A stretch of DNA of 64,000 nt from positions 651 through 64,650 of the forward strand of contig JAKSMQ010000005.1 of the NCBI GenBank assembly GCA_024400565.1, read 5' to 3'. A program made the translations under genes and the position numbers. Every line of letters starts with the position of its first letter. Position 1 is the stretch's first letter. Shown one piece after another: positions 1 through 64,000 of the stretch. The notes under the pieces were generated by a model, which did no database searches, was not told where the DNA came from, and saw only the letters and a program-made list of their open reading frames with translations. Source of the DNA: Bacteroidales bacterium (GTDB lineage: Bacteria > Bacteroidota > Bacteroidia > Bacteroidales > P3).

Positions 1-1104
1 CAGCTCGTCGACGATACCATGATAACGGCAGGCATCCTCCATGTCAACCTGTCTCCCGACGACTATACCGACGACGTCATCTCCTCAACCCGGCAGGGTC
101 TCTTCCAGAACCTCCTGTCTTCCTATGGTCCCTATAGCGGCAATATCGTCCGTGAGCATATCCATTTCCGTTTCACCTATCTCAACGATAGGGGAGAGAC
201 ACTCATCAATATCCTCATAGAGCCCAGCGAGTGGGAATCCGCCTACGACCTGTCCGATTCCGTATGGATGGACACATCAGACGTCAATACCTTTCCCCCC
301 GTTACCGTCCTTGGAGTCTATAACATGCTCCTCCGTGACCTCGGCGACGACTCCATTGCCGCCGATCAGAACACGTCACTCATCCGCCAGGCCATTTCCT
401 ATTATGTCGACACAATCTTTCGTCCCACCCTTGCCGAAGATCCTTCCTCCTTGGGCCGAATCAGTCAGGACGGCCTTGCCGATATCTATGTCCGCGACAC
501 CATCATATGTCTCGTTTCCGTACTCTCCAACAAGATGTCCGCCGAGATGTCAGTCCTCGACAGCAACTATACCATCGTCCTCAACCAGCTCCTTCTTCGC
601 AAATTATTCCAGTATTCCGACCTCCTCGAGGCAGCCGTAACGGGGCGCTGTTCCATGGAGATAACCCTGGTCGATGCCAACGGAGCCCCCTTGTCCCATC
701 GTTTCTTCCCTACCCAGGAGCTGAATCTCCAGCTCGAGAGCCTCTCTGCCGAGCAGGATTCCACCCCCTTCCTCACCTCCTTTAGAGTCGAGCTGGACGG
801 TATGCGCAGCAATCTTCCCTTCTCCCTTGCCCCCGGTCTGGACCTTGTCGAATGCTATGTCTCCGACACCAATGCCGTCTACCATATCTCCTGTAGCGGC
901 GATGCCCTCAAGGAGTTGAGCTCCCTGAATCCTTCCGATAGAGAGTTTCTTCGCTTCCGCCAGATACAACAGCTCAAGACCCTCCTGGAGGCCGAGATAG
1001 AACAGGCCGTCAGCGAGCATGTATCCTTCCTCTACATCTATCTCAATCCCAAGAATAAAGAGCTCTTCCGCATCCTTATCTCCGCCGAGGATCTCCTCAA
1101 CTGA
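1..1104 (+). CDS. hypothetical protein, N-terminus probably beyond the window edge
   Basis: Long frame-1 ORF. There is no stop between nt 1 and the first ATG at 19, so it likely continues upstream. No family recognised. Composition matches the radical SAM gene that starts 35 nt downstream. Confidence 0.5.
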   Translation, partial: QLVDDTMITAGILHVNLSPDDYTDDVISSTRQGLFQNLLSSYGPYSGNIVREHIHFRFTYLNDRGETLINILIEPSEWESAYDLSDSVWMDTSDVNTFPPVTVLGVYNMLLRDLGDDSIAADQNTSLIRQAISYYVDTIFRPTLAEDPSSLGRISQDGLADIYVRDTIICLVSVLSNKMSAEMSVLDSNYTIVLNQLLLRKLFQYSDLLEAAVTGRCSMEITLVDANGAPLSHRFFPTQELNLQLESLSAEQDSTPFLTSFRVELDGMRSNLPFSLAPGLDLVECYVSDTNAVYHISCSGDALKELSSLNPSDREFLRFRQIQQLKTLLEAEIEQAVSEHVSFLYIYLNPKNKELFRILISAEDLLN

Positions 1105-1139
1105 TACGCAAACCCCATCATCCTGTCCCGTTTTCCGCT

Positions 1140-2921
1140 ATGAAGTTTCTGCTCCTTACCCCGCCTCTCACCCAGCTCAATACGCCCTATCCCGCCACAA
1201 CGGTATTGAAAGGCTTCCTCGAGTCCAATGGCCATCCTGCCGACCAGGCCGATCTGGGCATCGAACTCGTATCCCATATCCTTACAAGTCAGTTCCTTCG
1301 TCAATTGTTTGGCTCTGAGCTTACCTCCTGGCAGCAGCAGACCCTGACCGCCATCGACGTAGTGATGCGATTCTTAAGGGGCGAAGATAATACTCTGGCG
1401 CCGCGTATCGTCAACCGCAGTCTTCTGCCCGAAGGTCGGCGTTTCGACAGCCTTGCCGATATGGAGTGGGCGTTCGGAACCTCGGGAACCGAAGATAAGG
1501 CACGCTACCTCGCCACCCTTTTCATCGAAGATGTTGCCGACTATATCAGAGAAAACGTCGATTCCCATTTCGACCTCATTCGCTATGCCGAGCAGATAGC
1601 CAGCTATGCGCCAACTTTCGACGAGATAGAGCTCCATCTCAAAGCCCCGGCAACGGTTATCGACGAGTTGCTTATTTCCCTTCTGGACAGTCATCTGCAG
1701 CAGTCTGAACCCGACATAGTGTGTCTTTCCATTCCCTTCCCCGGCTGTCTCTACGGAGCCTTGCGTTGTGGCCAGTATATCAAATCGAGATATCCGTCCG
1801 TTCATATCAATCTCGGAGGAGGGTTCCCCAATACCGAATGGCGTAGCCTTACCGACGGCCGTATCTTTGATTATTGCGACACAATCTCTCTCGACGACGG
1901 CGAAACGCCACTATTGCGCCTGGCCAACAAAGAGCCTTTGGTGCGCACCTTTATCCGTAACGACAGCCACGAAGTAGTGTTTGTTGACCATCCTGCCGAG
2001 CCGCTCCTCAACACCACGACCCCCTCTTTCGAAGGCCTGCCCCTTCATCTTTATATCTCCCTTGCCGAGATGACCAATCCCATGCATCGTCTCTGGAGCA
2101 ACGGCCGGTGGAACAAGCTCATGATGGCCCACGGGTGTTACTGGCATCGTTGTGCCTTCTGCGATACCTCGCTCGACTACATAGGCCGCTATGCTGCCCC
2201 CACAGCCACACAGGTGGTCGACCATATGGAACGTATCGCTGCGCAGACCGGCAACACAGGTTTCCATTTCGTCGACGAGGCATTACCTCCCAAGCTGTTG
2301 CGCGAGGTGTGCGAAGAGATCCTGCGTCGAGGCGATGTCTTTACCTTCTGGGGCAATATCCGTTTCGAGAAGGCCTACACCCAGGAGCTCTGCGACCTGA
2401 TGGCCGATGCCGGCTGTGTAGCCGTCAGCGGAGGACTCGAGGTGGCTTCCAACCGCCTGCTCAAGCTCATCGACAAGGGTGTCACCATCGAGCAGACCGT
2501 CAACGCCTGTCGCCATTTCAAGCAGAGCGGCATCATGGTGCATACCTATCTCATGTATGGATTCCCCACCGAGACCCTCCAGGAATCCGTCAATGCCCTC
2601 GAGGTAGTACGCCGAATGTTCGACGAAGGCATCGTCCAGAGTGCCTTCTGGCATCGCTATGCCATGACGTGCCATTCCCCTTCGGGCCGCAATCCCGAAC
2701 GCTATGGAGCCCGTCGTGTCGAGGCAGCCCCCCATCCCTTCTGCAACAACGAGGTCGACTGGATGCCCCTCGAAGGACAGACAGACTCACAGTTCGACTA
2801 CGATATCGAAGCCGTAGGCGAAGCATTGCGCTTTGCGACCTACAATTATATGAACGAGATAGGACTCGATATGCCCCTCCGCCGCTGGTTCACCATCAAG
2901 GTCCCCAAGCCCACGGTCTAA
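1140..2921 (+). CDS. B12-binding-domain radical SAM protein
   Basis: The N-terminus MKFLLLTPPLTQLNTPYPATTVLKGFLESNGH is typical of the cobalamin-binding module of class B radical SAM enzymes. A Cys cluster GCYWHRCAFCD lies mid-protein. 593-aa ORF with an ATG start. Confidence 0.7.
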   Translation: MKFLLLTPPLTQLNTPYPATTVLKGFLESNGHPADQADLGIELVSHILTSQFLRQLFGSELTSWQQQTLTAIDVVMRFLRGEDNTLAPRIVNRSLLPEGRRFDSLADMEWAFGTSGTEDKARYLATLFIEDVADYIRENVDSHFDLIRYAEQIASYAPTFDEIELHLKAPATVIDELLISLLDSHLQQSEPDIVCLSIPFPGCLYGALRCGQYIKSRYPSVHINLGGGFPNTEWRSLTDGRIFDYCDTISLDDGETPLLRLANKEPLVRTFIRNDSHEVVFVDHPAEPLLNTTTPSFEGLPLHLYISLAEMTNPMHRLWSNGRWNKLMMAHGCYWHRCAFCDTSLDYIGRYAAPTATQVVDHMERIAAQTGNTGFHFVDEALPPKLLREVCEEILRRGDVFTFWGNIRFEKAYTQELCDLMADAGCVAVSGGLEVASNRLLKLIDKGVTIEQTVNACRHFKQSGIMVHTYLMYGFPTETLQESVNALEVVRRMFDEGIVQSAFWHRYAMTCHSPSGRNPERYGARRVEAAPHPFCNNEVDWMPLEGQTDSQFDYDIEAVGEALRFATYNYMNEIGLDMPLRRWFTIKVPKPTV

Positions 2922-3129
2922 CCCCCAGCCATAGGGTAGGGGACTATCCTCCATGCAACCGGTCTGCTCTGCCAGGGGTAGAAAAGATAAGTTTTTGATA
3001 TTTCTTCCTCCAGAGAGGAATGGTTTAGGCATCACGAAGCACATGTTTACGCCTGATGTGGTTAGTATTAATTAGAAAAGGCGACAGCAATAAAAGCATT
3101 TGTGTGATTTGCAATTGCATGCTCAACTT

Positions 3130-3411
3130 CTAATGCTCTATTGTCTGACCGAATTCTGACGTTGAATTCGTGTCATACAATTTCATCATATTGTAGAGTG
3201 AACGTTTGCTGTAGCCTCTGCGTTTAGGATTATGTCGCTTCAGGTAATCAGCCAATTCACTCACCACATAATCACCCCATTGAGTGTTCTTCAATCGGTC
3301 GGAGATGTAACTACCCACCTCCCCATACGTTTGTAATGTCTTAGCATTCACCTTGGCAATAGCAGTATTGGTGAGTGAGTTAACGTAAGCGAACTCTTGT
3401 TCGTGTTGCAC
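3130..3411 (-). pseudogene. DUF1016/YhcG-family N-terminal fragment (truncated PD-(D/E)xK nuclease-family gene remnant)
   Basis: The 93-aa ORF starts at GTG. The sequence (YGEVGSYISDRL...VSELADYLKRHNPKRRGYSKRSLYNMMKLYD) resembles only the N-terminal helical domain of YhcG-like proteins. The C-terminal nuclease domain is absent. Confidence 0.45.
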
Positions 3412-3500
3412 TTGTAACTAGGATTTAGGCTTTCTTTAGCCGAAAAAAAATATTTTTCCTCGTGCTATTCTTTCTCAAAAGTTGCATTTCTTATTGGAAC

Positions 3501-3962
3501 TTAGGGTAAATTTAGTGAAATATTTTCAAACGACATAGTCCAGTCTTGGCCATCAGTTTCATTAATGTCAGGCAGAAGGTAATCTTCTTTTTCGGGCAGC
3601 TCGGCCAATATAGCCTCGTCCGAAATCTGTAATTTCGCACGAATTCTCTTAAAAAAACTAATCTCGGAATATTCGATATTGTTATCCGCCTCTATTGTAT
3701 CAATGGCCAACTTGACAATTTGTAATTCTGCATGTTCAGAAAGTTGAGCAGCTGAAAGTTCTTTCAGGAATGAAGTTAGAAATTCATTTCCATCTCGTTG
3801 AATGTCTTCCACATATTCGCTAAGTTTGGACGAGATATCCAAGCCTTCAAATACAGCCTGATTTGTTGCAACACTCTTTACTAAGGCCAATTCCTCGTTG
3901 GCGATTTCGCCGTCGCATGCCATGCAGCAAAAGACGGTTTTCAAGAACAGTTCATTATTCAT
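3501..3962 (-). CDS. TerB-like (tellurite-resistance TerB fold) protein, last gene of the Hsp70 operon
   Basis: 153 aa. FCCMACDGEIANEELALVKSV plus a second half LAIDTIEADNNIEYSEISFFKRI fit the two-repeat TerB pattern (A-x-A/C-D-G-x-I-x-x-x-E). The ATG lies 5 nt after the stop of the kinase-AAA gene. Confidence 0.65.
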   Translation of the reverse strand: MNNELFLKTVFCCMACDGEIANEELALVKSVATNQAVFEGLDISSKLSEYVEDIQRDGNEFLTSFLKELSAAQLSEHAELQIVKLAIDTIEADNNIEYSEISFFKRIRAKLQISDEAILAELPEKEDYLLPDINETDGQDWTMSFENISLNLP

Positions 3963-3967
3963 AGTTG

Positions 3968-5746
3968 TTATCTTTTAAATCCAATTGGTTTGCGTTGAGT
4001 AATAGTTTGGTCGGTTTGTTCAATTTCGTTCCGAATAGACTCAAATTTCTTTAACTCTTCGAAAGGTATTGATGGCTTGTTTTTTGATATTGTCTGCAGT
4101 AGCAAGTCCATAGTTATCTTCTCGTCTTTTTCAAAAGCAATTCTAGCGGCCTCATCAACGATGAAATTCATATCGGCAGAGACATAGTTGTCCGTTTTCT
4201 CGGCCAACAAATCATAATCTATACCGAAATCTGTATATCGGTCCCTTAGTGCCAATTCAAAAAGAGCTTTACGTGCATTCTTGTCAGGAGGTCCGATATA
4301 GAACTTCTTTTCCAATCTACCGGAACCCAACATGGCCGGATCTATCATATTAGGATAATTGGTTGCCCCAATAACGAAAACCCCTTTCTCTCCAGTCCTG
4401 TCCATTTGTGCCAACATTTCATTCACAGCACTTTTTGACATTTCGTGGGAATCACTTGATCTATTGGGCAATAATTCATTTATTTCATCTATAAAGATTA
4501 TCGTTGGGGCATTCTCCTCGGCTTCTTTGAACATATTGGCTATGTTCTCTTGCGAAGCATTCACCCATTTACTTTTCAAATCAGCAGGGGTTTTCTGCAT
4601 GAAATTGAAGCCTACCTCCTCTGCCATCTTTTTAGCAAAGAAGGTCTTGCCACAACGTGGAGGACCATAGAGCAACATACCATTGGGCAAAGAAAGCCCG
4701 TAACGCTTCGACTTCTCTGGGTCCTTAATGATTCTGATAATATCCCTTGTTATCAAGTCTTTCAACTCCTGCATACCAGCCACATCAGCAAACCCATTTC
4801 CTTGAGGAATATTCACATTGCTACCTTTAGAAGATTCCTCCTTGTCAATTGGATGAGATGTTGCAATAGGTGACACTTTTATTTCACCCTTTAATGCCTT
4901 GGCAAATTCATCGGCAGACTGGAATCTGTCATCTGGATTATAGGCGAGTGCTTTGGCCATGATGTTTATCAGCTGTTCATCCAGTCCGGACTTTTCTCTG
5001 TCCAAGATTCGCAATGGTCGCTTTCGCTCATTATTGATAGTCTCTACCATAGCCAGCCTATCTCCTTTAAGTTTCGACAGATTGGTATAATATGGAGGTA
5101 GACCAAACAGTAGTTGATACAGCATAGCTCCAACAGAAAAGATGTCACTTTGTGGCGAAAACAAACCATTGAATGCTTCTGGTGCTTGGCAAAATAGGTC
5201 GAGACCATCTTTCTGAAACGAACGATGGTCTTGACTCATAAACCGGGCATAGCCAAAGTCAATGATGATTGGCTTGGCCATTCCTTTTGACATATCAAGC
5301 ATCACATTCTGCGTTGTCAGCTCATTATGAATAATTGGATTCGGCAAAGAATGAAGATACTTCAAACCGTCCAACACACCTAGCACAATTTGTTTGGCAT
5401 CAAACACAGTGCAGTCATTATCTCGTGTTGTTTTCTGCGCTGCGGTTTCGCCACTAATGAAGTCATACACCACATACAACATTCTTTTCCCATCTACCAA
5501 CATTTCACCACTATCTCGATAGTGAAGAACATTGGGATGATTCAGTTGCTCCGACACCTTCAACTCCAAACAATCACCATTCTCATCAAATTGTGTAGGA
5601 TGCAGTTTGTTGTAGGCAATCAACTTCAAGAAACAATTCTTGCCGCAAGGATCTTTAACGCGGTAAGTCTCAGCGTAAGTTCCTTGCTTTATTGGGAAGG
5701 CAACTGTGTATGAAGCAATCTCTTGATTCTTTTGTAGACTATACAT
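3968..5746 (-). CDS. Ser/Thr protein-kinase-like domain fused to a classic-clade AAA+ ATPase
   Basis: The N-terminal half has Hanks-kinase landmarks: FLKLIAY (Lys), IIHNELTTQNVML (catalytic loop, HNE in place of HRD), IIDFGYA (DFG), QAPEAF (APE) and SDIFSVGAMLYQLLFGLPPY. The C-terminal half has Walker A LLYGPPRCGKT, Walker B IIFIDEINEL, sensor-1 VIGATNYP and the second region of homology DPAMLGSGRLEKKFYIGPPD. Confidence 0.8.
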   Translation of the reverse strand: MYSLQKNQEIASYTVAFPIKQGTYAETYRVKDPCGKNCFLKLIAYNKLHPTQFDENGDCLELKVSEQLNHPNVLHYRDSGEMLVDGKRMLYVVYDFISGETAAQKTTRDNDCTVFDAKQIVLGVLDGLKYLHSLPNPIIHNELTTQNVMLDMSKGMAKPIIIDFGYARFMSQDHRSFQKDGLDLFCQAPEAFNGLFSPQSDIFSVGAMLYQLLFGLPPYYTNLSKLKGDRLAMVETINNERKRPLRILDREKSGLDEQLINIMAKALAYNPDDRFQSADEFAKALKGEIKVSPIATSHPIDKEESSKGSNVNIPQGNGFADVAGMQELKDLITRDIIRIIKDPEKSKRYGLSLPNGMLLYGPPRCGKTFFAKKMAEEVGFNFMQKTPADLKSKWVNASQENIANMFKEAEENAPTIIFIDEINELLPNRSSDSHEMSKSAVNEMLAQMDRTGEKGVFVIGATNYPNMIDPAMLGSGRLEKKFYIGPPDKNARKALFELALRDRYTDFGIDYDLLAEKTDNYVSADMNFIVDEAARIAFEKDEKITMDLLLQTISKNKPSIPFEELKKFESIRNEIEQTDQTITQRKPIGFKR

Positions 5747-5760
5747 AGCAGAGTGACAAA

Positions 5761-8304
5761 TTACAGGTAGTGAAACTTAGATTTTTGGATTTTCGTCTTT
5801 TCGTCTTCAGGTACATCTAGCAGGTCGATGACTCGTGCACACACCTGGCGGATAGATTCGGGGTCGGCATTATCATTGATCATCTGCTGAGCCTGATTGA
5901 GTAACTGTCTAGCCGTGGCAGCATCAGTCCATTTGTATCGACCAAAGTTATTATTATAGTGTTCTACAAAGGCAACTAGCTGATAAATAATTGTGACTTG
6001 GAAAAAGAGATGACCCATATCTCGCAGAACCTCTCTGCCCAATTTGGGATCTTTCTTTCGCACAGCCTCGTCAACTTGGCGGTGCATTTCGCGAACTTCA
6101 TTGTCGTATTCATTCCCCAAATCATTATTTGCAGTTTCCAGTCGCTCATATTCACTTCTGAGTTCGGCTTCTATCGATTCCCATTCGTGCATTTTCTCCA
6201 CCTCTTCCATTTTGCGGAAAGCTGTGCGAAGGTCTTTCATCAAATGGTCTTTGCCATCATCCTGTGATTTCTCACCTTCAAAACGACCAGAAACATCAGA
6301 TAGAATCTTTTCCACCTCCAATAGCTCGCTCTGCGGGATAGCCTTGCTGGATTTCAACGAACGCAATCTTCTATTAGCGTCCTGCATTCGCTGGGATAGA
6401 AGTTCTTCAGATACAGCCTGTTTGACGGAAATGGTCACTTCTTTCTCAACGGTTTCGCCACATGACACAAAGAACACCTCTAAATTGTAGTTCTGAGAGC
6501 TGTCCACCTTTAATGTCACATCAATATCGCTACCTTCTGGAATCAACATTGGCACATCATCGCCAGTAATCACAACATCATAGACATGATTGTTGTGGAT
6601 TGCGCTTGAGCCCTCAGCGCTATATTCGCCTTGATAGATGGGAATAACCATTCTATCCTGCTCCATACCAGGGCGTAAATTCTTGGGTACTTTCAATCCA
6701 TTACGGACACCTGTAGCTGGCAATTGCTGGTTTTTTTCCAAACCCTTCATCTGGACAAACACATCTCTATCTAAATCTGTATCACGAACCTCAATTCCAA
6801 TATGGTAAGGCAAGGTGGCATTGCCTACTTTCGTGCCTTGAATAATCGTTATTTCATTAGGAAAACACTGGATGGAATTACCTGTTCCGTCATATCCCTT
6901 TATAGCAAAAGCATTGGCTCTGCCTTCGTTAAGTCGACATTCTATAACATCGCCAATCTCATTCACCTCTACTTTGCCGCTGGACCAGCCCTTGTCGCTC
7001 CTTACCAGTTCTACAAATAGTTGCGACGGCATTGTGCCGACACACTCATTCGGCAATAGTTTTACTGTGACAAACTCCAAGGATTCCACACTATTGGCTT
7101 CATACTGGATATCAAGTGCCATAACCGAAGATATAGTATCAGTAGCACTAATAACTGGGCCTTCGGTATCAATACTCTGTGTAGCTGCAAATAATGCGGC
7201 GCCCTTGGCCACTGCCGTCATGGGGTCGATGCTGGTGTCCACGTTTGGCGTCACCTGGTCTTTCAGCATTTGGCGCAAAACAGGCGAGAAAGTCGGACCA
7301 CCAACTAGTATCAAACTATCCAACTTGCTGCCCGACAAATTGTTTCGCCTCAACAATTCAAGACACTTGTCAATTGCCTTCTGGAAGATAGGGGCTACAA
7401 CCTTGGCAATCTCCTCTTGCGAAATCACCATATCCAACTCGATAGCCTCACCCTCATCATCCTCGCCAAACTCGTCAATCTGAGACATGATATCGCATTG
7501 GGGTTTGAAGGAAAGCTGATTCTTGGCCTGCTCGGCATAATACTTCATGGCATCGCGCAAAATCTCACGTTTACGACTATCAGCCATTATATCATCTATG
7601 GTATAGTTGTCTTTCAAATAAGGAATGATTATCTGATCGACTATGGAATAGTCAAGGTTCTTGCCACCCAGATAGTTGTCGCCTTCAGTGTCAATCACCT
7701 TCATGATGCCATCTTCCACTTTCAATAGGGCTGCGTCGAAAGTACCGCCACCAAAGTCGAACACCATCCAATATCCGTCTTTCTTGTCTGTGCTCAAGCC
7801 GTATGCCATCGAAGCCGCAATGGGTTCTTGCAACAATTCGCAGTACTCAATACCCGCCATAGTAGCAGCACGTTTGGTGGCAGCAATCTGAGTGGCATCA
7901 AACATAGCAGGAATAGTAATAACAGCTGTATTGATGGTGTCGTCTGTAACAAACGACTTCAAAGTTTTAAGGACTTCTGAAGACAGGTCTTCTGACGAAT
8001 AGCTTCTGTCCATATTAGAACTATGGTATTGGGTGGCCAAACCCATAGTACGCTTAAACTCAATGAAAACATTTGTGGCCTCATTTGTCCATTTTTTTGT
8101 ACTTCGACTTCTGTCTGTTCTTAAGTCATTATATGCACCATCTCCGACTTTGACAATTTTCCTTTTTGAAAAGGAAACACAAGAGGGAAGAGTATCTTTT
8201 AAGGTGTCAGTTTTCTTAATAATGGGTTCTCCATTTTCCATCTTGCAGATGGCGGAATTGGTTGTACCCAAATCAATTCCGTATTTCATCTTTATTTGAG
8301 CCAT
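5761..8304 (-). CDS. divergent Hsp70/DnaK-family ATPase (847 aa) with extra inserted domain and long helical tail
   Basis: NBD motifs are GIDLGTTNS, VITIPAMF, LLQEPIAASMAYG, DFGGGTFD, DNYLGGKNLD, LILVGGPTFSPVLRQ and DPMTAVAKGAALFA. An SBD-beta-like segment follows (LPYHIGIEV...IPIYQGE...VVITGDDVP...IDVTLKVD), then about 220 aa of charged helical sequence. An alternative ATG lies at 8289. Confidence 0.85.
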   Translation of the reverse strand: MAQIKMKYGIDLGTTNSAICKMENGEPIIKKTDTLKDTLPSCVSFSKRKIVKVGDGAYNDLRTDRSRSTKKWTNEATNVFIEFKRTMGLATQYHSSNMDRSYSSEDLSSEVLKTLKSFVTDDTINTAVITIPAMFDATQIAATKRAATMAGIEYCELLQEPIAASMAYGLSTDKKDGYWMVFDFGGGTFDAALLKVEDGIMKVIDTEGDNYLGGKNLDYSIVDQIIIPYLKDNYTIDDIMADSRKREILRDAMKYYAEQAKNQLSFKPQCDIMSQIDEFGEDDEGEAIELDMVISQEEIAKVVAPIFQKAIDKCLELLRRNNLSGSKLDSLILVGGPTFSPVLRQMLKDQVTPNVDTSIDPMTAVAKGAALFAATQSIDTEGPVISATDTISSVMALDIQYEANSVESLEFVTVKLLPNECVGTMPSQLFVELVRSDKGWSSGKVEVNEIGDVIECRLNEGRANAFAIKGYDGTGNSIQCFPNEITIIQGTKVGNATLPYHIGIEVRDTDLDRDVFVQMKGLEKNQQLPATGVRNGLKVPKNLRPGMEQDRMVIPIYQGEYSAEGSSAIHNNHVYDVVITGDDVPMLIPEGSDIDVTLKVDSSQNYNLEVFFVSCGETVEKEVTISVKQAVSEELLSQRMQDANRRLRSLKSSKAIPQSELLEVEKILSDVSGRFEGEKSQDDGKDHLMKDLRTAFRKMEEVEKMHEWESIEAELRSEYERLETANNDLGNEYDNEVREMHRQVDEAVRKKDPKLGREVLRDMGHLFFQVTIIYQLVAFVEHYNNNFGRYKWTDAATARQLLNQAQQMINDNADPESIRQVCARVIDLLDVPEDEKTKIQKSKFHYL

Positions 8305-8316
8305 ATTGAGAAGTGT

Positions 8317-9174
8317 TTAGTTTTGACTTACTGTGATTTGCGCAGATTGGATCATTACTCCGTTATAATTAATCTGCGGTTTTGTGATACCTGTGATGAT
8401 TTGCTGACCCGGTTCCAAGTTCTCGTCTTCAACAAAATTAGCAACAACTTTCATTCCTTCATGATAAGGCTTTCCAAGCATATCAACAATCTCATATCCA
8501 TTGGCCAGCAGGTTACTTTTCATCTGATCAATTGATTTGGACAGTTGTTTATAACCTTTTACAGTTTTATCCATACGGTATAACGTGACTTCCATAAAAG
8601 CAATTCTGTCAGCAAGAGTCTTGATAAGGTCTGTCATGTCTTCAGACGACACATTACTTGAAGGAGCCGATGCTGCGGTGGCTATCTTCTGCAACTCTGA
8701 TAGTTCTGTATTCAGCTTTGTTACAACTTGTTCATTCAACTTATCGGCTTTCTCTTTGAGTTCGGTAATCTCATTTGTTCCATAGAGGATTCGTTTGCGC
8801 AAAACCACAAAGACTACAACAACCATAACCAATAGTGCCGCAATCAGAATAGCACCCAATATACTTTTGGATTTAATATTCTGTTCGTTGCTTGATACGG
8901 CAGTTTCAGTTGTTTTGATTTTCACACCTAAAGAATCAGCAATGACCTTTACATTGCTTGCATTCTTTTGAATGGCTTCATCTTGTTTGAGGTTAGCACT
9001 CAAAAGGTTGGCATTAGCGGAAGCAAGCGAATCATACTGTGTCTTCAAAGATTGCATTTGGAGCTCCAACGAGACCACCCTCTTATTCAACATAGATAAA
9101 CTATCTTGCTGAGCATAACTGATGAAAGTTATGGCAAGAAATAAGAATGGTAAAAATAATTTAATAAGTTTCAT
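8317..9174 (-). CDS. bitopic membrane protein with coiled coils and C-terminal GrpE-like domain
   Basis: The ATG at 9174 gives a signal-like N-terminus MKLIKLFLPFLFLAITFISYAQQ; the track start at 9222 is TTG. One internal TM is ILGAILIAALLVMVVVVFVVLRKR. The C-terminus NGYEIVDMLGKPYHEGMKVVANFVEDENLEPGQQIITGITKPQINYNGVMIQSAQITV follows the GrpE beta-domain pattern (compare E. coli [55 protein letters not shown]). Confidence 0.6.
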   Translation of the reverse strand: MKLIKLFLPFLFLAITFISYAQQDSLSMLNKRVVSLELQMQSLKTQYDSLASANANLLSANLKQDEAIQKNASNVKVIADSLGVKIKTTETAVSSNEQNIKSKSILGAILIAALLVMVVVVFVVLRKRILYGTNEITELKEKADKLNEQVVTKLNTELSELQKIATAASAPSSNVSSEDMTDLIKTLADRIAFMEVTLYRMDKTVKGYKQLSKSIDQMKSNLLANGYEIVDMLGKPYHEGMKVVANFVEDENLEPGQQIITGITKPQINYNGVMIQSAQITVSQN

Positions 9175-9184
9175 ATCGATTATT

Positions 9185-10669
9185 TTAATTACATGTTGCA
9201 ATACAAAATCCAATAATTCCAAATATTACATATATTATTATTTGAACAATACTGCCGCCATATTCGTCCCAAAAAACTCTGAAGCGACTTGTTGGAATAC
9301 CAATTTGACTACACAATTTTTTCAATGTTCTACGATTAGTATTGTATCTTTCTTTGAGGGCGGCATCCATGTCAAATTTGTCCATTAATAATGTGGCATC
9401 CCAGGCGTCTTTGAATGAGCGTCTTATAATAAATATCCTCATACTTCCCAAAGATGAATATTCCTTTTGTACCGCATTAATCTCCTCAATTACATTGTGT
9501 AATGCATTGTTCACCACCTTGGAAGACAAATTCAGATAGTAACTGTTAGTTACACCCAATTTCGCCTTCATTGCTTGCAGTTTCGGCTTGGTATTGTTTA
9601 ACAATGTAACTGAGTGCTCAATCTTGTCGGGTTTTTTACAAAAATCCTTTAACTCTTTGAATATGGCAATAGCTTCCTGCTCGACACCAGCAGGGGGCAG
9701 ATTTTTTTCTTTTTTGGCTAATGTTTCAACAGCCTGTTCGCAGCGGTCTTTGGTGATTTTTCCGACTGCTACTTTTGTGGCATACTCGGCCAGTTTCTTT
9801 GCGTTTAGTACATACTCTCTACTTTCATCACTATTATTGAAATAGTTAATGCTACATTGAAGAATCTGATTTGCCAACTTATCTGCCAATCGTTGATAAT
9901 CAACATCATTTGCACCGACCAACGCAATTAATCGAAGACGAATCCTATGAGTAGAATTACTTAACTCCTTGCCAGCCTCCTCCCATAATTTTGATTCATC
10001 ACCTTTGGTTGCTCTTGCCTTAGATATTGCATTCTCTATGATTTCGAACCGCTTCTGTATGGAATATTTTCGAATATTTTCTACCACCCAAAAATCAATA
10101 GAATTTCCGACATTTTGAAAAACATCGAATGCGTCTATCTCTTCAAAGACTTTGGAGAAGAATGTCTCTGCAAGTTCTTCTTTGGAGATTTGAATTGTAT
10201 CACCCGCAACAGCATTGACAAATCCAGTACGCATATCATCATTCTGAATCATCTTGCCCATGCAAGTTATTGCCGCAATATTCTCACCCGCAATAAACGC
10301 CAATACGCTTCGATTGACTAGTGCAGCGAATGTGTCTCGTTTGGAGAAAAGCTCTAAGGCTTTCTCCTCGTCACCCTTAACAAGATACTCCCATGCCATT
10401 GCTCCAACTGAATCTTCTGGTTTGATGAACCAAAACAAGGCATGAGTCAACTTGCCCTGAGGCAAGTTGATATTTGCTGTTGCTTGTCCAACCGACGCTG
10501 TATCTCGTTCTAACGAAGGCTGCCCACCAACACAATCAAGTGGGAAAGAAACGGTTTTGCTTGCTGCCAAATATGCCTTCAGCTTAGATTGATTGGCCGC
10601 AATTTCTTTGGCACTAGCGTTAGTGGGTACGCCTAATATTCTAAAAGGATTATTGCTAATAATATTCAT
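9185..10669 (-). CDS. tail-anchored J-domain-like protein (no HPD motif), first gene of the Hsp70 operon
   Basis: The N-terminus NPFRILGVPTNASAKEIAANQSKLKAYL matches J-domain helices I-II (YYxILGVxxxASxxEIKxAYRKLA), but the HPD position reads AAS. A long helical middle follows, then a C-terminal hydrophobic anchor IVQIIIYVIFGIIGFCIATCN. Confidence 0.55.
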   Translation of the reverse strand: MNIISNNPFRILGVPTNASAKEIAANQSKLKAYLAASKTVSFPLDCVGGQPSLERDTASVGQATANINLPQGKLTHALFWFIKPEDSVGAMAWEYLVKGDEEKALELFSKRDTFAALVNRSVLAFIAGENIAAITCMGKMIQNDDMRTGFVNAVAGDTIQISKEELAETFFSKVFEEIDAFDVFQNVGNSIDFWVVENIRKYSIQKRFEIIENAISKARATKGDESKLWEEAGKELSNSTHRIRLRLIALVGANDVDYQRLADKLANQILQCSINYFNNSDESREYVLNAKKLAEYATKVAVGKITKDRCEQAVETLAKKEKNLPPAGVEQEAIAIFKELKDFCKKPDKIEHSVTLLNNTKPKLQAMKAKLGVTNSYYLNLSSKVVNNALHNVIEEINAVQKEYSSLGSMRIFIIRRSFKDAWDATLLMDKFDMDAALKERYNTNRRTLKKLCSQIGIPTSRFRVFWDEYGGSIVQIIIYVIFGIIGFCIATCN

Positions 10670-10725
10670 TGTTTAAGTCTTCTTGCTAAAGGACATAAAA
10701 AAAGAACCGCGAACTTTTTGTTCAG

Positions 10726-10831
10726 CCCGAGGTCCTAGGATAACCTACACTACAAACAAGAAAGCCCACGGTATTACCGCGAGCGATTCTCCTTTCTTGT
10801 GTAGTGTACTTGAAATTTCCTAGGTTTCGGG
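10726..10831. repeat. long imperfect inverted repeat (about 106-nt nested hairpin) in the leader of the Hsp70 operon
   Basis: The outer arms CCCGA..TCCTAGGA (10726-10740) pair with TCCTAGG..TCGGG (10818-10831). The inner arms TACACTAC-AA-ACAAGAAAG (10746-10764) pair with CTTTCTTGT-GTAGTGTA (10792-10808). The 27-nt loop contains a small CGG/CCG stem. Confidence 0.6.
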
Positions 10832-10941
10832 TACTGCAAAGAAAAGCGAAAACGCTTTTTTATATGTTATATTTAATTATTTTCTTTCTATTTTATTGTT
10901 TTATAATGTTTTATTGTTGATTAGTATTCTTTTTCAGTTTG

Positions 10942-10949
10942 CAAATATA
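10942..10949 (-). promoter_or_regulatory. candidate Bacteroidetes -7 box (TATATTTG) for the Hsp70 operon
   Basis: The reverse complement of CAAATATA is TATATTTG, matching TAnnTTTG. It lies about 270 nt upstream of the ATG at 10669. A possible -33 TTTG at 10978-10975 sits at non-ideal spacing. Confidence 0.4.
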
Positions 10950-11082
10950 CAAAGATTTTGGAAATTAGTGGTAACAAAATGCTTGAGGACAGGTATTTTT
11001 ATGATACAATAGGGTATCAAGAAGAAATTGGTTTTTATACATCAAATATGTGATGGCTCAACCACAATCATTCTTATGTGCT

Positions 11083-11739
11083 TTATATTACAATCCCGTT
11101 CTCCTTGAGTATTTGCTCGAGATGCTCTATGCGGTCGCGCAAGGCTGCATTCTCGTTTCGAAGCATTTCTATCTGTTGTTTCTGGTTGCTACGATAGCCC
11201 AGTCTGGCCGCTGTCATCCTTTCGCGTATGCCTCCCTCTTCTACAAATTTCCGTTCTAGCTGTTCCTGGTAGGAGGTCATCAGCTTGTCGGTGATATGGC
11301 AGAGGGTAAGCGCCACATTGGCCATCTCCACATCGTCCCACACTTCGAAGTATTGTTCATAGTCCTCCACCTTGTTGTGGACGCGGCAATATTCGAGCAT
11401 AGAACGATAGCGAGGATGCCCCTCGGTCCAAACGGGCAGCTGCCGAGCACCAAGGTAGTCCTGGTAGTCTTCGCGCAGTTCCTTGAGACTTCCGCGGGCA
11501 CAATTGAGCAGTTTTACCTCCATCTCCATACTGGTCACACCATCGGCAGCCCCCTCTACAATATTTTGCTTGCCCGATCGAGCCGCTTGCACCATCTGGT
11601 CAACAGTTCGGTCGCCCTTGCGAAGGAATCGCTCGGTGAACCGATAGGTGAGCATATACAGCGTGTTGGCCTTCTGGTAGAAGTACAGTTCTTCCCAGTG
11701 GGTCTGCTTGCGCAAGAAGGTGGGGTGAGGCGTTGGCAT
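11083..11739 (-). CDS. four-helix-bundle protein (23S rRNA intervening-sequence protein / Avd-like family) with C-terminal coiled-coil extension
   Basis: LYFYQKANTLYMLTYRFTERF...QMVQAARSGKQNIVEGAA is typical of the four-helix-bundle family common in Bacteroidota. A leucine-zipper-like tail QIEMLRNENAALRDRIEHLEQILKE follows. ATG start. Confidence 0.7.
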   Translation of the reverse strand: MPTPHPTFLRKQTHWEELYFYQKANTLYMLTYRFTERFLRKGDRTVDQMVQAARSGKQNIVEGAADGVTSMEMEVKLLNCARGSLKELREDYQDYLGARQLPVWTEGHPRYRSMLEYCRVHNKVEDYEQYFEVWDDVEMANVALTLCHITDKLMTSYQEQLERKFVEEGGIRERMTAARLGYRSNQKQQIEMLRNENAALRDRIEHLEQILKENGIVI

Positions 11740-11768
11740 GATTTTTTTTATTTTTTGGTTTTTTTTGA

Positions 11769-11925
11769 GGGGGGGGATTTTCTAGGGGGGGGGGGCTAGG
11801 ATTTTCTAGGGATTCCTAGGATTTCTAGGGTTTCTAGGGATTCCTAGGGTGGGGGACTATGGGGATGGAATTTCTTGGGGGCTTGGGATTTTGGGATTCT
11901 TGTATTCTTGTGTTCTACCTTGGTT
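11769..11925. repeat. degenerate ~10-bp tandem repeat (ATTYCTAGGG) with G8 and G11 homopolymer tracts
   Basis: CTAGG occurs at 11782, 11796, 11806, 11816, 11825, 11834 and 11844 (spacings 14, 10, 10, 9, 9, 10). G8 is at 11769-11776 and G11 at 11785-11795. The array decays into TTCTTGGGG / TTTTGGGA / TTCTTGT variants up to about 11925. T8/T6/T8 tracts at 11742-11766 precede it. Confidence 0.8.
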
Positions 11926-12027
11926 ATTTTCTTTTTTGTTGTCTCTTGTTGGCATGTGTTTGGTCTATTGATAGCTATAACGTCAAAAGAACCATTTTAT
12001 TATTCTACGTTGGATATATATGAAAAG

Positions 12028-12049
12028 CCCCAGGAGGTATTCCCTGGGG
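12028..12049 (-). terminator. hairpin terminator downstream of the 506-aa gene
   Basis: CCCCAGG (12028-12034) pairs with CCTGGGG (12043-12049). On the minus strand the stem is followed by CTTTTCA. It lies about 40 nt after the stop at 12090. Confidence 0.45.
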
Positions 12050-12089
12050 TTTCAATCTTTCTGGGGCTTCATTTTTCCTCTATGCGAGG

Positions 12090-13610
12090 TTATGCAATGC
12101 ATTTAACCTTGCTGAAGGTGGTTACGATTTGCTCAATCTCCACGGGAATGCTTGTACCCTTGTGGCCCTGGGTGATGGCATCGTAGTATTTTTTCTGGTC
12201 GGCTTTCTTGCATTGAAAGATCTCATAGTGAGAGAGCTCGTCCCTTATCCCGGACTGACGGCAGGTCAGTATCTGAACAGCCTCGGATGAGAGATAGCCC
12301 GCCAGCACCAGAAGAGGACGGATGTTGACCTGAATGCCTTGCACCGAGACGCAGATATGTCGGCTGCCCGGATGGAAAACGCTATCCCATAATTTCGAGC
12401 TTTGTCGGGTTGTAATCTGCGTGCCGGCAAGGAGACGGGAAACGACTTCATTGACCTTCCAGATGGCCAGACTGTCATCGCCACACAGATGGATCATGGC
12501 CTCTTTGAAAACAGCAGTGATTTGCTGCTTGACAGCTGTGTGCTGGCTTTCGCTCAGGGCGAAGAGAGGCTGGTATTCGAAACCTTGAAAAGTGTGGTGG
12601 GAGTTGTAATACTCCAGGAGACGCTCTTTGATGATGTAATTGAAAAATGGTTGAATATCATACTTGATACCCGTTTCATCATCATTTGAAGCGAAACAGC
12701 TCCTGACTAACGATACCGCCAATTCGTCACCGGGAAGTCCATCCTCGTCGATGGTTCGGAAATATTCCTTTCCCGAAGGTGTGGCGCTAAAGGCGTGGTA
12801 TATCTGCGCGTGGACGCGTTGCAGCATATCGGTTGCGAACTTGAACTCCTCCATTGAGACACGCAGCTCGCGTTTGATACCCTCGACACTCGACTCATAA
12901 TAGTCCAAATAAGTTTTGTTGAGTGCACGTTTGCATGCGCCCGAATCATTGATGGTTTCCTTTAACTTTCCCAACGATCGCTGCAGCTTCTGCTTGTAGT
13001 CGGTTAATTTTTCGACCAGGAAGGGCAGGAGCGTGCATTCCTCCTTAAAGATGTAGTGGAATGCTTCGTCGAGCAGATCTTTAATCCTGACAGAAATATC
13101 AAGTTTGGAGAATTTCTCTTTCATGTTCTGAAAGATGCCCCGCACAATATTGTAATAGACATCGAAAGTATCGGAATTGAGTCGGTGGGCCTTCTTGATG
13201 CTACTGATATCAGAGAGCCCGTGTTCATCGCAGAATTTATCTATATCGTTCAGGAAGGAGGGTATCTGATTCAACAGATTTGCACCTTCCTGATTCAATT
13301 TTTCAAGATGTCCATTGACAAGCGTCAGAGCCTCATCCGCTGCCTGATCTGTCTCCCGTGTAAGAGATAAAAGCATCTCGCCAATAGGGTCGGGCTTAAA
13401 CTCGTTTAACTTGACGCTGAATGACTCTCTTGAAATCTCACAGCAGGAATGCGAGATTCCAGGATCGATCTCGAAAAGATTGAGCCAGATTGCCGGGCTG
13501 AAGCCGGAAAGGCTGCCTTTGTAAAATTTTTCTTCAGACTCTTCCTGAATCGGAAGGTTCATTACCTCGTAAATGTGCTCTATCACACTATATTCCAAAT
13601 GATTGATCAT
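12090..13610 (-). CDS. hypothetical protein (506 aa, predicted all-helical, no recognised family)
   Basis: Long uninterrupted ORF. The track start at 13646 is TTG and lies inside the predicted promoter. The ATG at 13610 (MINHLEYSVIEHIYEV) sits about 20 nt downstream of the predicted TSS. Confidence 0.6.
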   Translation of the reverse strand: MINHLEYSVIEHIYEVMNLPIQEESEEKFYKGSLSGFSPAIWLNLFEIDPGISHSCCEISRESFSVKLNEFKPDPIGEMLLSLTRETDQAADEALTLVNGHLEKLNQEGANLLNQIPSFLNDIDKFCDEHGLSDISSIKKAHRLNSDTFDVYYNIVRGIFQNMKEKFSKLDISVRIKDLLDEAFHYIFKEECTLLPFLVEKLTDYKQKLQRSLGKLKETINDSGACKRALNKTYLDYYESSVEGIKRELRVSMEEFKFATDMLQRVHAQIYHAFSATPSGKEYFRTIDEDGLPGDELAVSLVRSCFASNDDETGIKYDIQPFFNYIIKERLLEYYNSHHTFQGFEYQPLFALSESQHTAVKQQITAVFKEAMIHLCGDDSLAIWKVNEVVSRLLAGTQITTRQSSKLWDSVFHPGSRHICVSVQGIQVNIRPLLVLAGYLSSEAVQILTCRQSGIRDELSHYEIFQCKKADQKKYYDAITQGHKGTSIPVEIEQIVTTFSKVKCIA

Positions 13611-13635
13611 AATATAAATTGTTAAAAATTTGGTG

Positions 13636-13643
13636 CAAAGATA
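13636..13643 (-). promoter_or_regulatory. candidate -7 box (TATCTTTG) for the 506-aa gene
   Basis: The reverse complement of CAAAGATA is TATCTTTG, matching TAnnTTTG. It lies 26-33 nt upstream of the ATG at 13610. Confidence 0.5.
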
Positions 13644-13833
13644 CAAGTAAATTATGATAATGCAAGCATATTTATTGAAATTGTCAATAACTATTAGTAG
13701 AATTGTAAGAAATGAGTGTGCTTGAACGGATTTATATATCGGACAGTCAGTATGTTAGATTGCATATTGAAATGTTGTTCGGACCACGATGGCTTAATTT
13801 CTATGCCGACGTGGCGATGTGGGACGAAATTAT

Positions 13834-13873
13834 CTGGAAAACAGCTGGAAAACGAGTACAAAATCTGGAAAAC
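13834..13873 (+). repeat. three direct copies of CTGGAAAAC
   Basis: Copies lie at 13834-13842, 13845-13853 and 13865-13873 (spacing 11 and 20 nt). They sit about 75-110 nt upstream of a plus-strand -7 box. Confidence 0.7.
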
Positions 13874-13946
13874 AGGAGTTATATCGCTGATATACAATGG
13901 TGGAAAAAGAACAGAAGGAACAGAATCTTTCCATAAAAAAAGGTTG

Positions 13947-13954
13947 TATATTTG
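13947..13954 (+). promoter_or_regulatory. candidate -7 box (TATATTTG), plus strand
   Basis: Exact TAnnTTTG match in the 675-bp ORF-poor spacer. It would give a leader of about 360 nt, containing the 11-bp repeat array, ahead of the ATG at 14322. Confidence 0.4.
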
Positions 13955-14107
13955 CAAAATGAAAAAACGATGAGATAAGTTTTTTCGGTCGCAGTTCCCC
14001 GATGGAATAGGGTTGAGCGGACAGATGGTTAAACAAAAAAAATATCGAATAAAAAACAAAGATCCAACAAAAGAATGAGAGGTAGAAATGGAGAAGAAAA
14101 AGGGGTT

Positions 14108-14262
14108 GACTACAAAAGTGGCTGTTTTGACTACAAAAGTACTACAAAAACACTACAAAAACACTACAGAATCTCTACAAAAACACTATTTCGACTCTGA
14201 ATCGACTCTACAATATCTCTACAAAATCACTATATCGTCTCTACAATGTCTCTACAAAACCA
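14108..14262 (+). repeat. array of CTACAA(A/T) motifs in strict 11-bp register (phased A-tracts)
   Basis: CTACA starts at 14110, 14131, 14142, 14153, 14164, 14175, 14208, 14219, 14241 and 14252. From 14131 to 14252 every spacing is a multiple of 11. TCGACTCT is also duplicated 11 nt apart (14191, 14202). Confidence 0.85.
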
Positions 14263-14321
14263 GACACAAGCAATTCCGCCCTCGAGGAGGGCACAAGTTT
14301 AACAATTAAATTTTTATCAAC

Positions 14322-14978
14322 ATGGCAAAATTATCAGCAAAATTCGGACCAATACACGGAAATGACGGTAACACCGCTTACCGCACAATCAACGGAACCA
14401 CGTTCCAAAACTACATTGACACCGCAGCGCCCAAGAAGGAGCGTACCCCGCGTCAGAAGACCTATGGGGCATTGCTGAAGGTGATGAACAGGTATACGTA
14501 CATTCATTACCCGGATCTGACGGCATTCTTTCCCAAAGGCAATAAACGATCCTCCCGTCATGCATTCCTTGCACATAACAGGGAGAGCCTTGCCGCAGCC
14601 TTGTATTCTCTGGCAGAGCGTAGTGCAAACGGAGAGAAAATCACAGACCAGCAGATTGAGGATGCAGTCAGCACCTATGCACAGGCCAATCCCCGCAGCA
14701 TTGTGGTGGGACTGAGGAAAGGTTATCTGCCTATATACCTTGAGGGTGAATGGCCTTCAAAGTTCAGATTCCTGCTGTACGACCAGGCAGTCACCCCTGC
14801 CGAGTTTCAGACGGCAGACGGCACGTTTGTGCAGGAAGAGGGAGATGCTGACGCCAATGGCGGAACCACAGGCAATGGTGGAGATGCCAACTCGGGTCAG
14901 GGAGGCACTTCCCAGTCTCAGACTGGTGGCACCTCTAATCCTGGTGGCGGTTCCTCTGGCGGCTACGACGGCGACTAG
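14322..14978 (+). CDS. hypothetical protein with Gly/Ser/Thr-rich low-complexity C-terminal tail
   Basis: 218-aa ORF with an ATG start and a terminator hairpin downstream. The C-terminus is GDADANGGTTGNGGDANSGQGGTSQSQTGGTSNPGGGSSGGYDGD. No family confidently recognised. Confidence 0.55.
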   Translation: MAKLSAKFGPIHGNDGNTAYRTINGTTFQNYIDTAAPKKERTPRQKTYGALLKVMNRYTYIHYPDLTAFFPKGNKRSSRHAFLAHNRESLAAALYSLAERSANGEKITDQQIEDAVSTYAQANPRSIVVGLRKGYLPIYLEGEWPSKFRFLLYDQAVTPAEFQTADGTFVQEEGDADANGGTTGNGGDANSGQGGTSQSQTGGTSNPGGGSSGGYDGD

Positions 14979-15019
14979 GCTGATGAGCAGCGGGCTACAG
15001 CCTGATGCTGACGGGAAAC

Positions 15020-15052
15020 GGGCGGTCGGAAGGCCGCCCTTTTGCTTTTGTT
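15020..15052 (+). terminator. rho-independent terminator
   Basis: GGGCGG (15020-15025) pairs with CCGCCC (15034-15039), followed by TTTTGCTTTTGTT. Confidence 0.65.
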
Positions 15053-15149
15053 GCGTGACGGGGGAGGGGAGAGGGGATGCCTTCGGCTCAGGAGATAAAC
15101 GGACAGAGATGCTCCGTCCCTATGCTCTGCTGAAAAGGATGCAGACTAT

Positions 15150-16040
15150 TTAAGGATTGGGATGCTGCAGGTTGCGCTGCCATTGGGCGTGTTTTATCCT
15201 GTTGATGGCAGAATGGCGGGTGCGCCGGCGGAACTCTGTGGGGTCTGTCGCGGAGAGTGTCTCCAGCTCGCGGATTCTCTGGTCGGATATCTCTACTGTG
15301 GGGGGCACGTCTTTGTTGTACGGACACACCATCTGGCAGCAGTCGCAGCCGAAGCTGTAGCCATTCAGGGTGAGGTCGACGGGCAGTTGGGGGGCACGGT
15401 TCTCGATGGTGTTGTAGGAGATGCATCGGCGGCAATCGAGTCCTTTCTCGTCGAGGGCGTGGTTGGGACAGGCCTTGAGGCAGAGCGTACAGTCGTGGCA
15501 ACGGCTCTCTATGGGGCTGTCGTAGCGGTCGAACGCGGAGGTGGTGACCAACTCGGCCACATGACAATAGCTGCCATAGGTGGGGTTGACGAGCAGGGTG
15601 TGCTTTCCTATCCATCCCAATCCGGCCTGGGCAGCCCACAGCTTGTCGCTGATGGGGACTGTGTCGACGCAGGGCTTGGCCTCGAAGGTGGGGTGGCTTT
15701 CGCGTATGAGGGCTATCAGACGGAAGAGCATCTGCCTGATGCGCTCGTGGTAGTCGTCGCCATAGGCATACTGGGCTATGCGATGGGGACCTTGCATGGT
15801 CTGCGATGGCTTGTAGCCCAACAGGAGGCAAATGACGGATTGGGCTCCTTCGACCAGCAGCCGGGGGTCGCTCCGCATCTCGACGTGCTTTTCCATAAAC
15901 TGCATGTCGCCCTGGCGCCCCAGGCTGAGCCACGTTCTGAACCGCGCTTCAAAGCCCTCCAGCTGTGTGGCACGGGCTATGCCGCAGCCGTGAAAACCTA
16001 CGGAGCGGGCTATTGTCTTGATTTGGGCTGAGGAGAGCAT
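15150..16040 (-). CDS. queG: epoxyqueuosine reductase
   Basis: Ferredoxin-type Cys motifs are CHDCTLCLKACP and CRRCISYNT...CDCCQMVCP, together with the conserved GLGWIGKHTLLVNP. Start set at the internal ATG at 16040 (MLSSAQIKTIA), because the 86-aa Arg/Gln-rich N-terminal extension of the ORF overlaps the upstream gene. Confidence 0.85.
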   Translation of the reverse strand: MLSSAQIKTIARSVGFHGCGIARATQLEGFEARFRTWLSLGRQGDMQFMEKHVEMRSDPRLLVEGAQSVICLLLGYKPSQTMQGPHRIAQYAYGDDYHERIRQMLFRLIALIRESHPTFEAKPCVDTVPISDKLWAAQAGLGWIGKHTLLVNPTYGSYCHVAELVTTSAFDRYDSPIESRCHDCTLCLKACPNHALDEKGLDCRRCISYNTIENRAPQLPVDLTLNGYSFGCDCCQMVCPYNKDVPPTVEISDQRIRELETLSATDPTEFRRRTRHSAINRIKHAQWQRNLQHPNP

Positions 16041-16135
16041 AGGACGAAAAGGGGATGGGAGGAGGGATGAAATAGAGACGGGAAACGTGCCCGTCTCTAT
16101 CTTTTGTTGGGAGATCTGTTTCTCTTGGGGGGCGA

Positions 16136-17368
16136 TTATTCGTCCTCTCCGGCGTTCTGTTTCGATGCTTTCTTGCTGCCTTCGTAGAGCTTGAACTGGA
16201 GGAAGCGGCAGTCGAGCGAGCCGTTGAGGAGGGGAATCTTGCGCGAAGGCTTGAGACCGATGTGCTTCATGGCCTCGAAGTCGCTGGTGATGAGCCATAC
16301 CTCGCAGTTTTCGCCATAGAGGTTCTTGAAGGTGTTGCCCAGCTGTTCGTACATGAGGTTGAGGTCTTCAATCTTGATACGCTCGCCATAGGGAGGGTTG
16401 GTGACGATGAGAGTGCGTCCCTCGGGGGGCTCCTGGTTTTCGAAGCTGCCGTTGTAGAGCATGACGTCCTTGTGGAGCTTGGTGAACTGGAGGTTCTTCT
16501 CGCATTGTTCGAGTACGTTCATGTCGATGTCGTTGCCCCATATCTCGTAGTCGAAGTCGTTGCTGCCAATCTTGCGGTCTTCTTCGAGCTTGACACGTTT
16601 CCACTCGCCGAGGTTGAACTCTTTCCATTTCATGAAGCCGAATCCCTGGTGGCGGTAGTACTGGGCGGGGATGTTGTTGGCAAGCATGGCGGCCTCGATG
16701 AGCATGGTGCCCGAACCGCACATAGGATCCATGAAGTTGCAGTCGCACTTCCAGCCCGAGAGTTTGAGCATACCTGCAGCCAGCACCTCGTTGATGGGGG
16801 CAATACCTACACCCTGGCGGTAGCCGCGTTTGTGGAGCGAGTCGCCGCTCGAGTTCATGAGAAGGGTGACGTGGTTGTCGCGGATGTGGAGGTTGAACTT
16901 ATAGTCGGCGTTGTCGGTATTGATGGAGGGACGGCGACCGAAATACTTGCGGAAACGGTCGGCGATAGCGTCCTTGGTCTTGAGGGCTGCATAGTAGGAG
17001 TGGGTGAAGATTTCTCCGCTGGTGGAGGAGTCGATCATGAAGGTGCTGTCGAGGTCCATAATCTTTTCCCACTTGATGTCGAAGCACTTCTTGTAGAGCT
17101 CGTCGGTAGAGTTGGCCTCGAACTCGGCAAAGGGCTTGAGGATGGCCAGGGCGGTACGGCAGGTGTAGTTGGCACGGTAGAGGGTGCGCATATCGCCACG
17201 GAAGGAGACGGCACGGCTGAGAAGTTCGATATCTGTAGCTCCCAGCTCTCTCAACTCTTCGGCCAGTATCTCTTCCATGCCCTGCATGGTTTTGGCTATC
17301 ATGTTGAACTTGTCGAGTTTGGTAGGTTCGATGGGCACTACCCGACCATTTTTCTTCTGGATTATCAT
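16136..17368 (-). CDS. THUMP-domain class I SAM-dependent RNA methyltransferase (RlmL/UPF0020-like)
   Basis: KFNMIAKTMQGMEEILAEELRELGA is the THUMP N-terminus. DPMCGSGTMLIEAA is SAM motif I. VTNPPYGERI is the NPPY catalytic motif. Confidence 0.85.
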   Translation of the reverse strand: MIIQKKNGRVVPIEPTKLDKFNMIAKTMQGMEEILAEELRELGATDIELLSRAVSFRGDMRTLYRANYTCRTALAILKPFAEFEANSTDELYKKCFDIKWEKIMDLDSTFMIDSSTSGEIFTHSYYAALKTKDAIADRFRKYFGRRPSINTDNADYKFNLHIRDNHVTLLMNSSGDSLHKRGYRQGVGIAPINEVLAAGMLKLSGWKCDCNFMDPMCGSGTMLIEAAMLANNIPAQYYRHQGFGFMKWKEFNLGEWKRVKLEEDRKIGSNDFDYEIWGNDIDMNVLEQCEKNLQFTKLHKDVMLYNGSFENQEPPEGRTLIVTNPPYGERIKIEDLNLMYEQLGNTFKNLYGENCEVWLITSDFEAMKHIGLKPSRKIPLLNGSLDCRFLQFKLYEGSKKASKQNAGEDE

Positions 17369-17390
17369 AGGGCAATCAATTGTTTTTTTT

Positions 17391-18428
17391 CTATTGTTGG
17401 GTTTCGGGCGCAGCCTCGCGGTCCTGGGTGGCTACGGCCTTGTTGAGGAGATTCTCCTTGAGCTTCTCGGCTTTGTGCTGCATGGCTATGCGGCCTTGCG
17501 CTACGGCAATATTGATTTCGTAGCCTACAAGCAGCACGAGGCAGTTGAGGTAGATCCAAAGCATCAGCACCAGCAAAGTACCGATAGAACCGTAGAGGAT
17601 GTTGTAGCGGTTGAAGGTGGTGAGGTATATCTGGAATCCCCAGGTGAGTCCGAAAAGGAGTACGGTAGCTATTACGGTACCTATGGAGAAGAAGCCTACC
17701 CGCTGTTTCTTGCCGGGGGCGGCATAGTAGATGAGGCCGATGACCAGGAGGGCAAAGAAGGCCAGTACTATCCAGCGGATGAAGCTGATGATGAAACGGT
17801 TGAAGGCTGTATGGGCTATGAAGCCGTGTTCGAACAGCCAGGAGATGATGGAGTGGTAGCCCAGCTGGAGCACGACGATGAAGATGACCAGCAGGTAGAG
17901 CAGGAATACCAGCAGGAAACAGATGCCGTAGCGCTGGAGAAGCGGACGGGTGTCGACAGCCGGATTGGCGTAGTTGAACGACATGATCATGCTGTGCATA
18001 CCGTTGCCGGCAAGGAAGATGGAGGTTGCAAAGCCGATGGAGAGCAGGCTGTTGTGCCTGTGGCCCATAACCTCGGTAATGGTGGGCTCTATCATATTAT
18101 AGATAGAGGTGGGAAAGATGTGTCCCAGCTCGACGAGGAGGGCCTGCTGGAGGCCTTCGACGGGGAAGAGGGGTATGAGGGTGAAGAGGAAGATGAGCAG
18201 GGGAGGAATGGCCGTAAGGAAGGAGTAGGCCAGCCCCTTGGCTCTCTGCCACAGAGTGCCGTTGGCTACGCCCAGCAGGAAGAACCGGAGCACCTCCCAT
18301 ACGGGTACGCCCTTGCTGCCGGGCAGGGAGAAATGATGCAGAAAATAGACGCTCTGCATCACCCTACGCTTGAACAGCATGTGGCGTAGCTTGTCGCTAT
18401 GCTTGAGGGGTTTCTTCTGTGGTGCCAT
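17391..18428 (-). CDS. YihY/BrkB-family membrane protein
   Basis: Multi-TM protein with LAYSFLTAIPPLLIFLFTLIPLFP and YGSIGTLLVLMLWIYLNCLVLLVGYEIN, both typical of the YihY family. Confidence 0.75.
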   Translation of the reverse strand: MAPQKKPLKHSDKLRHMLFKRRVMQSVYFLHHFSLPGSKGVPVWEVLRFFLLGVANGTLWQRAKGLAYSFLTAIPPLLIFLFTLIPLFPVEGLQQALLVELGHIFPTSIYNMIEPTITEVMGHRHNSLLSIGFATSIFLAGNGMHSMIMSFNYANPAVDTRPLLQRYGICFLLVFLLYLLVIFIVVLQLGYHSIISWLFEHGFIAHTAFNRFIISFIRWIVLAFFALLVIGLIYYAAPGKKQRVGFFSIGTVIATVLLFGLTWGFQIYLTTFNRYNILYGSIGTLLVLMLWIYLNCLVLLVGYEINIAVAQGRIAMQHKAEKLKENLLNKAVATQDREAAPETQQ

Positions 18429-19277
18429 TTAGTCGCTGATAAGGCTGAGGTCGAGGCTCTTTATATGGTGGGTAAGTGCACCTACGGAGATGAAATCGAC
18501 ATTGCTCTCGGCATAGGAACGGAGGGTCTCTTCGGTAATGCCGCCGCTGGCCTCGGTCTCGTAGCGTCCGCCTATGCGGGCTACAGCCTGCTTGAGGGTG
18601 GGAACGTCGAAGTTGTCGAGCATGATGCGGTCTACTCCGCCATGCTGCATGACGCGTTCGAGCTCGTCGAGGTTGCGTACCTCTATCTCAATACGGAGGT
18701 CTTTGCCCTTGGCCTTGAGATAGTCGTGGGTGCGGTCTATGGCCTGTTCGATGCCGCCGGCAAAGTCGACGTGGTTGTCCTTGAGCATCACCATGTCGTA
18801 GAGGCCTATGCGATGGTTGGTTCCTCCGCCGCACTTGACGGCATATTTCTCGAGCAGACGCATGTTGGGAGTGGTCTTGCGGGTGTCGAGCAGGCGGGTG
18901 TGGAGGCCGTCGAGCATACGCACCATCTTGTTGGTCTGGGTAGCGATGCCGCTAAGGCGCTGCATGAAGTTGAGGGCTGTACGTTCGGCTGTGAGGATGC
19001 TGCCGGAGGGACCGGAGACACGCATTACGATGTCGCCTACCTCGAGGGCATCGCCATCGTTCTTAAGAAGTTCTACCTTAAGGGAAGGGTCGACCAACTC
19101 AAACACTTTCTTTCCCACCTCTGCTCCACAGAGAATACCGGGTTTCTTGGCTACCATCTTGGCTTTGCCCATGGCGGTGGAAGGAATGCAGGCCAGGGTG
19201 CTGTGATCACCGTCTCCCACGTCTTCGCGCAGGGCCATTGCAATGAGTTCTTCTAAGTTGTCTATGTTGGTCATCAT
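18429..19277 (-). CDS. nadC: nicotinate-nucleotide diphosphorylase (carboxylating)
   Basis: LLDTRKTTPNMRLLEKYAVKCGGGTNHRIGLYDMVMLKDNH and the C-terminal ETEASGGIT...VDFISVGALTH are characteristic NadC motifs. Confidence 0.9.
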   Translation of the reverse strand: MMTNIDNLEELIAMALREDVGDGDHSTLACIPSTAMGKAKMVAKKPGILCGAEVGKKVFELVDPSLKVELLKNDGDALEVGDIVMRVSGPSGSILTAERTALNFMQRLSGIATQTNKMVRMLDGLHTRLLDTRKTTPNMRLLEKYAVKCGGGTNHRIGLYDMVMLKDNHVDFAGGIEQAIDRTHDYLKAKGKDLRIEIEVRNLDELERVMQHGGVDRIMLDNFDVPTLKQAVARIGGRYETEASGGITEETLRSYAESNVDFISVGALTHHIKSLDLSLISD

Positions 19278-19306
19278 GTCAATTGAACTGTTGGTTATTG
19301 AGATTG

Positions 19307-19314
19307 CAAAAATA
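19307..19314 (-). promoter_or_regulatory. candidate -7 box (TATTTTTG) for nadC operon
   Basis: The reverse complement of CAAAAATA matches TAnnTTTG. It lies about 30 nt upstream of the nadC ATG at 19277. Confidence 0.5.
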
Positions 19315-19344
19315 CAAACTTTTTTCCAATTGGAGAAATATTAT

Positions 19345-19352
19345 TATCTTTG
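19345..19352 (+). promoter_or_regulatory. candidate -7 box (TATCTTTG) for cinA
   Basis: TAnnTTTG match about 46 nt upstream of the ATG at 19398, divergent from the nadC promoter. Confidence 0.5.
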
Positions 19353-19397
19353 CAAAACTAAACTTGACAGGTGTTAAATATATAACATACAATAGTA

Positions 19398-20657
19398 ATG
19401 AATGTTAGCATTATTAATATAGGTGACGAATTATTGATAGGACAGGTTGTAAATACCAACGCAAGCAACATGTCGAAGCTACTTATTTCGTCGGGTTTTG
19501 ATGTAATTGAGGTGTGCACAATTGCCGACAGAGAGGAGGCAATACGCTCTACTCTGGAGCGCTCTCTGGCTAAAAGTGATGCCGTACTCATTACCGGCGG
19601 ACTGGGACCTACCAAGGATGATATCACCAAGCATACGCTCTGCAGCTTCTTCGGAAGCCGGCTGGTCGAGAACGAAGTGGCTCTGGCCAACATCAGGCGC
19701 ATCTTTGACGAGAAGGGCTATCCGCTGACGGAGATAAACCGTCAGCAGTCGTGGGTTCCCGAATGCTGTACGATGATAAACAACGTGCTGGGAACGGCTC
19801 CAGGCATGTGGTTTGAGAAGGAGAGAGAGGGCGACAGACCTTCGCAGGTGGTTGTCTCGCTTCCCGGCGTGCCTTTCGAGATGCTCAATCTGATGGAGAC
19901 AGAGATTCTGCCCCGTCTGCGCAACCATTTCGGAGCGGAGTTTATACTCAACAAGAACATCCTTGTGCAAGGCATAGGAGAGAGTTTTCTGAGCGACAGA
20001 ATAGAGAAATGGGAGCTGGCCCTACCGGAGAGCATCCGTCTGGCCTATCTCCCTCAGGCGGGTATGGTAAAACTGCGTCTCACAGCCCGTGGAACCGACG
20101 AGCAGATGCTGCGCAGGCAGATAGCAGAGGCCGTAGAGGGACTCTATCCGCTGGCTGGAGAATTTATCGTAGGCGAGGACATGGAGAGTCTGCCCGAGGC
20201 GGTGGCCTACAAGATGAAGCAGATGGGTGCAAGCCTGGCTACGGCAGAGAGCTGTACGGGCGGCACGATAGCCTCGAAACTGACAGCAATGAGCGGCGCA
20301 AGCGAGTATTTCCGCGGCGGAGTGGTGGCCTACAGCAACGATGTGAAAGAGTGTGCCCTGGGCGTGAAACACGATACCCTCACGGCTCACGGAGCCGTAA
20401 GCGAGGAGACAGCCCGCGAGATGGCGGAAGGCGTGCGCAAGCGTCTGGGTGCCGACTTTGCCATTGCTACAACCGGAATAGCAGGCCCTACGGGCGGAAC
20501 GGCCGAGAAACCTGTTGGAACGGTATGGATTGCTGTGGCTTCGGAGAAGGAAACCGTGGCGGTATGCAAGCAGTTCGGATCGGACCGTCTGCGTACCATA
20601 GAGCGTACGTGCAACGAAGCCTACAGCCTTCTTGTTAAAGTGGCTTCGGAAGCCTAA
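19398..20657 (+). CDS. cinA: CinA-family competence/damage-inducible protein (NMN amidohydrolase)
   Basis: The N-terminal MoCF-biosynthesis-like domain has IINIGDELLIGQVVNTNA...ITGGLGPTKDDITK. The C-terminal PncC domain has ATAESCTGGTIASKLT...GGVVAYSN. Confidence 0.9.
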   Translation: MNVSIINIGDELLIGQVVNTNASNMSKLLISSGFDVIEVCTIADREEAIRSTLERSLAKSDAVLITGGLGPTKDDITKHTLCSFFGSRLVENEVALANIRRIFDEKGYPLTEINRQQSWVPECCTMINNVLGTAPGMWFEKEREGDRPSQVVVSLPGVPFEMLNLMETEILPRLRNHFGAEFILNKNILVQGIGESFLSDRIEKWELALPESIRLAYLPQAGMVKLRLTARGTDEQMLRRQIAEAVEGLYPLAGEFIVGEDMESLPEAVAYKMKQMGASLATAESCTGGTIASKLTAMSGASEYFRGGVVAYSNDVKECALGVKHDTLTAHGAVSEETAREMAEGVRKRLGADFAIATTGIAGPTGGTAEKPVGTVWIAVASEKETVAVCKQFGSDRLRTIERTCNEAYSLLVKVASEA

Positions 20658-20689
20658 TTGTCAGCTTTTATTAAATAGAATATAGAACG

Positions 20690-21505
20690 ATGAAAAGAGT
20701 ATTGCATATTGTATGCGTCTGTATGGCTGTGGTACTGATGGCTGCCATGGCGGGCTGCAAGTCGGGCGAAAGACGTAATTTCGAACGTGGCGACGTGAGT
20801 GTTGTCGACTATGGAAACGGGTTGACGTACAAGACTATCTCGTTTGCCGACAAGAAACTTTTCGGAGCCAGTCATACCATCCGTGTGGTAGAGATAGTCA
20901 AGGATGCTCCTTTCGATTTTATGTTCACCTTCGATTCGTGCCTCGCTACCGTCAGAGAACAGGCCGGAGCGTGTGGAGCCTTTGCCGCCATCAACGCCTC
21001 TTTCTTCGATACCATTCAGCCCTGTTACCTCCGTATGGGAGGCGTAAAGCTGGGCGAGAATGCCCGTCAGACGGTTGAGGGCGTGAACCCCGAGAAACGC
21101 AAGTATTTCCTTACAGGCACTCTCGTATTGGAAGAGGGACGTCTGAGGTTTCTCCGTTCGGATACCTCGCGCGTGTGGGAAGACAGTCTCCCATACGAAA
21201 ATATTATGTCGGCAGGTCCTATGCTGATTTACGACAGCGTGATACAGCCTCTCCGCCAGGACAGAACCTTTGTTACCAACCCCTTCGACCGTACGGCTAT
21301 CTGCCAGAAAGCCGACGGAAGCATCCTGATGGTTGTGGCCGACCAGCTGAATCTGATGCAGTTTGCCGATGTGCTCTCGTGGCTGGGATGCTGTCATGCC
21401 ATCAGTCTCGACGGCGGTCCCTCTACCACTATGGTCGTAGACGGAGAAGAGGTGATGGGCGAAGAGACCGAAGTAGGAACCTGTATTGTTGCAAAACGAA
21501 GATAA
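20690..21505 (+). CDS. phosphodiester glycosidase family (DUF2233) lipoprotein
   Basis: Lipoprotein signal ...MAAMAGCKSG. C-terminal HAISLDGGPSTTMVVDG is typical of the NAGPA/DUF2233 family. Confidence 0.6.
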   Translation: MKRVLHIVCVCMAVVLMAAMAGCKSGERRNFERGDVSVVDYGNGLTYKTISFADKKLFGASHTIRVVEIVKDAPFDFMFTFDSCLATVREQAGACGAFAAINASFFDTIQPCYLRMGGVKLGENARQTVEGVNPEKRKYFLTGTLVLEEGRLRFLRSDTSRVWEDSLPYENIMSAGPMLIYDSVIQPLRQDRTFVTNPFDRTAICQKADGSILMVVADQLNLMQFADVLSWLGCCHAISLDGGPSTTMVVDGEEVMGEETEVGTCIVAKRR

Positions 21506-21514
21506 CCAGTTGTT

Positions 21515-21895
21515 ATGTCGAAAGGATTTATTACAATCTTGCTGCTTATCTGCAGCAATGTGTTTATGACCTTTGCCTGGTATGGCAATCTCAAACTACA
21601 GCAACTTAAACCCTCTGTGGCCAACTGGCCCCTCTATGGAATTATTCTGCTCAGCTGGGGAATGGCCCTGCTGGAGTATTGCTTTATGATTCCAGCCAAC
21701 CGCGTGGGTTCGCAGATTAACGGAGGCCCCTTCTCGCTGATGCAACTCAAGATAATTCAGGAATGCATCTCGCTTATTATCTTCACGATAATAGTTGCAA
21801 CTATCTTCAAGGGCGAGCCTATTCATTGGAATCATATTGTCAGCTTTGGTCTGATTGTACTGGCTGTCTTCTTTGCCTTTATGAAGACAGAGTAG
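21515..21895 (+). CDS. DMT-superfamily small membrane protein (DUF486)
   Basis: 126 aa with 4 TM segments. The N-terminus ILLLICSNVFMTFAWYGNLKL is characteristic of the family. Confidence 0.75.
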   Translation: MSKGFITILLLICSNVFMTFAWYGNLKLQQLKPSVANWPLYGIILLSWGMALLEYCFMIPANRVGSQINGGPFSLMQLKIIQECISLIIFTIIVATIFKGEPIHWNHIVSFGLIVLAVFFAFMKTE

Positions 21896-22086
21896 GGGCG
21901 GAGCCTGTCGGTTCTGCAAAATCGGGCTGGAGGCATCTGCCGGACATCTTGTGATGCATCGGATATCCTCTGCTGGAGGATAGAAGAGGGTTTGTCGTGG
22001 TCTGTAAAATATGTGTGTTCCAGTCCCGAAGCAGGCATCGATGGGGCATTCGAAAATTTTAATTTGGCCAGTTTGTAAAGTTTCTG

Positions 22087-22094
22087 TATTTTTG
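22087..22094 (+). promoter_or_regulatory. candidate -7 box (TATTTTTG) for rubrerythrin
   Basis: TAnnTTTG match about 140 nt upstream of the ATG at 22236. The leader contains a CGGCAG/CTGCCG hairpin. Confidence 0.4.
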
Positions 22095-22235
22095 CAAATC
22101 GAAATTCCTCTCGGAATAGAGTCATTCTCCCGCCTTAGAAGCAGAGAGAGACTGGTATCGGCAGCCTGGAGACTGCCGGATTAGAATAGAGAAAAAGTAA
22201 TATTCAGTTTAACTATATTAAAAAATATCAAAATT

Positions 22236-22775
22236 ATGGCATCAAAATATTCAGGTACTCAGACTGAGAAAAATCTCGAAGCAGCTTTTGCAGGCGAAAG
22301 CATGGCTCGTAACAAATACACCTACTTTGCATCAAAGGCCAAGAAAGAGGGCTTTGAGCAGATGGCAGAGATATTCCTCAAGACTGCCGAAAACGAGAAG
22401 GAACATGCCAAGCTGTGGTACAAAGAACTTCATGGTATCGGAGATACCGCCGAGAACCTGGCAACAGCAGCCGATGGTGAGAACTATGAATGGACCGACA
22501 TGTATGAGAACTTTGCCAAGACGGCTCAGGAAGAGGGTTTCAACGACCTGGCTGTTAAATTCCGTTTGGTTGCTGCCATTGAGAAACGTCACGAGGAACG
22601 CTATCGCGCTCTGCTGAAGAATATCGAGGCACAGGAAGTCTTTGCCAAGAGCGAGGTAAAGGTATGGGAATGCCGCAACTGCGGTCATATTATTGTAGGC
22701 ACCAAGGCTCCTCAGGTGTGTCCCACCTGTATGCATCCCCAGTCGTATTTTGAAATACACACAGACAACTTTTAA
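22236..22775 (+). CDS. rbr: rubrerythrin
   Basis: Di-iron four-helix-bundle motifs [14 protein letters not shown] and EKEHAKLW, plus a C-terminal rubredoxin-like CRNCGH...CPTCMHP. Confidence 0.92.
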
Positions 22776-22787
22776 GAGAAAAACCTC

Positions 22788-22820
22788 GAGGGAGAAGCAT
22801 TCGGTTCTCCCTCTTTCTAT
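22788..22820 (+). terminator. rho-independent terminator after rbr
   Basis: GAGGGAGAA (22788-22796) pairs with TTCTCCCTC (22805-22813), followed by TTTC. Confidence 0.6.
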
Positions 22821-22841
22821 TAACCAATAAACCTAAAAATT

Positions 22842-23432
22842 ATGGAAACAAAATTTGTAGCGCCTCAACTCCGTTATGAGGCCGGTTCGCTGGCACCTGT
22901 CATCAGCGAGCAGACTATCGGCTTTCACTATGGCAAGCATCTGCAGACCTATGTGAACAACCTCAATACCATGGTTGTCGGCACAGAATGGGAGCATGCT
23001 TCTCTAGAAGAAATAGCTGCCAAAGCACAGGGCGGTATAGGAAATAATGCAGGCCAGGTGCTGAACCACAATCTCTACTTCGAGCAGTTTGCTCCCAAGC
23101 CCACCAGGAACAGACCCGAAGGTAAGCTGGCTGAGGCTATTGAGAAGAGCTTCGGTTCGTTTGACGAGATGAAGTCCAGGATGAGCGCAGCAGCAAGCAC
23201 GCTCTTCGGAAGCGGATGGGCATGGCTGTGTGCCGACCAGGAAGGCAATCTTTCTGTGGCTCAGATGGCTAATGCAGACAATCCCTTGCGCCACAATCTG
23301 CGTCCTATACTCACTTTCGACGTATGGGAGCATGCCTATTATCTGGACTATCAGAACCGTCGACCTGACTATCTTGCAGCCTTGTGGACTATCATAGACT
23401 GGCAGATAGTAGAGTCCAGATTCGAAAAATAA
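22842..23432 (+). CDS. sodB: Fe/Mn superoxide dismutase
   Basis: FHYGKHLQTYVNNLN, NHNLYF, and DVWEHAYYLDYQNRRPDY are the canonical Fe/Mn-SOD signature. Confidence 0.92.
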   Translation: METKFVAPQLRYEAGSLAPVISEQTIGFHYGKHLQTYVNNLNTMVVGTEWEHASLEEIAAKAQGGIGNNAGQVLNHNLYFEQFAPKPTRNRPEGKLAEAIEKSFGSFDEMKSRMSAAASTLFGSGWAWLCADQEGNLSVAQMANADNPLRHNLRPILTFDVWEHAYYLDYQNRRPDYLAALWTIIDWQIVESRFEK

Positions 23433-23462
23433 GGTAAATCATCTTTAACTAAAGACAAAGAG

Positions 23463-23489
23463 AAAGCCCTGCCGATGAAGCAGGGCTTT
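23463..23489. terminator. bidirectional terminator between convergent sod and proS
   Basis: AAAGCCCTGC (23463-23472) pairs with GCAGGGCTTT (23480-23489). A/T runs on both sides. Confidence 0.65.
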
Positions 23490-23526
23490 ACTATTAGGAT
23501 TATATGCGTGATAAACGCTATAGGTC

Positions 23527-24999
23527 TTAGTAGCTGCGGGCGAAGATTACGCGGCGCTTGGAAGGCTTGCCGGTAAGGATACATTTGCCTTCCTCTTCGG
23601 GAGCATCGTAGGCAATACAGCGGATGGTAGCCTTGGTGAGCTCCTTGATCTTCTCTTCGGTCTCGGTAGTACCGTCCCAATGGCAGAGGAGGAAGCCGCC
23701 TTTCTCGATCTCAACGAGGAATTCGTCCCAAGTATCAACCTTGCGGGTGTTGGCTTCGCGATAGTCGGCAGCCTTCTTGAGGAGGTTAGCCTGGATTTCG
23801 TTGAGAAGATTCTCAACGTAGTCAACGATGCCTTCGAGAGCAACATTATTCTTCTCGAGGGTGTCGCGGCGACATACCTCACAGGTACCGTTCTCGAGGT
23901 CGCGGGGACCGATGGCAAGACGTACGGGAACACCCTTGAACTCGTATTCGTTGAACTTCCAGCCGGGTTTGTATTCGGTACGGTTGTCGTACTTGACGCT
24001 GATGCCTTTCTTCTTGAGAGCCTCTACGATGGGAGCAACCTTCTCGTCCATCATGGCCAACTGCTCGTCGGTCTTGTAGATAGGAACGATAGCACATTGG
24101 ATAGGAGCGAGCTTGGGAGGAAGAACGAGACCGTTGTCGTCGCTGTGGGTCATGATGAGCGCACCCATCAAGCGGGTACTTACACCCCAAGAGGTAGCCC
24201 ATACGTGCTCGAGCTGGTTCTCTTTGTTGAGGAACTTCACGTCGAAAGCTTTGGCAAAGTTCTGACCGAGGAAGTGGCTGGTACCTGCCTGGAGGGCCTT
24301 ACCATCCTGCATCATAGCCTCAATACAATAGGTGTCGAGTGCGCCGGCAAAACGCTCGTTGGGACTCTTTACACCCTTGATGACGGGAACTGCCATAAAG
24401 TTCTCTGCAAAGTCGGCATAAACGTCGAGCATCTTGCGTGCCTCGGCTTCAGCCTCTTCGCGGGTAGCATGAGCGGTATGGCCTTCCTGCCAGAGGAACT
24501 CGGCGGTACGGAGGAACATACGGGTACGCATCTCCCAGCGGACAACGTTGGCCCACTGGTTGCAGAGGATAGGAAGGTCGCGGTAGGACTTGATCCAATT
24601 CTTATAGGTGCTCCAGATGATGGTTTCGGAGGTGGGACGTACGATGAGCTCTTCTTCGAGACGGGCTTCGGGGTCAACGATAACGCCGTTGCCTTCTTCG
24701 TTGGTCTTGAGGCGGTAGTGGGTAACTACAGCACACTCTTTAGCAAAACCCTTAACGTGGTCAGCCTCGCGGCTGAGGAAGGATTTTGGGATAAAGAGAG
24801 GAAAATAAGCATTAACGTGGCCGGTGTCCTTGAACATCTTGTCGAGGGCGTCGTGCATCTTTTCCCAGATGGCATAGCCGTAAGGTTTGATAACCATGCA
24901 GCCACGAACTGCGGAGTTCTCGGCGAGGTCGGCACGTACTACAAGCTGGTTGTACCATTCAGAGTAGTTTTCGGAGCGTTTAACAAAGTCTTTTGCCAT
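23527..24999 (-). CDS. proS: proline--tRNA ligase (archaeal/eukaryote-like type)
   Basis: [67 protein letters not shown] and a C-terminal ...VIFARSY. The ATG at 24999 (MAKDF) is preferred over the TTG at 25026. Confidence 0.92.
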
Positions 25000-25118
25000 A
25001 GATTTCAGGTTTGGGTTAGCAGCCAATCAGCATGTTTTTGTCAAAATAGACACACATTTCTAACAGCTACTGTTTATATTTTTTTGCAATAAATCACTAT
25101 TATATGAGAAAATTTTTG

Positions 25119-25126
25119 TACTTTTG
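25119..25126 (+). promoter_or_regulatory. candidate -7 box (TACTTTTG) for the 25205 gene
   Basis: TAnnTTTG match about 79 nt upstream of the ATG. Confidence 0.45.
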
Positions 25127-25145
25127 CACTTAAGTTTTCGGGCTG

Positions 25146-25153
25146 CAAAGATA
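25146..25153 (-). promoter_or_regulatory. candidate -7 box (TATCTTTG) for proS
   Basis: The reverse complement of CAAAGATA matches TAnnTTTG, about 150 nt upstream of the proS ATG. Confidence 0.35.
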
Positions 25154-25204
25154 CTAAATAATTGCCAATAAGCAAGAAAATGAATTAAATATAAAATTAT
25201 TTAT

Positions 25205-26251
25205 ATGAAGAAGGCTCTTAAAATCAGTTTTATATGTGTGCTATTTTTTAGCATGATGCCCTCTGTCTGCAGCTTCGCACAGTCGTTAGGCGAAGGAATG
25301 GAGTATTATTATAATCCCCGTACAGGACAGAAAGCAGTCAAGGTAAAAGCCTATAAAGACACAACTGTTTCGGACAAGAGAGATACTATTATGGTCGAAC
25401 TGGTAGGCGAGTCTGCCGAACCTGAGCAGGATAGCATCGTGGGCCGTTATGATTCTACCTATTACGACTACGAGTATGCTTCGCGAATCAACCGATTCCA
25501 CAGAGGTGTAGGCTTCTCCTACTGGATGTGGGATCCTTACTGGGATTTCTACTACGGATGGGGACCTTACATGGGTTATTGTCCTTTCTGGTATGACAGC
25601 TATGATTACTGGTGCTGGGGATTCTGCTACGATTACCATTATGTGCCTGCCTACCACTATCATGGCTATGAAGCCGGATTTAGCGATAGAGGAAGAGCTG
25701 TGGGACATTCCAATCTTTCCTCGGCAGGTCCTGTAACCCAGCGTGCTGCAACCGCATCGGGCAAGCGTCTCACCAAGCCTTCTCACATAACAGAGTCGCG
25801 TCAGGCCCTCACATCGGGACGTACTACCGCCGACCGTACGGGCTATGCTCACAACGGTCAGGCTGCAACAACAGCCTCCTCGCGCAGCACCTCGGGCTAT
25901 AACAGCTATACCTCGGGCGGTGGTGTGAGAAGTAGCGCAACTACGGCTTCTGCACGCGGTACCTCCACTACGGGTGGCCGCTCTACGGTAAGTGCCCCAT
26001 CGACCTCTTCAAGTCGTAGCAGTTACGGCTCTCCAACTACCAGCCGAAGCACATTCAGAAGCTCTCCCAGCAGCATCAGTACCTCCTCGAGCAGCCGCAG
26101 CAGCTTCAGCGGATCATCCAGTTCTCACAGCAGCTCCTCGAGCAGCCGCAGTTCCTCGTCAGGATTCTCCCATTCTTCAAGCAGTCATTCAAGCTCTTCA
26201 TCCTCTCATTCTTCCAGCAGCAGTCATTCAATATCAGGCTCCCGCCGATAA
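25205..26251 (+). CDS. secreted hypothetical protein: Tyr/Trp/Asp-rich core plus very long Ser-rich tail
   Basis: Signal peptide MKKALKISFICVLFFSMMPSVCSFAQS. Aromatic block WMWDPYWDFYYGWGPYMGYCPFWYDSYDYWCWGFCYDYHYVPAYHYHGY. The last ~170 aa are dominated by S/T/R (…SSSSRSSFSGSSSSHSSSSSSRSSSSGFSHSSSSHSSSSSSHSSSSSH). Confidence 0.6.
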   Translation: MKKALKISFICVLFFSMMPSVCSFAQSLGEGMEYYYNPRTGQKAVKVKAYKDTTVSDKRDTIMVELVGESAEPEQDSIVGRYDSTYYDYEYASRINRFHRGVGFSYWMWDPYWDFYYGWGPYMGYCPFWYDSYDYWCWGFCYDYHYVPAYHYHGYEAGFSDRGRAVGHSNLSSAGPVTQRAATASGKRLTKPSHITESRQALTSGRTTADRTGYAHNGQAATTASSRSTSGYNSYTSGGGVRSSATTASARGTSTTGGRSTVSAPSTSSSRSSYGSPTTSRSTFRSSPSSISTSSSSRSSFSGSSSSHSSSSSSRSSSSGFSHSSSSHSSSSSSHSSSSSHSISGSRR

Positions 26252-26284
26252 TTATTCAACAAATATCTCATACAAAGATACAAA

Positions 26285-27418
26285 ATGAAAAAGACATTTG
26301 TCCTCATACTCACCCTCGCTCTGTTGAGCACTTCCGCATTTGCTCAAAGCAAGAAACGTAACAAAAAAACAGAGAAGCCAGCAAAAGAACAGAAAACCGA
26401 AACTTCAAATCGTCGGGTTAAGAATATCATCTTCCTTGTCGGAGACGGTATGGGAACGGCTCAGGTCTATGCCTCCATCGTGGCCAAGCAGGATCAGTCG
26501 GCATTTCTCCGCTTCCCCTTCTCGGGTTTTTCGCGCACCTATTCCAACAACAAATATACCACAGACTCGGGTGCCGGCGGCTCAGCACTAATGACCGGCC
26601 ATAAGGTCAACAACAGTACCATAGCCCAGTCGCCCGACGGAGAGATATATCCCTCCTTCCTCAAGGTAGCACACGATGAGATGGGTAAAGCTACCGGCTT
26701 TGTAGTAAGCTGCAACGTGCTTGATGCAACCCCAAGTTCAACCTATGCCCATGTGGCCGAACGTCATATGTGGGACGAAATAAGCATGCAAATGGCACTC
26801 TGCGACCATGATGTCATGATAGGAGCCAATATCAACGCCTTCCTTCCCGGCAACCGCAAGGACGGAAAGTCGCCTCTCGACACACTCGAGAAGCGTGGCT
26901 ATACCATCATAACCGATATGCAGGAACTGATTGCTACCAAGGATAAAAAATACTGTGCCCTGCTTAGCGACGACGATGCTCCCGGAGATGCAGAAAAACG
27001 CGACAACTGGCTTGTTCCCTCTACCGTAAAGGCTATCGAGACTCTGTCGAAAGACAAGGATGGTTTCATCCTGATGATAGAAGGTTCCCAGATAGACTGG
27101 GCCGGTCACAATAACGATTTTCCCTATATGCTGAAGGAGTTGAACGAGTTTGAGCTGGTGCTCAACTATGTACTCAACTTTGCAGAACAGGATGGAGAGA
27201 CTCTCGTCGTTGTAACAGCAGACCATGAAACAGGCGGACTTACCCTCAACGACGGCAATATCGATGATGGAGAGACCTCTGCTCCCATGTTTACTACCGG
27301 CAGCCATACCGGCGTTATGGTACCTGTCTTCTCTTATGGTCCTGGCGCAGAACTCTTCTCGGGCGTACAGCAGAATACCTCTTTCTTTGACAAATTTATG
27401 TCTCTTCTCAAGAAATAG
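26285..27418 (+). CDS. alkaline phosphatase
   Basis: Signal peptide, then IIFLVGDGMG (metal-binding Asp), TDSGAGGSALMTGHK (nucleophile Ser region) and VVTADHETGG. Confidence 0.88.
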   Translation: MKKTFVLILTLALLSTSAFAQSKKRNKKTEKPAKEQKTETSNRRVKNIIFLVGDGMGTAQVYASIVAKQDQSAFLRFPFSGFSRTYSNNKYTTDSGAGGSALMTGHKVNNSTIAQSPDGEIYPSFLKVAHDEMGKATGFVVSCNVLDATPSSTYAHVAERHMWDEISMQMALCDHDVMIGANINAFLPGNRKDGKSPLDTLEKRGYTIITDMQELIATKDKKYCALLSDDDAPGDAEKRDNWLVPSTVKAIETLSKDKDGFILMIEGSQIDWAGHNNDFPYMLKELNEFELVLNYVLNFAEQDGETLVVVTADHETGGLTLNDGNIDDGETSAPMFTTGSHTGVMVPVFSYGPGAELFSGVQQNTSFFDKFMSLLKK

Positions 27419-27438
27419 CCTTCCGCTTCTTTCTCATT

Positions 27439-28272
27439 ATGAAACGAAACTCATTTATAATCTTTCTTATTGCGGGTCTGCTGGGATTCCTCCCGCAGTC
27501 GTACTCGCAGGAAATATCTCATGTCGACCCACTTGCCTGTCCTATCATAGGCGTCAATTTTGGCGTAATGGCCCCTTCGGCAGCACTCTCAAAGGCTGTT
27601 ACACCCGAAGGACTCAGGGTTGGCGGCACTATGGCAGATATGTATCTGCCCCCTTATCTCAACTTTGGCGTAGATTTTGCCTATAAGTACAAGAACAACT
27701 GGCTGCTGACGCTTGACGGCAATATCTTCTTCGGTTCAGATAATCTCGATCATCGTGTAGAGCGTATGAGTGATCTCTACACCCTCGACAGCATTATTCC
27801 CGGTACAAACGGTATGGATGCCGTAGTTACCTGCTACAACCGTGGGTTCAGTCTCAAGGCTGGCGTAGGCAAGATATTCAACTTTAACGACAAGAATCCC
27901 AACTCGGGTCTGCTGGCCAAGGTTAGCGGCGGCTGGATGATGAACCAGACTGTCTTTATGATAAACGAGGTAAATGCACCCCAGATAGACAAACCTTACA
28001 ACCGTTTATACGACCACCAGCGTTCGGGATTCATGCTTACCGAAAGCCTGGGATATATGTTTATGAGCAATCATCGTACGTTGGTAAATATGTATGTTGC
28101 CTTTGAGGTCAGTCAGAGCTGGACACGTTCAACCCGCGACTATATAATTGACGATTATATGGGTCTCCGCGGACCTGACAAGAACAAGTATTTTGACCTG
28201 CTCTATTCCTTAAAAGTTTGCTGGATGTTCCCTCTTACAGGAAAACCAGTCTATGACTACTATTACTTTTAG
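27439..28272 (+). CDS. hypothetical outer-membrane beta-barrel protein
   Basis: Signal peptide, alternating amphipathic strands and a C-terminal ...YDYYYF aromatic terminus. Starts 20 nt after the phosphatase gene. Confidence 0.5.
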   Translation: MKRNSFIIFLIAGLLGFLPQSYSQEISHVDPLACPIIGVNFGVMAPSAALSKAVTPEGLRVGGTMADMYLPPYLNFGVDFAYKYKNNWLLTLDGNIFFGSDNLDHRVERMSDLYTLDSIIPGTNGMDAVVTCYNRGFSLKAGVGKIFNFNDKNPNSGLLAKVSGGWMMNQTVFMINEVNAPQIDKPYNRLYDHQRSGFMLTESLGYMFMSNHRTLVNMYVAFEVSQSWTRSTRDYIIDDYMGLRGPDKNKYFDLLYSLKVCWMFPLTGKPVYDYYYF

Positions 28273-28333
28273 ACCGTAACAAGTAATTCTAACTGCCCCA
28301 ACTTCCCTATCTACTACTAAAAGAAAATCCGTT

Positions 28334-29560
28334 TTGAGACTACTCTATACAATTGGTATCCGATTCTATACCCTCGGCGTTCGTGTCGCTTCGCTCTGGA
28401 ATCCTAAAGCCAGGCAGATGTGCCAGGGATGGCAACGTCTGTTTGAGAAAATACCCGATCAGCGGATTGGGGAGGGTAAGACAGCCTGGTTTCATGCCTC
28501 TTCGTTAGGAGAGTTCGAACAGGCCCGTCCCGTATTGGAACAATTCAAGCGCGAACATCCCGACTATAGAATCTGTCTGACATTCTTCTCTCCTTCAGGA
28601 TATGAAGTTCGGAGGAACTATGCAGAAGCAGATATCATCTGCTATCTGCCTATGGATACACCCAGAAATGCCCGTGAGTTTGTCCGTCTCATCAATCCTA
28701 CGATAGCATTCTTCGTCAAGTATGACTTCTGGTTCAATTATCTCTCCGAGCTAAAGAAACGGCAGGTGCCTACCTATATCTTTTCTGCTATCTTCCGTCC
28801 TGGCCAGTATTTCTTCCGCTGGTATGGAGGATGGTTCCGCAGACAGTTGAACTGCTATACCCACCTGTTTGTGCAGAACGAAGAGTCGTTGAATCTGTTA
28901 AGAAAATATGGCATAAACCATTGTTCTCTGGCAGGGGATACCCGCTTTGACCGCGTGGCTGATATCGCTAAGACGGCTAAAAGATTCCCTGAGATAGAGT
29001 CTTTCATAGACGGAAAGCCTGTCCTAATGGCAGGAAGCAGCTGGGTGCCTGACGAGAATTATCTCAAGTATTGTGTTGAACACTACAAGGGAGACCTCAA
29101 GGTCGTGCTGGCTCCCCACGTGATAAGCGAAGACCATCTGGAGATTATTGAGGCACTTTTCGGGAAAGAGAATTGTGTCCGTTACACCAGGATGCAAGGA
29201 GAATCCCATAAAGATAAAAAGGTGCTGATAGTTGATACTATAGGTATGTTGTCAAGTCTTTATCAGTATGCCAGAGTAGCCTATATCGGTGGAGCATTCG
29301 GCCATGGATTACACAATACATTAGAGGCACTTACCTTCGGCAAACCAGTATGTTTTGGCCCCAAATACACCAAGTTTCAGGAGGCAAAAGATATTCTGGA
29401 GCAGGGTGGGGGATATACCTATACCGATCCGGAATTATTGTTGCAGCAGCTTCGTCTTTGGTTTGACGACGAAGAGGCCTATGATAAAGCATCCCAGGTA
29501 TGTCTCGACTATGTGAAAGCAAATCTCGGTTCAACCCAAAAGATACTTGGCCGGCTATGA
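28334..29560 (+). CDS. waaA: 3-deoxy-D-manno-octulosonic acid (Kdo) transferase
   Basis: WFHASSLGEFEQARPVLE and the GT-B C-terminal half (VDTIGMLSSLYQYARVAYIGGAF). TTG start at 28334. Confidence 0.88.
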   Translation: MRLLYTIGIRFYTLGVRVASLWNPKARQMCQGWQRLFEKIPDQRIGEGKTAWFHASSLGEFEQARPVLEQFKREHPDYRICLTFFSPSGYEVRRNYAEADIICYLPMDTPRNAREFVRLINPTIAFFVKYDFWFNYLSELKKRQVPTYIFSAIFRPGQYFFRWYGGWFRRQLNCYTHLFVQNEESLNLLRKYGINHCSLAGDTRFDRVADIAKTAKRFPEIESFIDGKPVLMAGSSWVPDENYLKYCVEHYKGDLKVVLAPHVISEDHLEIIEALFGKENCVRYTRMQGESHKDKKVLIVDTIGMLSSLYQYARVAYIGGAFGHGLHNTLEALTFGKPVCFGPKYTKFQEAKDILEQGGGYTYTDPELLLQQLRLWFDDEEAYDKASQVCLDYVKANLGSTQKILGRL

Positions 29561-31968
29561 AACAGTTGAGATATCTTCTGCCTGTGATTTGGGTATGGCT
29601 GCTGGCATCGTGTAGCGTAGATAAATATGTTACACCTACCGACAGAATACTGCGTCATAGCCATTTTGAGGTAGAAATGCCCGATGGTGGTATTCCTCCC
29701 AAGGAGATAACCGATGCACTAGCCGGCATGAAGAACTACGAAGTGCAGAGTCCCAACAAAAGTATTCTTGGTATTTACCGGTTCAAGATGAGGGAATACT
29801 GCTTGGCTAATCCCAACAGCGAAGGATGGATAAGCCGTTATCTCCGACGTGAGGGAGAAGTTCCGGTAGTGTTCGATCCTAATGCAGCTATCCGTACGGC
29901 CCAGCAATTGCAGTCCCTTCTAGAGACTAAAGGCTGTTTTAATTCTGTCGTAGAGTTTGATACACTCAACGGCAAGAATCACGATATGGATATTACCTAT
30001 CGTTTGAAACCTTCGCCCCGATTCAGGATTGACCAGGTCCGTTATCGTTGTGAAAGTAGCGATGTTACCAAATTGCTGCAGGACAAGAAGGATGAGTCGG
30101 CTCTCAAGGTAGGAGATTATTATGATCAGAACAATATCGCTTCGGAGCGCGAGCGTATTACCAAGAATCTCCGTAACGAGGGTTATTATTACCTGACAAA
30201 AGACAATATCATCTTTCTGATAGATACCACCTATAAAGACGGAGCCTTGAGTATAGAGATAGATGTTCGTAATCCCAAGATACGAACCGAAAACAATACC
30301 CTCAAGGATGTTCCGTTTCAGAAATATCGTATTGACAAAATCTACTTCTACCCCAATGGTAATCCTTCTCAGGGTGTAGATACGCTTATCTATCCATATA
30401 CTCTCAATAATCGCACCACGAATTATTTCTTCCTGAATCCGGAAGAAATGACCCTCAACCCCAGGGTGGTGGCACGATCAATGTTCCTGTTCCACAATCT
30501 GCTTTATAGAGACCGCAATGTGGAGAGAACCTATAACTCACTTATTAATCTTCGCAACTTCAAGTATATTGATATCGAGTTTACCCCTTCGCCCAATTCA
30601 ACGGTCGATTCTGCCAAACTGGATGCCCATGTAAAGTTTATTCCGGGCAACAAACAGAGAATCTCTTTATCAATGGAGGTTAACAACTCCTCTCCCTATG
30701 GCAGTAGTCTTCAGACAGGTCTCAATAGCGGTAACTTCGGGTTGGAGACGGTTCTTTCTTATCAGAACAAGAATCTTTTTGGAGGAGCAGAGTTGCTCAA
30801 TATAGAGGGTTCTTTCCTGATAGAGATGCCTAAACTCTTTCTTACAGACCGAGAAAGCAATTCAATATCGGCGTTTGAATCGGGTGTCAATATGACACTC
30901 GACCTCCCTACGTTGCTGGTTCCTTTCAACGGAGATGTCTTCTGGCAGAGATCAAAGCCTCATACCGTATTCGGTTTGGGTATCAATTACCAGGATAGAG
31001 AATATTTTGAACGTCTGCTGGCCAATATCTCCTTCGGTTACAACTGGAGTGAACGTAGCAATGTAAAGCATCAGCTTTTGCCTATAGAACTTACATTTGC
31101 CCGTTTCTATGATATTGATCCCAATTTCTGGGACCGTATTCAGAGTATTGCCAACAACGGCCGTCTAAAGTATCAATACAGCAGTCACTTCATCTTTGAT
31201 GCACGTTACGACTATCTGTATACAAACCAGCAGTTTGGCTCCAGAAAGGATTTTACCTCCTTCAATATGACCATCGAGACGGCAGGTAATCTGGTTGAAG
31301 GACTGCATCGTCTTGTCGGCGGTCCTTCGGATACCAATGGCGTAGGTCTGGTATATGGTGTGCCCTATTCCCAATATGTACGTTTCAACAGCGAACTGAA
31401 ACATTATTTCTATCATGGCCAAAAGGGCTGGTTTGTAACCAGACTGCTATTGGGTGTGGGTCTGCCTTATGGGAATTCCTCTCAGATGCAGATGCCCTAT
31501 GAGAAGAGTTTCTTCGGAGGTGGTCCTACTACAATGCGAGCCTGGCATCTGCGCCGTTTAGGTCCTGGACTCTATCATCACGATGGTAATACCATCTTTG
31601 AACGTACCGGAGATATGACCCTGGTGCTCAATCTTGAAGAACGTTATCATCTCTTTGGAATCTTTGAAGGAGCACTCTTCGTCGATATAGGAAACGTATG
31701 GCTGATATACAATAATAATGAACTGGCAGGGGGACGATTCTCGTTTAAGGATTTCTTGCCCTCTCTTGCAGTAGGTACAGGATTGGGACTGCGTGCCAAT
31801 ATATCTATTCTTACCCTACGTCTCGATGTGGGTTTGCCTGTCTATGACCCAGGATATGAGTCAGAACAGCGTTTCCGCTTGCTTCGTTGGCATTCCTATC
31901 CATGGAATATCAGAAAGTCGCAGTTCGGACCTATTACATTTAATATAGGAATTGATTATCCATTCTAA
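29557..31968 (+). CDS. BamA/TamA-family outer-membrane protein
   Basis: The lipoprotein-like start MKQLRYLLPVIWVWLLASCS at 29557 overlaps the waaA stop (ATGA). The C-terminal Omp85 barrel has FFGGGPTTMRAWHLRRLGPG and ...NIGIDYPF. Confidence 0.8.
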   Translation: MKQLRYLLPVIWVWLLASCSVDKYVTPTDRILRHSHFEVEMPDGGIPPKEITDALAGMKNYEVQSPNKSILGIYRFKMREYCLANPNSEGWISRYLRREGEVPVVFDPNAAIRTAQQLQSLLETKGCFNSVVEFDTLNGKNHDMDITYRLKPSPRFRIDQVRYRCESSDVTKLLQDKKDESALKVGDYYDQNNIASERERITKNLRNEGYYYLTKDNIIFLIDTTYKDGALSIEIDVRNPKIRTENNTLKDVPFQKYRIDKIYFYPNGNPSQGVDTLIYPYTLNNRTTNYFFLNPEEMTLNPRVVARSMFLFHNLLYRDRNVERTYNSLINLRNFKYIDIEFTPSPNSTVDSAKLDAHVKFIPGNKQRISLSMEVNNSSPYGSSLQTGLNSGNFGLETVLSYQNKNLFGGAELLNIEGSFLIEMPKLFLTDRESNSISAFESGVNMTLDLPTLLVPFNGDVFWQRSKPHTVFGLGINYQDREYFERLLANISFGYNWSERSNVKHQLLPIELTFARFYDIDPNFWDRIQSIANNGRLKYQYSSHFIFDARYDYLYTNQQFGSRKDFTSFNMTIETAGNLVEGLHRLVGGPSDTNGVGLVYGVPYSQYVRFNSELKHYFYHGQKGWFVTRLLLGVGLPYGNSSQMQMPYEKSFFGGGPTTMRAWHLRRLGPGLYHHDGNTIFERTGDMTLVLNLEERYHLFGIFEGALFVDIGNVWLIYNNNELAGGRFSFKDFLPSLAVGTGLGLRANISILTLRLDVGLPVYDPGYESEQRFRLLRWHSYPWNIRKSQFGPITFNIGIDYPF

Positions 31969-31982
31969 TATGGTTTAAGAAT

Positions 31983-32957
31983 ATGAATACATTTAAGGAA
32001 TTATTGACTAAGGTAAAGGACCTTTTTGAGAAAGAGAACTTTGTTTTCGAACCTCGCGGTCTTTATGATCCTATTGATTATACATTGTCGCTTGGAGGCA
32101 AACGTATCCGCCCTGTGCTGCTCATGGCTGCTAACGAGATGTTTGGCGGCAAAGCAGAAGAGGTGGCTCATGCCGCTCTGGGTATAGAGACATTCCATAA
32201 CTTTACTCTTCTGCACGATGATTTGATGGACCGTTCTCCTATTCGTAGAGGAATGCCGACAGTATTCCGTAAATGGAACGACAATACAGCTATCCTTTCG
32301 GGAGATACTATGTTTGCTCTAGCATGGCGCTATTTCCTGCGTCAGCCTCATGCCAACCTTCAGTCTATTCTCAATACCTTCAATGAGACTGCAATTGAGG
32401 TTTGTGAAGGACAGCAGTTCGATATGGATTTCGAGACCAGATCGGATGTAACGATTAGCGAGTATATCGAAATGATAAGGCTTAAGACGGCCGTCCTTCT
32501 TGCAGGAGCTCTAAAAATAGGTGCACTCTATGCCAATGCACCTGCGGCTGATATTGAACATCTTTATCAGTTTGGTATACATGCTGGTCTTGCATTCCAG
32601 TTGCAGGATGACTGGCTTGACTCTTTTGGTGATACTGCTACTTTCGGCAAACAGACCGGAACAGATATTAAGGACAATAAGAAGACATATCTCTTCCTTA
32701 AAGCCTTGGAGCAGTCTAATCCCGAACAGCATAATCAACTGACGTTACTTTTTAGTAATAATCCGGAAGATGCTGATTCAAAGGTAAAAGAAGTACTGTC
32801 AATATACGAAAAACTTAATATCCGCACACTCACAGAGCAGGCTATCGAAGAGGAATTTCATCTTGCAGAAGAGTCTCTAAAGGCAATACAGCTACCCGAG
32901 GAAAGAAAGTCAACATTATACGAAATTTCCAGGTCTCTATTGGGAAGGGATAAGTAG
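31983..32957 (+). CDS. polyprenyl diphosphate synthase (trans-isoprenyl diphosphate synthase family)
   Basis: First Asp-rich motif LLHDDLMD and second motif FQLQDDWLD. Confidence 0.88.
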   Translation: MNTFKELLTKVKDLFEKENFVFEPRGLYDPIDYTLSLGGKRIRPVLLMAANEMFGGKAEEVAHAALGIETFHNFTLLHDDLMDRSPIRRGMPTVFRKWNDNTAILSGDTMFALAWRYFLRQPHANLQSILNTFNETAIEVCEGQQFDMDFETRSDVTISEYIEMIRLKTAVLLAGALKIGALYANAPAADIEHLYQFGIHAGLAFQLQDDWLDSFGDTATFGKQTGTDIKDNKKTYLFLKALEQSNPEQHNQLTLLFSNNPEDADSKVKEVLSIYEKLNIRTLTEQAIEEEFHLAEESLKAIQLPEERKSTLYEISRSLLGRDK

Positions 32958-33065
32958 ACTCGGAAGTCTGTTGTTTATGCCCTTTCGTATAGGATAAAAA
33001 GGCCTCTTGTGGTATCTCTCAAGAGTCGTGTCTGCAACTTTTTTTTGAGAAAAATGCAGAAATAA

Positions 33066-33096
33066 TTTGACAATTCAGACATTTTTGCTAACTTTG
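33066..33096 (+). promoter_or_regulatory. canonical Bacteroidetes promoter (-33 TTTG, -7 TAACTTTG) for the exbB cluster
   Basis: TTTG at 33066-33069 and TAACTTTG at 33089-33096, separated by a 19-nt spacer. The ATG at 33161 lies about 65 nt downstream. Confidence 0.6.
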
Positions 33097-33160
33097 CAAA
33101 TTATTGTAATACTATTGAAATAAATTAACTAATTAATAATCTAAACATTAAAGAACAATC

Positions 33161-33994
33161 ATGAAAAAAGTATTTGCTCTGATGTCGATAGTTGGACTAT
33201 TGGCATTCACAAATTTCAATGGTTTGATGGCTCAGCCCCAGGCTACCGAGGCTACCGCTCCCCAGACTGAGCAGGTAGAAGGTACTAATGATTCCGCTGC
33301 TCCTCAGGTTGCTGAAGCAGAACAGGCTCCCGTAGAAGAGGCTGCTGCTCCCGCTTCTGACGAAAAAACCTTCCACCAGGTATTGAAAGAGAAATATATC
33401 CAAGGTGGTGCAGGCTGGATGACCCCCGTGCTCCTCTGCCTTATCCTCGGTATGGCTCTCGTTATCGAGCGTATCCTTTATCTCAACATGGCTACCACCA
33501 ATGTTAAGAAACTTCTCGCTGGTATTGAAGAGAATGTAAAGAAAGGTGACTACAATGCTGCTAAGGAACTTTGCCGCAGCACCCGTGGTCCTGTAGCTAG
33601 CATCTTCTATCAGGGTCTCGACCGCGTAAGCGAAGGTCTTGAAAACGTAGAAAAGGCTGTTACTTCCTATGGTGGCGTTATGATGGCTCGCCTCGAAAGC
33701 AACATGACCTGGATTGCTCTGTTCATCGCTCTTGCTCCTTCTTTCGGATTCCTCGGTACCGTTATCGGTATGGTACAGGCATTCGATGATATCGAAGCTG
33801 CTGGTGATATTAGCCCCACCGTTGTTGCTGGTGGTATGAAGGTTGCTCTTCTTACTACCGTATTCGGTCTTATCGTAGCTATCGTTCTTCAGATTTTCTA
33901 CAACTACATCCTTACCAAGATTGAGAGCCTCGTTGCTGAAATGGAAGATGGTTCCATCTCTTTCATGGATATCCTCGTAAAGAACCAGAAATAA
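33161..33994 (+). CDS. exbB: MotA/TolQ/ExbB proton-channel protein
   Basis: Signal/TM, then a Pro/Ala/Glu/Gln-rich spacer, then the conserved C-terminal TM pair (LAPSFGFLGTVIGMVQAF, ALLTTVFGLIVAIVLQIFYNY). Confidence 0.85.
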   Translation: MKKVFALMSIVGLLAFTNFNGLMAQPQATEATAPQTEQVEGTNDSAAPQVAEAEQAPVEEAAAPASDEKTFHQVLKEKYIQGGAGWMTPVLLCLILGMALVIERILYLNMATTNVKKLLAGIEENVKKGDYNAAKELCRSTRGPVASIFYQGLDRVSEGLENVEKAVTSYGGVMMARLESNMTWIALFIALAPSFGFLGTVIGMVQAFDDIEAAGDISPTVVAGGMKVALLTTVFGLIVAIVLQIFYNYILTKIESLVAEMEDGSISFMDILVKNQK

Positions 33995-34050
33995 TAGTTC
34001 TAAGGACTAAATATAAATAATACTTTAATCTTTTAATCCTTTTAACTGTT

Positions 34051-34473
34051 ATGCAAGAAAAAACAAGAAAACTCATCACTTGGATTTGCATGGGCATCGC
34101 AGTTGTTGCTTCCGTATTCGCTGTTCTGTTTGCAATGGATCAGGAGAAATTTGCCGGAATGTACAACATGGCCTATGGCATCCTTCTCTTCTTCGTTGCC
34201 CTTGCTATCGTTGCTATTGTACTGTTCCTCCTTTTGAACATTCGTACTAGTAAGGGTTTATTCATTGGCCTTGGCGCTCTCGTTGTTGTAGGATTGGTAG
34301 CATTCCTGCTTTCCTCCGGCTCCGATGTTAATCCCGCCCTTTTGGCCAAAAACGGTTTAACCGAAGGCGCTTCTAAAATTATCGGTGCTGGTTGCTTCAC
34401 AGTGTATATTCTTTGCGCTCTTGCAGCCATCGCAATCGTTTACGTTGAAGTAGCTCGTTTCTTTAAAAAGTAA
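34051..34473 (+). CDS. hypothetical 4-TM membrane protein (between exbB and exbD)
   Basis: 140 aa with four hydrophobic helices, tightly packed in the exb cluster. Confidence 0.55.
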   Translation: MQEKTRKLITWICMGIAVVASVFAVLFAMDQEKFAGMYNMAYGILLFFVALAIVAIVLFLLLNIRTSKGLFIGLGALVVVGLVAFLLSSGSDVNPALLAKNGLTEGASKIIGAGCFTVYILCALAAIAIVYVEVARFFKK

Positions 34474-34479
34474 CAATTT

Positions 34480-35055
34480 ATGGCAAAGAGAAAAACTCCC
34501 GGTCTGAACACCAGTTCTATGGCAGATATCTCGTTCTTGCTGCTCACGTTCTTCCTTATGACGTCGAGTATCAATACAGATATGGGTATTGCTCGTAAGC
34601 TCCCTCCCCCTCTGCCTGAAAACTTTGAAAAGCCGGAAGTTCACGAAAGAAATATCTTTGTCGTCAAGGTCAACAGCAAGGATGGTCTTCTCTTCAACAA
34701 AGAGTATGGCGACATCCGCGACCTCAGGGCTCGTGCTAAGGAGTTCCTCAGCAACCCCAATGATGATCCCAATCTGCCCGAAAAGAATGAGATTGAGATT
34801 GACGGCTTAGGCAAGTACAGAGTTTCAAAGGGTGTTATCTCCCTCCAGAACGACCGTGGTACTTCCTACGATATGTATTTCCGTGTGCAAAACGAGTTGG
34901 CAGCAGCCATCAACGAAATGCGCGACGAACTTTCGACTGATAAGTTTCATAAGAAATACTCCGACTTGAATGAAAACCAGAAGACTGCTATCGAGAAGGC
35001 TATTCCTGTATCCATCTCTGAGGCAGAACCTAAAAATGTAGGAGGTAAGAAATAA
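34480..35055 (+). CDS. exbD: ExbD/TolR-family biopolymer transport protein
   Basis: N-terminus LNTSSMADISFLLLTFFLMTS, the conserved ExbD TM helix. Confidence 0.85.
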   Translation: MAKRKTPGLNTSSMADISFLLLTFFLMTSSINTDMGIARKLPPPLPENFEKPEVHERNIFVVKVNSKDGLLFNKEYGDIRDLRARAKEFLSNPNDDPNLPEKNEIEIDGLGKYRVSKGVISLQNDRGTSYDMYFRVQNELAAAINEMRDELSTDKFHKKYSDLNENQKTAIEKAIPVSISEAEPKNVGGKK

Positions 35056-35528
35056 TGGCACGTTTTACCGGTAAAAAAGCAAAGGAGACTCCCGGTCTCA
35101 ACATGGGTTCCATGTCCGACATTATCTTCATGCTCCTCTTCTTCTTCATGGTTATTACCACCATGCGCGAGAGTTCCCTTTTCGTACAGATTTCTGCACC
35201 TAAAGGTACCGAGGTCGTGAAGCTTGAAAAGAAGAGCCTTGTTAGTTACATTAACATTGGTATTCCTATGAAGGATTATCAGGCTAAGTACGGCAAGGAG
35301 CCTCGTATCCAGCTCAATGATGCTATCGCCGATGTTGCTGATATTTCTCGTTTCGTAGAGACCGAACGTTCTGCTCGTCAAGAGGCAGACCGTCCCTTCC
35401 TCACTATGGCTATCAAAGCCGATAAGACCGCTACTATGGGTCTTGTGAGCGATATCAAGCAGGAACTTCGTAAGGCTGGTTCATTCAAGATTTTCTACAA
35501 TGCTAGTAAAGGTTCTGCTATTGATTAA
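35055..35528 (+). CDS. exbD: ExbD/TolR-family biopolymer transport protein (second copy)
   Basis: LNMGSMSDIIFMLLFFFMVITT. The start overlaps the previous stop (TAATG). Confidence 0.85.
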   Translation: MARFTGKKAKETPGLNMGSMSDIIFMLLFFFMVITTMRESSLFVQISAPKGTEVVKLEKKSLVSYINIGIPMKDYQAKYGKEPRIQLNDAIADVADISRFVETERSARQEADRPFLTMAIKADKTATMGLVSDIKQELRKAGSFKIFYNASKGSAID

Positions 35529-35552
35529 TAGCTAACCTCACTTTCTAACTCC

Positions 35553-35590
35553 AGGCGGCAATCTTCACAGATTGTCGCCTTTTTCTTTTA
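35553..35590 (+). terminator. rho-independent terminator after the exb cluster
   Basis: AGGCGGCAATCT (35553-35564) pairs with AGATTGTCGCCT (35569-35580), with one G-U pair. TTTTCTTTT follows. Confidence 0.7.
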
Positions 35591-35864
35591 TATAATGAAT
35601 GATAGGTGTGGATGGACGTGCCCATATATAAGAGACGAAGTAATCAATTTCGTTGGATGGAATTGTATGATGTGTTATTTATTTGTATTTATTTTTGCAC
35701 TTTCATTAAATGGACTTTGTATATATAGTATATAGTTAAGGAAAAGCAGGTTGTTGATACTCTTTTCTGATTCGATAGTAAGTCGACAACCATATTGTTA
35801 TAATGATAAATTGTTTTCATTAAAACACTTATTTTTGAATAATACGAGAATCTAGTATATAGGC

Positions 35865-36389
35865 ATGGGGCATAGATGTGAACAGAATGATTTAAAAATC
35901 AGGTTTTCTAATCTGGTAGAGCGGCAAAGCGATAGGCTTGAAGCAGTATGCCGTCAGTTCTTTCCTTGGGATGAGTATCATCAGAGAGAACTGATTCAAT
36001 ATATTTTGTTGCGTTTATGGGATTATATGCAAGAACATTCTAACGAAGATGAGCAACAGTGGGAGCAATGGTGTCCTAATATCGCGAGACAAGTAGCTTG
36101 TAATTATTTGAAGACGCATGAGTACAACCAAGGAATTCGTATGGTTTTGCTTGATGATAACCTAAAAGGGATACTTTCAGATATCGACGATGGTTCTGCT
36201 GAAGAACTTGAGCGCACTCAAAAAATCTTGCAGAAACTGAGTGCAGACGATTATCTTCTTGTTCAACTCTATACATCAGGTATTCCACATACACAAATTG
36301 CAAAAGAAATAGGAATTAGCTTGCGAAAGTTGCAATATAGGATTCGTAATGTTAAACAACAACTCAAGAAATTATCAGTTGAACAATAA
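35865..36389 (+). CDS. divergent ECF-type RNA polymerase sigma factor
   Basis: Region-4 helix-turn-helix YTSGIPHTQIAKEIGISLRKLQYRIRNVKQQLKKL and a region-2-like LIQYILLRLWDY. AT-rich gene. The start codon is uncertain. Confidence 0.6.
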   Translation: MGHRCEQNDLKIRFSNLVERQSDRLEAVCRQFFPWDEYHQRELIQYILLRLWDYMQEHSNEDEQQWEQWCPNIARQVACNYLKTHEYNQGIRMVLLDDNLKGILSDIDDGSAEELERTQKILQKLSADDYLLVQLYTSGIPHTQIAKEIGISLRKLQYRIRNVKQQLKKLSVEQ

Positions 36390-36403
36390 CCAAATGTATA
36401 AAA

Positions 36404-37027
36404 ATGAACAGCGAGAAAAAAGCAATAACGTTGCGCGGTATTAAACGCTTGTGGAAACATACAGGTCGCCCTATAGAGGTGCCGCTAATTACAAAAGAGT
36501 TGATAAATCAGATAACCTCTCAATCACGTCAATCCAATGAAGAGATTGTAAAGATAGATTTTCAATTCAGTAATAATGTTATCAAGCATAGTCACCATAA
36601 GTGGTTATCCGTGGCTGCTTGTGTGACAGTACTTATTTCCATAGGTATTCTTTGGACGACTTTTCATATGAGTACACAATTTAGCCAACAAGACAGAGAT
36701 TCAATGGATTTGAGTGTTAATCAATATGTTACTGCTAAAAAAATGCAAGAAGAAGGCTTAATTGTAGCCAAGATAGAACATCCATCGTCAGGGAAATCCT
36801 CCTCTCATGTAATAAATCGACAGTCAAATAACATAAAGAAAACAGAAAATTCCTTTGTATCAGATTCGATTAGAAATGAGTGGTGGTCAGATATAGAACT
36901 ATCTCCGGATATTTCGGAACACGGAAATAGTGGGATGATTTGCTATAGTGGCGGCTCGCTTTCAAGTACCTGCGATGAAGAAATGGTTACTTCTATGCTC
37001 TTGACATTTATAAAGATTGATTTCTAG
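36404..37027 (+). CDS. putative anti-sigma factor (single-pass membrane protein)
   Basis: Starts 14 nt after the sigma gene. One TM (WLSVAACVTVLISIGILWTTF) separates a short cytoplasmic N-terminus from an extracytoplasmic domain. Confidence 0.45.
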   Translation: MNSEKKAITLRGIKRLWKHTGRPIEVPLITKELINQITSQSRQSNEEIVKIDFQFSNNVIKHSHHKWLSVAACVTVLISIGILWTTFHMSTQFSQQDRDSMDLSVNQYVTAKKMQEEGLIVAKIEHPSSGKSSSHVINRQSNNIKKTENSFVSDSIRNEWWSDIELSPDISEHGNSGMICYSGGSLSSTCDEEMVTSMLLTFIKIDF

Positions 37028-37085
37028 TAATTTTGGTATTGAATCTCTTATGAATTAATCTCTTCAATCAAAGGTCTATCATATT

Positions 37086-37592
37086 ATGAAAAATTGTCGA
37101 ATTACATTATTATTGTTGTTTCTGATAACACCATTTTTGTCAATAGCGCAGGAAGAATTAGCCAAATATCTAGGCTCTCATAAAGAATGGAATGTTGCTT
37201 ATGTTAAGGATTTGCGTGTAGATTCTACACTCATAACTAATGCCATTCTTATCCAGGCTTATAGTGATGAAGAATGGGCAGTATTGCTAGATACACTAGG
37301 TGTGAATGGAGAAGGGCTTCGTATGGGTGGTAACTCTGAGAATATTCTGTTTTGGTTTGCTGATACCGCCTCATGCGAACAAGGCATCATTAGAAATGAA
37401 TTGCGTGTTTCCTATATGGGATTTGGCCGAACTGCAGACCGAACAATTGCTATCTACTTCCCACATACGACTGTAGACCTCAGTCGTATCTTTGCTCTCT
37501 ATCTGACAAAAAGTCAGCATGAATTGCGTCTTTTTTCTCAGAAATGTCGCATTCAGCATGTCTCCATAAAGAAAGCAAATGATATCAAATAG
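37086..37592 (+). CDS. hypothetical secreted protein
   Basis: Signal peptide MKNCRITLLLLFLITPFLSIAQE. No family recognised. Confidence 0.45.
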   Translation: MKNCRITLLLLFLITPFLSIAQEELAKYLGSHKEWNVAYVKDLRVDSTLITNAILIQAYSDEEWAVLLDTLGVNGEGLRMGGNSENILFWFADTASCEQGIIRNELRVSYMGFGRTADRTIAIYFPHTTVDLSRIFALYLTKSQHELRLFSQKCRIQHVSIKKANDIK

Positions 37593-37622
37593 TTTTTTAC
37601 AAACCCAATAATACTTTACATA

Positions 37623-39836
37623 ATGAAACGGCTCATCATCATTCTGATTATTTCGTTATCGTTTACTCTCTATGCCCAACAAGATAGTGTCAGTATCCAA
37701 AATGACAGCATATTGCGAGAGATTTCTACCCTTAAAGCAATCCAGATCAAAGCACCGAGACCCATCTATAGTATGGATGCAGGTGTGGTGAACTATAATG
37801 TGGCCAATGATGAGACCATAAAGGGAGGTAATGCTCTAGATGCCTTGCGTAATGCTCCTAGTGTGGAAGTTGATGTAGAAGGGAATGTACTTTTGAGAGG
37901 GTCTTCAAAAGTTCAGATTTGGCTCAATGGCTATCCTACCTATATGAACGGACAAAGCTTGCAAATATACCTCACCTCACTATCGGCAGAAGTGATAGAT
38001 CATATCGAGGTCATCAAGAATCCATCTGCAGAATATATGGTAGCAGACGGAACGGCCATTATCAATATTGTGATGAGAGCTAAGTTACGTCGCAACCAGT
38101 TTCTTGCTCTCGGGTTGAGTGGTAATAACAGACCCTATGCCAGTCCTTGGACTTCCTATGTTTATGATGGAGATAAATTGGATTTTAACGTCTATCTTGC
38201 TCCTAGTATTTCTCACCATAATACCGCAAGTCAAGGTACCTCCTTTTCGTTCAAAGATAGTTCTAATGGAGGTTTTGATACCATTCAGAGTCAAAGTTGG
38301 AATACCACAGATACTAGTCGAGACTACTTTTCGATGCTCAATTTAGGACTAACCTATATGATTGACTCAATGAATGATCTTACCTTTAACTCGTTCTCAC
38401 TCTTTCAAGGATTTATTTCACATTCATCTGACGACCGCTATCGTGCAGATTATATGCCTGCATTCCAGTCGTTACACTATGTCACATGCATAGATAATAA
38501 CAGTATTAGTGCCAATGGATTCTCCACGCTGACCTATCGTCACAAATTTGATAACTCAGGGCATAATCTTTCGTTTGTTGTAAATGCCAATTGGTGGTAT
38601 TCCTCCTATAATACTAAGACTATTAGATTGTTCGAGGACTTTTGTCCAAATGAACTACTGATGTCGAAATCACGAAAGTATACTATAGATCCCAGTTTCT
38701 CCTTACGTTACCGCAAACCTATCGGAGAACGCGATTATATCACTTTTGGCGCTGGTTTCTCCCCAAACAGATTCAAAGACCTTTCAATAAATCATTATTT
38801 TGATTCATCTTCCATGTCCTATTCACAGAGCGATATGTTGCGAAATCGAGTTGTCTGTACTCGTGATAGAGAAGAATACTTGTCCCTCAACTGGCGTCAC
38901 CAGACAAAAGTCTTCTCTACCACGCTAGGCATAATGGCAGAATCACATCAGATAGCCTATTCTGTCCAGTCTGTCATTCCAGATAGTCTGTTACTCACCT
39001 ATATTGCATTACGTCCCACTTTCAACTTTACTTATCATACTAAGAGTATGCATTACTTTTCTGTCAACTACACCCTTTCTTCGTCTCATCCGTCTCCTAC
39101 ACAATTGTCTCAGTCTCCTGTCTACCAATACGACAGTTATAGTATTGGAAATCCTATGCTAAAGCCGTATCTCAGTCACAAGGCTGATGTCAGTTGGAAC
39201 AAATATTTCAAATCAGGTAGTTCTGTCAGCGTTGAGGCCTATGGAGAGTGGAAAGACAACGCTATTGAGTCTATACAAGAATCTACCTCATCGCCAGATC
39301 CTTATCTTGACAGAATTATTTCCTACTCAACATACTACAATATCGGAAGAAATTACAAATACGGAATGGAGAGCAATATTACCTATCGTATAAATGCCTT
39401 TCTGCGATTTGGCGTCTATGCGAATCTCTACTATTCTGCCTATCAGATAAATCATCCTAAGATAGGCCTCTATGGAGATAGCGCGCTTACTTACGACCTG
39501 CGTCTCAATTGTAGCGCCAAACTATTCAAAAAGATAAACATAAATCTGTCGGGCGACTACACTTCTCCAACCATTAATCCCTTTGCAGAAAAACGAACCA
39601 GTTATACCGTTGACCTTAGTGCTACGGCAGATTTCTTCGACAATCGTCTTTCTGTCCGTTTCAGTATAAGTGACCTCTTTAATTGGCATAAGACGAACAT
39701 AATCAATACTAATCCTTATTATATGACTACAGAGTCTACCCATAGGGACAGCCGCTTTATTACATTGGGAGTAACCTATCGCATAGGCAAGATGAACCTT
39801 CAATACCGCACTCAGTCAGGTGCTGGTATGCAGTAA
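37623..39836 (+). CDS. TonB-dependent-receptor-like outer-membrane beta-barrel protein
   Basis: Signal peptide, a plug-like segment (GGNALDALRNAPSVEVDVEGNVLLRGSSKVQIWLNGYP) and a long beta-strand-rich C-terminus. Confidence 0.7.
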   Translation: MKRLIIILIISLSFTLYAQQDSVSIQNDSILREISTLKAIQIKAPRPIYSMDAGVVNYNVANDETIKGGNALDALRNAPSVEVDVEGNVLLRGSSKVQIWLNGYPTYMNGQSLQIYLTSLSAEVIDHIEVIKNPSAEYMVADGTAIINIVMRAKLRRNQFLALGLSGNNRPYASPWTSYVYDGDKLDFNVYLAPSISHHNTASQGTSFSFKDSSNGGFDTIQSQSWNTTDTSRDYFSMLNLGLTYMIDSMNDLTFNSFSLFQGFISHSSDDRYRADYMPAFQSLHYVTCIDNNSISANGFSTLTYRHKFDNSGHNLSFVVNANWWYSSYNTKTIRLFEDFCPNELLMSKSRKYTIDPSFSLRYRKPIGERDYITFGAGFSPNRFKDLSINHYFDSSSMSYSQSDMLRNRVVCTRDREEYLSLNWRHQTKVFSTTLGIMAESHQIAYSVQSVIPDSLLLTYIALRPTFNFTYHTKSMHYFSVNYTLSSSHPSPTQLSQSPVYQYDSYSIGNPMLKPYLSHKADVSWNKYFKSGSSVSVEAYGEWKDNAIESIQESTSSPDPYLDRIISYSTYYNIGRNYKYGMESNITYRINAFLRFGVYANLYYSAYQINHPKIGLYGDSALTYDLRLNCSAKLFKKININLSGDYTSPTINPFAEKRTSYTVDLSATADFFDNRLSVRFSISDLFNWHKTNIINTNPYYMTTESTHRDSRFITLGVTYRIGKMNLQYRTQSGAGMQ

Positions 39837-40074
39837 TTTACCATACTCCTTTTGCAGACAGGAGAAATCCTTTATCTATCTATGCAAGGATAAAGGAATT
39901 TATGGGTAACGCATCTATTGTGAAAGGCAGAATGAGACAATAGATGCGATACCTGTTTATAGGCAAGTAGCGAAATCAATCCTTGGTTTCTTTACTCATA
40001 TTGAGATTTGAAGGGAGAAACAGATTTTGTTCTTCAATATTTCATTATTATATCCCTGTTTTGATTTTTTTTTA

Positions 40075-40082
40075 TATATTTG
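40075..40082 (+). promoter_or_regulatory. candidate -7 box (TATATTTG) for the nucleoid-associated protein gene
   Basis: TAnnTTTG match about 118 nt upstream of the GTG start at 40200. Confidence 0.4.
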
Positions 40083-40199
40083 CAATATTGTACTCTAGCC
40101 CGTACTTGGTCGTTGGGGTCTCCTTATTACGCAGTTACAAGGAGTTTCGCAACTATATCTTGGAATGATTTTTGATAATTAATATAATATTTTCGTCAA

Positions 40200-41282
40200 G
40201 TGCCCGTATTTGAATCTGAATCCATACAACATGTTGCCTTGCATAGAGTAGGAAACAAGGCCACGGATGAAGGTTTTATTCTTTCAAAACACACTCTTCA
40301 TCTTACCGACCAGCTGCAGGACTTGCTGGTACGATATTTTATTTCTCCATTCAAAGTAGAGGAGTATTATCATCTGATTGGAGATGAGGGCTCTATCGAG
40401 AGTAATAAGGTCTTTGACAGTTGTCATAGCATCTTTGCCGATTCGGATTGTTTTCTCGAAGAAAGCCGCAGGCTGGCCAGTCATCTTTACGATCAGAGTA
40501 CTCATGCCAATATCAAAGGCGGAGATTTCTTTGTAGTCTATTTCTCTCGTTGTGTATTGGATGGCGAAGAGATGTCAGCAATAGGTCTTTTCAAGAGCGA
40601 GAACAAAGAGTCTTTTTTAAAGGTGCTTCATGGCGACGAGGAGTGGAGTCGTCAGGAGGGAGAGAATAATGCAGAGAGTGACTACCATCTTGAGGTACAC
40701 CAAGGTATCAATATCAACAAACTGGATAAGGGTGCACTTATTTTCAATACAGAAGAGGAAAACGGCTATGTGGTGAGTGTGGTAGATGCTACCAACAGGA
40801 CGATGGATGCTCTGTATTGGAAGGATAGCTTTCTGCATATAGAGCAACGCCAGGACGACTATTATCAGACTCATCAGGTAATGAAGGTGTATAAGGATTT
40901 TGTGACCAAACGTTTCCCGGATGAATTTGACGATGTGACAAAAGCCGATCAAGCAGAATTGCTGAACAAGAGTGCTTCGTTCTTCAAACAGAACGAAAGC
41001 TTTGATATGGAAGACTTCACCCGCGACGTTCTTGAACAGCCTGCCGTAATTGACAGTTTTCAGCAGTTCCGTAACGACTATGAGAAAGAACACGATGTGA
41101 AGATTGAAGATCAGTTTGATATCAACGATAGTGCTGTAAAGAAACAGGCGCGAGCATACAAGAGTGTTATCAAACTAGACAAGAATTTCCATATCTATGT
41201 GCACGGAGACAGCAAGATGATAGAGCAGGGAGAAGATGAGAAAGGAAAGTTCTATAAGGTGTACTACAAAGAAGAGTCCTAA
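40200..41282 (+). CDS. nucleoid-associated protein (NdpA/YejK-like family)
   Basis: The N-terminus IQHVALHRVGNKATDEGFILS is characteristic of the family. About 360 aa. GTG start; there is no in-frame ATG nearby. Confidence 0.65.
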   Translation: MPVFESESIQHVALHRVGNKATDEGFILSKHTLHLTDQLQDLLVRYFISPFKVEEYYHLIGDEGSIESNKVFDSCHSIFADSDCFLEESRRLASHLYDQSTHANIKGGDFFVVYFSRCVLDGEEMSAIGLFKSENKESFLKVLHGDEEWSRQEGENNAESDYHLEVHQGININKLDKGALIFNTEEENGYVVSVVDATNRTMDALYWKDSFLHIEQRQDDYYQTHQVMKVYKDFVTKRFPDEFDDVTKADQAELLNKSASFFKQNESFDMEDFTRDVLEQPAVIDSFQQFRNDYEKEHDVKIEDQFDINDSAVKKQARAYKSVIKLDKNFHIYVHGDSKMIEQGEDEKGKFYKVYYKEES

Positions 41283-41316
41283 GGTAAAGTTCAATAACCG
41301 ATAATTATCAGCTACA

Positions 41317-41775
41317 ATGAAGAATATATTTATCATTATGACCGCACTTATGATAGCTATGTGCGGATGCAAGAGTCACAAAAACCAGGCATCAAATAAT
41401 ACCATGCAACCTAAATTTGAAGAGAATGTCGAGTGGCAACTGGTCACCATTAGGGGAAAGCGTGTAGAATACAAAGAAGACCAGAGACATGTAACCATTA
41501 GCTTTAACCCTGAGGCCAACAACGTAAGTGGTTGCAGCGGATGCAACCGTTATTTTGGTACCTATGAGGCTAATATTTCAAAAGGACTGCTCTCTCTCGG
41601 AGAGATGAATAGTACCAAGATGGCCTGCCCTGAACCTTTCATGAAACTGGAACGTCAGTATCTCAGCGCCTTGCAGAAGGTGGATCGCTATGATATGGGC
41701 GAATACGAACTGAAACTGTATCAGGGTGCAACAGAAGTACTAGGCTTTGAAAAGGTTCAGAAAGAAGCCGAATAG
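41317..41775 (+). CDS. META-domain (HslJ-like) lipoprotein
   Basis: Lipoprotein signal ...LMIAMCGCKS, plus WQLVTIRGK, GCNRYFGTYE and TKMACPEPFMKLERQYLSAL. Confidence 0.8.
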   Translation: MKNIFIIMTALMIAMCGCKSHKNQASNNTMQPKFEENVEWQLVTIRGKRVEYKEDQRHVTISFNPEANNVSGCSGCNRYFGTYEANISKGLLSLGEMNSTKMACPEPFMKLERQYLSALQKVDRYDMGEYELKLYQGATEVLGFEKVQKEAE

Positions 41776-41789
41776 ATAAAACCGAATCT

Positions 41790-44324
41790 ATGGAGAGAAA
41801 GACCCTCTTTGTCGAAGTCCTGTTACCACTTCATCTGCCCGATACCTACACCTATCGAGTACCATTCGAGTACAATGACAGCATAGCTGTAGGACAAAGG
41901 GTAGTTGTTCAGTTCGGCAATAAGAGGCTTTACTCCGCTTTGATACGACGCATTACTGAAGAAGTACCGAAGTATCAGACTAAATACATACTGGGAGTAT
42001 TGGATGCTACACTCTCAGGACAGCCACTTCCTATTGTAAATGAGCGTCAGTTTGCCTTTTGGGAATGGATGTCGCGTTACTATATGTGTTATCCTGGCGA
42101 TGTGATGGCCGTAGCTGTTCCTGCGGCATTCAAGCTGACCAGCGAGTCTTATATAGTAATACATCCCGATTTTGACGGAGACTATACCAATCTGAATGAA
42201 TATGAGATGCGGGTTGTAGAGGCTTTGATGAACAGAACAACTCCCACCAAAGTAGGTGTGCTTAGTGTTGGGGAAGTGTCGGAGATTACCGGCTTTCAGA
42301 AGATAATGCCTCTAATCAAGACCATGATAGAGAAGCAGGTCGTCCTGATGGAAGAGGAGTTGAAGCAACGCTTTACACCCAAGGCTACAGCCCATCTGTC
42401 GCTCAATCCTGTCTATCAGGATGAGCAGGCTATGCGCGAACTGTTCGACCAGTTGGAGAAGAAGTCTACCACCCACAAACAACTGTCCGTTCTAATGAAA
42501 TTCATGCAGTTGAGTCAGTTTGGAAAAGAAAGTATCAAGAAGAAAGAACTTACTGGCTGTCAGGAGTTGTCGGCATCGGCGATAGCAACGCTCATAAAAA
42601 ACGAAGTTCTCCTTCAGGACAATAGAGTTGAAAGCCGGTTGAAGGATTTTGAAGCCGAAACGAGCGTAGATACTATCCAACTCAACGAGGAGCAGCAGGC
42701 GGCTTTTGACTTGCTGGCTCGTGGTCTCAAAGATCCGGAACTCAAAAAACAGATTCCGGCAACATCACTTCTGTATGGCGTAACCTCATCAGGTAAGACA
42801 GAGGTCTATATCAAACTTATAGACCTTGTTCTCCGTCAGGGTAAACAGGTATTGTTTCTATTGCCAGAGATAGCCCTAACGGCACAGATAATCAACCGTC
42901 TCAGAAAATATTTCGGCAAAAGGGTTGGAGTGTATCATAGCCGTTTCAACGCTAACGAACGAGCCGAGGTGTGGAACAAGACAATGGATCCTGGTCCCGA
43001 TGGATACACACTCCTGCTAGGGGCTCGCAGTTCGGTATTTCTGCCATTCCATAATTTGGGACTGGTCATTGTAGATGAAGAACATGATTCTTCCTACAAG
43101 CAGCAAGACCCGACTCCCCGATACAATGGTCGTGATTCGGCCATCTATCTGGCCTATATGTGGGGTGCTCAAACTATTCTGGGTTCTGCAACACCCTCTA
43201 TAGAGTCCTATTACAATGCTTTGCAGGGCAAGTATGCTCTTGCAACTATGACCAAGCGTTATGGAGGTCAGCAGTTGCCCGAGGTAATGTGTGCAGATAT
43301 GAAAGAGGCCTCCCGCAACAAGGAGATTATGGCAGATCATTTCTCCAAGTTCCTTGTTGACCATATCAAGGAGGCTCTGAAGGAGAAAGAACAGATTATC
43401 CTGTTTCAGAACAGACGAGGATTCTCGTTACGGTTAGAGTGTGATGCGTGCCATTGGATACCTCAATGTCAGAATTGTGATGTCTCTCTGGTTTATCACA
43501 AGGCAACCAACAGTCTGCGTTGCCATTATTGTGGCTATTCTATCCAGGTCCCAACAGAATGTCCCCAATGCCATAGTACACATCTCAAGATGAAAGGATT
43601 TGGTACAGAACGTATCGAGGACGACCTTTCTATTATATTCCCCAATGCCAGGATAGCCCGAATGGATCTTGACAGCACTATGCAGAAGCAGAGGTATCTG
43701 GAGATACTCAACGAATTTGAAGATCACAACATAGATATCCTGGTGGGTACGCAGATGGTGACCAAGGGATTGGATTTTGATAATGTGAGTGTTGTAGGCA
43801 TATTGAGTGCAGATAACCTGATTTCATATCCCGATTTCAGAGCCTATGAGCGTGCATTCCAGCAGATGACCCAGGTGAGTGGCCGAGCCGGGCGTCACGG
43901 AAAGAGAGGAAAGGTAATCATCCAGTCCTATAATCCTTGGCATCAGGCCATCCGCGACAGTATGGAGAATGACTATGAGAATATGTACAAGAGTCAGATT
44001 CAGGAACGTCGCATCTTCCGTTATCCTCCATATTTCAAACTGATAGATATCACCCTGCGTCATAAAGACCAGCAGGTACTCAATCAGGCTGCCGCCTATT
44101 ATGCCCAATTGTTGCGTAATGATTTTGGAGAGAGAGTGATGGGACCGGAGTTCCCCAATGTGAGTCGTGTGCGCGGGTTGTATATTAAGAAGATTATCGT
44201 CAGGTTCAATCGTACAGAACCTATCCAGCAGGGTAAAGAGATGATACTGAATCATGCAGATACGCTCCTCAACCAGAAAGCCTACGCAAGGGTAATGATA
44301 GGATTTGATGTTGACCCTCAATAG
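41790..44324 (+). CDS. priA: primosomal replication-restart helicase PriA
   Basis: Walker A GVTSSGKTEVY, DEEH box VIVDEEHD, and zinc-binding cysteines CDACHWIPQCQNCDVSLVYH...LRCHYCGY...CPQCHS. Confidence 0.92.
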   Translation: MERKTLFVEVLLPLHLPDTYTYRVPFEYNDSIAVGQRVVVQFGNKRLYSALIRRITEEVPKYQTKYILGVLDATLSGQPLPIVNERQFAFWEWMSRYYMCYPGDVMAVAVPAAFKLTSESYIVIHPDFDGDYTNLNEYEMRVVEALMNRTTPTKVGVLSVGEVSEITGFQKIMPLIKTMIEKQVVLMEEELKQRFTPKATAHLSLNPVYQDEQAMRELFDQLEKKSTTHKQLSVLMKFMQLSQFGKESIKKKELTGCQELSASAIATLIKNEVLLQDNRVESRLKDFEAETSVDTIQLNEEQQAAFDLLARGLKDPELKKQIPATSLLYGVTSSGKTEVYIKLIDLVLRQGKQVLFLLPEIALTAQIINRLRKYFGKRVGVYHSRFNANERAEVWNKTMDPGPDGYTLLLGARSSVFLPFHNLGLVIVDEEHDSSYKQQDPTPRYNGRDSAIYLAYMWGAQTILGSATPSIESYYNALQGKYALATMTKRYGGQQLPEVMCADMKEASRNKEIMADHFSKFLVDHIKEALKEKEQIILFQNRRGFSLRLECDACHWIPQCQNCDVSLVYHKATNSLRCHYCGYSIQVPTECPQCHSTHLKMKGFGTERIEDDLSIIFPNARIARMDLDSTMQKQRYLEILNEFEDHNIDILVGTQMVTKGLDFDNVSVVGILSADNLISYPDFRAYERAFQQMTQVSGRAGRHGKRGKVIIQSYNPWHQAIRDSMENDYENMYKSQIQERRIFRYPPYFKLIDITLRHKDQQVLNQAAAYYAQLLRNDFGERVMGPEFPNVSRVRGLYIKKIIVRFNRTEPIQQGKEMILNHADTLLNQKAYARVMIGFDVDPQ

Positions 44325-44333
44325 TCTGCCAAT

Positions 44334-45734
44334 ATGAAAAAGACCATTCTGATTATACTCCTTTTGCTGCTGACCATCGTGTCGAATGCAAAAGACTACA
44401 ATATAACTCATTTCGGCGCGCGTGGCGATGGCATCATGCTATGCACGTCTACTATCCAGCATGCCATCGACTTCGTCTCACAAGAGGGTGGGGGACGTAT
44501 TGTTTTTCCCCAAGGAACCTATCTCTGTGGTTCTATCTATATGAAGAATGGCGTAGAGTTGCATCTGAAGAAAGGTGCCGTTCTGTTGGGAAGTACCAAT
44601 GTATTTGACTATGTTAGGGATTCTGTCACCCGTTGGCATTCTTTCATCCATGCTGTAGGGGTGGAACATATAGCTATTACAGGCAAAGGAACTATTGACG
44701 GACAAGGTTTCAAGGTGGCCAACTCGATGGTAGACTACATTCATAAAGGGCTGGTAAAGGATGCCTTAAAATATGATAGGCCTAATGAGACCAACCGTCC
44801 GGGAAACATCTATTTCCGCAATTGTAGAAATGTATTGGTAAGAGATATTACCCTCAAGGATCCGGGTTGCTGGTGTCAGACCTACGACCGATGCGAGGAC
44901 CTCACAATAGAGGGAATAAAGGTGGATGCCTGCTGCTATTGGAATAACGACGGATTGGATATTGTGGACTGCAAGAGGGTATGGGTAAGGAATTGCAATA
45001 TCAATTCGAGCGACGATGCTATCTGTCTCAAGAGTCATTCCAAGGACTATTGTTGCGACTCCATCCTCATAGAACATTGTGTTGCCCGTTCGTCGGCCAA
45101 TGGAATCAAGTTCGGAACGATGTCGTTGGGAGGTTTTCGCAACATAGTTATCCGCAACATCAAGGTATATGATACCTATCGGTCGGCTATTACCCTGGCT
45201 TCTGTCGATGGAGGATTTGTGGAGAATATCAGCATATCCGATATAAAGGCTGAGAATGTGGGTAATGCTATCTTCTTGCGCATAGGCAACCGACGGGGCG
45301 ATCTGAGCAGAGCCAGGATGGAGAATGTCGCTATAAGCAATATAGATTGTACCATAGCAGCCGACAAGCCTGATAAGGGTTATCGTTATGAAGGCCCTAT
45401 AGAGGATTTGCCCCGCAATATTTCTCCTGCCATTATCATAGTCGGATTGCCCGATAGGCCTATTGGAAAGGTCTCTTTGAGGAATATCCATGTAATCCAC
45501 CCTGGTGGTGGAGACTCTACCTATGCCTACTATCCCAAAGAGAGATGGAACGAATTGCCCACTTTGGAAAAGCAATATCCCGAGTTCTCTATGTGGAAGG
45601 AACTGCCAGCCTGGGGTATTTGTGTGTTGCATGCCAATGTGACTTGTTATGGTCCCTTAGATCTCAGATGCCTTCGCCCCGACTACAGGGTTGAGAAAAT
45701 AGGAGAGATAGTTGTCCGTCCGATAGATAAATAG
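44334..45734 (+). CDS. glycoside hydrolase family 28 (polygalacturonase-like beta-helix)
   Basis: Signal peptide, then YNITHFGARGDG, NNDGLDIVDC, SSDDAICLKS and GIKFGT, the GH28 catalytic motif series. Confidence 0.85.
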   Translation: MKKTILIILLLLLTIVSNAKDYNITHFGARGDGIMLCTSTIQHAIDFVSQEGGGRIVFPQGTYLCGSIYMKNGVELHLKKGAVLLGSTNVFDYVRDSVTRWHSFIHAVGVEHIAITGKGTIDGQGFKVANSMVDYIHKGLVKDALKYDRPNETNRPGNIYFRNCRNVLVRDITLKDPGCWCQTYDRCEDLTIEGIKVDACCYWNNDGLDIVDCKRVWVRNCNINSSDDAICLKSHSKDYCCDSILIEHCVARSSANGIKFGTMSLGGFRNIVIRNIKVYDTYRSAITLASVDGGFVENISISDIKAENVGNAIFLRIGNRRGDLSRARMENVAISNIDCTIAADKPDKGYRYEGPIEDLPRNISPAIIIVGLPDRPIGKVSLRNIHVIHPGGGDSTYAYYPKERWNELPTLEKQYPEFSMWKELPAWGICVLHANVTCYGPLDLRCLRPDYRVEKIGEIVVRPIDK

Positions 45735-45741
45735 TGACAGT

Positions 45742-46206
45742 ATGATGAAACACTTGATATTAACTTTGTTCCTCCTATGCTCTTGGGCGACTTTTGCCCA
45801 ACAGTATAATGCTTCTCTCTTTGGAATCAAGAGCGATGGGACTACCAATAATACAGGCTCCATCAATCGTGCGATGGTTTACATTAGCGAGAATGGAGGC
45901 GGAGAACTCCATTTCTATGTAGGCCGCTACCTTACGGGTACTATAGAGATAAAAGAGAATGTGAAGATAGTCTTGCACGAAGGGGCTGTAATCCTTGGCA
46001 GTACCAATCCCTACGACTATCCTCAGGCTTCTTTGCTCTATTCCCAAAAGGAAAACCGAATAGAAGGCACGGGTGTGATAGATACGCAACAGGAGGAGTT
46101 GAAGAAGAACTTCGCCGATCAGCTAAAGAAAGGATTCGTTCAAGGACCGGTACCCACTCCCCTAAGCGGCACAATTACAACAGATTCAACCATAATAATA
46201 AAATAG
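45742..46206 (+). CDS. short secreted paralogue of the GH28 N-terminal cap only (possible gene remnant)
   Basis: 154 aa with a signal peptide. YNASLFGIKSDGTTNNTGSINRAMVYISENGGGELHFYVGRYLTGTIEIKENVKIVLHEGAVILGSTNPYDY aligns by eye with residues about 22-95 of the preceding GH28. It lacks all catalytic motifs. Its stop lies 1 nt before the GH92 ATG. Confidence 0.5.
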   Translation: MMKHLILTLFLLCSWATFAQQYNASLFGIKSDGTTNNTGSINRAMVYISENGGGELHFYVGRYLTGTIEIKENVKIVLHEGAVILGSTNPYDYPQASLLYSQKENRIEGTGVIDTQQEELKKNFADQLKKGFVQGPVPTPLSGTITTDSTIIIK

Positions 46207-46207
46207 A

Positions 46208-48685
46208 ATGAAAAGGCTGGTTCTCTCCCTTGTGGCACTTTGTCTCTCTTTGAGCGTTGTAGCCCAGAGCAACAAAATGCAGTATGTCAATCCCTTTATC
46301 GGTACCAATGGCATGGGTCATACATTCCCCGGAGCCTGTTACCCTTATGGCTCTGTACAATTGAGCCCCGATACCGATACCATTCCCCACAACGTGAATG
46401 GTGTCTATCAGCCCCGAGCCTATGATTATTGTGCAGGCTATCAGTATAGAGACAACACGATTGTCGGTTTCTGCCACACTCATTTCAGTGGAACAGGCCA
46501 TAGTGACTTGGGTGATTTCCTTATTATGCCCTATAGTGGCGAGACGAAACTCAATCCAGGGACCAAGGAGAATCCTGATGGGGGATACCGCCAACGCTAT
46601 CGCCACGAGACAGAAGTGGCCCGTCCGGGCTATTATGCCGTAACGCTCGACGACGACAATATCCGTTGCGAGCTTACAGCCACCCCTCATTGTGGCGTAC
46701 ATCGCTACATCTTTCCCAAGGGAGCAGCCCAAAAGATAATCCTCGATCTCAACCATGGCATCTACAACTACGAAGGCAAGACCCTCTGGGCACAATGCAA
46801 CGTGACGAGATTTGGATTCGACGCCGGCAGCAGCAGTCCCGTTGTGAAGGGCTACCGCCTCACCAATGGCTGGAGCCGAACCAACTACACCTATTTTGCC
46901 ATCAGCTTCAATAAGAATATTAAAAGCTACGGTTGCAAGGACTTTTTCCGCAACGGCTATCGTGGTTTCTGGGATAAATTCGATACCGAGCACGACTTCC
47001 CCGAGATGGGTGGCCGCAAGCTGGTAACCTGGTTTGAATTTGAGGACGACGGCAACGATACGCTGGTGATCTTTGTGGGACTTTCGTCAACAGGGATGAA
47101 TGCTGCGTTCCAAAATATGTTTAAAGACCAATTTGCTATAAATCAGGATGGATTGCAAATGTTTAATCAATACGATTTCGACAAACAGCTATCCAATACA
47201 ATATCGGCTTGGGAAAAACGCCTCTCTACCATCGAGTGCAAAGGAACACCTGACCAGCAGACTATGCTATATACTTCGCTCTACCACACGCTCATCAACC
47301 CCTCACTCTATCAGGATGCTAAGGGTACCTACCGAGGAGTGGACCAGGAGATTCACCAATCGCCCCAAGGCCGCACAAACTACACGGTCTTCTCTCTTTG
47401 GGACACCTACCGGGCTCTGCATCCGCTCCTTACCCTTCTCGACACCACGCTGGTGCTTGACATCGCCCAATCGTTTGGCAATCACTATGCCCAGAGTCCT
47501 CACCATCTGCTCCCTGTATGGAGCCACATGGGTAGCGAGAACTGGTGTATGATAGGCTATCATGGTGTATCTGTTTTGATGGATGCCCTTCAGAAAGGAA
47601 TCCTGGACGCGGTATCGTCGTCTCAAAATGTGGAATTGCCATTGATGGTAGTCTCTTCCTCAAACCGCGACTATTACGGCGGTACAGACGACTACAAGCA
47701 ACTGGGATTTGTGCCTGTGGACAAGAACCGTTCGGGAACCAGTATCACCCTCGAGAACGCCTATGAGGACTGGACCATCTATAGGGGCATGGAACAATGG
47801 GGCGAGGCAGTCTACCGGTCCACAATTGAGCAGAACACAGAGGCCTGGGGCGCAGAAGAGGCCGCACGAATTGCAGAAATGGAGCGTAAGGCCTACCTCG
47901 CGGCCGCTGAGATCTATAAGCAGAGGGCGTTGAACTATCGCAACGTGTTCGATACCACCATAGGATTTGCCCGTGCCCGCTATTCCGACAGCTCGTGGAA
48001 GCAGGACTACTCGCTACTCTCAACCTCCGAACTCGGCCTCGTGGAGGGCAACGCCTGGAACTATTCCTTCTATGTGCCTCACGATGTGAACGGACTCATG
48101 CGGCTGATGGGTGGCGAGAAGCGCTTTGTGGAAAAACTCGACACGCTCTTCACTATGCACGTGCCCGATGAGTTCTTTGCTGAGACCGAAGATGTTACCC
48201 GCGAGGGCATGCTGGGCGGCTATGTGCATGGCAACGAGCCCAGCCACCATATTCCTTACCTCTATATGTGGACCTCCCAGCCCTGGAAGACCCAATATTG
48301 GGTACGAGAAATCATGAACCGCATGTATCGCAACCATATCGACGGCCTCTGCGGAAACGACGACTGCGGCCAGATGAGCGCCTGGTACATTTTCTCGGCC
48401 ATGGGTTTCTATCCTGTCTGCCCGGGAAGTGGCGAATATGTAATCGGAGCCCCTTATATGCCATATATGAAAGTGCGTTTGGCCAATGGCAACAGTCTCG
48501 AAATCAAAGCCCCCAAGGTAAGTGACAAGAACCGCTATATCCAGAGCATCAGGCTGAATGGTAAGCCTTACCGCAAGGCCTATTTCACTCATTCGGATAT
48601 CATGGAGGGAGCCGTCCTTGAGTTTGAGATGGGTTCGCGACCCAACCGCAAATGGTTTACCGATAAGCCCTATTCGATGGAATAG
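46208..48685 (+). CDS. glycoside hydrolase family 92 (alpha-mannosidase)
   Basis: VNPFIGTNGMGHTFPGA, GFCHTHFSGTG, FSLWDTYRALHPL, GNEPSHHIPYLY and GNDDCGQMSAWY are GH92 hallmark motifs. Confidence 0.9.
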   Translation: MKRLVLSLVALCLSLSVVAQSNKMQYVNPFIGTNGMGHTFPGACYPYGSVQLSPDTDTIPHNVNGVYQPRAYDYCAGYQYRDNTIVGFCHTHFSGTGHSDLGDFLIMPYSGETKLNPGTKENPDGGYRQRYRHETEVARPGYYAVTLDDDNIRCELTATPHCGVHRYIFPKGAAQKIILDLNHGIYNYEGKTLWAQCNVTRFGFDAGSSSPVVKGYRLTNGWSRTNYTYFAISFNKNIKSYGCKDFFRNGYRGFWDKFDTEHDFPEMGGRKLVTWFEFEDDGNDTLVIFVGLSSTGMNAAFQNMFKDQFAINQDGLQMFNQYDFDKQLSNTISAWEKRLSTIECKGTPDQQTMLYTSLYHTLINPSLYQDAKGTYRGVDQEIHQSPQGRTNYTVFSLWDTYRALHPLLTLLDTTLVLDIAQSFGNHYAQSPHHLLPVWSHMGSENWCMIGYHGVSVLMDALQKGILDAVSSSQNVELPLMVVSSSNRDYYGGTDDYKQLGFVPVDKNRSGTSITLENAYEDWTIYRGMEQWGEAVYRSTIEQNTEAWGAEEAARIAEMERKAYLAAAEIYKQRALNYRNVFDTTIGFARARYSDSSWKQDYSLLSTSELGLVEGNAWNYSFYVPHDVNGLMRLMGGEKRFVEKLDTLFTMHVPDEFFAETEDVTREGMLGGYVHGNEPSHHIPYLYMWTSQPWKTQYWVREIMNRMYRNHIDGLCGNDDCGQMSAWYIFSAMGFYPVCPGSGEYVIGAPYMPYMKVRLANGNSLEIKAPKVSDKNRYIQSIRLNGKPYRKAYFTHSDIMEGAVLEFEMGSRPNRKWFTDKPYSME

Positions 48686-48979
48686 AGTAGGGGAGAGCCC
48701 GAAAAAAACAGAAGAAACGCCTGTCGTATCGGCCTAGACAGCATATAACCTCCACCTTCTCTCCACTCAATCGGCACTCAATTCCCACTTTTTAACATTT
48801 GGGTGGACTTTGTGTGGAAGTAATGTGGACAGAATGCAGACCCTGGGTGCCGTCGGCCCGAAGGCAAGAGTCCGTCCTCAGCCGTAAATAACATATAAAG
48901 GAACCAGTCATAAAAAAGCAGAACAGGAGACTGTCTTTCGGCAGAAAAATATTTTTTCATAGTATTGACAAATATTTCG

Positions 48980-48987
48980 TATCTTTG
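48980..48987 (+). promoter_or_regulatory. candidate -7 box (TATCTTTG) for the DPP-IV gene
   Basis: TAnnTTTG match about 108 nt upstream of the ATG at 49095. Confidence 0.45.
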
Positions 48988-49094
48988 CAGACCGAATGGC
49001 CTTGTGCGGAAAGACGTACGGTTTCAGTTGGACGCTGTGTTACAATGCAATGTGTCCGCAACATCTGTTAATTGTGAAATAAATATATTGCAAT

Positions 49095-51275
49095 ATGAAG
49101 AAACTTCTTTTAACCTTTGCCTGCATGGCTACCCTCTTTTCGAGTGTAGTCCTAGCCCAGGGAACCAAACAAATTACCCTCGAGGATATCTGGGCCTCCG
49201 GAAAATTCTATCCCCAGAGTGTTATGGATATCCGTTCGATGAACGACGGCGAACACTATTGCATCCGCACCCGTCAGGGCATAGAAAAATACGCCTATAA
49301 GACTGGCGAACGCGTAGAGCTTGTTTGCAATTTCACAGCCAAACAGTCGCTCAAGGCCAAGCCTCTGCCTCCTTTCAGCGACTACACATTCTCTGCCGAC
49401 GAGCAGAAGATCCTGCTCGAGACAGGTTTCGAGCCCATCTACCGTCATAGCGGTGTGGCCGATTACTATATCTACGACGTGAAGGAACAGTCCTTTACCA
49501 AGATTTCTGTCAATGGCAAACAGCGTCTTACAACCCTCTCTCCTGATGGCAAGATGGTTGCCTTTGTTCGCGATAACAACCTCTATACTCTCGACCTTGC
49601 CACCCTCGAAGAGCATCAGATTACCTCCGACGGCAAGATGAATGAGATTATCAACGGAACCACCGACTGGGTTTACGAAGAGGAGTTTGCCATCACCCAG
49701 GGCTTCTATTGGAGTCCCGACAGCAAGAAGATTGCCTTCTATCGCTTCGACGAGAGCAAGGTAAAGGAATTTACCATGCAGTATTGGGGCGAGCTCTATC
49801 CCGACAACTATACCTACAAATATCCCAAGGCCGGCGAAGACAATTCGGTAGTAGACGTACTTGTCTACGATCTCGCTACCGGTAAGACTCTCAAACTCGA
49901 CATTGGCAGTCAGAACGACCAGTATATGCCCCGTATGCAATGGACCAACGATGCCAACACGCTGGCCCTCATGCGTATGAATCGCCTTCAAAATAAGATG
50001 GAACTCCTTCTGGCCGATGCCGCTTCGGGTGCCATCCGTCCCCTCCTTACCGAAACCAGCGACACCTATGTCGATGTTCCCGATACATGGGTCTTCCTCA
50101 AAGATGGAAAACATATGCTTCTTACCTCCGAGAAAGACGGTTACAACCACATCTATATGTACGACCTGCAGGGCAACCTGGTACGTCAGATTACCAACGG
50201 AACCTTCGACGTCAAGGCTATCTGTGGCATAGACGAGAAGAAGGGCAATATCTATTACACCTCTCACGAGAGCAGCCCCATCAATACCGACCTCTATATG
50301 ATTGACTTCAAGGGCAAGAAGAAAGTATCCCTTACCCAGGAGAAAGGTACCTACAGCGCCGCTTTCAGCAAAGGCTGCAAATACTACATCCAGACCTACA
50401 GCAACGCCAACCACGCTCCCGTTTACACGCTCCACGACAGCAAAGGCAAGATGGTTAAGGTGCTCGAGGACAACGCTCAGCTGCAGCAGACTATGGCCGA
50501 ATATGGCGCAGGCCGCAAGCAGTTTGGCTCCTTCAAGGCCAGCCACGGTACCGAGCTCAACTATTATATGATTCTTCCTCCCGACTTCGACTCCACCAAG
50601 CAGTATCCTCTGTTCTTCTTCGTATATGGCGGCCCCGGCAACCAGCAGGTCAACAATAGCTACGGCTATATGGATTACTTCTGGCATCATATGCTCTCCC
50701 AGAAGGGCTACATCGTATGCTGTTTCGATGGTCGCGGAACCGGTGGCCGTGGAGCCGCTTTCAAGAAATGTACCTACAAGAATCTTGGAAAATACGAATG
50801 CGAAGATGCTATCGAGGCAGCCAGATATTTCGGCGCTAAGAGCTGGGTCGACGAGAGCCGTATAGGCATCTTCGGCTGGAGCTTTGGCGGTTACCTCTCC
50901 ACACTCTCCATCCTCAAGGGCAACGATGTGTTCAAGAGCGCAATAGCTGTGGCTCCCGTAACCACCTGGCGTTATTATGACAACATCTACACCGAGCGTT
51001 TCCTCCAGCGTCCCCAGGACAATGCTCAAGGCTACGACCTCAACTCGCCCATCAACTATGCCGATCAGCTCAAGGGCAACTACCTCCTCATTCATGGTAC
51101 TGGCGATGACAACGTCCATTTTCAGAATGCCCTCGACCTCATTACCGCTCTCAACAAGGCCAACAAGCAGTTCGAGATGCGCGTCTATCCCAACAAGAAC
51201 CACAGCATCTACGGCGGCAACACCCGTCTCAACCTCTACGAGCTGATGACAGACTTCATCCTCCGCAAGCTCTAG
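49095..51275 (+). CDS. dipeptidyl-peptidase IV (S9B family serine peptidase)
   Basis: Signal peptide, an N-terminal beta-propeller (DWVYEEEF) and the catalytic GWSFGGY Ser motif, with downstream LIHGTGDDNVHFQN. Confidence 0.9.
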   Translation: MKKLLLTFACMATLFSSVVLAQGTKQITLEDIWASGKFYPQSVMDIRSMNDGEHYCIRTRQGIEKYAYKTGERVELVCNFTAKQSLKAKPLPPFSDYTFSADEQKILLETGFEPIYRHSGVADYYIYDVKEQSFTKISVNGKQRLTTLSPDGKMVAFVRDNNLYTLDLATLEEHQITSDGKMNEIINGTTDWVYEEEFAITQGFYWSPDSKKIAFYRFDESKVKEFTMQYWGELYPDNYTYKYPKAGEDNSVVDVLVYDLATGKTLKLDIGSQNDQYMPRMQWTNDANTLALMRMNRLQNKMELLLADAASGAIRPLLTETSDTYVDVPDTWVFLKDGKHMLLTSEKDGYNHIYMYDLQGNLVRQITNGTFDVKAICGIDEKKGNIYYTSHESSPINTDLYMIDFKGKKKVSLTQEKGTYSAAFSKGCKYYIQTYSNANHAPVYTLHDSKGKMVKVLEDNAQLQQTMAEYGAGRKQFGSFKASHGTELNYYMILPPDFDSTKQYPLFFFVYGGPGNQQVNNSYGYMDYFWHHMLSQKGYIVCCFDGRGTGGRGAAFKKCTYKNLGKYECEDAIEAARYFGAKSWVDESRIGIFGWSFGGYLSTLSILKGNDVFKSAIAVAPVTTWRYYDNIYTERFLQRPQDNAQGYDLNSPINYADQLKGNYLLIHGTGDDNVHFQNALDLITALNKANKQFEMRVYPNKNHSIYGGNTRLNLYELMTDFILRKL

Positions 51276-51303
51276 AAGGAATTATCAGCCGACATATATC
51301 GAA

Positions 51304-51335
51304 AGCCCAAGGACACCCTTGGGCTTTTGTTTTTT
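51304..51335 (+). terminator. rho-independent terminator after DPP-IV
   Basis: AGCCCAAGG (51304-51312) pairs with CCTTGGGCT (51317-51325), followed by TTTTGTTTTTT. Confidence 0.75.
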
Positions 51336-51853
51336 CAGACAATTTGCCGTCGCGCAATTAGAGAGCCATAATGCATGCGTCCTATAAACAGTATACCTAC
51401 GACCCCTAAACAATATACTTACACCCGATAAATAGCATGCTTGTGCAACTCAGACAACATTCACACGATCCAAAAAACAAATAGAGCACCCCCTTTTAGA
51501 CACACCAGGTGTTATCCGATAGAGACTCCCGTTGTGTTTGAGATTTTTCAACCCAGAGCATCGCGTATCAGCTACATAATGGGAAGCAGGAATATTAGTT
51601 GGTTCGAAATACGACGAACAGACGGGAGGTGCATGACGGCAATCCCTTTTCTTTTTTTTTTGTTGCATGAGTTTGTTGCAACTCAATCGCAGCGTCTCAA
51701 TGGAGGAGGCCTTTCGTGGGGACGAGTTGTTTTAGAGTGTGGGTTGTAGGGTGTTGAAAATAAAATTCTTGTAAGGTGTTGGTGACCACTTTTAGTGAGC
51801 AGAATAATCGTGAATCACTACCATTGATGAGTGTCGGAGAGTAAAGATAGTTG

Positions 51854-51861
51854 TACTTTTG
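51854..51861 (+). promoter_or_regulatory. candidate -7 box (TACTTTTG) for the porin-like/imelysin cluster
   Basis: TAnnTTTG match 31 nt upstream of the ATG at 51892. It overlaps the TTG start that the ORF track proposes at 51859. Confidence 0.5.
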
Positions 51862-51891
51862 CACCGAAAAAACAATATTTGTTATTTGTCT

Positions 51892-53181
51892 ATGAAATCA
51901 AGAATATCAATTCTTTGCATCGCATTTCTGCTGCTGTCTATCAGCGCTAAATCTCAACAGGACGGGGATACACTCCGTCGGCAGCTCCCCCCACGACTTA
52001 CTATCGGAGGATATGGCGAAGCGGTTTATAGCCGTCACATGTATAGCGACAATGTGTTCCGCTACTCTTTTGCCGACCGATATGCCGACTCTCGCGGACA
52101 TAGCCAGGTGGATATTCCCCACATGGTGATAATGATGGGCTATGATTTCGGACATGGCTGGACCATGGGTTCAGAGATTGAGTTTGAACACGGAGGAACA
52201 GAATGTGCGGTAGCGCTCGAAAGCGAGGAGACAGGTGAATACGAAAAGGAGATAGAGCGTGGTGGCGAGGTAGCCCTGGAGCAGTTCTGGATTCAGAAAA
52301 GCTGGGGGCGGGGGCTGAACCTTCGTATGGGGCACGACGTGGTGCCTGTGGGTGCTACCAATGCGGCTCATCTTCCTTCGCAATATTTCGGCGTGTACCG
52401 TCCTGAGGGAGAAGCTACTATATTGCCTTGCACCTGGCATGCTACAGGCGTGAGTGTGTGGGGCAGGATTGGCGCCTGGCGCTATGGAGTATGGCTCATC
52501 CCTTCTCTCAACTCCACTCTCTTCAGTGTAAGCAACTGGGCTGGCGGGGCTTCGGCCTCTCCCTACGAGTTCACTGTTGCCAACAAGTTAGCCCTGGCCT
52601 CCAGGGTGGATTACTATGTAACCCAAGGCGTGAGGATAGGTGTAAGTGGTTTTGTGGGCAACACGTTCAATAACGATATTGTCACCGACGAGTTCTCCAA
52701 CAAGTATTCTAATGTGAAGGCCCTGATGCTATTTGGATCGATAGATTTCAGCATAGAGAAAGGTCGCTTCACTGCTCGTGGCAACTTAGATTACGGTCAT
52801 TTGAACGATGCCGCCAAAGTGTCGGCCTACAACTCCACCCTCTCCAACAGCAGTCAGTCGCCCTATCCTCACACGCTGGTGGGCGAAGAGGCTGTGGATG
52901 CCGCCTTGGAGCTGGGTTGGAACTGGATTAATCCATCGTCTGATAAGCAGTTTGTCACCTTTGCACGTTGCGACTACTATGACAGCTATATCCCAGTGGC
53001 TGGCCTCACGGAATACGGATGGGCAAAACGGATGTGTTGGAGCGTGGGTGCAAACTACCGACCAGTGAAAGAGGTTATTCTCAAGGCTGAGGTAGGTATG
53101 CGCCAACTGCAGAAACAGTATAACAGCGAACCTTGGGTGGCGTTGGGTGTAACCTATGCAGGTCTCTTCAAATCGAACTAG
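51892..53181 (+). CDS. putative outer-membrane porin-like beta-barrel protein
   Basis: The start at the ATG at 51892 gives the signal peptide MKSRISILCIAFLLLSISAKSQQ. Beta-rich sequence ending ...GVTYAGLFKSN. Confidence 0.55.
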   Translation: MKSRISILCIAFLLLSISAKSQQDGDTLRRQLPPRLTIGGYGEAVYSRHMYSDNVFRYSFADRYADSRGHSQVDIPHMVIMMGYDFGHGWTMGSEIEFEHGGTECAVALESEETGEYEKEIERGGEVALEQFWIQKSWGRGLNLRMGHDVVPVGATNAAHLPSQYFGVYRPEGEATILPCTWHATGVSVWGRIGAWRYGVWLIPSLNSTLFSVSNWAGGASASPYEFTVANKLALASRVDYYVTQGVRIGVSGFVGNTFNNDIVTDEFSNKYSNVKALMLFGSIDFSIEKGRFTARGNLDYGHLNDAAKVSAYNSTLSNSSQSPYPHTLVGEEAVDAALELGWNWINPSSDKQFVTFARCDYYDSYIPVAGLTEYGWAKRMCWSVGANYRPVKEVILKAEVGMRQLQKQYNSEPWVALGVTYAGLFKSN

Positions 53182-53284
53182 AATGACCGACTCTCCTCTA
53201 CAGTATCTAAAATAGAATCGTATCACCTTATTTTTTAAACATCACTAATAATCGAAAATTATCAAACGTAAAATAATATCAACC

Positions 53285-54427
53285 ATGAAAAAGACACTAT
53301 TTTTAGTCCTGACAATTGCCATGTGGGGCTTTATGGGCTCCTGCGAACGTGGCGAAGCAGAAGACACCAACGATGCTGCCATGCAGGCGGTAGCAGAGCA
53401 GTATGTTAACCATGTAATTGCTCCCACCTATGGGGCATTGGCAGAAGCCAGCGAGCGGCTGGTGGAGGATCTCCGACGCCTTCAAACCTCGCGTACCGAC
53501 GCTAACGTACAGGCCGCCTGTGCCACCTTCCTCGAGGCACGTGCCTGGTGGGAGAAGAGCGAAGCATTCCTCTATGGGGCTGCCAGCGATTTCGGCATCG
53601 ACCCCCACATCGACTCGTGGCCGCTCGATGAGGATGGGTTCAACACCCTGATGAGCAACACGGCTCAGATCAATGCCATGAGCGGTGAGGATGGCGACGA
53701 GTATGCAGGCAGCTATCTGGGCAACTCGCTGCTAGGATTTCACGGCATTGAGTATATCCTGTTTGAGGATGGCCATGCCAAATCGGCTTCCCTCATCAGC
53801 GACCTGCACATGATCTATGCAGTCGCTGTGGCTGGCGACTTGCGCAACAGCTGCTTTCAGCTGGAGGTAAGCTGGATGGGAGACAAGGCTCCTGCTTCAC
53901 ATTGCGAGAAGGTTGAGGCACTGGAGCTGAACACCACCATCAATGGTGGCAACAGCTATGGTGACAACTTCACCATGGCAGGTAAGGCTGGCAGCACCTA
54001 TAGCAGTCGCACTGGTGCGATGATGGCTATCCTGGACGGCTGTGCAACCATCGCTGACGAGGTGGGCACCAGCAAGATTGGCAAACCTTACAATGGCGAG
54101 GACCCCCACTATATCGAATCGCCCTACAGCCAGAAGTCGATCGAGGATTTCTATGACAACATCATCAGCATCCAGAACGCCTACATGGGTGGCATAGAGG
54201 GCCAGCGTAACAACAGCCACTCTCTGCATGCCCTAATGGCTGAGATAGATGCTGACGTAGACGCCCGAATCACCCATGCTATTGAGAATGCCCTTGGCAA
54301 GATCAGACAGATGAAAGCCCCCTTTGTGCTCAACTACACCGACGCTTCCTGTCTGGAGGCCATCAATGCCTGCCAGCAGCTGGACGAGGCTCTCAGCATG
54401 GGCATCACTTCACTTCGCAATAATTAA
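53285..54427 (+). CDS. imelysin-family (peptidase M75-like) lipoprotein
   Basis: Lipoprotein signal ...GFMGSCE, plus HIDSWPLDE and GFHGIEYILFEDG, the imelysin GxHxxE-type motifs. Confidence 0.75.
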   Translation: MKKTLFLVLTIAMWGFMGSCERGEAEDTNDAAMQAVAEQYVNHVIAPTYGALAEASERLVEDLRRLQTSRTDANVQAACATFLEARAWWEKSEAFLYGAASDFGIDPHIDSWPLDEDGFNTLMSNTAQINAMSGEDGDEYAGSYLGNSLLGFHGIEYILFEDGHAKSASLISDLHMIYAVAVAGDLRNSCFQLEVSWMGDKAPASHCEKVEALELNTTINGGNSYGDNFTMAGKAGSTYSSRTGAMMAILDGCATIADEVGTSKIGKPYNGEDPHYIESPYSQKSIEDFYDNIISIQNAYMGGIEGQRNNSHSLHALMAEIDADVDARITHAIENALGKIRQMKAPFVLNYTDASCLEAINACQQLDEALSMGITSLRNN

Positions 54428-54441
54428 TTCCATTACATAAA

Positions 54442-56010
54442 ATGAATACAAATAAATATATATACATGATAGCCGCAGCCATGATGCTGCTCTGTTCCTG
54501 TATCAGGGAGGAGGAGGAAAATTCCACTCCCGGCTGGATTGACGAAGAGACATACGCAGGTGGTCGTTTAGGCACTACCTTCAACTTCTCTGCCTCTGCC
54601 TATCAGGATCCCTCGCCTGCTGTGGCCAATGCAGGCATGGTGAGCCAGTTCAAATACGGCGAGTATTTTTTTGACCGCACCATCACCCAGAACAATGCAC
54701 CCTTCAACGGCCTGGGTCCTCTTTATATCCGCTCCAGCTGTGTGGCCTGTCATCCTGGCTACGGCCATGGAAAGCGCATGGAACGCTACCGCGCCGACGA
54801 CTGGGGCAACGGATATCTGCTGGTGATTACGGACCAGAACGACACCTATCTTTCCAGCCTCACAGGTATGCCTCAAACCAAGGCTGTAGCCCCCTTCAAA
54901 GCTCCTATCGACGAATCGCAGATACAGATATCCTGGCTGCCCTACACCGACGAATGGGGCAACAGATTTCCTGACGGTGAGCAATATGACCTGATCTATC
55001 CTGAGGTAACCATCCCTGAGCAGGCCTACTATGTACCCCTGCAAGTGGGCGGACAGAATATCCCTTACAGCAATGTCAGGGTTCGTCTGGAATCTACCAT
55101 AGGTGTGTATGGCGTTGGCCTCATCGATGCCATCGACGACGATTCTCTCAAGGCCCAGTATGTCAAGGAGGAAATGGAGGGTGCACGCATCAATCCTGCC
55201 ATCTTTGCCAACGGCGAGTGGGTCAAGACCTACGGTAATACCGGTCATCCACTCCGCTACACCTATGCCCTCTCCCGCGGTCCTCTTCAGGATGCCCCTG
55301 GCAGCAACGCCATCTGGAACATCACCAATGTAACCCGTAGCAACAAGCGTGCACACTATATGACCACCGCCTACGCCACCGTGGCATCGCGCGATCCAGA
55401 GGTACAAGAACAGTTTTATGCCTATTTCCCCGAATGGAACAAAACGAGCAACGTAGAACAGGATATCTACAACTATCTCACCTCTACCGAATTGCCAGTG
55501 GAGATGAGCGATGAGGACTACGTCAACTTCATGGTATGGCATCGCGGATTGGCTGTTCCTGCAGCCCGCAATCTCAGCGACATCACCGTGCAGCGTGGCC
55601 GTCAGGTGTTCCGCGAGATTGGCTGTGCCACCTGTCACCGCCCCTCCTGGACAACTGGAGCTGACCGTTTTACCGATCCTACAGGATTCTTTGCCGATGG
55701 CGACTCTCGTCTGCCTCGCTATCCCTACCAGAAGATATGGCCCTACAGCGACTTTGTTCAGCACAAGCTATGCATGAAGAATGATATCCGCACGGGTTGG
55801 TGCCGCACGACACCTCTGTGGGGCAGAGGCCTCAGCATGATCTGCACTGGAGCATCCGACAGACTGCATGACTGCCGTGCACGTAACACCCTTGAGGCTA
55901 TCATGTGGCATGGTGCTGCTGACTCTGACGCCCGCTGGACAGTGGAGAAATTCCGCAAGTTGAGTAAATCGGACCGCGACGCTGTGGTTAAGTTCATTGA
56001 GTCGATATGA
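54442..56010 (+). CDS. di-heme c-type oxidoreductase (DUF1111 / cytochrome-c-peroxidase-like)
   Basis: Two CxxCH haem-attachment motifs, SSCVACHPG and GCATCHRP. Lipoprotein-like signal ...MMLLCSC. Confidence 0.75.
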   Translation: MNTNKYIYMIAAAMMLLCSCIREEEENSTPGWIDEETYAGGRLGTTFNFSASAYQDPSPAVANAGMVSQFKYGEYFFDRTITQNNAPFNGLGPLYIRSSCVACHPGYGHGKRMERYRADDWGNGYLLVITDQNDTYLSSLTGMPQTKAVAPFKAPIDESQIQISWLPYTDEWGNRFPDGEQYDLIYPEVTIPEQAYYVPLQVGGQNIPYSNVRVRLESTIGVYGVGLIDAIDDDSLKAQYVKEEMEGARINPAIFANGEWVKTYGNTGHPLRYTYALSRGPLQDAPGSNAIWNITNVTRSNKRAHYMTTAYATVASRDPEVQEQFYAYFPEWNKTSNVEQDIYNYLTSTELPVEMSDEDYVNFMVWHRGLAVPAARNLSDITVQRGRQVFREIGCATCHRPSWTTGADRFTDPTGFFADGDSRLPRYPYQKIWPYSDFVQHKLCMKNDIRTGWCRTTPLWGRGLSMICTGASDRLHDCRARNTLEAIMWHGAADSDARWTVEKFRKLSKSDRDAVVKFIESI

Positions 56011-58157
56011 AGAAGCTGTCTATTCTTGTTTTAGTTGTTTCCGTGGTACTGGCAATGGCTGTCGGTACCATGGTGCAACGTCTATATGGTGCTGCCTTTG
56101 CTATAGAGCATGTGTATCATGCGTGGTGGTTTACGGGTATGTGGGTGCTGCTGGCTGTCTTGGGCATTGTTGCCTTGGTTAGGAAGCGCGTCATGAAACG
56201 TCCTGCTGTTATGGGTATCCACCTGGCTTTCCTGTTTATCATGACAGGCATGATTGTCTCCTCGTTTGCTGCTCGGTCGGGCCGTATTGTGCTTGCTCCT
56301 GGCCAGAATGTGTCGACATTTGAGACGGATCATGGCGACAGGGAATTGCCTTTCGGCGTATTGCTGGACCATTTTGAGGTGGTTTACTATCCTGGCACGC
56401 AGTCGCCACAGGATTTTGTGAGTGTCGTTACCTACAACCATGACCAGCAGGATACCATTTCGATGAACCATATTGGTCGCTATGGTGGCTATCACTTCTG
56501 TCAGTCGGGCTACTCTCCCGATGGGGAGGTGATGCTCACGGTGACACACGATCCCTGGGGCACAGGACTCAACTATGCAGGGTACCTAATTCTACTGGTG
56601 AGTATGCTGGGCTTCTTCCTTGACCCTCACAGCCGTTTTCGTCAGCTGGCAAGAGGAGGAATGACGTTGCTGCTGCTGGCAGTCTCGGTGGAGGTTCAGG
56701 CTTTGCCTCGCACGCTACCCTGTGAGAGTGCTGAACGTATGGGCAAGCTATGCGTGAACTATCAGGGTCGCATATGCCCTGTGTCGACCTTGGCGCGTGA
56801 CTTCACGACCAAGCTTTATGGCTCGCCTACATACAAGGGGCTTACGAGCGAACAGGTGCTCTCCGGTTGGATTTACTATTATTCTGACTGGCAACAGGAA
56901 CCTATCATCAAGCTGAAAGGTGGTGAGTCTGTGAAATCCCTGTTTCATACCACTTCTAGATATGTGTCGTTGAACGACTATATTGACAACATGGGGCAAT
57001 ATAGGCTCAAGATGCTTGACACAATGTCTGCTACCGACCCTCGCTACTCTTCTCTGATGGCTGTCAACGAGAAGTATCTGCTTGTGACTATGCTCTATGG
57101 TGGAGAATTGCTCAAGATGTATCCCATTGCTGACAGTATGGGCAACATAGGATGGTATTCTCACAGCGATGCTCTGCCGCTGCAACTGCCGGATGATGAG
57201 TATCTCTTTATCCGCAGAAGTCTCAGCTATAGCCAGGAACTTGTGCTGATGCAGGATTTCGCCTCCTTGGATACATTGCTGGAGAAAACGCTCTCCTATC
57301 AGAAAAATCGTGGTGGACATACCGTCCCTTCAGACGCACGCCTCAAGGCAGAACGGCTCTACAATAGAGTCTCTCCCAGCAAGATTGCATCGGTATGCTG
57401 CATCATGGCAGGTTTGTGCCTGTTTCTCCTGCTGCTCGTCAGAAAGCCCTCTTCCTCAACGGTATTTTCGAAGATCTCTCTGGTACTGATGGCGTTGGAG
57501 GCTCTCTATCTGTTGTTGCTTTTCGTGTTGCGATGGTGTGTGTCGAGGCATGTGCCTCTCAGCAATGGATATGAGACTATGTATTTCCTTGCTCTGAGCT
57601 TGTCTGTGCTGACACTCCTCCTCCATCGTCGCATGCCTGTGGTTCTGGCTGTGGGGCCTCTGCTGACAGGTGTGACCATGATGGTGGCTATGATGGGAAG
57701 TGCCAGCCCTATGGTTACTCAGCTGATGCCTGTATTGCATTCTCCTTTGCTCTGCATTCATGTGGCTACTATCATGCTTTCTTATGCCCTGCTGGCTTTG
57801 ATGGCCATTCTTGCCATAGCAGCGCTGTTCTTCATGGATGCCACAGGACAGGAGCGTATGGCCTGTACCTGTCAGATTGTTGTCTATCCTGCATTGTTTC
57901 TGCTCACGGCGGGCATATTCATTGGTGCTGTGTGGGCCAACCAGTCATGGGGTATCTATTGGTCGTGGGATCCTAAGGAGGTATGGGCTCTTGTCACGAT
58001 GATGGTCTATTCTGCACTTCTTCACGGTCGTAGCTTGACCTTCATGCAGCGCCCTCGGCCCATCCTCGTCTACTGCATTGTTGCTTTTCTAAGCGTGCTT
58101 ATCACCTACTTCGGTGTCAATTTTTTCCTGGGTGGCATGCATTCCTATGCGAGATAA
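56007..58157 (+). CDS. ccsBA: fused ResB/CcsB-CcsA cytochrome c biogenesis (System II) protein
   Basis: Polytopic membrane protein whose C-terminal Trp-rich WWD-type motif is WANQSWGIYWSWDPKEVWALV. The start overlaps the stop of the di-heme gene (ATGA). Confidence 0.75.
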   Translation: MKKLSILVLVVSVVLAMAVGTMVQRLYGAAFAIEHVYHAWWFTGMWVLLAVLGIVALVRKRVMKRPAVMGIHLAFLFIMTGMIVSSFAARSGRIVLAPGQNVSTFETDHGDRELPFGVLLDHFEVVYYPGTQSPQDFVSVVTYNHDQQDTISMNHIGRYGGYHFCQSGYSPDGEVMLTVTHDPWGTGLNYAGYLILLVSMLGFFLDPHSRFRQLARGGMTLLLLAVSVEVQALPRTLPCESAERMGKLCVNYQGRICPVSTLARDFTTKLYGSPTYKGLTSEQVLSGWIYYYSDWQQEPIIKLKGGESVKSLFHTTSRYVSLNDYIDNMGQYRLKMLDTMSATDPRYSSLMAVNEKYLLVTMLYGGELLKMYPIADSMGNIGWYSHSDALPLQLPDDEYLFIRRSLSYSQELVLMQDFASLDTLLEKTLSYQKNRGGHTVPSDARLKAERLYNRVSPSKIASVCCIMAGLCLFLLLLVRKPSSSTVFSKISLVLMALEALYLLLLFVLRWCVSRHVPLSNGYETMYFLALSLSVLTLLLHRRMPVVLAVGPLLTGVTMMVAMMGSASPMVTQLMPVLHSPLLCIHVATIMLSYALLALMAILAIAALFFMDATGQERMACTCQIVVYPALFLLTAGIFIGAVWANQSWGIYWSWDPKEVWALVTMMVYSALLHGRSLTFMQRPRPILVYCIVAFLSVLITYFGVNFFLGGMHSYAR

Positions 58158-58246
58158 ATAGGTGTGCCTCCCCTTTTATATGTCAAATACTTTATTTACA
58201 ATGATGCAGTATAATAATACTATCTGATAGACTTTCTGTCAGGATA

Positions 58247-58283
58247 CCCAACTCCTTTAAACGCAGGAGTTGGGCTTCTTTGC
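58247..58283 (+). terminator. rho-independent terminator after ccsBA
   Basis: CCCAACTCCT (58247-58256) pairs with AGGAGTTGGG (58265-58274), followed by CTTCTTTGC. Confidence 0.65.
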
Positions 58284-58786
58284 TTGATTGAAAGCGCTCT
58301 AATAAAAATTAATCTCATTTCTGGTGGTCATTCGGTACCTTTCTTCAGGCATTCTTTGTAAATACAAATTTAGACGTCCAAAGAACGAATCAAAATATAT
58401 GTAATATATGAGAACGATTCTTCTCTTCTCGAAAGTCTACAACCAGCTTCCAATATTGCATTTTGCCTGACGAATCCATATCCATACAGTTTCCAAGATT
58501 AGTGTATTATTATTTTTTTTACAAAATTTCCAACCATTTTATTCCAACTCTATCCTAATACATTTCATAGATTGAGCCTACAAGATTTAACTCGTACTGG
58601 TTTATTACGTTTAGAATACATCTGTATTCACTCCATAACTTTTATCCATCATACTAGGATAAAACATTCGTCCGATGATAGATAATGTTGTTGTACCTGT
58701 ACGATGAATAAATGGTGTTAAATACGTGTTTGCGGAATTCTATTATCAACCTTTCTTTATTTACGCAAAAAGAGATAAGATTCTAA

Positions 58787-59950
58787 TTACGAGTGCTCTA
58801 TTGATTGGCTGTGACTTGTGATATATGTGTGTGCTAGAAAAATAAGTGCCAAAAGGACGCCCACTTGATAGGGTGAGGTGGTACCCTTAAGTAATTGGGA
58901 GCAGGGATTGACGATTATAGGGGATAGGAATTGTCCGGCATACAAAGCTGCACTTATCAAAGGCATAATGGTTGTACTTGCGTGTCGGCCGCCTTTGATG
59001 CTGGCAATGGTATTGATATAAGGAACGCCAATACCATTGGCTATGCCCACGAAAAGACATCCAAGTAATAGGCAAATAATTTCCGAGCCGAGGGAAAATG
59101 CTGCATATCCTAATAGAAAACAAAGAGGTGTGAGATATTTAATCCAAGTCTTGCAGAGTTGCATAATAGAACTGAAACAGAGTCCAATAAGTAATGCGAA
59201 AACATCAAGGCCCACCATGAGTAGGGTGATACTATTTGTGGAGAGTCTAGGATTTGATTGCGCCGTGATTGCGAAGTTTGTAGGGAAGATAAAGAAAAGT
59301 ATCATTATCAGACACATAGCTCCTATATATGGATGATATGTTCTGAATAACTGTCGTGCAGAGGCATCGTTAACCTTGGTGGATTTGTCGGTAAGGCTGT
59401 CATTAGGAAGATATTTGGCCACTAGAACTAGTGCAAAAAGACCAAGCAGATAGACAAGGAATGAACTATTCCAACTAATATTGGCTAGGATTCCGGCCAC
59501 TAAGGTGGCCACAATTCCGCCTAGCTGATTCGTGGCAGCGGCTAATCCCATGAGTTGCGATTGTCTTTCTGGTGGGAAATAATAGGTCAAAAGACCTGTG
59601 GAGAGGGGCATGATAATGCCTACACTTATGCCGAGTAATGCGCGGAATATCAAAAGTAAAGCCATGTTGTCAATCCAATATGCACCAACGCCTGCAACTA
59701 TATATAATAGCAGACCCCCAATGGCCAATGATAGGGATTTTATCCTTCGGCACAACAAAGGGAAAGTCAGGTTGGTGAGAATAATGAACAATGCTGGTAG
59801 CGACACAATGAATTGAACAGTCAAGGAGTTGTAGCTATCAAAATGTTGACGGATAACGCCCAATGCTGGGGCCATTGCAGCACCGGCCATTACGGTCAAT
59901 AGCGACATTGACAGAATAGAAATAGTCAATTTTTTAGTTACTTTTTTCAT
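58787..59950 (-). CDS. MFS transporter
   Basis: 387 aa with about 12 hydrophobic helices. AT-rich relative to its neighbours. Confidence 0.75.
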   Translation of the reverse strand: MKKVTKKLTISILSMSLLTVMAGAAMAPALGVIRQHFDSYNSLTVQFIVSLPALFIILTNLTFPLLCRRIKSLSLAIGGLLLYIVAGVGAYWIDNMALLLIFRALLGISVGIIMPLSTGLLTYYFPPERQSQLMGLAAATNQLGGIVATLVAGILANISWNSSFLVYLLGLFALVLVAKYLPNDSLTDKSTKVNDASARQLFRTYHPYIGAMCLIMILFFIFPTNFAITAQSNPRLSTNSITLLMVGLDVFALLIGLCFSSIMQLCKTWIKYLTPLCFLLGYAAFSLGSEIICLLLGCLFVGIANGIGVPYINTIASIKGGRHASTTIMPLISAALYAGQFLSPIIVNPCSQLLKGTTSPYQVGVLLALIFLAHTYITSHSQSIEHS

Positions 59951-60125
59951 GATTCATATATAAGTTAAATAGTCAATTATCAGACCTATGTCGGAAAATG
60001 AAAGTAATACCAATCTGAAAGTCTTTCAATTTCAGAAATCTTGGCACTTACAAATAAATCTTGGAAGGTTCACTAAACTGAAAATCAATCTACAATTTAG
60101 ATTTCAGCGCTACAATTTCGGTATG

Positions 60126-60133
60126 CAAAGATA
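60126..60133 (-). promoter_or_regulatory. candidate -7 box (TATCTTTG) for the MFS gene
   Basis: The reverse complement of CAAAGATA matches TAnnTTTG, about 175 nt upstream of the ATG at 59950. Confidence 0.4.
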
Positions 60134-60194
60134 CAAAAATAAAATCGAAGGCTACAATTTTTTTTTGTTTTTCTCGCAGACGTGGAAACAAAAA

Positions 60195-60223
60195 AGGAGG
60201 AAACCTGTTGTTGGTTTCCTCCT
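60195..60223 (-). terminator. strong hairpin terminator after the envelope operon
   Basis: AGGAGGAAACC (60195-60205) pairs with GGTTTCCTCCT (60213-60223). On the minus strand the stem is followed by TTTTTGTTTCC. It lies about 20 nt after the stop at 60245. Confidence 0.75.
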
Positions 60224-60244
60224 TTGTATGTATAATCCTAAGGT

Positions 60245-60637
60245 TTATCGGAGTGTCTTCTCGTCGAAGATATTCTCGTCTTCGTCTACGCTTATCAGCG
60301 ATACCTCGGGCAGGTTGTTGTTGTAGACTATTAGACAGTTGAGAGCGGAGAAGTCCTTATACTCGTAGGCTACGCCATAGATGGTCTCTCCGTCCTTGAG
60401 GCGGCGGGTGGCCTGATATCCCATAACGGCATTCTGATATCGGGTTCCGTTGATGGTAATGGTGTCGCCATAGCCTTCGGGTTTCTCAAAGTCGATAATG
60501 TAACCGATGATGCGACTGGAACACATCTCTGCGCCTACTACTTTGCCCTTGAACTTGAACTCTTCGTAGTTGCGTTTGCATGCGCTCAGTCCCATAAGGG
60601 CCAGACTCAGGAGTGCGAAGACGATGGATTTCTTCAT
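60245..60637 (-). CDS. hypothetical small lipoprotein
   Basis: Lipoprotein signal MKKSIVFALLSLALMGLSACKRN. Starts 3 nt downstream of the barrel gene. Confidence 0.55.
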   Translation of the reverse strand: MKKSIVFALLSLALMGLSACKRNYEEFKFKGKVVGAEMCSSRIIGYIIDFEKPEGYGDTITINGTRYQNAVMGYQATRRLKDGETIYGVAYEYKDFSALNCLIVYNNNLPEVSLISVDEDENIFDEKTLR

Positions 60638-60640
60638 AGA

Positions 60641-62056
60641 TTATTTGCTCGTGTTGGAGAGTAGGAGATTGAGACCTAAGCTTACGTTGAAGGATTTGGC
60701 TTCAACCAGACGGAGGTTGGAGATGTAGTCCATCATGCCATAGATCTGGATGGCGCGACCCAGCGATACGCTAACGCCGAGACCGGGGTTGAACCAGTTT
60801 ACCTTGTGGCCGTCGTCAACAACGGAGAAGGACGCAAGAATCTCTACCCAGTCGGCAATATTCATTTCTCCTACGATAGAGGTTGAACTGTGGAAACTGT
60901 TGTTACGGATGGCCTGGTTGGCAGCATCGAGGTTTTCGATGGTATGATCAAACTCGCCATGGAAGAGGGCTCCGGCACGGAAGCGTCCAAGTTTTACCAT
61001 TCCGCTGAGATTGAACTTGGTGGGGATATGGGTCTTGTAGCTTTCGCCTTCCAGATAGCTGGGAGTTACGATGTTCATGATGGTGTCGGTGATGTTGTTG
61101 AACATGGAGGTGTCCATGCTGCCGTTCTGGATGAGGCCGGTAAGGTCGAGACCGGTAAAGGAGAAGCTTCCTTCGCCGTTGGAGGGAACGATGTTCTTGA
61201 CATTCTCAGACCAGGTGATGGTGGATGCTATATCGTTAATAGAAGCGGAGATGTCGAACATGTCGTTCTCGAAGCGTGCTCCCAGGTCGAATCCAACGCC
61301 GTAGTTGTTGGGGATATAGTTGCTGATGCTGAAATTGTTGTTGCTGTCGATAGCTATGCAACCTGCAGAGCGGAGCTGATAGTTGATGTCGGCACGCAGC
61401 TCGTCGGCTCCTGTGGAGGTGTAGAGACGGAGCATGGTGTTGACGGTAGACATATTAAAGTATCCGTCCATTATCTTGAAACGGGCTCCAACGGTGAGGT
61501 TGTCGGTAAGGCGCAGACCTGCAGCTACTCCGGCTTCAGCATAGAGGGTGGCGTCGAGGAGGTTTCCGTCGAGCAGATAGAGCTCGTTGCCGGCACCACG
61601 GAAGGGCACATTTCCCTGGTTGAGGAAGGTGGAGAGACCTACGGGGATTCCGATTGAGGAGTTGAGCTTGACACCTACATTGGCGGTAAGGAAGAACTTG
61701 CCCAGGTCGAGACCTACGCCAGCTACAGGCACATCTAGGTCGAACGCCAGGTTGCCATTGGCTCCCAGGGTGTCGAGAAGATGGTTCATGTTGATGAAAG
61801 CTGCGGTGTCGCCCTGCTGATATTCAAAGATATTATTGAATGAGAGTGGGCTCTGGAAATTGATGTTGACACCGGGCAGCGCGAGGTAGAATCGGTTGCG
61901 CGAGGGGTAAAGGGCGGGGTTGGCCAGATTGCTCTGGGGCATACGGGTTGCAGAATAGATAAGGTTGCTGTTCTGTGCCTGAGCCTGGGGTGCTATAAAG
62001 AAGCTGCCTGCCATCATGGCAAGACCTGCTATCAGGGTTGTTAGTTTGCGTTTCAT
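60641..62056 (-). CDS. hypothetical outer-membrane beta-barrel protein
   Basis: Signal peptide ...FFIAPQAQAQ. Gly/Asn/Leu-rich alternating strands throughout. Confidence 0.55.
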   Translation of the reverse strand: MKRKLTTLIAGLAMMAGSFFIAPQAQAQNSNLIYSATRMPQSNLANPALYPSRNRFYLALPGVNINFQSPLSFNNIFEYQQGDTAAFINMNHLLDTLGANGNLAFDLDVPVAGVGLDLGKFFLTANVGVKLNSSIGIPVGLSTFLNQGNVPFRGAGNELYLLDGNLLDATLYAEAGVAAGLRLTDNLTVGARFKIMDGYFNMSTVNTMLRLYTSTGADELRADINYQLRSAGCIAIDSNNNFSISNYIPNNYGVGFDLGARFENDMFDISASINDIASTITWSENVKNIVPSNGEGSFSFTGLDLTGLIQNGSMDTSMFNNITDTIMNIVTPSYLEGESYKTHIPTKFNLSGMVKLGRFRAGALFHGEFDHTIENLDAANQAIRNNSFHSSTSIVGEMNIADWVEILASFSVVDDGHKVNWFNPGLGVSVSLGRAIQIYGMMDYISNLRLVEAKSFNVSLGLNLLLSNTSK

Positions 62057-62068
62057 ATCTCGATCAGG

Positions 62069-63343
62069 TTATTTGTTACTGGTGTTGATGATAGGAATGT
62101 TGATATGGACGTTAGGACGAACCTGAACATATACTCTAACCTTGAGGGCATCGGAGCCGCGTACCGAGCATACGGGATGGGTGGAGCCGGAAGCAGAGGT
62201 GGAGATGGAAGTCTGGATAGAAAGCTTCTTCGATTTCAGGAATGCCTGCATCTTGCTGTTGGTAAGTGGGATGCGGATGGTAGAGGTGGTGGGAGCCGCT
62301 ACGACATTGGTTCCGTTGGCTGCGTCGGGGGCAATCTGTCCGCCCTCGATGGTGACCAGTCCTCCGTCAAAGAGGTCGTAGTGTACATTGGTCAGACTGT
62401 CTACGAAGCTGGCGCCGAGCTTGAAGCTTATGGGCAGGCCGTTTTCCATCTCGAGCACGATGCTGGAGGTATCGATGGTGAGCTCGTCGAGAGTCTGGTT
62501 GCTGAGACCGAGAGCGAGATCTACGTTAGATTCGAGATCTTCGAGAGATACGGAGAGGGGAAAATGGGTTCCGAACATCACGTCTACATCCATCTTATTG
62601 ATCTCGAGAGAGTCGGCGATGAACTGGAACATAGACAGGTCGCTTTCAAATACGCGTCCTGGAACGGCTACATTCATGCGTACGGCATAGGTGAGCTTGG
62701 TGGGCATGCAATTGATAAGCTGGGAGATATCGTCATCGTTGAAGAGTACAACGGTGTCTCCGTTGAGGAAATCGTGGCAGGCAATAGCGCCGTCTTCGGT
62801 CTGGATGGAGAAGTTGCCTCGTTTGCCCAGAGCGTCAAGACGGATGCTGTCGAAGGTGATCTGAAGACCCTGCTCGTTGATGAACTGCTCGGTCTGGGGA
62901 CTGCCGTGAACCTTGACGAAAGCTGAAAGGTCGACGATAATGTTCTGGATGTTTACCTTTTCGAGTTCTCTTACGTTGTTGAAGAGGTCGATAGGCAGCT
63001 CGCCCGAAAGCACGCTGGTGAAGACAGCCATGGAGTCTTCTAGTGCCTTACGCTTGCTGTTGAAGTTGATGGTTGTGCTATAGGACGAGTCGTAGCATAC
63101 CGTTACGAGGTCGTTGGCGGGGTCAATCTGGACATAGGACTGAGCCTGTTTAAACATGTTAAGCAGGTCGTTCACGGTGAGAGTGGCGCCTCCCAGAGGA
63201 ACGCCAAGGTCAGGATTGAAATCGCCCTGCAGATAGATAGGGTGCTTCAGAGCGTCAAAGTCACCTTCCTTGATACAGGAGGTGGTGAGGCCGCAGAAAG
63301 CCAGCAGGAGTGCTGCAACTGCAAATAATCTCATCTTTTTCAT
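62069..63343 (-). CDS. hypothetical lipoprotein
   Basis: Lipoprotein signal MKKMRLFAVAALLLAFCGLTTSC. First gene of a three-gene envelope operon. Confidence 0.55.
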   Translation of the reverse strand: MKKMRLFAVAALLLAFCGLTTSCIKEGDFDALKHPIYLQGDFNPDLGVPLGGATLTVNDLLNMFKQAQSYVQIDPANDLVTVCYDSSYSTTINFNSKRKALEDSMAVFTSVLSGELPIDLFNNVRELEKVNIQNIIVDLSAFVKVHGSPQTEQFINEQGLQITFDSIRLDALGKRGNFSIQTEDGAIACHDFLNGDTVVLFNDDDISQLINCMPTKLTYAVRMNVAVPGRVFESDLSMFQFIADSLEINKMDVDVMFGTHFPLSVSLEDLESNVDLALGLSNQTLDELTIDTSSIVLEMENGLPISFKLGASFVDSLTNVHYDLFDGGLVTIEGGQIAPDAANGTNVVAAPTTSTIRIPLTNSKMQAFLKSKKLSIQTSISTSASGSTHPVCSVRGSDALKVRVYVQVRPNVHINIPIINTSNK

Positions 63344-63515
63344 TTCGTAATGTTATAGGTTAATGCAATTAATTTGCTATTTTGTAATGCTTTGTATTGG
63401 TATTACGGGTTGGAATCATGACTCCATCCGAATGCAAAAGTACGAATATTTATCAAATTCCAAGCGTTTTTTATATAAATATTTCAAGTTATTATAGATA
63501 ATTGGGCCCGGACGG

Positions 63516-64000
63516 CTATTTTCTGACCGTCTCTTTTCTCACATAGCGCAGGTCGAGGGCGTTCATGTCGTTGCTTCTCAGGCCGGATATTTCGGGATGG
63601 GTGAAATGGAGAATCTGGTCGTAATAGAGCACGATGACGGGAGCGTCGTCCATCAGGATAGAGTCCATCCTGTGGTACATCTCCATGCGCCTGTAGGTGT
63701 TGGTCTCCATCTTGGCCTTGTCGTAGAGCGAGTCGAACGTGGGGTTGGAGTAGTGGGTATAGTTGGGACCCGCGGGTGCGTGGTTGGGCGTGTAGAAGAG
63801 CGACAGATAGTTCTCTGCGTCGGGGTAGTCGGCAATCCACGATCCGCGGAACCAGTTGCTCTTTCCCTGGGCAATCTGTTCGCGAAGGGCAGCCGGAGGG
63901 TTGACGTCAATCTTTACCTTGATGCCTATCAGGTCGAGTTGCTGCTGGATATAGCGGCAGAGGTCGAGATAGGAACTGGTGGTGGCAAGCATGATTTCGG
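63516..64000 (-). CDS. ABC transporter substrate-binding protein (family 5, peptide/nickel type), C-terminal part only
   Basis: GSWIADYPDAENYLSLFYT...YSNPTFDSLYDKA...MDDAPVIVLYY is the typical C-terminus of this family. The frame stays open upstream of the ATG at 63992 to the window edge. Confidence 0.7.
   Translation of the reverse strand, partial: EIMLATTSSYLDLCRYIQQQLDLIGIKVKIDVNPPAALREQIAQGKSNWFRGSWIADYPDAENYLSLFYTPNHAPAGPNYTHYSNPTFDSLYDKAKMETNTYRRMEMYHRMDSILMDDAPVIVLYYDQILHFTHPEISGLRSNDMNALDLRYVRKETVRK

Follow-up and report, generated by a model that had tools for sequence, protein, structure and literature searches.

Which function is served by an Hsp70 paralogue whose gene shares an operon with the genes of two membrane-anchored proteins, a kinase-AAA+ fusion and a TerB protein? 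The question is raised by a locus of a Bacteroidales bacterium (contig JAKSMQ010000005.1), of which a stretch of 64,000 nt, here called the window, was analysed.

A five-gene operon in a low-GC island

The operon (3501-10669) comprises five co-directional minus-strand ORFs in the order P1, P2, Hsp70 (P3), kinase-AAA+ (P4) and TerB (P5). All gene and domain coordinates below refer to this strand. The intergenic spacers measure, in transcription order, 10, 12, 14 and 5 nt, and an independent gene call on an identical contig returned the same five genes. The tight arrangement reported in the initial annotation is real. The same applies to the AT-rich block between GC-richer core genes: GC content is 0.36-0.45 across the operon block and 0.53-0.60 (about 0.55) in the flanks, which carry housekeeping genes (radical SAM, QueG, RlmL, NadC and CinA). 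Composition profile and flank annotation delimit a low-GC island at 2930..14300 that holds the operon between these genes. A truncated DUF1016/PDC-S02 gene adjoins the operon. Upstream of P1, about 260 nt from its start, the motif TTTG ... TAnnTTTG can be read from the sequence (10930..10959, minus strand), where it forms one arm of the inverted repeat I1. It corresponds to the Bacteroidetes promoter consensus and is a candidate for the operon promoter.

An Hsp70 with two membrane-anchored partners

P3 (5761..8304) is an Hsp70 paralogue of 847 aa. Its ATPase domain (NBD, roughly residues 1-385; 7150-8304) matches Pfam HSP70 with E 1.2e-65 and DnaK structures with E 2.6e-59, and the catalytic residues D11, K84, E160, D183 and T188 are conserved in the orthologue alignment, in agreement with the original assignment. 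The C-terminal region, residues about 395-847 (5764-7122), is specific to the family, beta-rich at first and then helical. The C-terminal family comprises 657 clusters at 50% identity, and full-length members are about 825-865 aa long. An SBD-like region, also proposed at first, is moderately supported here: Comparison with the DnaK SBD in hhalign gives E 6e-4, and the alignment with DnaK structures continues past the NBD as far as the first strands of SBD-beta, with a second, weak stretch at the end of SBD-beta and the start of the lid. P3 falls well short of the equivalog cut-offs for DnaK and HscA (238 vs 822 bits). The Hsp70 had been described as membrane-tethered, but P3 lacks an anchor; only its partners P1 and P2 have one.

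P2 (8317..9174, ORF using the ATG at 9174) is a bitopic membrane protein of 285 aa. It contains a signal peptide (residues 1-21), a periplasmic coiled coil, a TM helix (residues 105-125; 8800-8862), a cytoplasmic coiled coil and a conserved cytoplasmic C-terminal domain (residues 170-285; 8320..8667). In the structure model, residues 3-168 form one long helix. For the C-terminus, GrpE ranks first among Pfam families, with matches in 8 of 28 orthologues and a best E of 0.0013. Using hhalign, the C-terminus was aligned with residues 116-195 of E. coli GrpE, whose sequence was verified against 1DKG (E 2.5e-4), and with an alignment of three GrpE sequences (E 7.5e-5, probability 62%), where it stays in register up to the C-terminus. 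The GrpE-like nature of this domain, as initially assigned, is thus moderately supported at the profile level, whereas its AlphaFold model has low confidence (pLDDT below 50).

P1 (9185..10669, 494 aa) belongs, according to ORF, model and homologues, to an uncharacterised family; it is an all-alpha protein of the cytoplasm with a tail anchor. None of the 120 homologues listed carries a Pfam domain representing the family, and one has only an added thioredoxin-type domain. The AlphaFold2 model shows helices throughout (mean pLDDT 92.9). Foldseek against PDB and viral structures yielded only weak TPR/Sel1-like matches (TM about 0.13) and nothing close. The predicted C-terminal TM anchor stands, since the hydrophobic tail coincides with a model helix (residues 474-493; 9191..9250). 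It is preceded by a conserved Gly-Cys, in which G472 is invariant. In many orthologues, a CFI-box-CTERM domain replaces the TM tail (NCBIfam NF041770, E 1e-22 to 5e-25). The proposal of a J-like N-terminus fares less well. The motif NNPFRILGV..NASAKEI.. (residues 6-35; 10565..10654) resembles J-domain helices I-II in alignments but lacks the HPD, and the family consensus at the HPD position is KAYxKVGK. Comparison with J domains in hhalign gives E 0.011 (22 columns) and E 0.0032 (64 columns) at a probability of 4-10%, a profile search of the PDB finds the J-domain entry 2cug at E 0.69, and no J-domain match was obtained with Foldseek. Lacking the HPD that defines J proteins, P1 was not accepted as a canonical J protein.

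Kinase-AAA+ fusion and TerB protein

P4 (3968..5746, 592 aa) combines a Hanks-type Ser/Thr kinase domain (about residues 8-290; 4877-5725; Pkinase E 7.9e-29) with a classical-clade AAA+ domain (about residues 320-560; 4067-4789; AAA E 8.3e-36, AAA_lid_3), which is the fusion first described. The AAA+ part matches CDC48 and FtsH models with E 1e-51 and 1e-46, respectively. Across the orthologue alignment, kinase residues K41, E61, H140, N147, D163, E190 and R274 are invariant with D or E as catalytic base, and Walker A/B and sensor 1 of the AAA+ domain are conserved in the family. Because the active-site residues of Hsp70, kinase and AAA+ are conserved, all three enzymes are probably active. 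The window copy deviates: The initial annotation listed an intact Walker A and Arg-finger region, but G364R alters Walker A (GPPRCGKT) and R474G the first SRH arginine; of 69 aligned orthologues, 68 show GPPGCGKT together with R474. The same pair of substitutions arose independently in a distant orthologue.

P5 (3501..3962, 153 aa) belongs to the TerB superfamily. The window copy matches Pfam TerB with E 0.0026 and, at 18.5 bits, remains below the cut-off of 24.4. At the family level the assignment is secure, as 27 of 28 orthologues match TerB (best E 2.3e-8). Weak profile matches were found with the TerB-like (COG3793) structure 2ou3 and the hypothetical protein 2h5n.

A conserved gene order with a variable slot

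The Hsp70 C-terminal region was used to probe 185,579 species genomes, 221 of which matched. Several Bacteroidota orders share the arrangement P1-P2-Hsp70-[variable slot]-kinase-AAA+-TerB, and all five genes are present at 42 of 54 fully testable loci. Of 63 testable loci, 62 have P1 upstream of the Hsp70 gene and 61 have P2 next to it; of 62 testable loci, 59 carry the kinase-AAA+ gene and 53 terB. P1, P2 and Hsp70 form the core, almost always followed by the kinase-AAA+ fusion and TerB. The same order is found on the Haliscomenobacter plasmid pHALHY02 and on four IMG/VR contigs, while sequenced phages essentially lack the system. The gene order is retained in changing surroundings: Of 240 proteins encoded in the immediate neighbourhood, 204 (85%) lack a counterpart at other loci. 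This bears out the earlier view that the genes form a self-contained accessory unit, distinct from the housekeeping dnaK. A plain housekeeping locus for chaperones in this lineage, made up of core genes without a conflict or accessory role, would agree with the intact Hsp70 ATPase and with the clear purifying selection on the operon genes across Bacteroidota. Nevertheless, it is very improbable in view of the few genomes matched, the atypical GC content, the non-conserved neighbourhoods, the plasmid copy and the distance of the Hsp70 from the equivalog cut-offs.

The slot between Hsp70 and kinase-AAA+ escaped the earlier sequence-only reading. In most relatives it holds up to three small genes (0-3); the window copy has none. 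Since its AAA+ site is also non-canonical, the window copy could be impaired. Slot contents belong to more than 20 protein families, among them KilA-N/PDC-S22, SH3, zinc-ribbon and weakly HEPN-like proteins, with a PDC-S22 KilA-N gene inside the slot at four loci. Of 81 slot proteins, at least 9 share with P1 a tail of GC plus hydrophobic residues, and a TM segment at the C-terminus is present in 19. Eukaryotic Hsp70 and AAA+ extractors (Msp1, Cdc48) handle tail-anchored proteins. By analogy, the operon might encode a biogenesis or quality-control machine dedicated to such proteins, with P1 and many slot proteins as clients inserted into or extracted from the membrane by Hsp70 and AAA+. We consider this improbable: Most slot proteins lack these tails, many P1 orthologues carry CFI-box-CTERM instead, the minimal five-gene form of the window has no slot client, and kinase and TerB are left unexplained.

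Mobility and gene context

Low-GC island, non-conserved neighbours, four relaxases and three integrases among these neighbours and the plasmid copy are best read as horizontal mobility of the system. On pHALHY02, the operon is flanked by BrxL and PglZ (BREX) and, at its opposite end, by SIR2 and WD40 genes. At other loci, pAgo, GajB, AbiEii, PDC-S01/S02/S19/S27 and mad2 are found nearby. A role in defence or stress sensing, as suggested at the outset, fits this context, to which the truncated DUF1016/PDC-S02 gene beside the window operon, the PDC-S22 KilA-N genes in the slot and the high variability of the slot also belong. Defence neighbours are a modest share, with strong PADLOC matches in roughly 8% of 150 neighbours plus the one plasmid. 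This counts against a defence role, as do the near absence from sequenced phages and the generic kinase and AAA+ matches.

Some of the same observations can be explained by an accessory island for proteostasis or envelope-stress tolerance. Here, Hsp70, tethered exchange factor and Cdc48/FtsH-like unfoldase would extract or refold inner-membrane proteins damaged by heat, oxidative, tellurite or envelope stress, and the kinase would regulate the machine. The tLST/LHR of Enterobacteria, a horizontally transferred heat-resistance locus, provides a precedent. Hsp70, GrpE-like partner and classical AAA+ unfoldase are all proteostasis parts, P1 and P2 are both membrane-anchored, TerB belongs to tellurite and stress operons, the unit is mobile and patchily distributed like stress islands, and three Clp proteases occur among the neighbours. 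However, the conserved core contains neither small heat-shock proteins nor proteases in the gene-order survey of relatives, and the hypervariable slot, the position between BREX and SIR2 and the fusion of a Hanks-type kinase to an unfoldase are not accounted for. We regard this explanation as unlikely, though it is the strongest competitor.

Relation to known systems

The five-gene combination had not been recognised as a named system, and neither PADLOC nor NCBIfam has a model covering it; no PADLOC model matches Hsp70, P1 or P2, and no searchable published description was found. One of its closest counterparts is the DnaK-DnaJ-GrpE triad, with which it shares an Hsp70 ATPase with conserved catalytic residues, a GrpE-like C-terminus on a long helical stalk encoded beside the Hsp70 gene, and a P1 N-terminus that faintly resembles J-domain helices I-II. 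In contrast to DnaK, the Hsp70 ends in a region not recognised by standard profiles; in contrast to GrpE, P2 crosses the inner membrane and carries a coiled coil in the periplasm; in contrast to DnaJ, P1 is helical over 470 residues, ends in a tail anchor and lacks HPD. Moreover, the set shares its operon with the kinase-AAA+ protein and TerB.

E. coli HscC works with the membrane-anchored J proteins DjlB/DjlC, and DjlA combines a TerB-like domain, a TM segment and a J domain. These systems likewise unite a specialised Hsp70 with membrane-anchored co-factors, and TerB-type with Hsp70-cofactor functions at the inner membrane. Their co-chaperones, however, have canonical HPD J domains, and they are not known to have a linked dedicated exchange factor or a kinase-AAA+ partner or to form a mobile five-gene unit. 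Shango, which includes a helicase, and the Ter stress operons share TerB, but the operon encodes no helicase and no TerC/TerD/TerY. With MAD6, PD-T4-6 and Stk2 it has the Hanks-type kinase in common (P4 vs PADLOC mad6 E 8e-33, PD-T4-6 E 8e-32), and with IetAS the classical AAA+ domain (IetA E 2e-28). In the operon, the kinase is fused to the AAA+ domain, and the IetS protease is missing. All these similarities are confined to single domains, and those of P4 to PD-T4-6, MAD6 and IetA are generic domain matches.

Hsp70 paralogues have been found before in predicted biological-conflict operons, in some cases accompanied by GrpE and J partners of their own. GAP1-N2 GTPase-centric conflict systems, reported mainly in Actinobacteria and Firmicutes, contain HSP70, GrpE and DnaJ-fused proteins (Kaur et al., 2020, PMC7159879), and CnuD are the Hsp70-like proteins of CoCoNuT systems, reported mainly in Pseudomonadota and Terrabacteria (PMC10542128). 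The operon differs from both in its Bacteroidota host and in the lack of a GTPase, tubulin, McrBC or HEPN core. Conversely, the kinase-AAA+ fusion, TerB and a membrane-spanning GrpE-like protein are not described in them.

A possible mechanism and role

Because of the gene context, phage or mobile-element defence is ranked as the most likely biological role. In such a system, P2 would be a membrane-spanning nucleotide-exchange factor for Hsp70, whose periplasmic and transmembrane coiled-coil stalk might make the ADP/ATP cycle of Hsp70 responsive to conditions at the envelope (phage entry, membrane damage). The long helices of GrpE act as a thermosensor, which parallels the coupling proposed for the stalk. 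P1, anchored in the membrane, may serve as an adaptor or scaffold and present clients by a non-canonical (non-HPD) route. At the inner membrane, Hsp70 would capture a client that is foreign or misfolded and hand signal or client over to the kinase-AAA+ protein. The latter would phosphorylate and/or unfold targets, by which infection or damage might be stopped. TerB could be a membrane-proximal ligand- or metal-binding accessory. The relay envisaged at the outset, which would run from the tethered co-chaperones through Hsp70 to the kinase-AAA+ protein, is likewise hypothetical. Against this explanation stand the P1 protein, which is not demonstrably a J protein, the low-confidence model of the GrpE-like domain, and the window copy with its missing slot gene and non-canonical AAA+ site. 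On balance, we tentatively favour an undescribed, horizontally mobile, membrane-associated accessory Hsp70 system of Bacteroidota which, from its context, would probably function in defence or stress sensing.

Operon architecture and genomic setting

Five genes on the minus strand form a compact operon. In the order of transcription, they encode P1 (9185-10669; 494 aa), P2 (8317-9174; 285 aa), an Hsp70 (5761-8304; 847 aa), the kinase-AAA+ fusion P4 (3968-5746; 592 aa) and P5 (3501-3962; 153 aa), with intergenic spacers of 10, 12, 14 and 5 nt. The P2 ORF starts at an ATG at 9174 that is common to all homologues; an upstream TTG is not used. The same five genes were called independently on an identical public contig of 7.8 kb, and the Hsp70 is also recorded in assembly GCA_024500545.1. 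The GC content is 0.36-0.45 within the operon block versus 0.53-0.60 on either side, where housekeeping genes are located (radical SAM enzyme, QueG, RlmL, NadC, CinA). Together, ORFs and spacers, the independent gene call, the GC contrast and the flanking genes indicate that the layout is real. This confirms both observations of the initial annotation, five closely spaced co-directional genes and an AT-rich block between GC-richer core genes. In appearance, the block is an island that covers some 11 kb, from about 2930 to 14300. Authentic dnaK, dnaJ or grpE genes were found neither in the window nor in the fetched related loci. The window contains no tRNA, and an Rfam search in and around the operon revealed no RNA element.

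A 26-nt direct repeat (2907-2932 and 10762-10787) was considered as a bracket of the operon. Since its copies are only 81% identical and one overlaps a gene end, the other a terminator-like hairpin, it was taken as chance. Just downstream of the operon, a 93-aa ORF (3130-3411) matches the N-terminal domain of DUF1016 alone (PADLOC candidate defence family PDC-S02, E 1.6e-19) and apparently represents what is left of a truncated gene for a defence-candidate nuclease at the border of the island. On the other side, a 30-nt inverted repeat (87%; arms 10930-10959 and 13937-13966) encloses two island genes. They encode a four-helix-bundle protein of the 23S rRNA IVP family with a TIGR04258 suffix domain (11083-11739) and a 518-aa protein without family (12090-13646). 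Both arms include TAnnTTTG, the Bacteroidetes promoter consensus, and have probably diverged from a single promoter that was duplicated. Short repeats containing CTAGG/CCTAGG (11803-11848, 10826, 10735) precede the four-helix-bundle gene and also lie in the long leader of P1; they may be operator sites. About 13 copies of an 11-nt unit resembling CTACAAAAACA are arranged in tandem (14120-14262) ahead of an unannotated 218-aa ORF (14322-14978), where the low-GC island ends on this side. They could be iterons or a protein-binding array.

A distinct Hsp70 paralogue

Residues 9-404 of the Hsp70 match Pfam HSP70 (PF00012; E 1.2e-65), and the family profile matches DnaK structures with E 2.6e-59. 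The actin-like nucleotide-binding domain comprises the phosphate-1, phosphate-2 and adenosine motifs and the catalytic residues. Of the 77 family sequences, 74-77 retain the GGG motif and the catalytic or nucleotide-binding positions D11, K84, E160, D183 and T188. With 238 bits, the protein is far below the DnaK/HscA equivalog cut-offs of 822 bits and, therefore, represents a distinct paralogue.

For the C-terminal 450 residues, a Pfam search gave no match, and the C-terminal profile alone found no Hsp70 in the PDB. The DnaK alignment reaches the first strands of SBD-beta, up to about residue 441, a weak second match spans the transition from SBD-beta to the lid, and hhalign with the E. coli DnaK SBD yielded E 6e-4 at a probability of 29%. 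This means, of the Hsp70 with all ATPase motifs and an SBD-like region that had been described initially, the ATPase motifs are firmly established, whereas the SBD-like nature of the C-terminal region is plausible but unproven. At 50% identity, the family constituted by this region falls into 657 clusters; its full-length members comprise about 825-865 aa and carry the region always at about 397-840.

Two membrane-anchored partners of Hsp70

Both P1 and P2 have an anchor in the inner membrane, and their conserved parts are cytoplasmic. Single-sequence searches of both proteins in Pfam, NCBIfam and PDB yielded nothing useful. P2 is composed of a signal peptide, a variable periplasmic coiled coil, a single TM helix (residues 105-125) and a cytoplasmic coiled coil, in agreement with its earlier description as a signal/TM protein with coiled coils, followed by a well-conserved C-terminal domain of about 115 residues. 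GrpE (PF01025) is the top Pfam family for this domain (8 of 28 orthologues; best E 0.0013), although the matches do not reach the Pfam cut-off. Using hhalign, the domain aligns in register with the last helix and the beta-domain of E. coli GrpE (GrpE sequence verified against 1DKG; E 2.5e-4). Against an alignment of three solved GrpEs, E 7.5e-5 was obtained at a probability of 62% over 69 columns, in register to the C-terminus. In the PDB, the C-terminal profile found no GrpE, and the full-length profile was swamped by coiled-coil matches. GrpE itself has long helices at the N-terminus that build a dimeric stalk, and a C-terminal domain of helix and beta-sheet which contacts the Hsp70 NBD. The AlphaFold2 model is confident for a long helix alone, which runs continuously from residue 3 to 168 and takes in signal peptide and TM segment. 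The decisive C-terminal domain has a pLDDT below 50, so that Foldseek with this model was uninformative. The GrpE-like C-terminus proposed initially is thus supported by the profile alignments and by the Pfam ranking, but neither by a Pfam score above the cut-off nor by a confident model; the domain is probably GrpE-like.

P1 belongs to no Pfam or NCBIfam family and has no DnaJ match in either. The first 30 residues or so are reminiscent of J-domain helices I-II. However, the His-Pro-Asp (HPD) motif that is invariant between helices II and III of J domains is absent from P1 in all 24 aligned orthologues, where the consensus reads KAYxKVGK. Alignment of the N-terminus with J domains by hhalign gave a probability of 4-10%, and the P1 profile matched the J-domain entry 2cug in the PDB with E 0.69. 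The AlphaFold model (pLDDT 92.9) is wholly helical and ends in a TM helix. With the full-length model, Foldseek searches of PDB and viral structures returned generic TPR/Sel1-like helical-repeat matches alone (TM score about 0.13) and no J domain. Without HPD, P1 does not qualify as a J-domain protein. The J-like N-terminus described initially is a weak call, while the predicted C-terminal TM anchor was retained. In many P1 orthologues, a CFI-box-CTERM domain (NF041770) replaces the tail composed of Gly-Cys and TM helix. A Gly-Cys motif with a TM helix behind it recurs in similar form in the P1 C-terminus (9191-9250) and in at least nine proteins encoded in the slot, the variable stretch between the Hsp70 and kinase-AAA+ genes of related loci (e.g., L002:12573-13193, L023:7736-8356 and L028:12530-13054, with coordinates within each locus). 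This common tail suggests a shared targeting or assembly signal.

The kinase-AAA+ fusion and TerB

P4 is a Hanks-type kinase (PF00069; E 7.9e-29) fused to a classical AAA+ module (PF00004; E 8.3e-36) that is closest to CDC48 and FtsH models. It has the catalytic Lys, alpha-C Glu, catalytic loop with Asn, DFG and APE of Hanks-type Ser/Thr kinases. In all 70 sequences compared (window copy and 69 orthologues), K41, E61, H140, N147, D163, E190, D201 and R274 are invariant; they cover the Lys, the alpha-C Glu, the catalytic-loop His and Asn, the DFG Asp, the APE Glu and the subdomain XI Arg. The catalytic loop is H-N-[D/E] instead of HRD, with Asp as base in 33 and Glu in 37 of the 70 sequences. 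The AAA+ module preserves K367/T368 of Walker A, D420/E421 of Walker B, N463 of sensor 1 and R477; Walker A/B and sensor 1 are invariant at these positions.

GPPGCGKT and R474 are present in 68 of the 69 aligned orthologues. In the window copy, Walker A reads GPPRCGKT (R364), and Gly474 occupies the position of the first SRH arginine (R474G). The family overall has the two SRH arginines of the classical AAA+ clade, whereas window P4 lacks the first. From the initial description of the fusion, the Hanks kinase, the classical AAA+ module and Walker B hold; an intact Arg-finger region does not, and Walker A carries R364. The same pair, G364R and R474G, was found in the orthologue of the related locus L053 (L053:11887-13662). 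As this protein is only 51% identical to window P4 and its own 75%-identical neighbours are canonical, the pair arose two or more times. This speaks against decay and for a site that is compensated and still works, and the exchange looks like a compensatory relocation of an arginine within the AAA+ active site.

Window P5 scores 18.5 bits against TerB (PF05099; E 0.0026), under the cut-off of 24.4, but 27 of 28 orthologues match this family (best E 2.3e-8) and the paired DG...E motifs, MACDGxI..E and ADxxIxYSE, are kept. On these sequence grounds, P5 is assigned to the TerB superfamily, as proposed before. Judged by their residues, the Hsp70 ATPase, the kinase and the AAA+ module are probably all active enzymes.

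Distribution, slot genes and genomic neighbourhood

When the Hsp70 C-terminal alignment was scanned against one genome per species, relatives were detected in 221 species. The best 80 of these 221 are Bacteroidota (Bacteroidales, Flavobacteriales, Cytophagales, Saprospirales) except two MAGs labelled otherwise. Among loci long enough to be tested, P2 adjoins the Hsp70 gene in 61 of 63 and P1 is located upstream of it in 62 of 63, while the kinase-AAA+ gene and TerB follow downstream in 59 and 53 of 62, respectively. The complete set is present in 42 of 54 testable loci, i.e. the five genes are linked across genomes as the initial annotation had implied. Reduced forms consist of P1-P2-Hsp70 alone, lack the kinase-AAA+ gene or, in a Chryseobacterium/Flavobacterium clade, TerB. 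Adjacency counts and reduced forms identify P1-P2-Hsp70 as the tightest core. Right after the kinase-AAA+ gene, TerB-less Chryseobacterium/Algoriella loci carry genes that, judged by eye only, look like a large helicase-type ATPase, a GIY-YIG-type protein, a type I restriction R-subunit-type protein and a serine recombinase (L054:14301-17186, L074:14153-14650, L074:14888-17710, L080:14114-14743).

In most loci, the slot comprises 0.5-3.3 kb with one to three small genes from more than 20 unrelated families (e.g., L002:12573-13193, L047:11348-11893, L059:11350-12183, L006:11391-11909). The window copy is a minimal form with an empty slot. Many slot products are membrane or tail-anchored proteins. 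Further examples are an SH3_3 protein, a CpXC zinc ribbon and a KilA-N protein of the same family as the PADLOC candidate PDC-S22 (E 3.5e-132); a second Hsp70 paralogue is encoded there occasionally. That the operon encodes a machine for tail-anchored proteins is a minor rival explanation and improbable. The slot might provide the system with effectors or sensors, or it might simply be a hotspot of insertion. Matches of slot proteins to TOTE and HEPN were weak and non-significant and were discarded. The second Hsp70 paralogue (681-871 aa) belongs to the same family and lies just upstream of the kinase-AAA+ gene in some Flavobacteriia and related loci (L058:11891-13936, L071:12049-14664, L073:11622-13880).

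The operon, a mobile unit, is conserved, but its surroundings are not: among the 240 proteins encoded immediately next to it, 204 are unmatched at all other loci. The sole recurrent neighbour, found in six loci, encodes a protein of about 680 aa with TPR and a retropepsin-like aspartyl protease. In five of them, it is co-directional and directly upstream of P1 or a P1 paralogue (L020:3129-5171, L023:719-2773, L028:4250-6280, L032:4184-6214, L039:829-2865), in L006 downstream of TerB (15468-17519). It may be an optional sixth component. Further neighbours are relaxases, integrases, AbiEii, the candidate defence families PDC-S01/S02/S19/S27, mad2, pAgo and GajB. On the Haliscomenobacter hydrossis plasmid pHALHY02, the operon lies between SIR2 and WD40 genes and BREX genes (brxL, pglZ); its products are annotated as CFI-box-CTERM protein, "septum formation initiator", Hsp70 family protein, AAA family ATPase and TerB family protein. 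No copy occurs in 50,697 phage records, and only 4 of 2.9 million IMG/VR contigs carry one. Based on the gene context, we tentatively favour a role in defence against phages or mobile elements. The main rival, an accessory island for proteostasis or envelope stress, appears rather unlikely, and a role in housekeeping highly improbable.

Comparison with known systems

The DnaK-DnaJ-GrpE triad is similar in outline alone: P1 lacks the HPD of J proteins, and the counterparts of GrpE and of the SBD are putative. The nearest cellular analogues are E. coli HscC with DjlB/DjlC, and DjlA. Like the operon, they feature an Hsp70 that is specialised and has co-factors anchored in the membrane, as well as a TerB-like domain, but their J domains are canonical and no kinase-AAA+ partner is known. 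Shango is composed of a TerB protein, a helicase and an ATPase; searches of Pfam, PADLOC and NCBIfam revealed no helicase domain in the five genes. IetAS combines the AAA+ ATPase IetA with the subtilisin-like protease IetS; according to Pfam, the core operon encodes no protease, and the IetA match (E 1.9e-28) is at the domain level alone. The same holds true for the other PADLOC matches, PD-T4-6 and mad6, and none was obtained for Hsp70, P1 or P2. Assignments to BREX, Shango, IetAS, PD-T4-6 or MADS were rejected, as matches are confined to domains and partner genes are missing.

HSP70, GrpE and DnaJ-fused proteins are known from predicted conflict systems centred on a GAP1-N2 type GTPase with FNIII-repeat partners (PMC7159879), and CnuD is an Hsp70 paralogue in the predicted CoCoNuT conflict systems (PMC10542128). 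The defining GTPase or McrBC cores are absent from the operon, and none of the five proteins contains a GTPase or FNIII domain. The full-text literature covered does not describe the gene set; a 2012 paper on Ter systems (PMC4104200), outside this coverage, could mention a TerB-Hsp70 neighbourhood. In line with the initial view that the combination is not a named system, the operon is a real, well-conserved and apparently undescribed system. It is best grouped with systems built on an Hsp70 that serve accessory functions in conflict or stress.

Proposed mechanism and significance

GrpE helices act as a thermosensor. By analogy with GrpE, P2 could be a membrane-spanning exchange factor whose stalk couples the state of the envelope to the nucleotide cycle of Hsp70. 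P1 would serve as an adaptor or scaffold anchored in the membrane that works without the HPD mechanism, and Hsp70 would catch a client at the membrane. The kinase-AAA+ protein would provide the output via phosphorylation and/or unfolding, with TerB as accessory near the membrane. A signal relay from the tethered co-chaperones via Hsp70 to the kinase-AAA+ protein is speculation.

Possibly, though this is doubtful, the operon represents a new class of Hsp70-centred immune or stress sensors with an envelope-gated transmembrane GrpE-like factor, a tail-anchored protein replacing J, a kinase-AAA+ effector and a swappable slot. A complete chaperone cycle would then be repurposed for defence, and the captured signal or client passed to the kinase-AAA+ effector. 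P1, the proposed J replacement, has no detectable structural relative in PDB or viral structures. Hsp70 systems are among the best-studied protein machines. To our knowledge, neither a transmembrane GrpE-type exchange factor nor a dedicated HPD-less partner nor a hard-wired link to a kinase-AAA+ protein has been described before. The independent G364R and R474G swaps offer a natural experiment on arginine-finger relocation. If the operon is indeed a defence or stress sensor, it would show how a chaperone cycle can become a membrane signalling switch. It would supply TerB with a concrete set of partners, and the defence repertoire of gut and marine bacteria would be extended by a system specific to Bacteroidota.

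Follow-up and report, generated by a model that had tools for sequence, protein, structure and literature searches.

The open reading frame at positions 3968..5746 (minus strand; 592 aa from an ATG start) encodes a single-module AAA+ ATPase of the classical clade, which carries a Hanks-type protein kinase fold as its N-terminal domain. It lies in a 64,000-nucleotide stretch of DNA from a Bacteroidales bacterium (GCA_024400565.1), here called the window, and has a fixed place as gene four in a compact cassette of five genes that also encodes an Hsp70. The best explanation overall, with a probability of roughly 0.55, is that the kinase half serves chiefly for docking or regulation, as a head on the motor within this Hsp70 cassette.

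Architecture of the fusion protein

The N-terminal half (residues 12-290; 4877..5713, minus strand) is a genuine Hanks-type kinase fold. Here, the Pfam Pkinase domain (PF00069) at residues 20-276 reaches 101.3 bits (E 7.9e-29), above its cutoff of 31.7. The classical-clade AAA+ module together with its lid covers residues 318-560 (4067..4795, minus strand); the Pfam AAA domain (PF00004) matches residues 357-485 with E 8.3e-36, and AAA_lid_3 scores exactly its cutoff in the profile search. Among the NCBIfam profiles this half matches CDC48 (E 1.7e-51) and FtsH (E 3.7e-46), and its nearest relatives in the PDB are the D2 modules of VAT, Cdc48 and p97, with a domain E-value of about 1e-43 and ~250 residues aligned. 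Both assignments agree with the preliminary description of this DNA, which had proposed a kinase fused to a Cdc48/FtsH-type AAA+ module, and all motifs quoted there are present in the minus-strand translation of 592 aa.

The AF2 model of the fusion has a mean pLDDT of 91.8 and stays above 90 across residues 1-290. The two halves are joined by a flexible linker (residues 291-317; 4796..4876, minus strand), which is disordered at residues 299-308, where the pLDDT drops below 50. The best Foldseek matches of the model are p97, NVL and Cdc48, and the Foldseek search against the PDB returned AAA proteins only, with no kinase plus AAA architecture among the structures matched. In public databases, relatives of the fusion are named 'AAA family ATPase' or 'transitional endoplasmic reticulum ATPase', labels that hide both the kinase fold and the operon.

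In Cdc48, FtsH, katanin and similar proteins, a domain for substrate or adaptor recognition occupies the N-terminal position. The fusion resembles Cdc48, the D2 modules of p97 and VAT, and FtsH in this plan, with a recognition domain that varies at the N-terminus ahead of the predicted AAA ring, as well as in its Walker A and B motifs, sensor-1 Asn, second region of homology (SRH) and AAA_lid_3. In contrast to Cdc48 and FtsH, it has one AAA module instead of two, no protease domain and a kinase fold as N-domain. Furthermore, the Gly of pore loop 1 is missing in the whole fusion family, and the window protein in addition carries an Arg in the P-loop and lacks the first SRH arginine.

These departures can be followed in the translation, which reads GPPRCGKT (residues 361-368; 4643..4666, minus strand), IIFIDE (D420, E421), GATNYP (N463) and LGSGRLEKK (R477). 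GPPRCGKT and IIFIDE conform to the Walker A pattern GxxxxGK[ST] and the Walker B pattern hhhhDE, respectively, and sensor-1 Asn463 as well as the second SRH arginine, Arg477, are present (SRH DPAMLG474SGR477LE; 4316..4360 with sensor 1, minus strand). In the P-loop, Arg364 takes the place of a Gly that is found in 139/144 family members (consensus GPPGCGKT). The first SRH arginine, an Arg in 138/144 members, is Gly474 in the window protein, leaving one of the two canonical arginines. Within the family, the P-loop Arg364 co-varies with the loss of the first SRH arginine. Pore loop 1 (W394-V-N396; 4559..4567, minus strand) keeps W394-V395 and has Asn396 instead of the canonical Gly; the family reads [YWF]-[IV]-[HN], with His or Asn at this position, and VAT and Cdc48 align here with KWVG and KYYG. 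The AAA+ half had been regarded as apparently fully competent, a view that has to be weakened in the light of the correlated change at Arg364/Gly474 and of a pore loop without Gly. Because its own AAA site is altered (R364/G474), the ATPase competence of the window protein appears uncertain from its sequence.

Fold and catalytic site of the kinase half

The kinase half contains the motifs CFLKLIAY (K41), PIIHNELTTQNVML (H140-N147), IIIDFGYA (D163) and CQAPEAF (E190). As expected for a Hanks kinase, the beta-3 Lys K41 and the alpha-C Glu E61 are both present, and so are D163-F-G, A-P-E190 and R274 of subdomain XI. The G-loop, KQGTYAETY, has one Gly and lacks the GxGxxG pattern, and this lone Gly varies in the close clade (G62/S55). 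In the catalytic loop H140-N-E142-L-T144-T-Q-N147 (5306..5329, minus strand), HNE..T..N replaces HRD..K..N: the catalytic Asp is absent, with Glu142 instead, the catalytic-loop Lys is exchanged for Thr144, and the Mg-binding Asn147 is kept. By the sequence definition of a pseudokinase, in which at least one of the beta-3 Lys, HRD Asp and DFG Asp is missing, the window protein would be counted as such via the conservative exchange of Asp to Glu142.

The alignment of homologues proposed in the preliminary description revealed HNE in 119/119 members of the window's clade, and HNE[LI]T..N is unvarying in 119-120 close homologues. Among the 119 homologues, which share 56-100% identity, 45/279 kinase columns (16%) are invariant; these include K41, E61, H140, N141, E142, T144, N147, D163 and G165. 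In the wider family HNE is lineage-specific, and it is a property of this clade and not the result of drift.

The family comparison comprised 144 members and a tree of 144 taxa. Mean pairwise identity amounts to 0.40 for the kinase fold and 0.56 for the AAA module. At position 142, the members have E69/D45/N10/G8/A5/S4/Q2/T1, and the tree requires at least 33 changes here; at least 8 switches between Asp and Glu were counted. For D163 the number of changes is 19, and for N147 it is 15. One change each was found for E190 (the APE Glu), D201 and R274, which are conserved in 143/144 members. K41 is kept in 132/144 and E61 in 134/144, and the position of the catalytic-loop Lys reads T110/N13/S9. 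The residue at position 142 goes along with the state of the pocket, as K41, E61, N147 and D163 are retained in 106/114 members with Asp or Glu and in only 5/30 members without an acid. Divided by type, the full pocket is kept in 68/69 Glu-type and 38/45 Asp-type members. Glu at position 142 seems to behave like Asp in that the rest of the nucleotide pocket is kept.

In a dead clade, which reads D-Q...H-N-G...S/T...G-F-E, the Lys, Glu, Asp, Asn and DFG Asp are all lost. Walker A and B, sensor 1 and both SRH arginines are intact in this clade, E190, D201 and R274 are kept as well, and in Daejeonella, Chloracidobacterium and one metagenome contig the fusion has kept its usual cassette. Since the dead clade retains the AAA module and the operon, phosphotransfer is dispensable for the core role shared by the family. 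The comparison shows a kinase fold that is under purifying selection across the family, and catalytic residues that are not.

Given the degenerate G-loop, the non-canonical catalytic loop and the catalytic residues gone in some relatives, the kinase-like half might be taken for a decaying, functionless remnant on a working AAA+ ATPase. This very improbable explanation is effectively refuted by the strong Pkinase match (E 8e-29) and a model with pLDDT >90, by a kinase domain that is full-length in every one of the >300 family members examined, and by the conservation of E190, D201 and R274 with the dead clade included. A different alternative is an active atypical Ser/Thr (or dual) kinase, in which Glu142 would act as the base and Thr144 would stand in for the catalytic-loop Lys. 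Phosphorylation of itself, of the Hsp70 or of a client would then be an essential signalling step in the window's clade. Such an enzyme would fit the invariance of K41, E61, N147, DFG and E142 in 119 homologues with only 16% invariant columns, and this whole-pocket invariance including Glu142 is as compatible with a real atypical enzyme as with a non-catalytic head. The pocket of Glu-type members is retained at least as well as that of Asp-type members, and the swap of Asp to Glu is chemically conservative. In addition, the nearest profiles of the defence library, PD-T4-6 and mad6 (E about 1e-32), represent active kinases. Thr at the position of the catalytic-loop Lys is known from active Bud32-type atypical kinases; the NCBIfam Bud32 matches to the kinase half are weak.

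Nevertheless, the position of the catalytic base is the most labile key site of the family, whole clades with dead sites retain the cassette, the G-loop has a single, unconserved Gly and the cassette encodes no cognate phosphatase. The longer side chain of Glu would also be expected to misplace the base. Taken together, an active kinase is considered unlikely. The preliminary description had left the choice between an atypical kinase and a pseudokinase scaffold; the dead clade shows that catalysis is dispensable for the role which the family shares, and by its sequence the window protein may be either.

In the preferred reading, the kinase fold would owe its conservation to a non-catalytic task, as a docking or regulatory head on the AAA+ ring, which may bind a partner or client via its conserved C-lobe. 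Asp- and Glu-type kinase heads, the window protein included, probably also bind ATP, either as an allosteric or as a slowly turned-over ligand. From a conserved non-catalytic head with a probable ATP ligand it would follow that HNE is a tolerated carboxylate variant and not a new catalytic device.

The Hsp70 cassette and its distribution

The cassette encodes, in this order, a helical tail-anchored protein, a bitopic coiled-coil protein, the Hsp70, the kinase-AAA fusion and a TerB-like protein, with gaps of 5-14 nt between the genes. The atypical Hsp70 (847 aa; 5761..8304, minus strand; Pfam HSP70 E 1.2e-65) is located 14 nt upstream of the fusion start. It consists of an NBD with intact catalytic residues, an interdomain linker and the start of an SBD-beta, after which the C-terminal ~400 aa are divergent; residues 8-431 match DnaK (2v7y). 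In 83/86 related loci from many Bacteroidota orders, the Hsp70 gene is found directly upstream of the fusion. The neighbourhood to an Hsp70 pointed out in the preliminary description is therefore real and not incidental, and a functional coupling of both proteins is supported by this frequency. The hand-over of clients that had been proposed along with it stays conjectural; neither a ClpB-like M-domain nor any other known Hsp70-docking element was found in the fusion.

An Hsp70 paired with a putative AAA+ threading motor resembles DnaK-ClpB and Hsp70-Hsp104, in line with the scheme of the preliminary description. However, ClpB, a member of the HCLR clade, is built from two AAA rings and docks DnaK through its coiled-coil M-domain, whereas the fusion belongs to the classical clade and has one AAA module and no coiled-coil insertion. 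Furthermore, both partners are fixed here within a single mobile operon that also encodes membrane anchors.

Upstream of the Hsp70, a bitopic membrane protein with coiled coil (TTG ORF, 301 aa; 8317..9222, minus strand) is present in 75/86 loci; the conserved Met17 suggests that its true start is near 9174. An N-terminal signal/TM segment is followed by an outer coiled coil, a TM, a cytoplasmic helix-helix and a small, highly conserved beta domain. The structure of this C-terminal domain was predicted from database homologues; AF2 reached a pLDDT of just 51-65, and Foldseek gave nothing under E 0.5. A likeness of the beta domain to the C-terminus of GrpE was spotted by eye, which would make the protein a candidate nucleotide-exchange factor; the profile search of the PDB returned no GrpE match, and this identity found no support in sequence or fold.

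The first gene encodes a helical (TPR-like) protein of 494 aa (9185..10669, minus strand; in 73/86 loci) whose N-terminus bears a conserved 'NPYRILGV' motif and whose C-terminus is anchored by a TM. Here, the segment 'NPYRILGV..KE' recalls helix I of J domains, but a J domain is unsupported, with the HPD missing: the position after helix II is taken by FPLD, FPND or DFSF. Pfam DnaJ gave no match, PDB J-domain profiles reached E 0.15-1.5 only and over helix I, and hhalign against J-domain references yielded a probability of 13% over 24 columns.

The last gene begins 5 nt past the fusion stop codon and encodes a small TerB-like protein (153 aa; 3501..3962, minus strand; in 72/86 loci). Its match to Pfam TerB (E 0.0026) is under the cutoff; among PDB profiles, 2h5n is reached with E 0.0014 and 2ou3 (TerB) with E 0.13, and phrog_632 'tellurite resistance' with E 1.8e-5. 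An orthologue carries a weak precomputed TerB match, and the protein has two D-G/N-x-I-x-x-x-E motifs, CDGEIANEE and ADNNIEYSE. The DnaK co-chaperone DjlA is composed of a TM, a TerB-like and a J domain (PMC11709261). A comparable set of a TerB-like protein, partners anchored in the membrane and an Hsp70 makes up the cassette; in contrast to DjlA, its TerB-like protein is separate and soluble, and no bona fide HPD J domain has been demonstrated in the cassette.

Beyond this core, variable genes for small membrane proteins lie between the Hsp70 and the fusion in about half of the loci, and one variant of the cassette gains Sel1-repeat and Peptidase_M48 (HtpX/Ste24-type) genes.

The fusion was described earlier as unusual. 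On the contrary, it forms a large and widespread family without a name, which is carried by at least 595 species genomes. Full-length queries matched thousands of protein clusters, a count that is unfiltered for the fusion architecture and includes generic AAA+ proteins. Within Bacteroidota, hundreds of species have the cassette, among them the gut-dwelling Bacteroides, Prevotella and Muribaculaceae, and there are a few occurrences outside the phylum. A full-text literature search returned no description of it; an earlier mention in a 2012 paper on Ter systems is possible.

The cassette travels as a unit between unrelated genomic sites. Its 242 flanking ORFs fall into 216 clusters, relaxases and integrases among them, and some cassettes ride on integrase-bearing elements with Fic/RhuM cargo. 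In the window, a low-GC island is a further sign of mobility; no tRNA was found at its border. A phage origin was rejected, as just 5 of 2.9 million IMG/VR contigs have the cassette.

Possible role of the cassette

In a cell, the AAA+ ring and the membrane-tethered Hsp70 module may act jointly on a protein client at the inner membrane, either by remodelling it or by extracting it, and the small membrane proteins of the variable slot are candidate clients, sensors or effectors. A role in conflict or anti-phage defence is regarded as the most likely reading for the system, ahead of membrane protein quality control, although it falls somewhat short of even odds. GajA/GajB (Gabija), AbiP2 DRT, AbiD and PDC-S01/S02/S05/S23 were found near some loci. 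Among the 150 nearest flanking ORFs from 42 loci, only a handful match PADLOC families, and for this reason the defence association is tied to individual loci. None of the non-catalytic proteins of the cassette is represented in PADLOC 2023.

The competing possibility, a horizontally mobile module for membrane protein quality control or stress tolerance, is tentative and clearly less probable than not. Here, damaged proteins would be pulled out of the inner membrane and then refolded or disposed of, with the Hsp70 and the AAA+ motor as the acting pair. Transmissible heat-resistance and protein-quality-control islands carry ClpG/ClpK and FtsH-like genes, and the cassette would follow an analogous logic. 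Its parts are of proteostasis type, namely an Hsp70 whose linker and ATPase residues are intact and a Cdc48/FtsH-like AAA module, two of its components are membrane-anchored, DjlA, which its TerB-like protein brings to mind, is a co-chaperone in envelope stress, one variant has the Sel1-repeat and Peptidase_M48 genes, and the immediate neighbours are mostly non-defence genes. However, such a module fits less well with the patchy distribution, the heterogeneous insertion sites and the integrase elements with their Fic/RhuM cargo. Moreover, Gabija, the AbiP2 reverse transcriptase or AbiD directly adjoin the cassette in some genomes, and a hypervariable gene slot within the operon is more typical of conflict systems.

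Known defence systems share single domains with the cassette. For residues ~8-300, the best PADLOC/NCBIfam profiles are those of defence Hanks kinases (PD-T4-6, MADS mad6, BREX PglW and Stk2), with PADLOC E-values of 8e-33 for mad6 and 8e-32 for PD-T4-6, and the same order of kinase-core subdomains including the APE and the subdomain XI Arg. The scores are, however, far under the cutoffs (MADS6 94.6 vs 460 bits). In addition, the loop of these kinases is HRD..K..N in contrast to HNE..T..N, and they have neither an AAA+ fusion nor an Hsp70 operon. Similarly, the AAA half matches IetA of IetAS (PADLOC E 1.9e-28; NCBIfam IteA E 2.2e-24), but at 86.3 bits it stays far below the cutoff of 510; a kinase fold is missing from IetA, and a gene for an IetS-type serine protease is absent from the window cassette. 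Membership in PD-T4-6, MADS, Mokosh, IetAS or Bud32 was therefore rejected, all matches being domain-level only and far under the curated cutoffs. Divergent Hsp70s are also part of predicted immune operons, as CnuD in CoCoNuT (PMC11090510) and in the DO-GTPase/tubulin/Hsp70 systems (PMC7159879). These are built on McrB-like or other GTPases, nucleases and tubulins, and none of them includes a kinase-AAA, a TerB-like protein or the membrane components. The ATPase motifs of their Hsp70s are often degenerate, in contrast to the intact ones in the Hsp70 of the cassette.

A more elaborate scheme, in which the cassette is an undescribed mobile, membrane-tethered, Hsp70-based immune system of Bacteroidota, is rather doubtful in its full form. 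According to it, the kinase fold would act as a 'receptor head' on a Cdc48-like ring and recognize a phage-derived or phage-perturbed client brought by the Hsp70, upon which a membrane effector, the product of a gene in the variable slot, would be unfolded or extracted by the ring. The kinase pocket would have started out as a catalyst, turned into a switch gated by nucleotide and ended up, in some lineages, as a dead scaffold. In several lineages, a cis-acting P-loop arginine would have taken over from the trans-acting arginine finger of the motor.

In the literature as searched, the cassette is undescribed, and the fusion family is unnamed though widespread. Hsp70 and AAA+ motors, usually viewed as housekeeping chaperones, are here built into a mobile accessory operon. 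The recurrent exchange of the SRH arginine for a P-loop arginine suggests a way in which ATP hydrolysis can be rewired in AAA+ rings. With kinase folds that range from Asp-type and Glu-type to fully dead while their context otherwise stays constant, the family offers a natural series of pseudokinase evolution and an unusually clean setting for asking which role a pseudokinase domain has after catalysis is lost. If the cassette is a defence or stress system, a chaperone-driven mechanism would join the repertoire of an important gut phylum.

Architecture and catalytic residues of the kinase-AAA fusion

The kinase-AAA fusion is encoded by one ORF of 592 aa (3968..5746, minus strand), whose translation contains all motif strings quoted in the preliminary description. 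The Pfam matches are Pkinase at residues 20-276 (E 7.9e-29), AAA at residues 357-485 (E 8.3e-36) and, at threshold, AAA_lid_3. An AlphaFold2 model based on 62 family members (mean pLDDT 91.8) displays two well-folded halves and a disordered tether (residues 299-308), confirming that the fusion is real. By its NCBIfam and PDB matches, the C-terminal half belongs to the classical AAA clade, near Cdc48/VAT/p97 D2, FtsH and PAN, and the Foldseek matches of the model are p97, NVL and Cdc48. A Foldseek search of solved structures returned no protein with a kinase plus AAA architecture. In public records the fusion is called 'AAA family ATPase' or 'transitional endoplasmic reticulum ATPase'; the protein is a classical AAA+ ATPase bearing a kinase-fold head.

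Within this head, the catalytic loop reads HNE (H140, N141, E142) instead of HRD. The question whether this is conserved or lineage-specific has a twofold answer, since the motif is invariant in the clade of the window but labile across the wider family. HNE[LI]T..N is present in 120/120 closest database clusters (56-100% identity). An alignment of 119 close homologues has only 45 invariant kinase columns out of 279, and K41, E61, H140, N141, E142, T144, N147, D163 and G165 are each invariant. With so few invariant columns, this shows purifying selection on the nucleotide pocket of this clade, Glu142 included.

For the wider family, 144 non-redundant fusions were collected from genomes and by searching 50%-identity representatives exhaustively with HMMER. 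Here, position 142 is occupied by E (69), D (45), N (10), G (8), A (5), S (4), Q (2) or T (1). On a neighbour-joining tree this catalytic base changed at least 33 times, more than any other key site, Asp and Glu having been exchanged at least eight times. The tree has 19 changes of the DFG Asp and 15 of the Mg-binding Asn, compared to one change each for the structural C-lobe residues APE-Glu190, Asp201 and Arg274. Where position 142 is an acid, 106 of 114 members have the other four pocket residues intact (68/69 for Glu, 38/45 for Asp); where it is not, 5 of 30 do. Catalytic residues were thus lost in a concerted manner. Furthermore, Thr replaces the catalytic-loop Lys in 110/144 members; this exchange is the ancestral state of the family and not a peculiarity of the gene in the window.

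The AAA+ half had been described as apparently fully competent. It is a classical AAA module; however, not every motif is canonical, the exceptions being Arg364 in Walker A, Gly474 in the second region of homology (SRH) and pore loop 1. The family motifs are Walker A GPPGCGKT, Walker B DE, a sensor 1 Asn and an SRH with two arginines, while pore loop 1 keeps its aromatic and hydrophobic residues and carries His or Asn where Gly is expected. The fusion of the window and its four closest clusters contain GPPRCGKT and ...LGSGR.... Thus, Arg364 (window 4643-4666) co-occurs with a missing first SRH arginine (G474, window 4316-4327). The same pairing is found in a Saprospiraceae Asp-type member (locus L058), in P0418, a member of the dead-kinase clade, and in the family proteins P0168, with Lys at position 474, and P0238, with Ala. 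In all members with the Walker A Arg the first SRH arginine is absent (Gly, Lys or Ala), and these members belong to at least four to five separate lineages, distant ones included; 169 members have Gly364 and keep Arg474. In the GxxxxGK[ST] frame, position 364 matches Gly13 of Ras, a site at which side chains stand in the way of a trans arginine finger. The P-loop arginine may therefore act in cis, replacing or cancelling the trans arginine finger at the putative hydrolysis site.

The five-gene cassette and its variants

The fusion is the fourth of five genes on the same strand with intergenic gaps of 5-14 nt. It is preceded by genes for a helical, C-terminally anchored protein of 494 aa (9185..10669, minus strand), a bitopic coiled-coil membrane protein (8317..9222, minus strand) and an 847-aa Hsp70 (5761..8304, minus strand), and followed by one for a TerB-like protein of 153 aa (3501..3962, minus strand). 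The listed TTG start of the 301-aa coiled-coil ORF is probably an upstream extension. Met17, nearly invariant in homologues, is the likely true start (about 9174), which removes the overlap with the stop of the preceding gene (9185).

Alignment of the Hsp70 to DnaK covers the complete NBD, the interdomain linker and the beginning of SBD-beta, beyond which about 400 residues are divergent. Its catalytic Lys, Glu and DxGGGTFD are intact. For the TerB assignment, support is consistent but sub-threshold (Pfam TerB E 0.0026; PDB 2h5n 0.0014; TerB 2ou3 0.13; phrog_632 1.8e-5). A TerB-Hsp70 link has a precedent in DjlA, an E. coli co-chaperone in which a TerB-like domain is joined to both a membrane anchor and a J domain (PMC11709261). 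A test for a J domain in the first gene came out negative. For the second gene, a PDB profile search gave no GrpE match, the beta domain was modelled at a pLDDT of only 51-65, and Foldseek returned nothing below E 0.5. The co-chaperones of the cassette, if such, are not recognisable members of known families.

When one genome was scanned for each GTDB species, at least 595 fusion loci were confirmed. A subset of 80 spans Bacteroidales, Flavobacteriales, Chitinophagales, Saprospirales, Cytophagales and Sphingobacteriia, with a few on Firmicutes, Chloroflexota and Bdellovibrio MAG contigs. Among 86 loci in all, homologues in the same order were counted for Hsp70 (83), the coiled-coil protein (75), the first gene (73) and the TerB-like protein (72). 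Most missing partners fall where the contig ends close to the cassette, and in some full-length loci among the 86 the TerB-like gene, occasionally another partner, was undetected.

Hsp70 and fusion genes abut or overlap in about 40% of loci. In about 55%, they are separated by an insert of one to three small genes that are unrelated, many of them encoding TM segments or lipoprotein-like N-termini (for example L001 7183-7988, L004 7075-8001, L021 and L072; the window is empty at 5747-5760). This junction is an insertion hot spot and resembles a variable cargo or effector slot.

Several loci deviate from the basic layout. In L001/L002/L008 (9773-13777) a Sel1-repeat gene separates the fusion from the TerB-like gene, and a 685-aa Peptidase_M48 (HtpX/Ste24-type) is appended. 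A paralogous second copy of the first gene ('NPYRILGV' helical protein) is located just upstream of the cassette in L017 (3029-4567) and two further loci. The Chloracidobacterium locus L093 (935-5409) has a first-gene homologue with an FGE-sulfatase domain and a Peptidase_S13 gene ahead of the coiled-coil gene; no TerB-like gene was detected in this locus, which neighbours genes for two helicases, one UvrD-type and one DEAD/YjiV (2106 aa). In L091, Hsp70 (6513-9069; 266 + 583 aa) and the TerB-like gene (11786-12251; 91 + 79 aa) are each split into two ORFs, while both are intact in the otherwise near-identical metagenome contig L090, so that L091 is apparently either a decaying copy or an assembly error.

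Mobility and genomic neighbours

In the window, the cassette lies in a GC trough (0.34-0.47 versus 0.54-0.60, about 2.95 to 11.0 kb), with a radical-SAM gene on one side and the housekeeping genes QueG, RlmL, NadC and CinA on the other. An imperfect 26-nt direct repeat brackets it (2907-2932 and 10762-10787; 21/26 identical, exact 11-nt core AAGCCCACGGT), one copy at the radical-SAM 3' end and the other a short way upstream of the first cassette gene. The repeat may be a scar left by insertion or may be due to chance, its size being within chance expectation. Across loci, flanks are almost never shared (216 clusters among 242 flanking ORFs), and among them are relaxases, tyrosine integrases, primase/excisionase sets and IS elements. 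In IMG/VR, the cassette is present on only five contigs.

At some loci the cassette directly adjoins Gabija (GajA 1.7e-289, GajB 2.8e-232), an AbiP2-type defence reverse transcriptase (1.6e-154) or members of the PADLOC candidate families PDC-S01, S02, S05 and S23; AbiD is also among the flanking genes. The window itself harbors a truncated DUF1016/YhcG fragment of 93 aa (3130..3411, minus strand), the N-terminal part only (E 8e-13) of a PDC-S02-type PD-(D/E)xK nuclease. The Daejeonella locus L092 has a full-length copy close to its cassette. Since only few defence matches turned up when the 150 nearest flanking ORFs were surveyed across 42 loci, the defence association is suggestive, not established.

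Between cassette and housekeeping genes, in mixed GC, lie a four-helix-bundle protein of the 23S_rRNA_IVP family that ends in a coiled coil (11083-11739, minus strand) and an adjoining 518-aa ORF without Pfam, PADLOC or PHROG match (12090-13646, minus strand). At 14120-14262, an AT-rich intergenic stretch (GC 0.34) contains about 13 tandem copies of an 11-nt unit (CTACAAAAACA and variants), an array that looks iteron-like. The opposite end (1-2900; GC 0.54-0.58) codes for a 361-aa ORF without Pfam match and then the 593-aa radical-SAM protein, with an unusually strong negative GC skew of -0.25 to -0.29 over 1-1400.

Proposed mechanism and role of the cassette

Given the observed architecture, conservation pattern, operon linkage and mobility, we propose that the kinase fold, on its flexible tether, would sit where classical AAA+ unfoldases have their N-terminal recognition domain. 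Its conserved, non-catalytic job would be docking of partners or clients and regulation of the ring, and Asp- and Glu-type heads would in addition sense ATP or turn it over slowly. Tethered to the membrane via the two anchored proteins, the Hsp70 module would supply or license the client, and the variable-slot genes are candidate clients or effectors.

Decay of the kinase half as a whole is excluded. Genuine, essential phosphotransfer in the clade of the window, which Glu142 would support and which is compatible with a docking role, appears unlikely. A sizeable dead clade (D-Q...H-N-G...S/T...G-F-E) lost the beta-3 Lys, alpha-C Glu, catalytic Asp, Asn and DFG Asp, and its AAA module retains Walker A/B, sensor 1 and both arginines. 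Daejeonella, a Chloracidobacterium genome (Acidobacteriota) and a metagenome contig carry fusions of this clade within the same cassette, which is the strongest evidence that the function of the cassette does not need phosphotransfer.

For the system as a whole, a role in conflict or anti-phage defence is ranked first, with a probability of roughly 0.45. A mobile membrane protein-quality-control module ranks second, as a tentative but serious alternative.

Neither a description of the cassette nor a name for its non-enzymatic members was found in PADLOC 2023 or NCBIfam 2026; solved-structure libraries contained neither, and a full-text literature search, with one relevant older paper outside its coverage, yielded no description. 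The cassette is therefore an undescribed candidate system. Its Sel1-repeat/Peptidase_M48 variant hints at a link to membrane proteolysis.

Follow-up and report, generated by a model that had tools for sequence, protein, structure and literature searches.

A GrpE-like protein with a predicted transmembrane anchor is encoded beside a divergent Hsp70 in a gene cassette of gut and rumen Bacteroidales

The window analysed here is a stretch of 64,000 nucleotides from the genome of a Bacteroidales bacterium, in which a cassette of five genes lies on the minus strand. In reading order, these genes code for an upstream protein that is possibly J-like, a GrpE-like protein, an Hsp70, a fusion of a protein kinase to an AAA+ ATPase, and a TerB protein.

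9185..10669, minus strand: upstream cassette gene, 494 aa (present in 80 of 84 related loci)
8317..9174, minus strand: coding sequence of the membrane GrpE-like protein, 285 aa (start ATG 9174; stop codon 8317-8319)
5761..8304, minus strand: divergent Hsp70, 847 aa (Pfam HSP70, E = 1.2e-65; starts 12 nt after the GrpE-like stop)
3968..5746, minus strand: fusion of a Ser/Thr protein kinase and a Cdc48/FtsH-type AAA+ ATPase, 592 aa (Pfam Pkinase, 7.9e-29; AAA, 8.3e-36)
3501..3962, minus strand: TerB-domain protein, 153 aa (Pfam TerB, E = 0.0026)

The maximal open reading frame of the GrpE-like gene (8317..9222, minus strand) opens with a TTG at 9222, within which the true start is the ATG at 9174, as a sequence-only reading of this DNA had proposed. 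This ATG begins 10 nt beyond the stop codon of the upstream gene (9185-9187) and yields a 285-aa product that opens MKLIKLFLPFLFLAITFISYAQQDS, with a start position common to close homologues. The family comprises 3335 homologues after clustering at 90%, and 987 clusters at 50% identity (E<=1e-3). Relatives were found in at least 271 of ~186,000 species-representative genomes, mostly those of gut and rumen Bacteroidales, where they lie on low-GC islands. The family carries no annotation in any database, its members being labelled ‘hypothetical protein’ throughout, and neither a transmembrane GrpE nor the five-gene cassette was found described in full-text literature searches, in agreement with the earlier impression that the arrangement had not been described.

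The pairing of the GrpE-like gene with Hsp70 is strict. In 82 of the 84 related loci the Hsp70 gene follows directly, ~10-20 nt downstream, and in the other two the contig stops immediately past the GrpE-like gene. The cassette Hsp70 (~835 aa across loci) consists of a nucleotide-binding domain (NBD; 9-404), a divergent substrate-binding domain and a long helical C-terminus, with Geobacillus DnaK as its best match in the PDB (E = 5.5e-46); because its phosphate-binding and catalytic (ATPase) motifs are intact, it should cycle nucleotide. Further downstream, the kinase-AAA+ fusion gene, which has mad6-, PD-T4-6- and IetA-like matches in PADLOC, was present in 68 of 84 loci, and the gene for the TerB protein in 56 of 84, with a TerB match in all 13 homologues tested (best E = 4.4e-6). 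The upstream 494-aa protein has a conserved N-terminal segment (NPFRILGV...FPLD) and a C-terminal hydrophobic tail, which forms a tail anchor in 41 of 79 homologues. Two J domains ranked first, weakly, in a PDB profile search with this protein (E = 0.12 and 0.63), a Pfam DnaJ match was found in one of 26 family members (E = 0.1), and the hhalign probability against the J domain was 4.8%. The segment NPFRILGV...AYL...FPLD lacks the HPD motif that lies between helices II and III of J domains, and the protein is regarded as possibly J-like. No tRNA gene was found in the window, nor were convincing direct repeats found flanking the cassette.

The GrpE-like protein itself can be divided, from N- to C-terminus, as follows.

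9112..9174, minus strand: signal peptide, residues 1-21, MKLIKLFLPFLFLAITFISYA then QQ (n-region with K2 and K5, h-region, SYA)
8863..9111, minus strand: putative periplasmic coiled-coil-like helix, residues 22-104 (helical in the full-length AlphaFold2 model)
8800..8862, minus strand: transmembrane (TM) helix, residues 105-125, ILGAILIAALLVMVVVVFVVL (mean Kyte-Doolittle 3.35 over 19 aa; RKR at 126-128 next)
8668..8793, minus strand: long helix, residues 128-169, predicted counterpart of the GrpE stalk (AlphaFold2 helix 2-43 in fragment numbering; within the whole-chain Foldseek alignments)
8503..8646, minus strand: two helices, residues 177-200 and 208-224, predicted counterparts of the GrpE four-helix-bundle helices (AlphaFold2)
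8323..8496, minus strand: C-terminal beta domain, residues 227-284, predicted counterpart of the GrpE beta domain (six AlphaFold2 strands; hhalign)

An N-terminal signal-type h-region was seen in 89-93% of 117 full-length relatives, and in the window protein the Gln at +1 would agree with the ‘Q-rule’ of Bacteroidetes signal peptidase I. Of 269 family members, 258 have a single internal TM helix and a further 2 have two. Across the 117 relatives, Lys and Arg average 3.71 in the 12 residues that follow the TM helix, compared with 1.98 ahead of it, and 100 of 117 proteins have the higher count on the following side. Because of this positive-inside bias a cytoplasmic C-terminus is favoured, and by hydropathy and charge heuristics the protein is predicted to be a bitopic, type I-like inner-membrane protein, N-out and C-in. 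The segment assigned to the periplasm differs between relatives in both sequence and length, with the TM helix starting anywhere from residue 80 to residue 174, and includes a more conserved motif around N71, A79, G83 and T89. Much of the layout drawn by the sequence-only reading was borne out by these analyses: a cleavable-looking signal sequence (h-region, then SYA|QQ), a strong single TM helix followed by RKR, a helical second coiled-coil stretch beyond it, and a C-terminal part that these heuristics place in the cytoplasm. Its heptad-like stretch of about 100 aa is likewise helical in the model, and shorter than had been stated, at ~83 aa.

We then modelled the cytoplasmic part (159 aa, residues 127-285) as a monomer using AlphaFold2 with an alignment of 64 diverse relatives. 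The model (pLDDT 93.3, pTM 0.80) contains helices at 2-43, 51-74 and 82-98 and six strands at 101-158, in fragment numbering. When compared with the PDB using Foldseek, the best 12 matches were all GrpE chains (E = 3.8e-5 to 3.8e-3, probability 0.95-1.0), from human GrpEL1, E. coli, Geobacillus, Thermus and M. tuberculosis, aligned over 139-169 columns, essentially the whole chain; the first match outside GrpE had E = 0.34, and a viral control library gave nothing better than E = 0.19. TM-scores to GrpE were 0.32-0.46 with a large rmsd, which we attribute to a different packing of the stalk in the monomer model. A full-length monomer model from a shallow alignment of 24 sequences (pLDDT 72, pTM 0.30) has a helix at 2-169 and a C-terminal domain at pLDDT 43-52. 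From the model of the fragment, the whole cytoplasmic part is predicted to have a highly diverged, architecturally complete GrpE fold. The earlier reading had recognised GrpE in the last 60 aa, including the string NGYEIVDMLGKPYHEGMKVVANFVEDENLEPGQQIITGITKPQINYNGVMIQSAQITV, which is present exactly at residues 225-282; that likeness stands, as does the match to GrpE structures it called for, and its extent had been understated, the model extending it to the entire cytoplasmic part.

Sequence comparisons point in the same direction. Using hhalign, a family profile aligned fragment residues 88-158 (full-length 214-284) with E. coli GrpE 126-194, C-terminus to C-terminus, with P = 1.8e-4 and a probability of 48% against a profile of three GrpE sequences; this probability reflects the shallowness of that profile, as a GrpE-seeded search returned only near-identical GrpE from Enterobacteriaceae and Geobacillus. 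GrpE was the commonest Pfam family match among the 64 diverse relatives (16 of 64, best E = 4.7e-4), none of the 16 being shown to attain the gathering cut-off, and the window fragment matched it below that cut-off (E = 0.017; 15.2 bits compared with 25.8), from fragment residue 8 onwards and over profile positions 18-165 of 165. The Pfam match emerged only when the cytoplasmic fragment was scanned by itself: the full-length protein gave no Pfam GrpE match at E<=1, and its Pfam, NCBIfam and PADLOC scans returned only coiled-coil noise. Searching the PDB by sequence and by profile brought up coiled coils and the GGA1 GAT domain, never GrpE. A match to 8qox_B (E = 8e-5) was set aside as compositional, being confined to the low-complexity coiled coil and TM helix. 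The family HMM ranked real GrpE sequences above reversed or shuffled controls (best P 4e-5 compared with 1e-3; median score 3.0 compared with 0.3 bits). The sequence support for GrpE is thus weak but consistent, and the likeness exceeds chance.

Conservation across the 117 relatives follows a gradient along the chain, with a mean column identity of 0.76 in the beta domain, 0.65 in the bundle helices, 0.40 in the stalk, 0.34 in the TM helix and 0.26 in the periplasmic segment. Conservation is therefore highest in the beta domain, which places the strongest constraint on the part that in canonical GrpE faces the Hsp70 NBD. The cytoplasmic part is tightly constrained in length (median 164 aa, range 142-198), whereas the periplasmic part is variable, and in 144 of 149 representatives the beta domain stops 0-2 residues from the C-terminus, as in GrpE. 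Within the E. coli beta domain, R183, R186 and V192 are conserved residues in contact with Hsp70, Arg183 being a hot spot for binding DnaK. R183 and R186 are invariant in the three canonical GrpE sequences compared; in the register of the low-confidence hhalign alignment, R183 falls at a variable position of the family, R186 at an invariant Gln and V192 at a conserved Val.

That a GrpE-like gene immediately precedes an unusual Hsp70 gene within a mobile cassette suggests a membrane-tethered chaperone machine, and we think it likely that this protein is the dedicated, membrane-tethered GrpE-like nucleotide-exchange factor of the cassette Hsp70. The signal peptide would export the variable helical segment to the periplasm, ahead of the single TM helix, and the 159 cytoplasmic residues would fold as GrpE, with a stalk helix, two bundle helices and a C-terminal beta domain. 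We infer that the protein dimerises in the manner of GrpE, and that the dimer would act as exchange factor, or at least as an NBD-binding co-chaperone, of the 847-aa Hsp70. When GrpE is bound to DnaK, its stalk has its N-terminal end close to the substrate-binding domain of the Hsp70; since the corresponding end of the GrpE-like stalk would emerge from the membrane, the Hsp70 may be held with its substrate-binding end towards the inner membrane. The five-gene cassette, which is horizontally mobile, is probably a membrane-associated stress or conflict system. Against the exchange-factor reading stand the sub-threshold sequence scores, the low Foldseek TM-scores, the replacement of R183 and R186 in the hhalign register, and the specialised Hsp70s HscA and HscC, which are described as working without such a factor (PMC8215388).

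Like canonical GrpE, Mge1 and GrpEL1 (PF01025), the window family has a structured part of ~160 aa, the same predicted order of elements with the beta domain at the protein C-terminus, and a genetic pairing with Hsp70. It differs from them in being only ~15-24% identical and below the Pfam threshold, in apparently not conserving the equivalents of R183 and R186, and in having as partner a ~835-aa Hsp70 that is not a DnaK. Whereas canonical GrpE is encoded in a housekeeping operon and is soluble in the cytoplasm or mitochondrial matrix, the window family sits on mobile islands and has a signal peptide, periplasmic helix and TM helix in place of the disordered N-terminal tail. 

Prokaryotic Hsp70s have been summarised as DnaK, HscA and HscC, the latter two working without an exchange factor (PMC8215388). 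E. coli HscC, with its tail-anchored J-proteins DjlB and DjlC (PMC8215388), resembles the cassette in being a sporadic, specialised Hsp70 with co-chaperones anchored in the inner membrane. Both HscC and the cassette Hsp70 lack the segment of DnaK 76-101, and the two are 29% identical over the NBD. The upstream cassette protein, with its tail anchor in about half of loci, is similar in size to these J-proteins and has no detectable similarity to DjlC. HscC is described as needing no exchange factor and has none encoded alongside it (PMC8215388), whereas the cassette contains a membrane-anchored GrpE-like partner; HscC belongs to a 550-580 aa class and is without the IIB segment, whereas the cassette Hsp70 is ~290 aa longer, keeps that segment and carries extra inserts. 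We therefore rejected membership of the HscC type on the grounds of length (847 aa), IIB segment, inserts and GrpE-like pairing.

Membrane-tethered co-chaperones of other kinds offer partial parallels. DjlA of E. coli is a TM-anchored co-chaperone of DnaK that recruits Hsp70 to the inner membrane and, as in the cassette, links a TerB-type domain with Hsp70 machinery; it differs in being a J-protein that stimulates the ATPase rather than an exchange factor, in not being known to have a notable periplasmic domain, and in having its TerB domain fused to the J-protein, where the cassette has a separate gene. Yeast Snl1 (PMC3962485) is an Hsp70 exchange factor tethered by a TM segment, but is a BAG three-helix bundle of the eukaryotic ER membrane without an extracytoplasmic coiled coil. 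GAP1-N2 GTPase conflict systems carry fusions of HSP70, GrpE and DnaJ (PMC7159879) and CoCoNuT systems include CnuD Hsp70-like proteins (PMC11090510). Both, like the cassette, combine non-housekeeping Hsp70s with kinases, AAA+ or other NTPases in mobile multi-gene systems. In the passages on these systems (PMC7159879, PMC11090510) the exchange factor is named plainly GrpE, with no mention of a membrane anchor, and the systems are described mainly from actinobacteria and firmicutes and as organised around GTPases or McrBC. CoCoNuT and the ternary or GTPase conflict systems were rejected as matches, their core genes being different and none being present in the cassette.

It is also conceivable, if on balance unlikely, that the protein is a signal-transducing exchange factor, in line with the suggestion of the sequence-only reading that exchange on Hsp70 could depend on envelope state. 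A cue at the envelope or in the periplasm, such as damage, phage contact or a partner protein, would then be sensed by the pair of periplasmic helices, and a shift or unwinding transmitted via the TM helices into the GrpE stalk would switch exchange on Hsp70 on or off. Such a function would extend the preferred reading and does not exclude it. The continuous predicted helix 2-169, running from the periplasm through the membrane into the stalk, is consistent with this, but it comes from a modest-confidence monomer model, and for a sequence of this kind a single long helix is what prediction gives by default. The stalk of canonical GrpE has been described as a regulatory element, a reversible thermosensor (PMC12987570). 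The periplasmic segment is kept in nearly all members with its semi-conserved motif, and, as is common in modules that sense or contact ligands, evolves fast and varies in length; its low identity would be equally compatible with a plain spacer or anchor, and it contains no recognisable sensor domain. The kinase-AAA+ fusion and the TerB protein of the cassette are partners of a signalling type. In its furthest form, which we consider quite unlikely, this would be a fourth prokaryotic Hsp70 machine: a transmembrane GrpE receptor would relay the periplasmic or envelope cue along a continuous dimeric helix and gate exchange, and the Hsp70 would release or remodel the kinase-AAA+ effector, the whole acting as a switch in defence or stress that gut Bacteroidales carry on mobile islands.

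A decidedly improbable alternative is that the GrpE fold serves solely to bind the Hsp70 NBD, as an anchor or latch without exchange activity, with the Hsp70 parked at the membrane or kept open and nucleotide-free until a trigger. Strict gene pairing requires interaction rather than catalysis, and the family appears not to keep the equivalents of E. coli R183 and R186, although interface residues may have co-evolved with the divergent Hsp70. GrpE binding itself opens the nucleotide cleft of Hsp70 (1DKG structure), so that binding and exchange are one mechanistic event, and the predicted retention of the complete architecture, stalk included, also argues for exchange. That specialised bacterial Hsp70s may do without an exchange factor is suggested by HscA and HscC (PMC8215388). 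Finally, that the GrpE label is an artefact of chance or convergence, attached to a membrane protein of coiled-coil type whose small beta domain is unrelated, would accord with sub-threshold sequence scores throughout, with the coiled-coil noise that dominates full-length searches and with ‘GrpE-like’ labels that rest on coiled coils, as in phage tail fibres (PMC12625404), but is highly improbable given that hhalign matched the beta domain and not the coiled coil, that the Pfam alignment covers nearly all of the GrpE model, that no coiled-coil protein accompanies the 12 best Foldseek matches at comparable E-values, that the viral control library was empty and that an Hsp70 gene adjoins in 82 of 84 loci. 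The tail-fibre domain itself (PMC12625404) was rejected as a comparison, its label being merely a coiled-coil one.

If the protein is indeed the membrane-tethered exchange factor of its neighbouring Hsp70, the family would add to the known GrpE proteins an inner-membrane form that extends beyond the cytoplasm, together with a much enlarged Hsp70 as its dedicated partner, and would offer a tractable case of spatial, possibly signal-dependent, control of a bacterial Hsp70 cycle. Even without an exchange function, the annotation is useful in recognising a remote homologue of GrpE that goes undetected with current profile libraries, and it flags a widespread five-gene cassette in human-gut genera that include Parabacteroides, Bacteroides and Prevotella.

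The gene for the GrpE-like protein is the second of a tight minus-strand operon, whose five genes we refer to as the cassette:

9185-10669, minus strand: upstream protein, 494 aa, no Pfam match
8317-9174, minus strand: GrpE-like protein
5761-8304, minus strand: Hsp70, 847 aa, starting 12 nt past the stop of the GrpE-like gene
3968-5746, minus strand: Ser/Thr kinase fused to a Cdc48/FtsH-type AAA+ ATPase
3501-3962, minus strand: TerB-domain protein, 153 aa

The maximal open reading frame at 8317-9222 (minus strand) opens with a TTG codon. The upstream gene has its stop at 9185-9187, 10 nt ahead of an ATG at 9174; since close homologues start at this ATG, the GrpE-like product is taken to be 285 aa long, with the following layout:

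N-terminus: signal-type n/h/c region, MKLIKLFLPFLFLAITFISYA/QQDS
Residues 22-104: helical segment, variable in sequence
Residues 105-125: transmembrane (TM) helix ILGAILIAALLVMVVVVFVVL, mean hydropathy 3.35, with RKR next
The 159 residues after the TM helix: predicted cytoplasmic part

The signal sequence, TM helix, RKR and second helical stretch listed in the sequence-only reading are all present in this ORF, the C-terminal segment it quoted lies at residues 225-282, and its heptad region is there too, although at about 83 aa rather than the "about 100 aa" claimed. We take the Gln at +1 to agree with the Bacteroidetes signal peptidase I "Q-rule". Across 117 full-length relatives, heuristic measures found an N-terminal hydrophobic h-region in 89-93%, together with a mean of 3.71 Lys and Arg residues within 12 residues past the TM helix versus 1.98 before it, the count past the helix being the higher in 100 of the 117. 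Of 269 family members, 258 have one internal TM helix and 2 more have two. Taken together, the h-region, the charge bias and the single TM helix point to a periplasmic N-terminal helix and a cytoplasmic GrpE-like part, a topology that is predicted by hydropathy and charge heuristics and that bears out the cytoplasmic placement of the C-terminal domain first proposed.

Sequence searches with the full-length protein against Pfam, NCBIfam and PADLOC returned coiled-coil noise only, GrpE was never among the matches in sequence and profile searches of the PDB, and no GrpE label or name appears in the best 120 of 3335 homologues. GrpE (PF01025) was nonetheless the commonest Pfam match among the cytoplasmic parts of diverse relatives (16/64, best E = 4.7e-4), and the window's own fragment aligns to positions 18-165 of the 165 in this profile at E = 0.017 (15.2 bits versus a cut-off of 25.8). 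When the family was compared by hhalign with a three-sequence GrpE profile, after checking the E. coli GrpE sequence against 1DKG, fragment residues 88-158 (full-length 214-284) paired with E. coli GrpE 126-194 (P = 1.7-1.8e-4, probability 48-49%), so that the C-termini of the two proteins coincide. A family HMM likewise scored real GrpE sequences above reversed or shuffled controls (best P 4e-5 versus 1e-3; median 3.0 versus 0.3 bits).

The C-terminal domain was poor in a first full-length model. An AlphaFold2 model of residues 127-285, built from a 64-sequence alignment, reached a pLDDT of 93.3 and a pTM of 0.80, with helices at fragment residues 2-43, 51-74 and 82-98 and six strands within 101-158. 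All twelve of the top Foldseek matches to this model in the PDB were GrpE (E 3.8e-5 to 3.8e-3, probability 0.95-1.0, 139-169 aligned columns), including human GrpEL1, E. coli 1DKG, Geobacillus 4ANI, Thermus 3A6M and M. tuberculosis 8GB3, and the first non-GrpE protein followed at E = 0.34. As a control, a viral structure library gave a best E of 0.19, indicating that the model is no promiscuous matcher of coiled coils. TM-scores against GrpE were modest (0.32-0.46), which we tentatively attribute to a different packing of the stalk in the monomer model. The GrpE match suggested for the C-terminal part is thus upheld by structure, Pfam and profile comparison; the last 60 aa to which it had been confined do belong to it, but this extent was too short. 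We consider it very probable that the whole cytoplasmic portion is a remote homologue of GrpE in both fold and descent, and this homology escapes curated thresholds.

Grouped at 50% identity, the matches of an exhaustive search with the cytoplasmic part form 987 clusters at E<=1e-3, of which 759 reach E<=1e-10. In 144 of 149 representatives the GrpE-like domain ends 0-2 residues from the C-terminus; the representative P0235 reaches 4676 aa. The TM helix starts anywhere from residue 80 to 174, making periplasmic length variable, and cytoplasmic length is fixed, with a median of 164 aa that approximates the size of structured GrpE. Conservation climbs steadily toward the C-terminus:

Mean column identity by segment of the GrpE-like family
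Periplasmic segment: 0.26
TM helix: 0.34
Stalk helix: 0.40
Bundle helices: 0.65
Beta domain: 0.76

Constraint is therefore strongest in the domain through which canonical GrpE contacts the Hsp70 nucleotide-binding domain. Relatives are encoded in at least 271 species genomes, mostly of gut and rumen Bacteroidales, among them Muribaculaceae, Prevotella, Bacteroides and Parabacteroides distasonis. Cultured carriers include Parabacteroides distasonis NM39_I3 (locus L020) and Prevotella sp. P5-108 (locus L067). Further matches are scattered over Desulfovibrio, Sutterella, Aeromonadales and some bins of Firmicutes; the metagenome-assembled genomes concerned (loci L049, L051-L053, L068, L074, L084 and others) carry the labels Desulfovibrio, Sutterella, Opitutae, Enterobacterales, Aeromonadales and several Firmicutes. 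Either the gene has moved out of Bacteroidales horizontally or the binning is at fault.

Gene neighbourhoods were compared at 84 related loci, of which 80 come from distinct species-representative genomes. Neighbouring genes were called by phmmer searches using the proteins of the window as queries (E<=1e-5), so that each count refers to homologues of that window gene. The Hsp70 gene lies directly downstream of the GrpE-like gene in 82 of the 84 loci, the contigs of the other two stopping at that point. Homologues of the upstream protein were found in 80, of the kinase-AAA+ protein in 68 and of the TerB protein in 56. Individual loci vary: L001 and L014 (2979-8001) have a tandem pair of upstream-gene paralogues (947 and 725 aa), L055 (10508-14471) has two consecutive Hsp70 ORFs, and GrpE-like ORFs of 536 aa (L074 8852-10462) and 678 aa (L084 8432-10468) may be fusions or mis-called starts. 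In many loci, too, a variable slot, 0-1.7 kb long, separates the Hsp70 and kinase-AAA+ genes (for example L001 11464-12310 and L004 11485-12078) and holds differing small genes, such as one for a CpXC-domain protein. The window has no gene in this slot, and the start of the kinase-AAA+ gene (3968-5746) and the Hsp70 stop overlap by about 16 nt.

The cassette Hsp70 retains the phosphate-binding and catalytic motifs GIDLGTTNS, FKR, QEP, DFGGGTFD and LVGGPT, and should therefore hydrolyse ATP. Its nearest PDB match is Geobacillus DnaK (E = 5.5e-46, residues 8-431). Its nucleotide-binding domain is 29% identical to that of E. coli HscC, and both are without DnaK 76-101, but the cassette protein has a IIB segment absent from HscC, plus extra inserts. 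An 11-aa insert follows DnaK position ~57. Because residues 390-431 and 499-586 both align with the start of the substrate-binding beta sandwich, an extra beta module may be present, and a C-terminal extension of ~200 aa, a long helical tail, takes the protein to 847 aa. Prokaryotic Hsp70s have been listed as DnaK, HscA and HscC types, and the cassette Hsp70 fits none of the three in this scheme (PMC8215388).

The upstream protein has a conserved N-terminus, NPFRILGV..N....E..AN...LKAYL.VGK.V.FPLD, resembling J-domain helices I-II, in which the HPD motif is absent and FPxD stands in its place. Matches to J domains were weak: two headed a PDB profile search (E = 0.12 and 0.63), hhalign gave a probability of 4.8%, and Pfam DnaJ was matched by 1 of 26 members. 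The window protein has a hydrophobic C-terminal tail, as do 41 of 79 homologues. This is reminiscent of DjlB and DjlC, the tail-anchored co-chaperones of HscC, but BLASTP found no similarity to DjlC. The protein is possibly J-like. For the TerB protein, Pfam TerB matched all 13 homologues tested (best E = 4.4e-6) and the window copy (3501-3962) below threshold (E = 0.0026); a CxxCDG..EE motif is conserved. E. coli DjlA also ties TerB-type domains to Hsp70 co-chaperones.

In our preferred reading, which we consider probable, the GrpE-like protein serves the neighbouring Hsp70 as a dedicated GrpE-type co-chaperone tethered to the membrane, and would most likely act as a dimeric nucleotide-exchange factor. 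Candidate clients of this Hsp70 are the kinase-AAA+ fusion and the upstream protein with its hydrophobic tail. The stalk of GrpE, in its known complexes with DnaK, has its N-terminal end close to the Hsp70 substrate-binding domain; here that end would leave the membrane directly, so that, on this geometry, the tether would turn the client site toward the inner membrane. The signalling role put forward in the sequence-only reading, in which the periplasmic helix modulates exchange via the TM helix and stalk, seems rather unlikely: a continuous helix is predicted to run from the periplasmic segment into the stalk, and the GrpE stalk has a known thermosensor role (PMC12987570), but the fast-evolving periplasmic segment suits a spacer equally well. 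In the hhalign register, E. coli GrpE R186 falls on an invariant Gln, V192 on a conserved Val and R183, a hot spot for DnaK binding, on a variable position; the interface chemistry of the family, if any interface exists, appears to have diverged from that of GrpE. The missing equivalents of these two arginines, and the view that specialised Hsp70s can dispense with an exchange factor (PMC8215388), leave some room for a latch or anchor without catalysis, which we judge improbable. Pure chance resemblance to GrpE is by now very unlikely.

The reviews consulted treat GrpE-like proteins as soluble, in the cytoplasm or mitochondrial matrix, and leave a transmembrane or membrane-anchored form unmentioned, and our full-text literature search, incomplete in coverage, found no description of such a membrane family or of the cassette. 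DjlA is a known membrane-anchored Hsp70 co-chaperone. So are DjlB and DjlC (PMC8215388) and the BAG-type factor Snl1 (PMC3962485), and some conflict systems carry Hsp70-GrpE-DnaJ modules (PMC7159879).

The cassette stretch (3000-11000) has a GC content of 37-46% versus 53-60% in the flanks (1-3000 and 15000-19000). We sought tRNA genes and flanking direct repeats that might bound an island and found none; one edge of the cassette carries a truncated ORF (3130-3411) for a DUF1016 N-terminal domain. Three overlapping TTTCTAGGG(A/T)TTCCTAGG-type repeats (11803-11848) lie upstream of a 23S-rRNA-IVP-family gene (11083-11739), whose product has a C-terminal leucine-zipper-like helix, and about nine copies of a tandem 11-nt unit (ACTACAAAAAC and variants, 14130-14232) just precede an ORF (14322-14978) encoding a protein with a Gly/Ser/Thr-rich tail. 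In other genomes an integrase gene, or RadC, SSB and HTH genes, lie close to the cassette. Given these neighbours and the low GC in the window, it behaves as mobile cargo. PADLOC comparison of the kinase-AAA+ protein shows similarity to the mad6 and PD-T4-6 models in its kinase half and to IetA in its AAA+ half. This mobile context and these defence-like similarities suggest that the cassette may serve in stress tolerance or as a conflict system.
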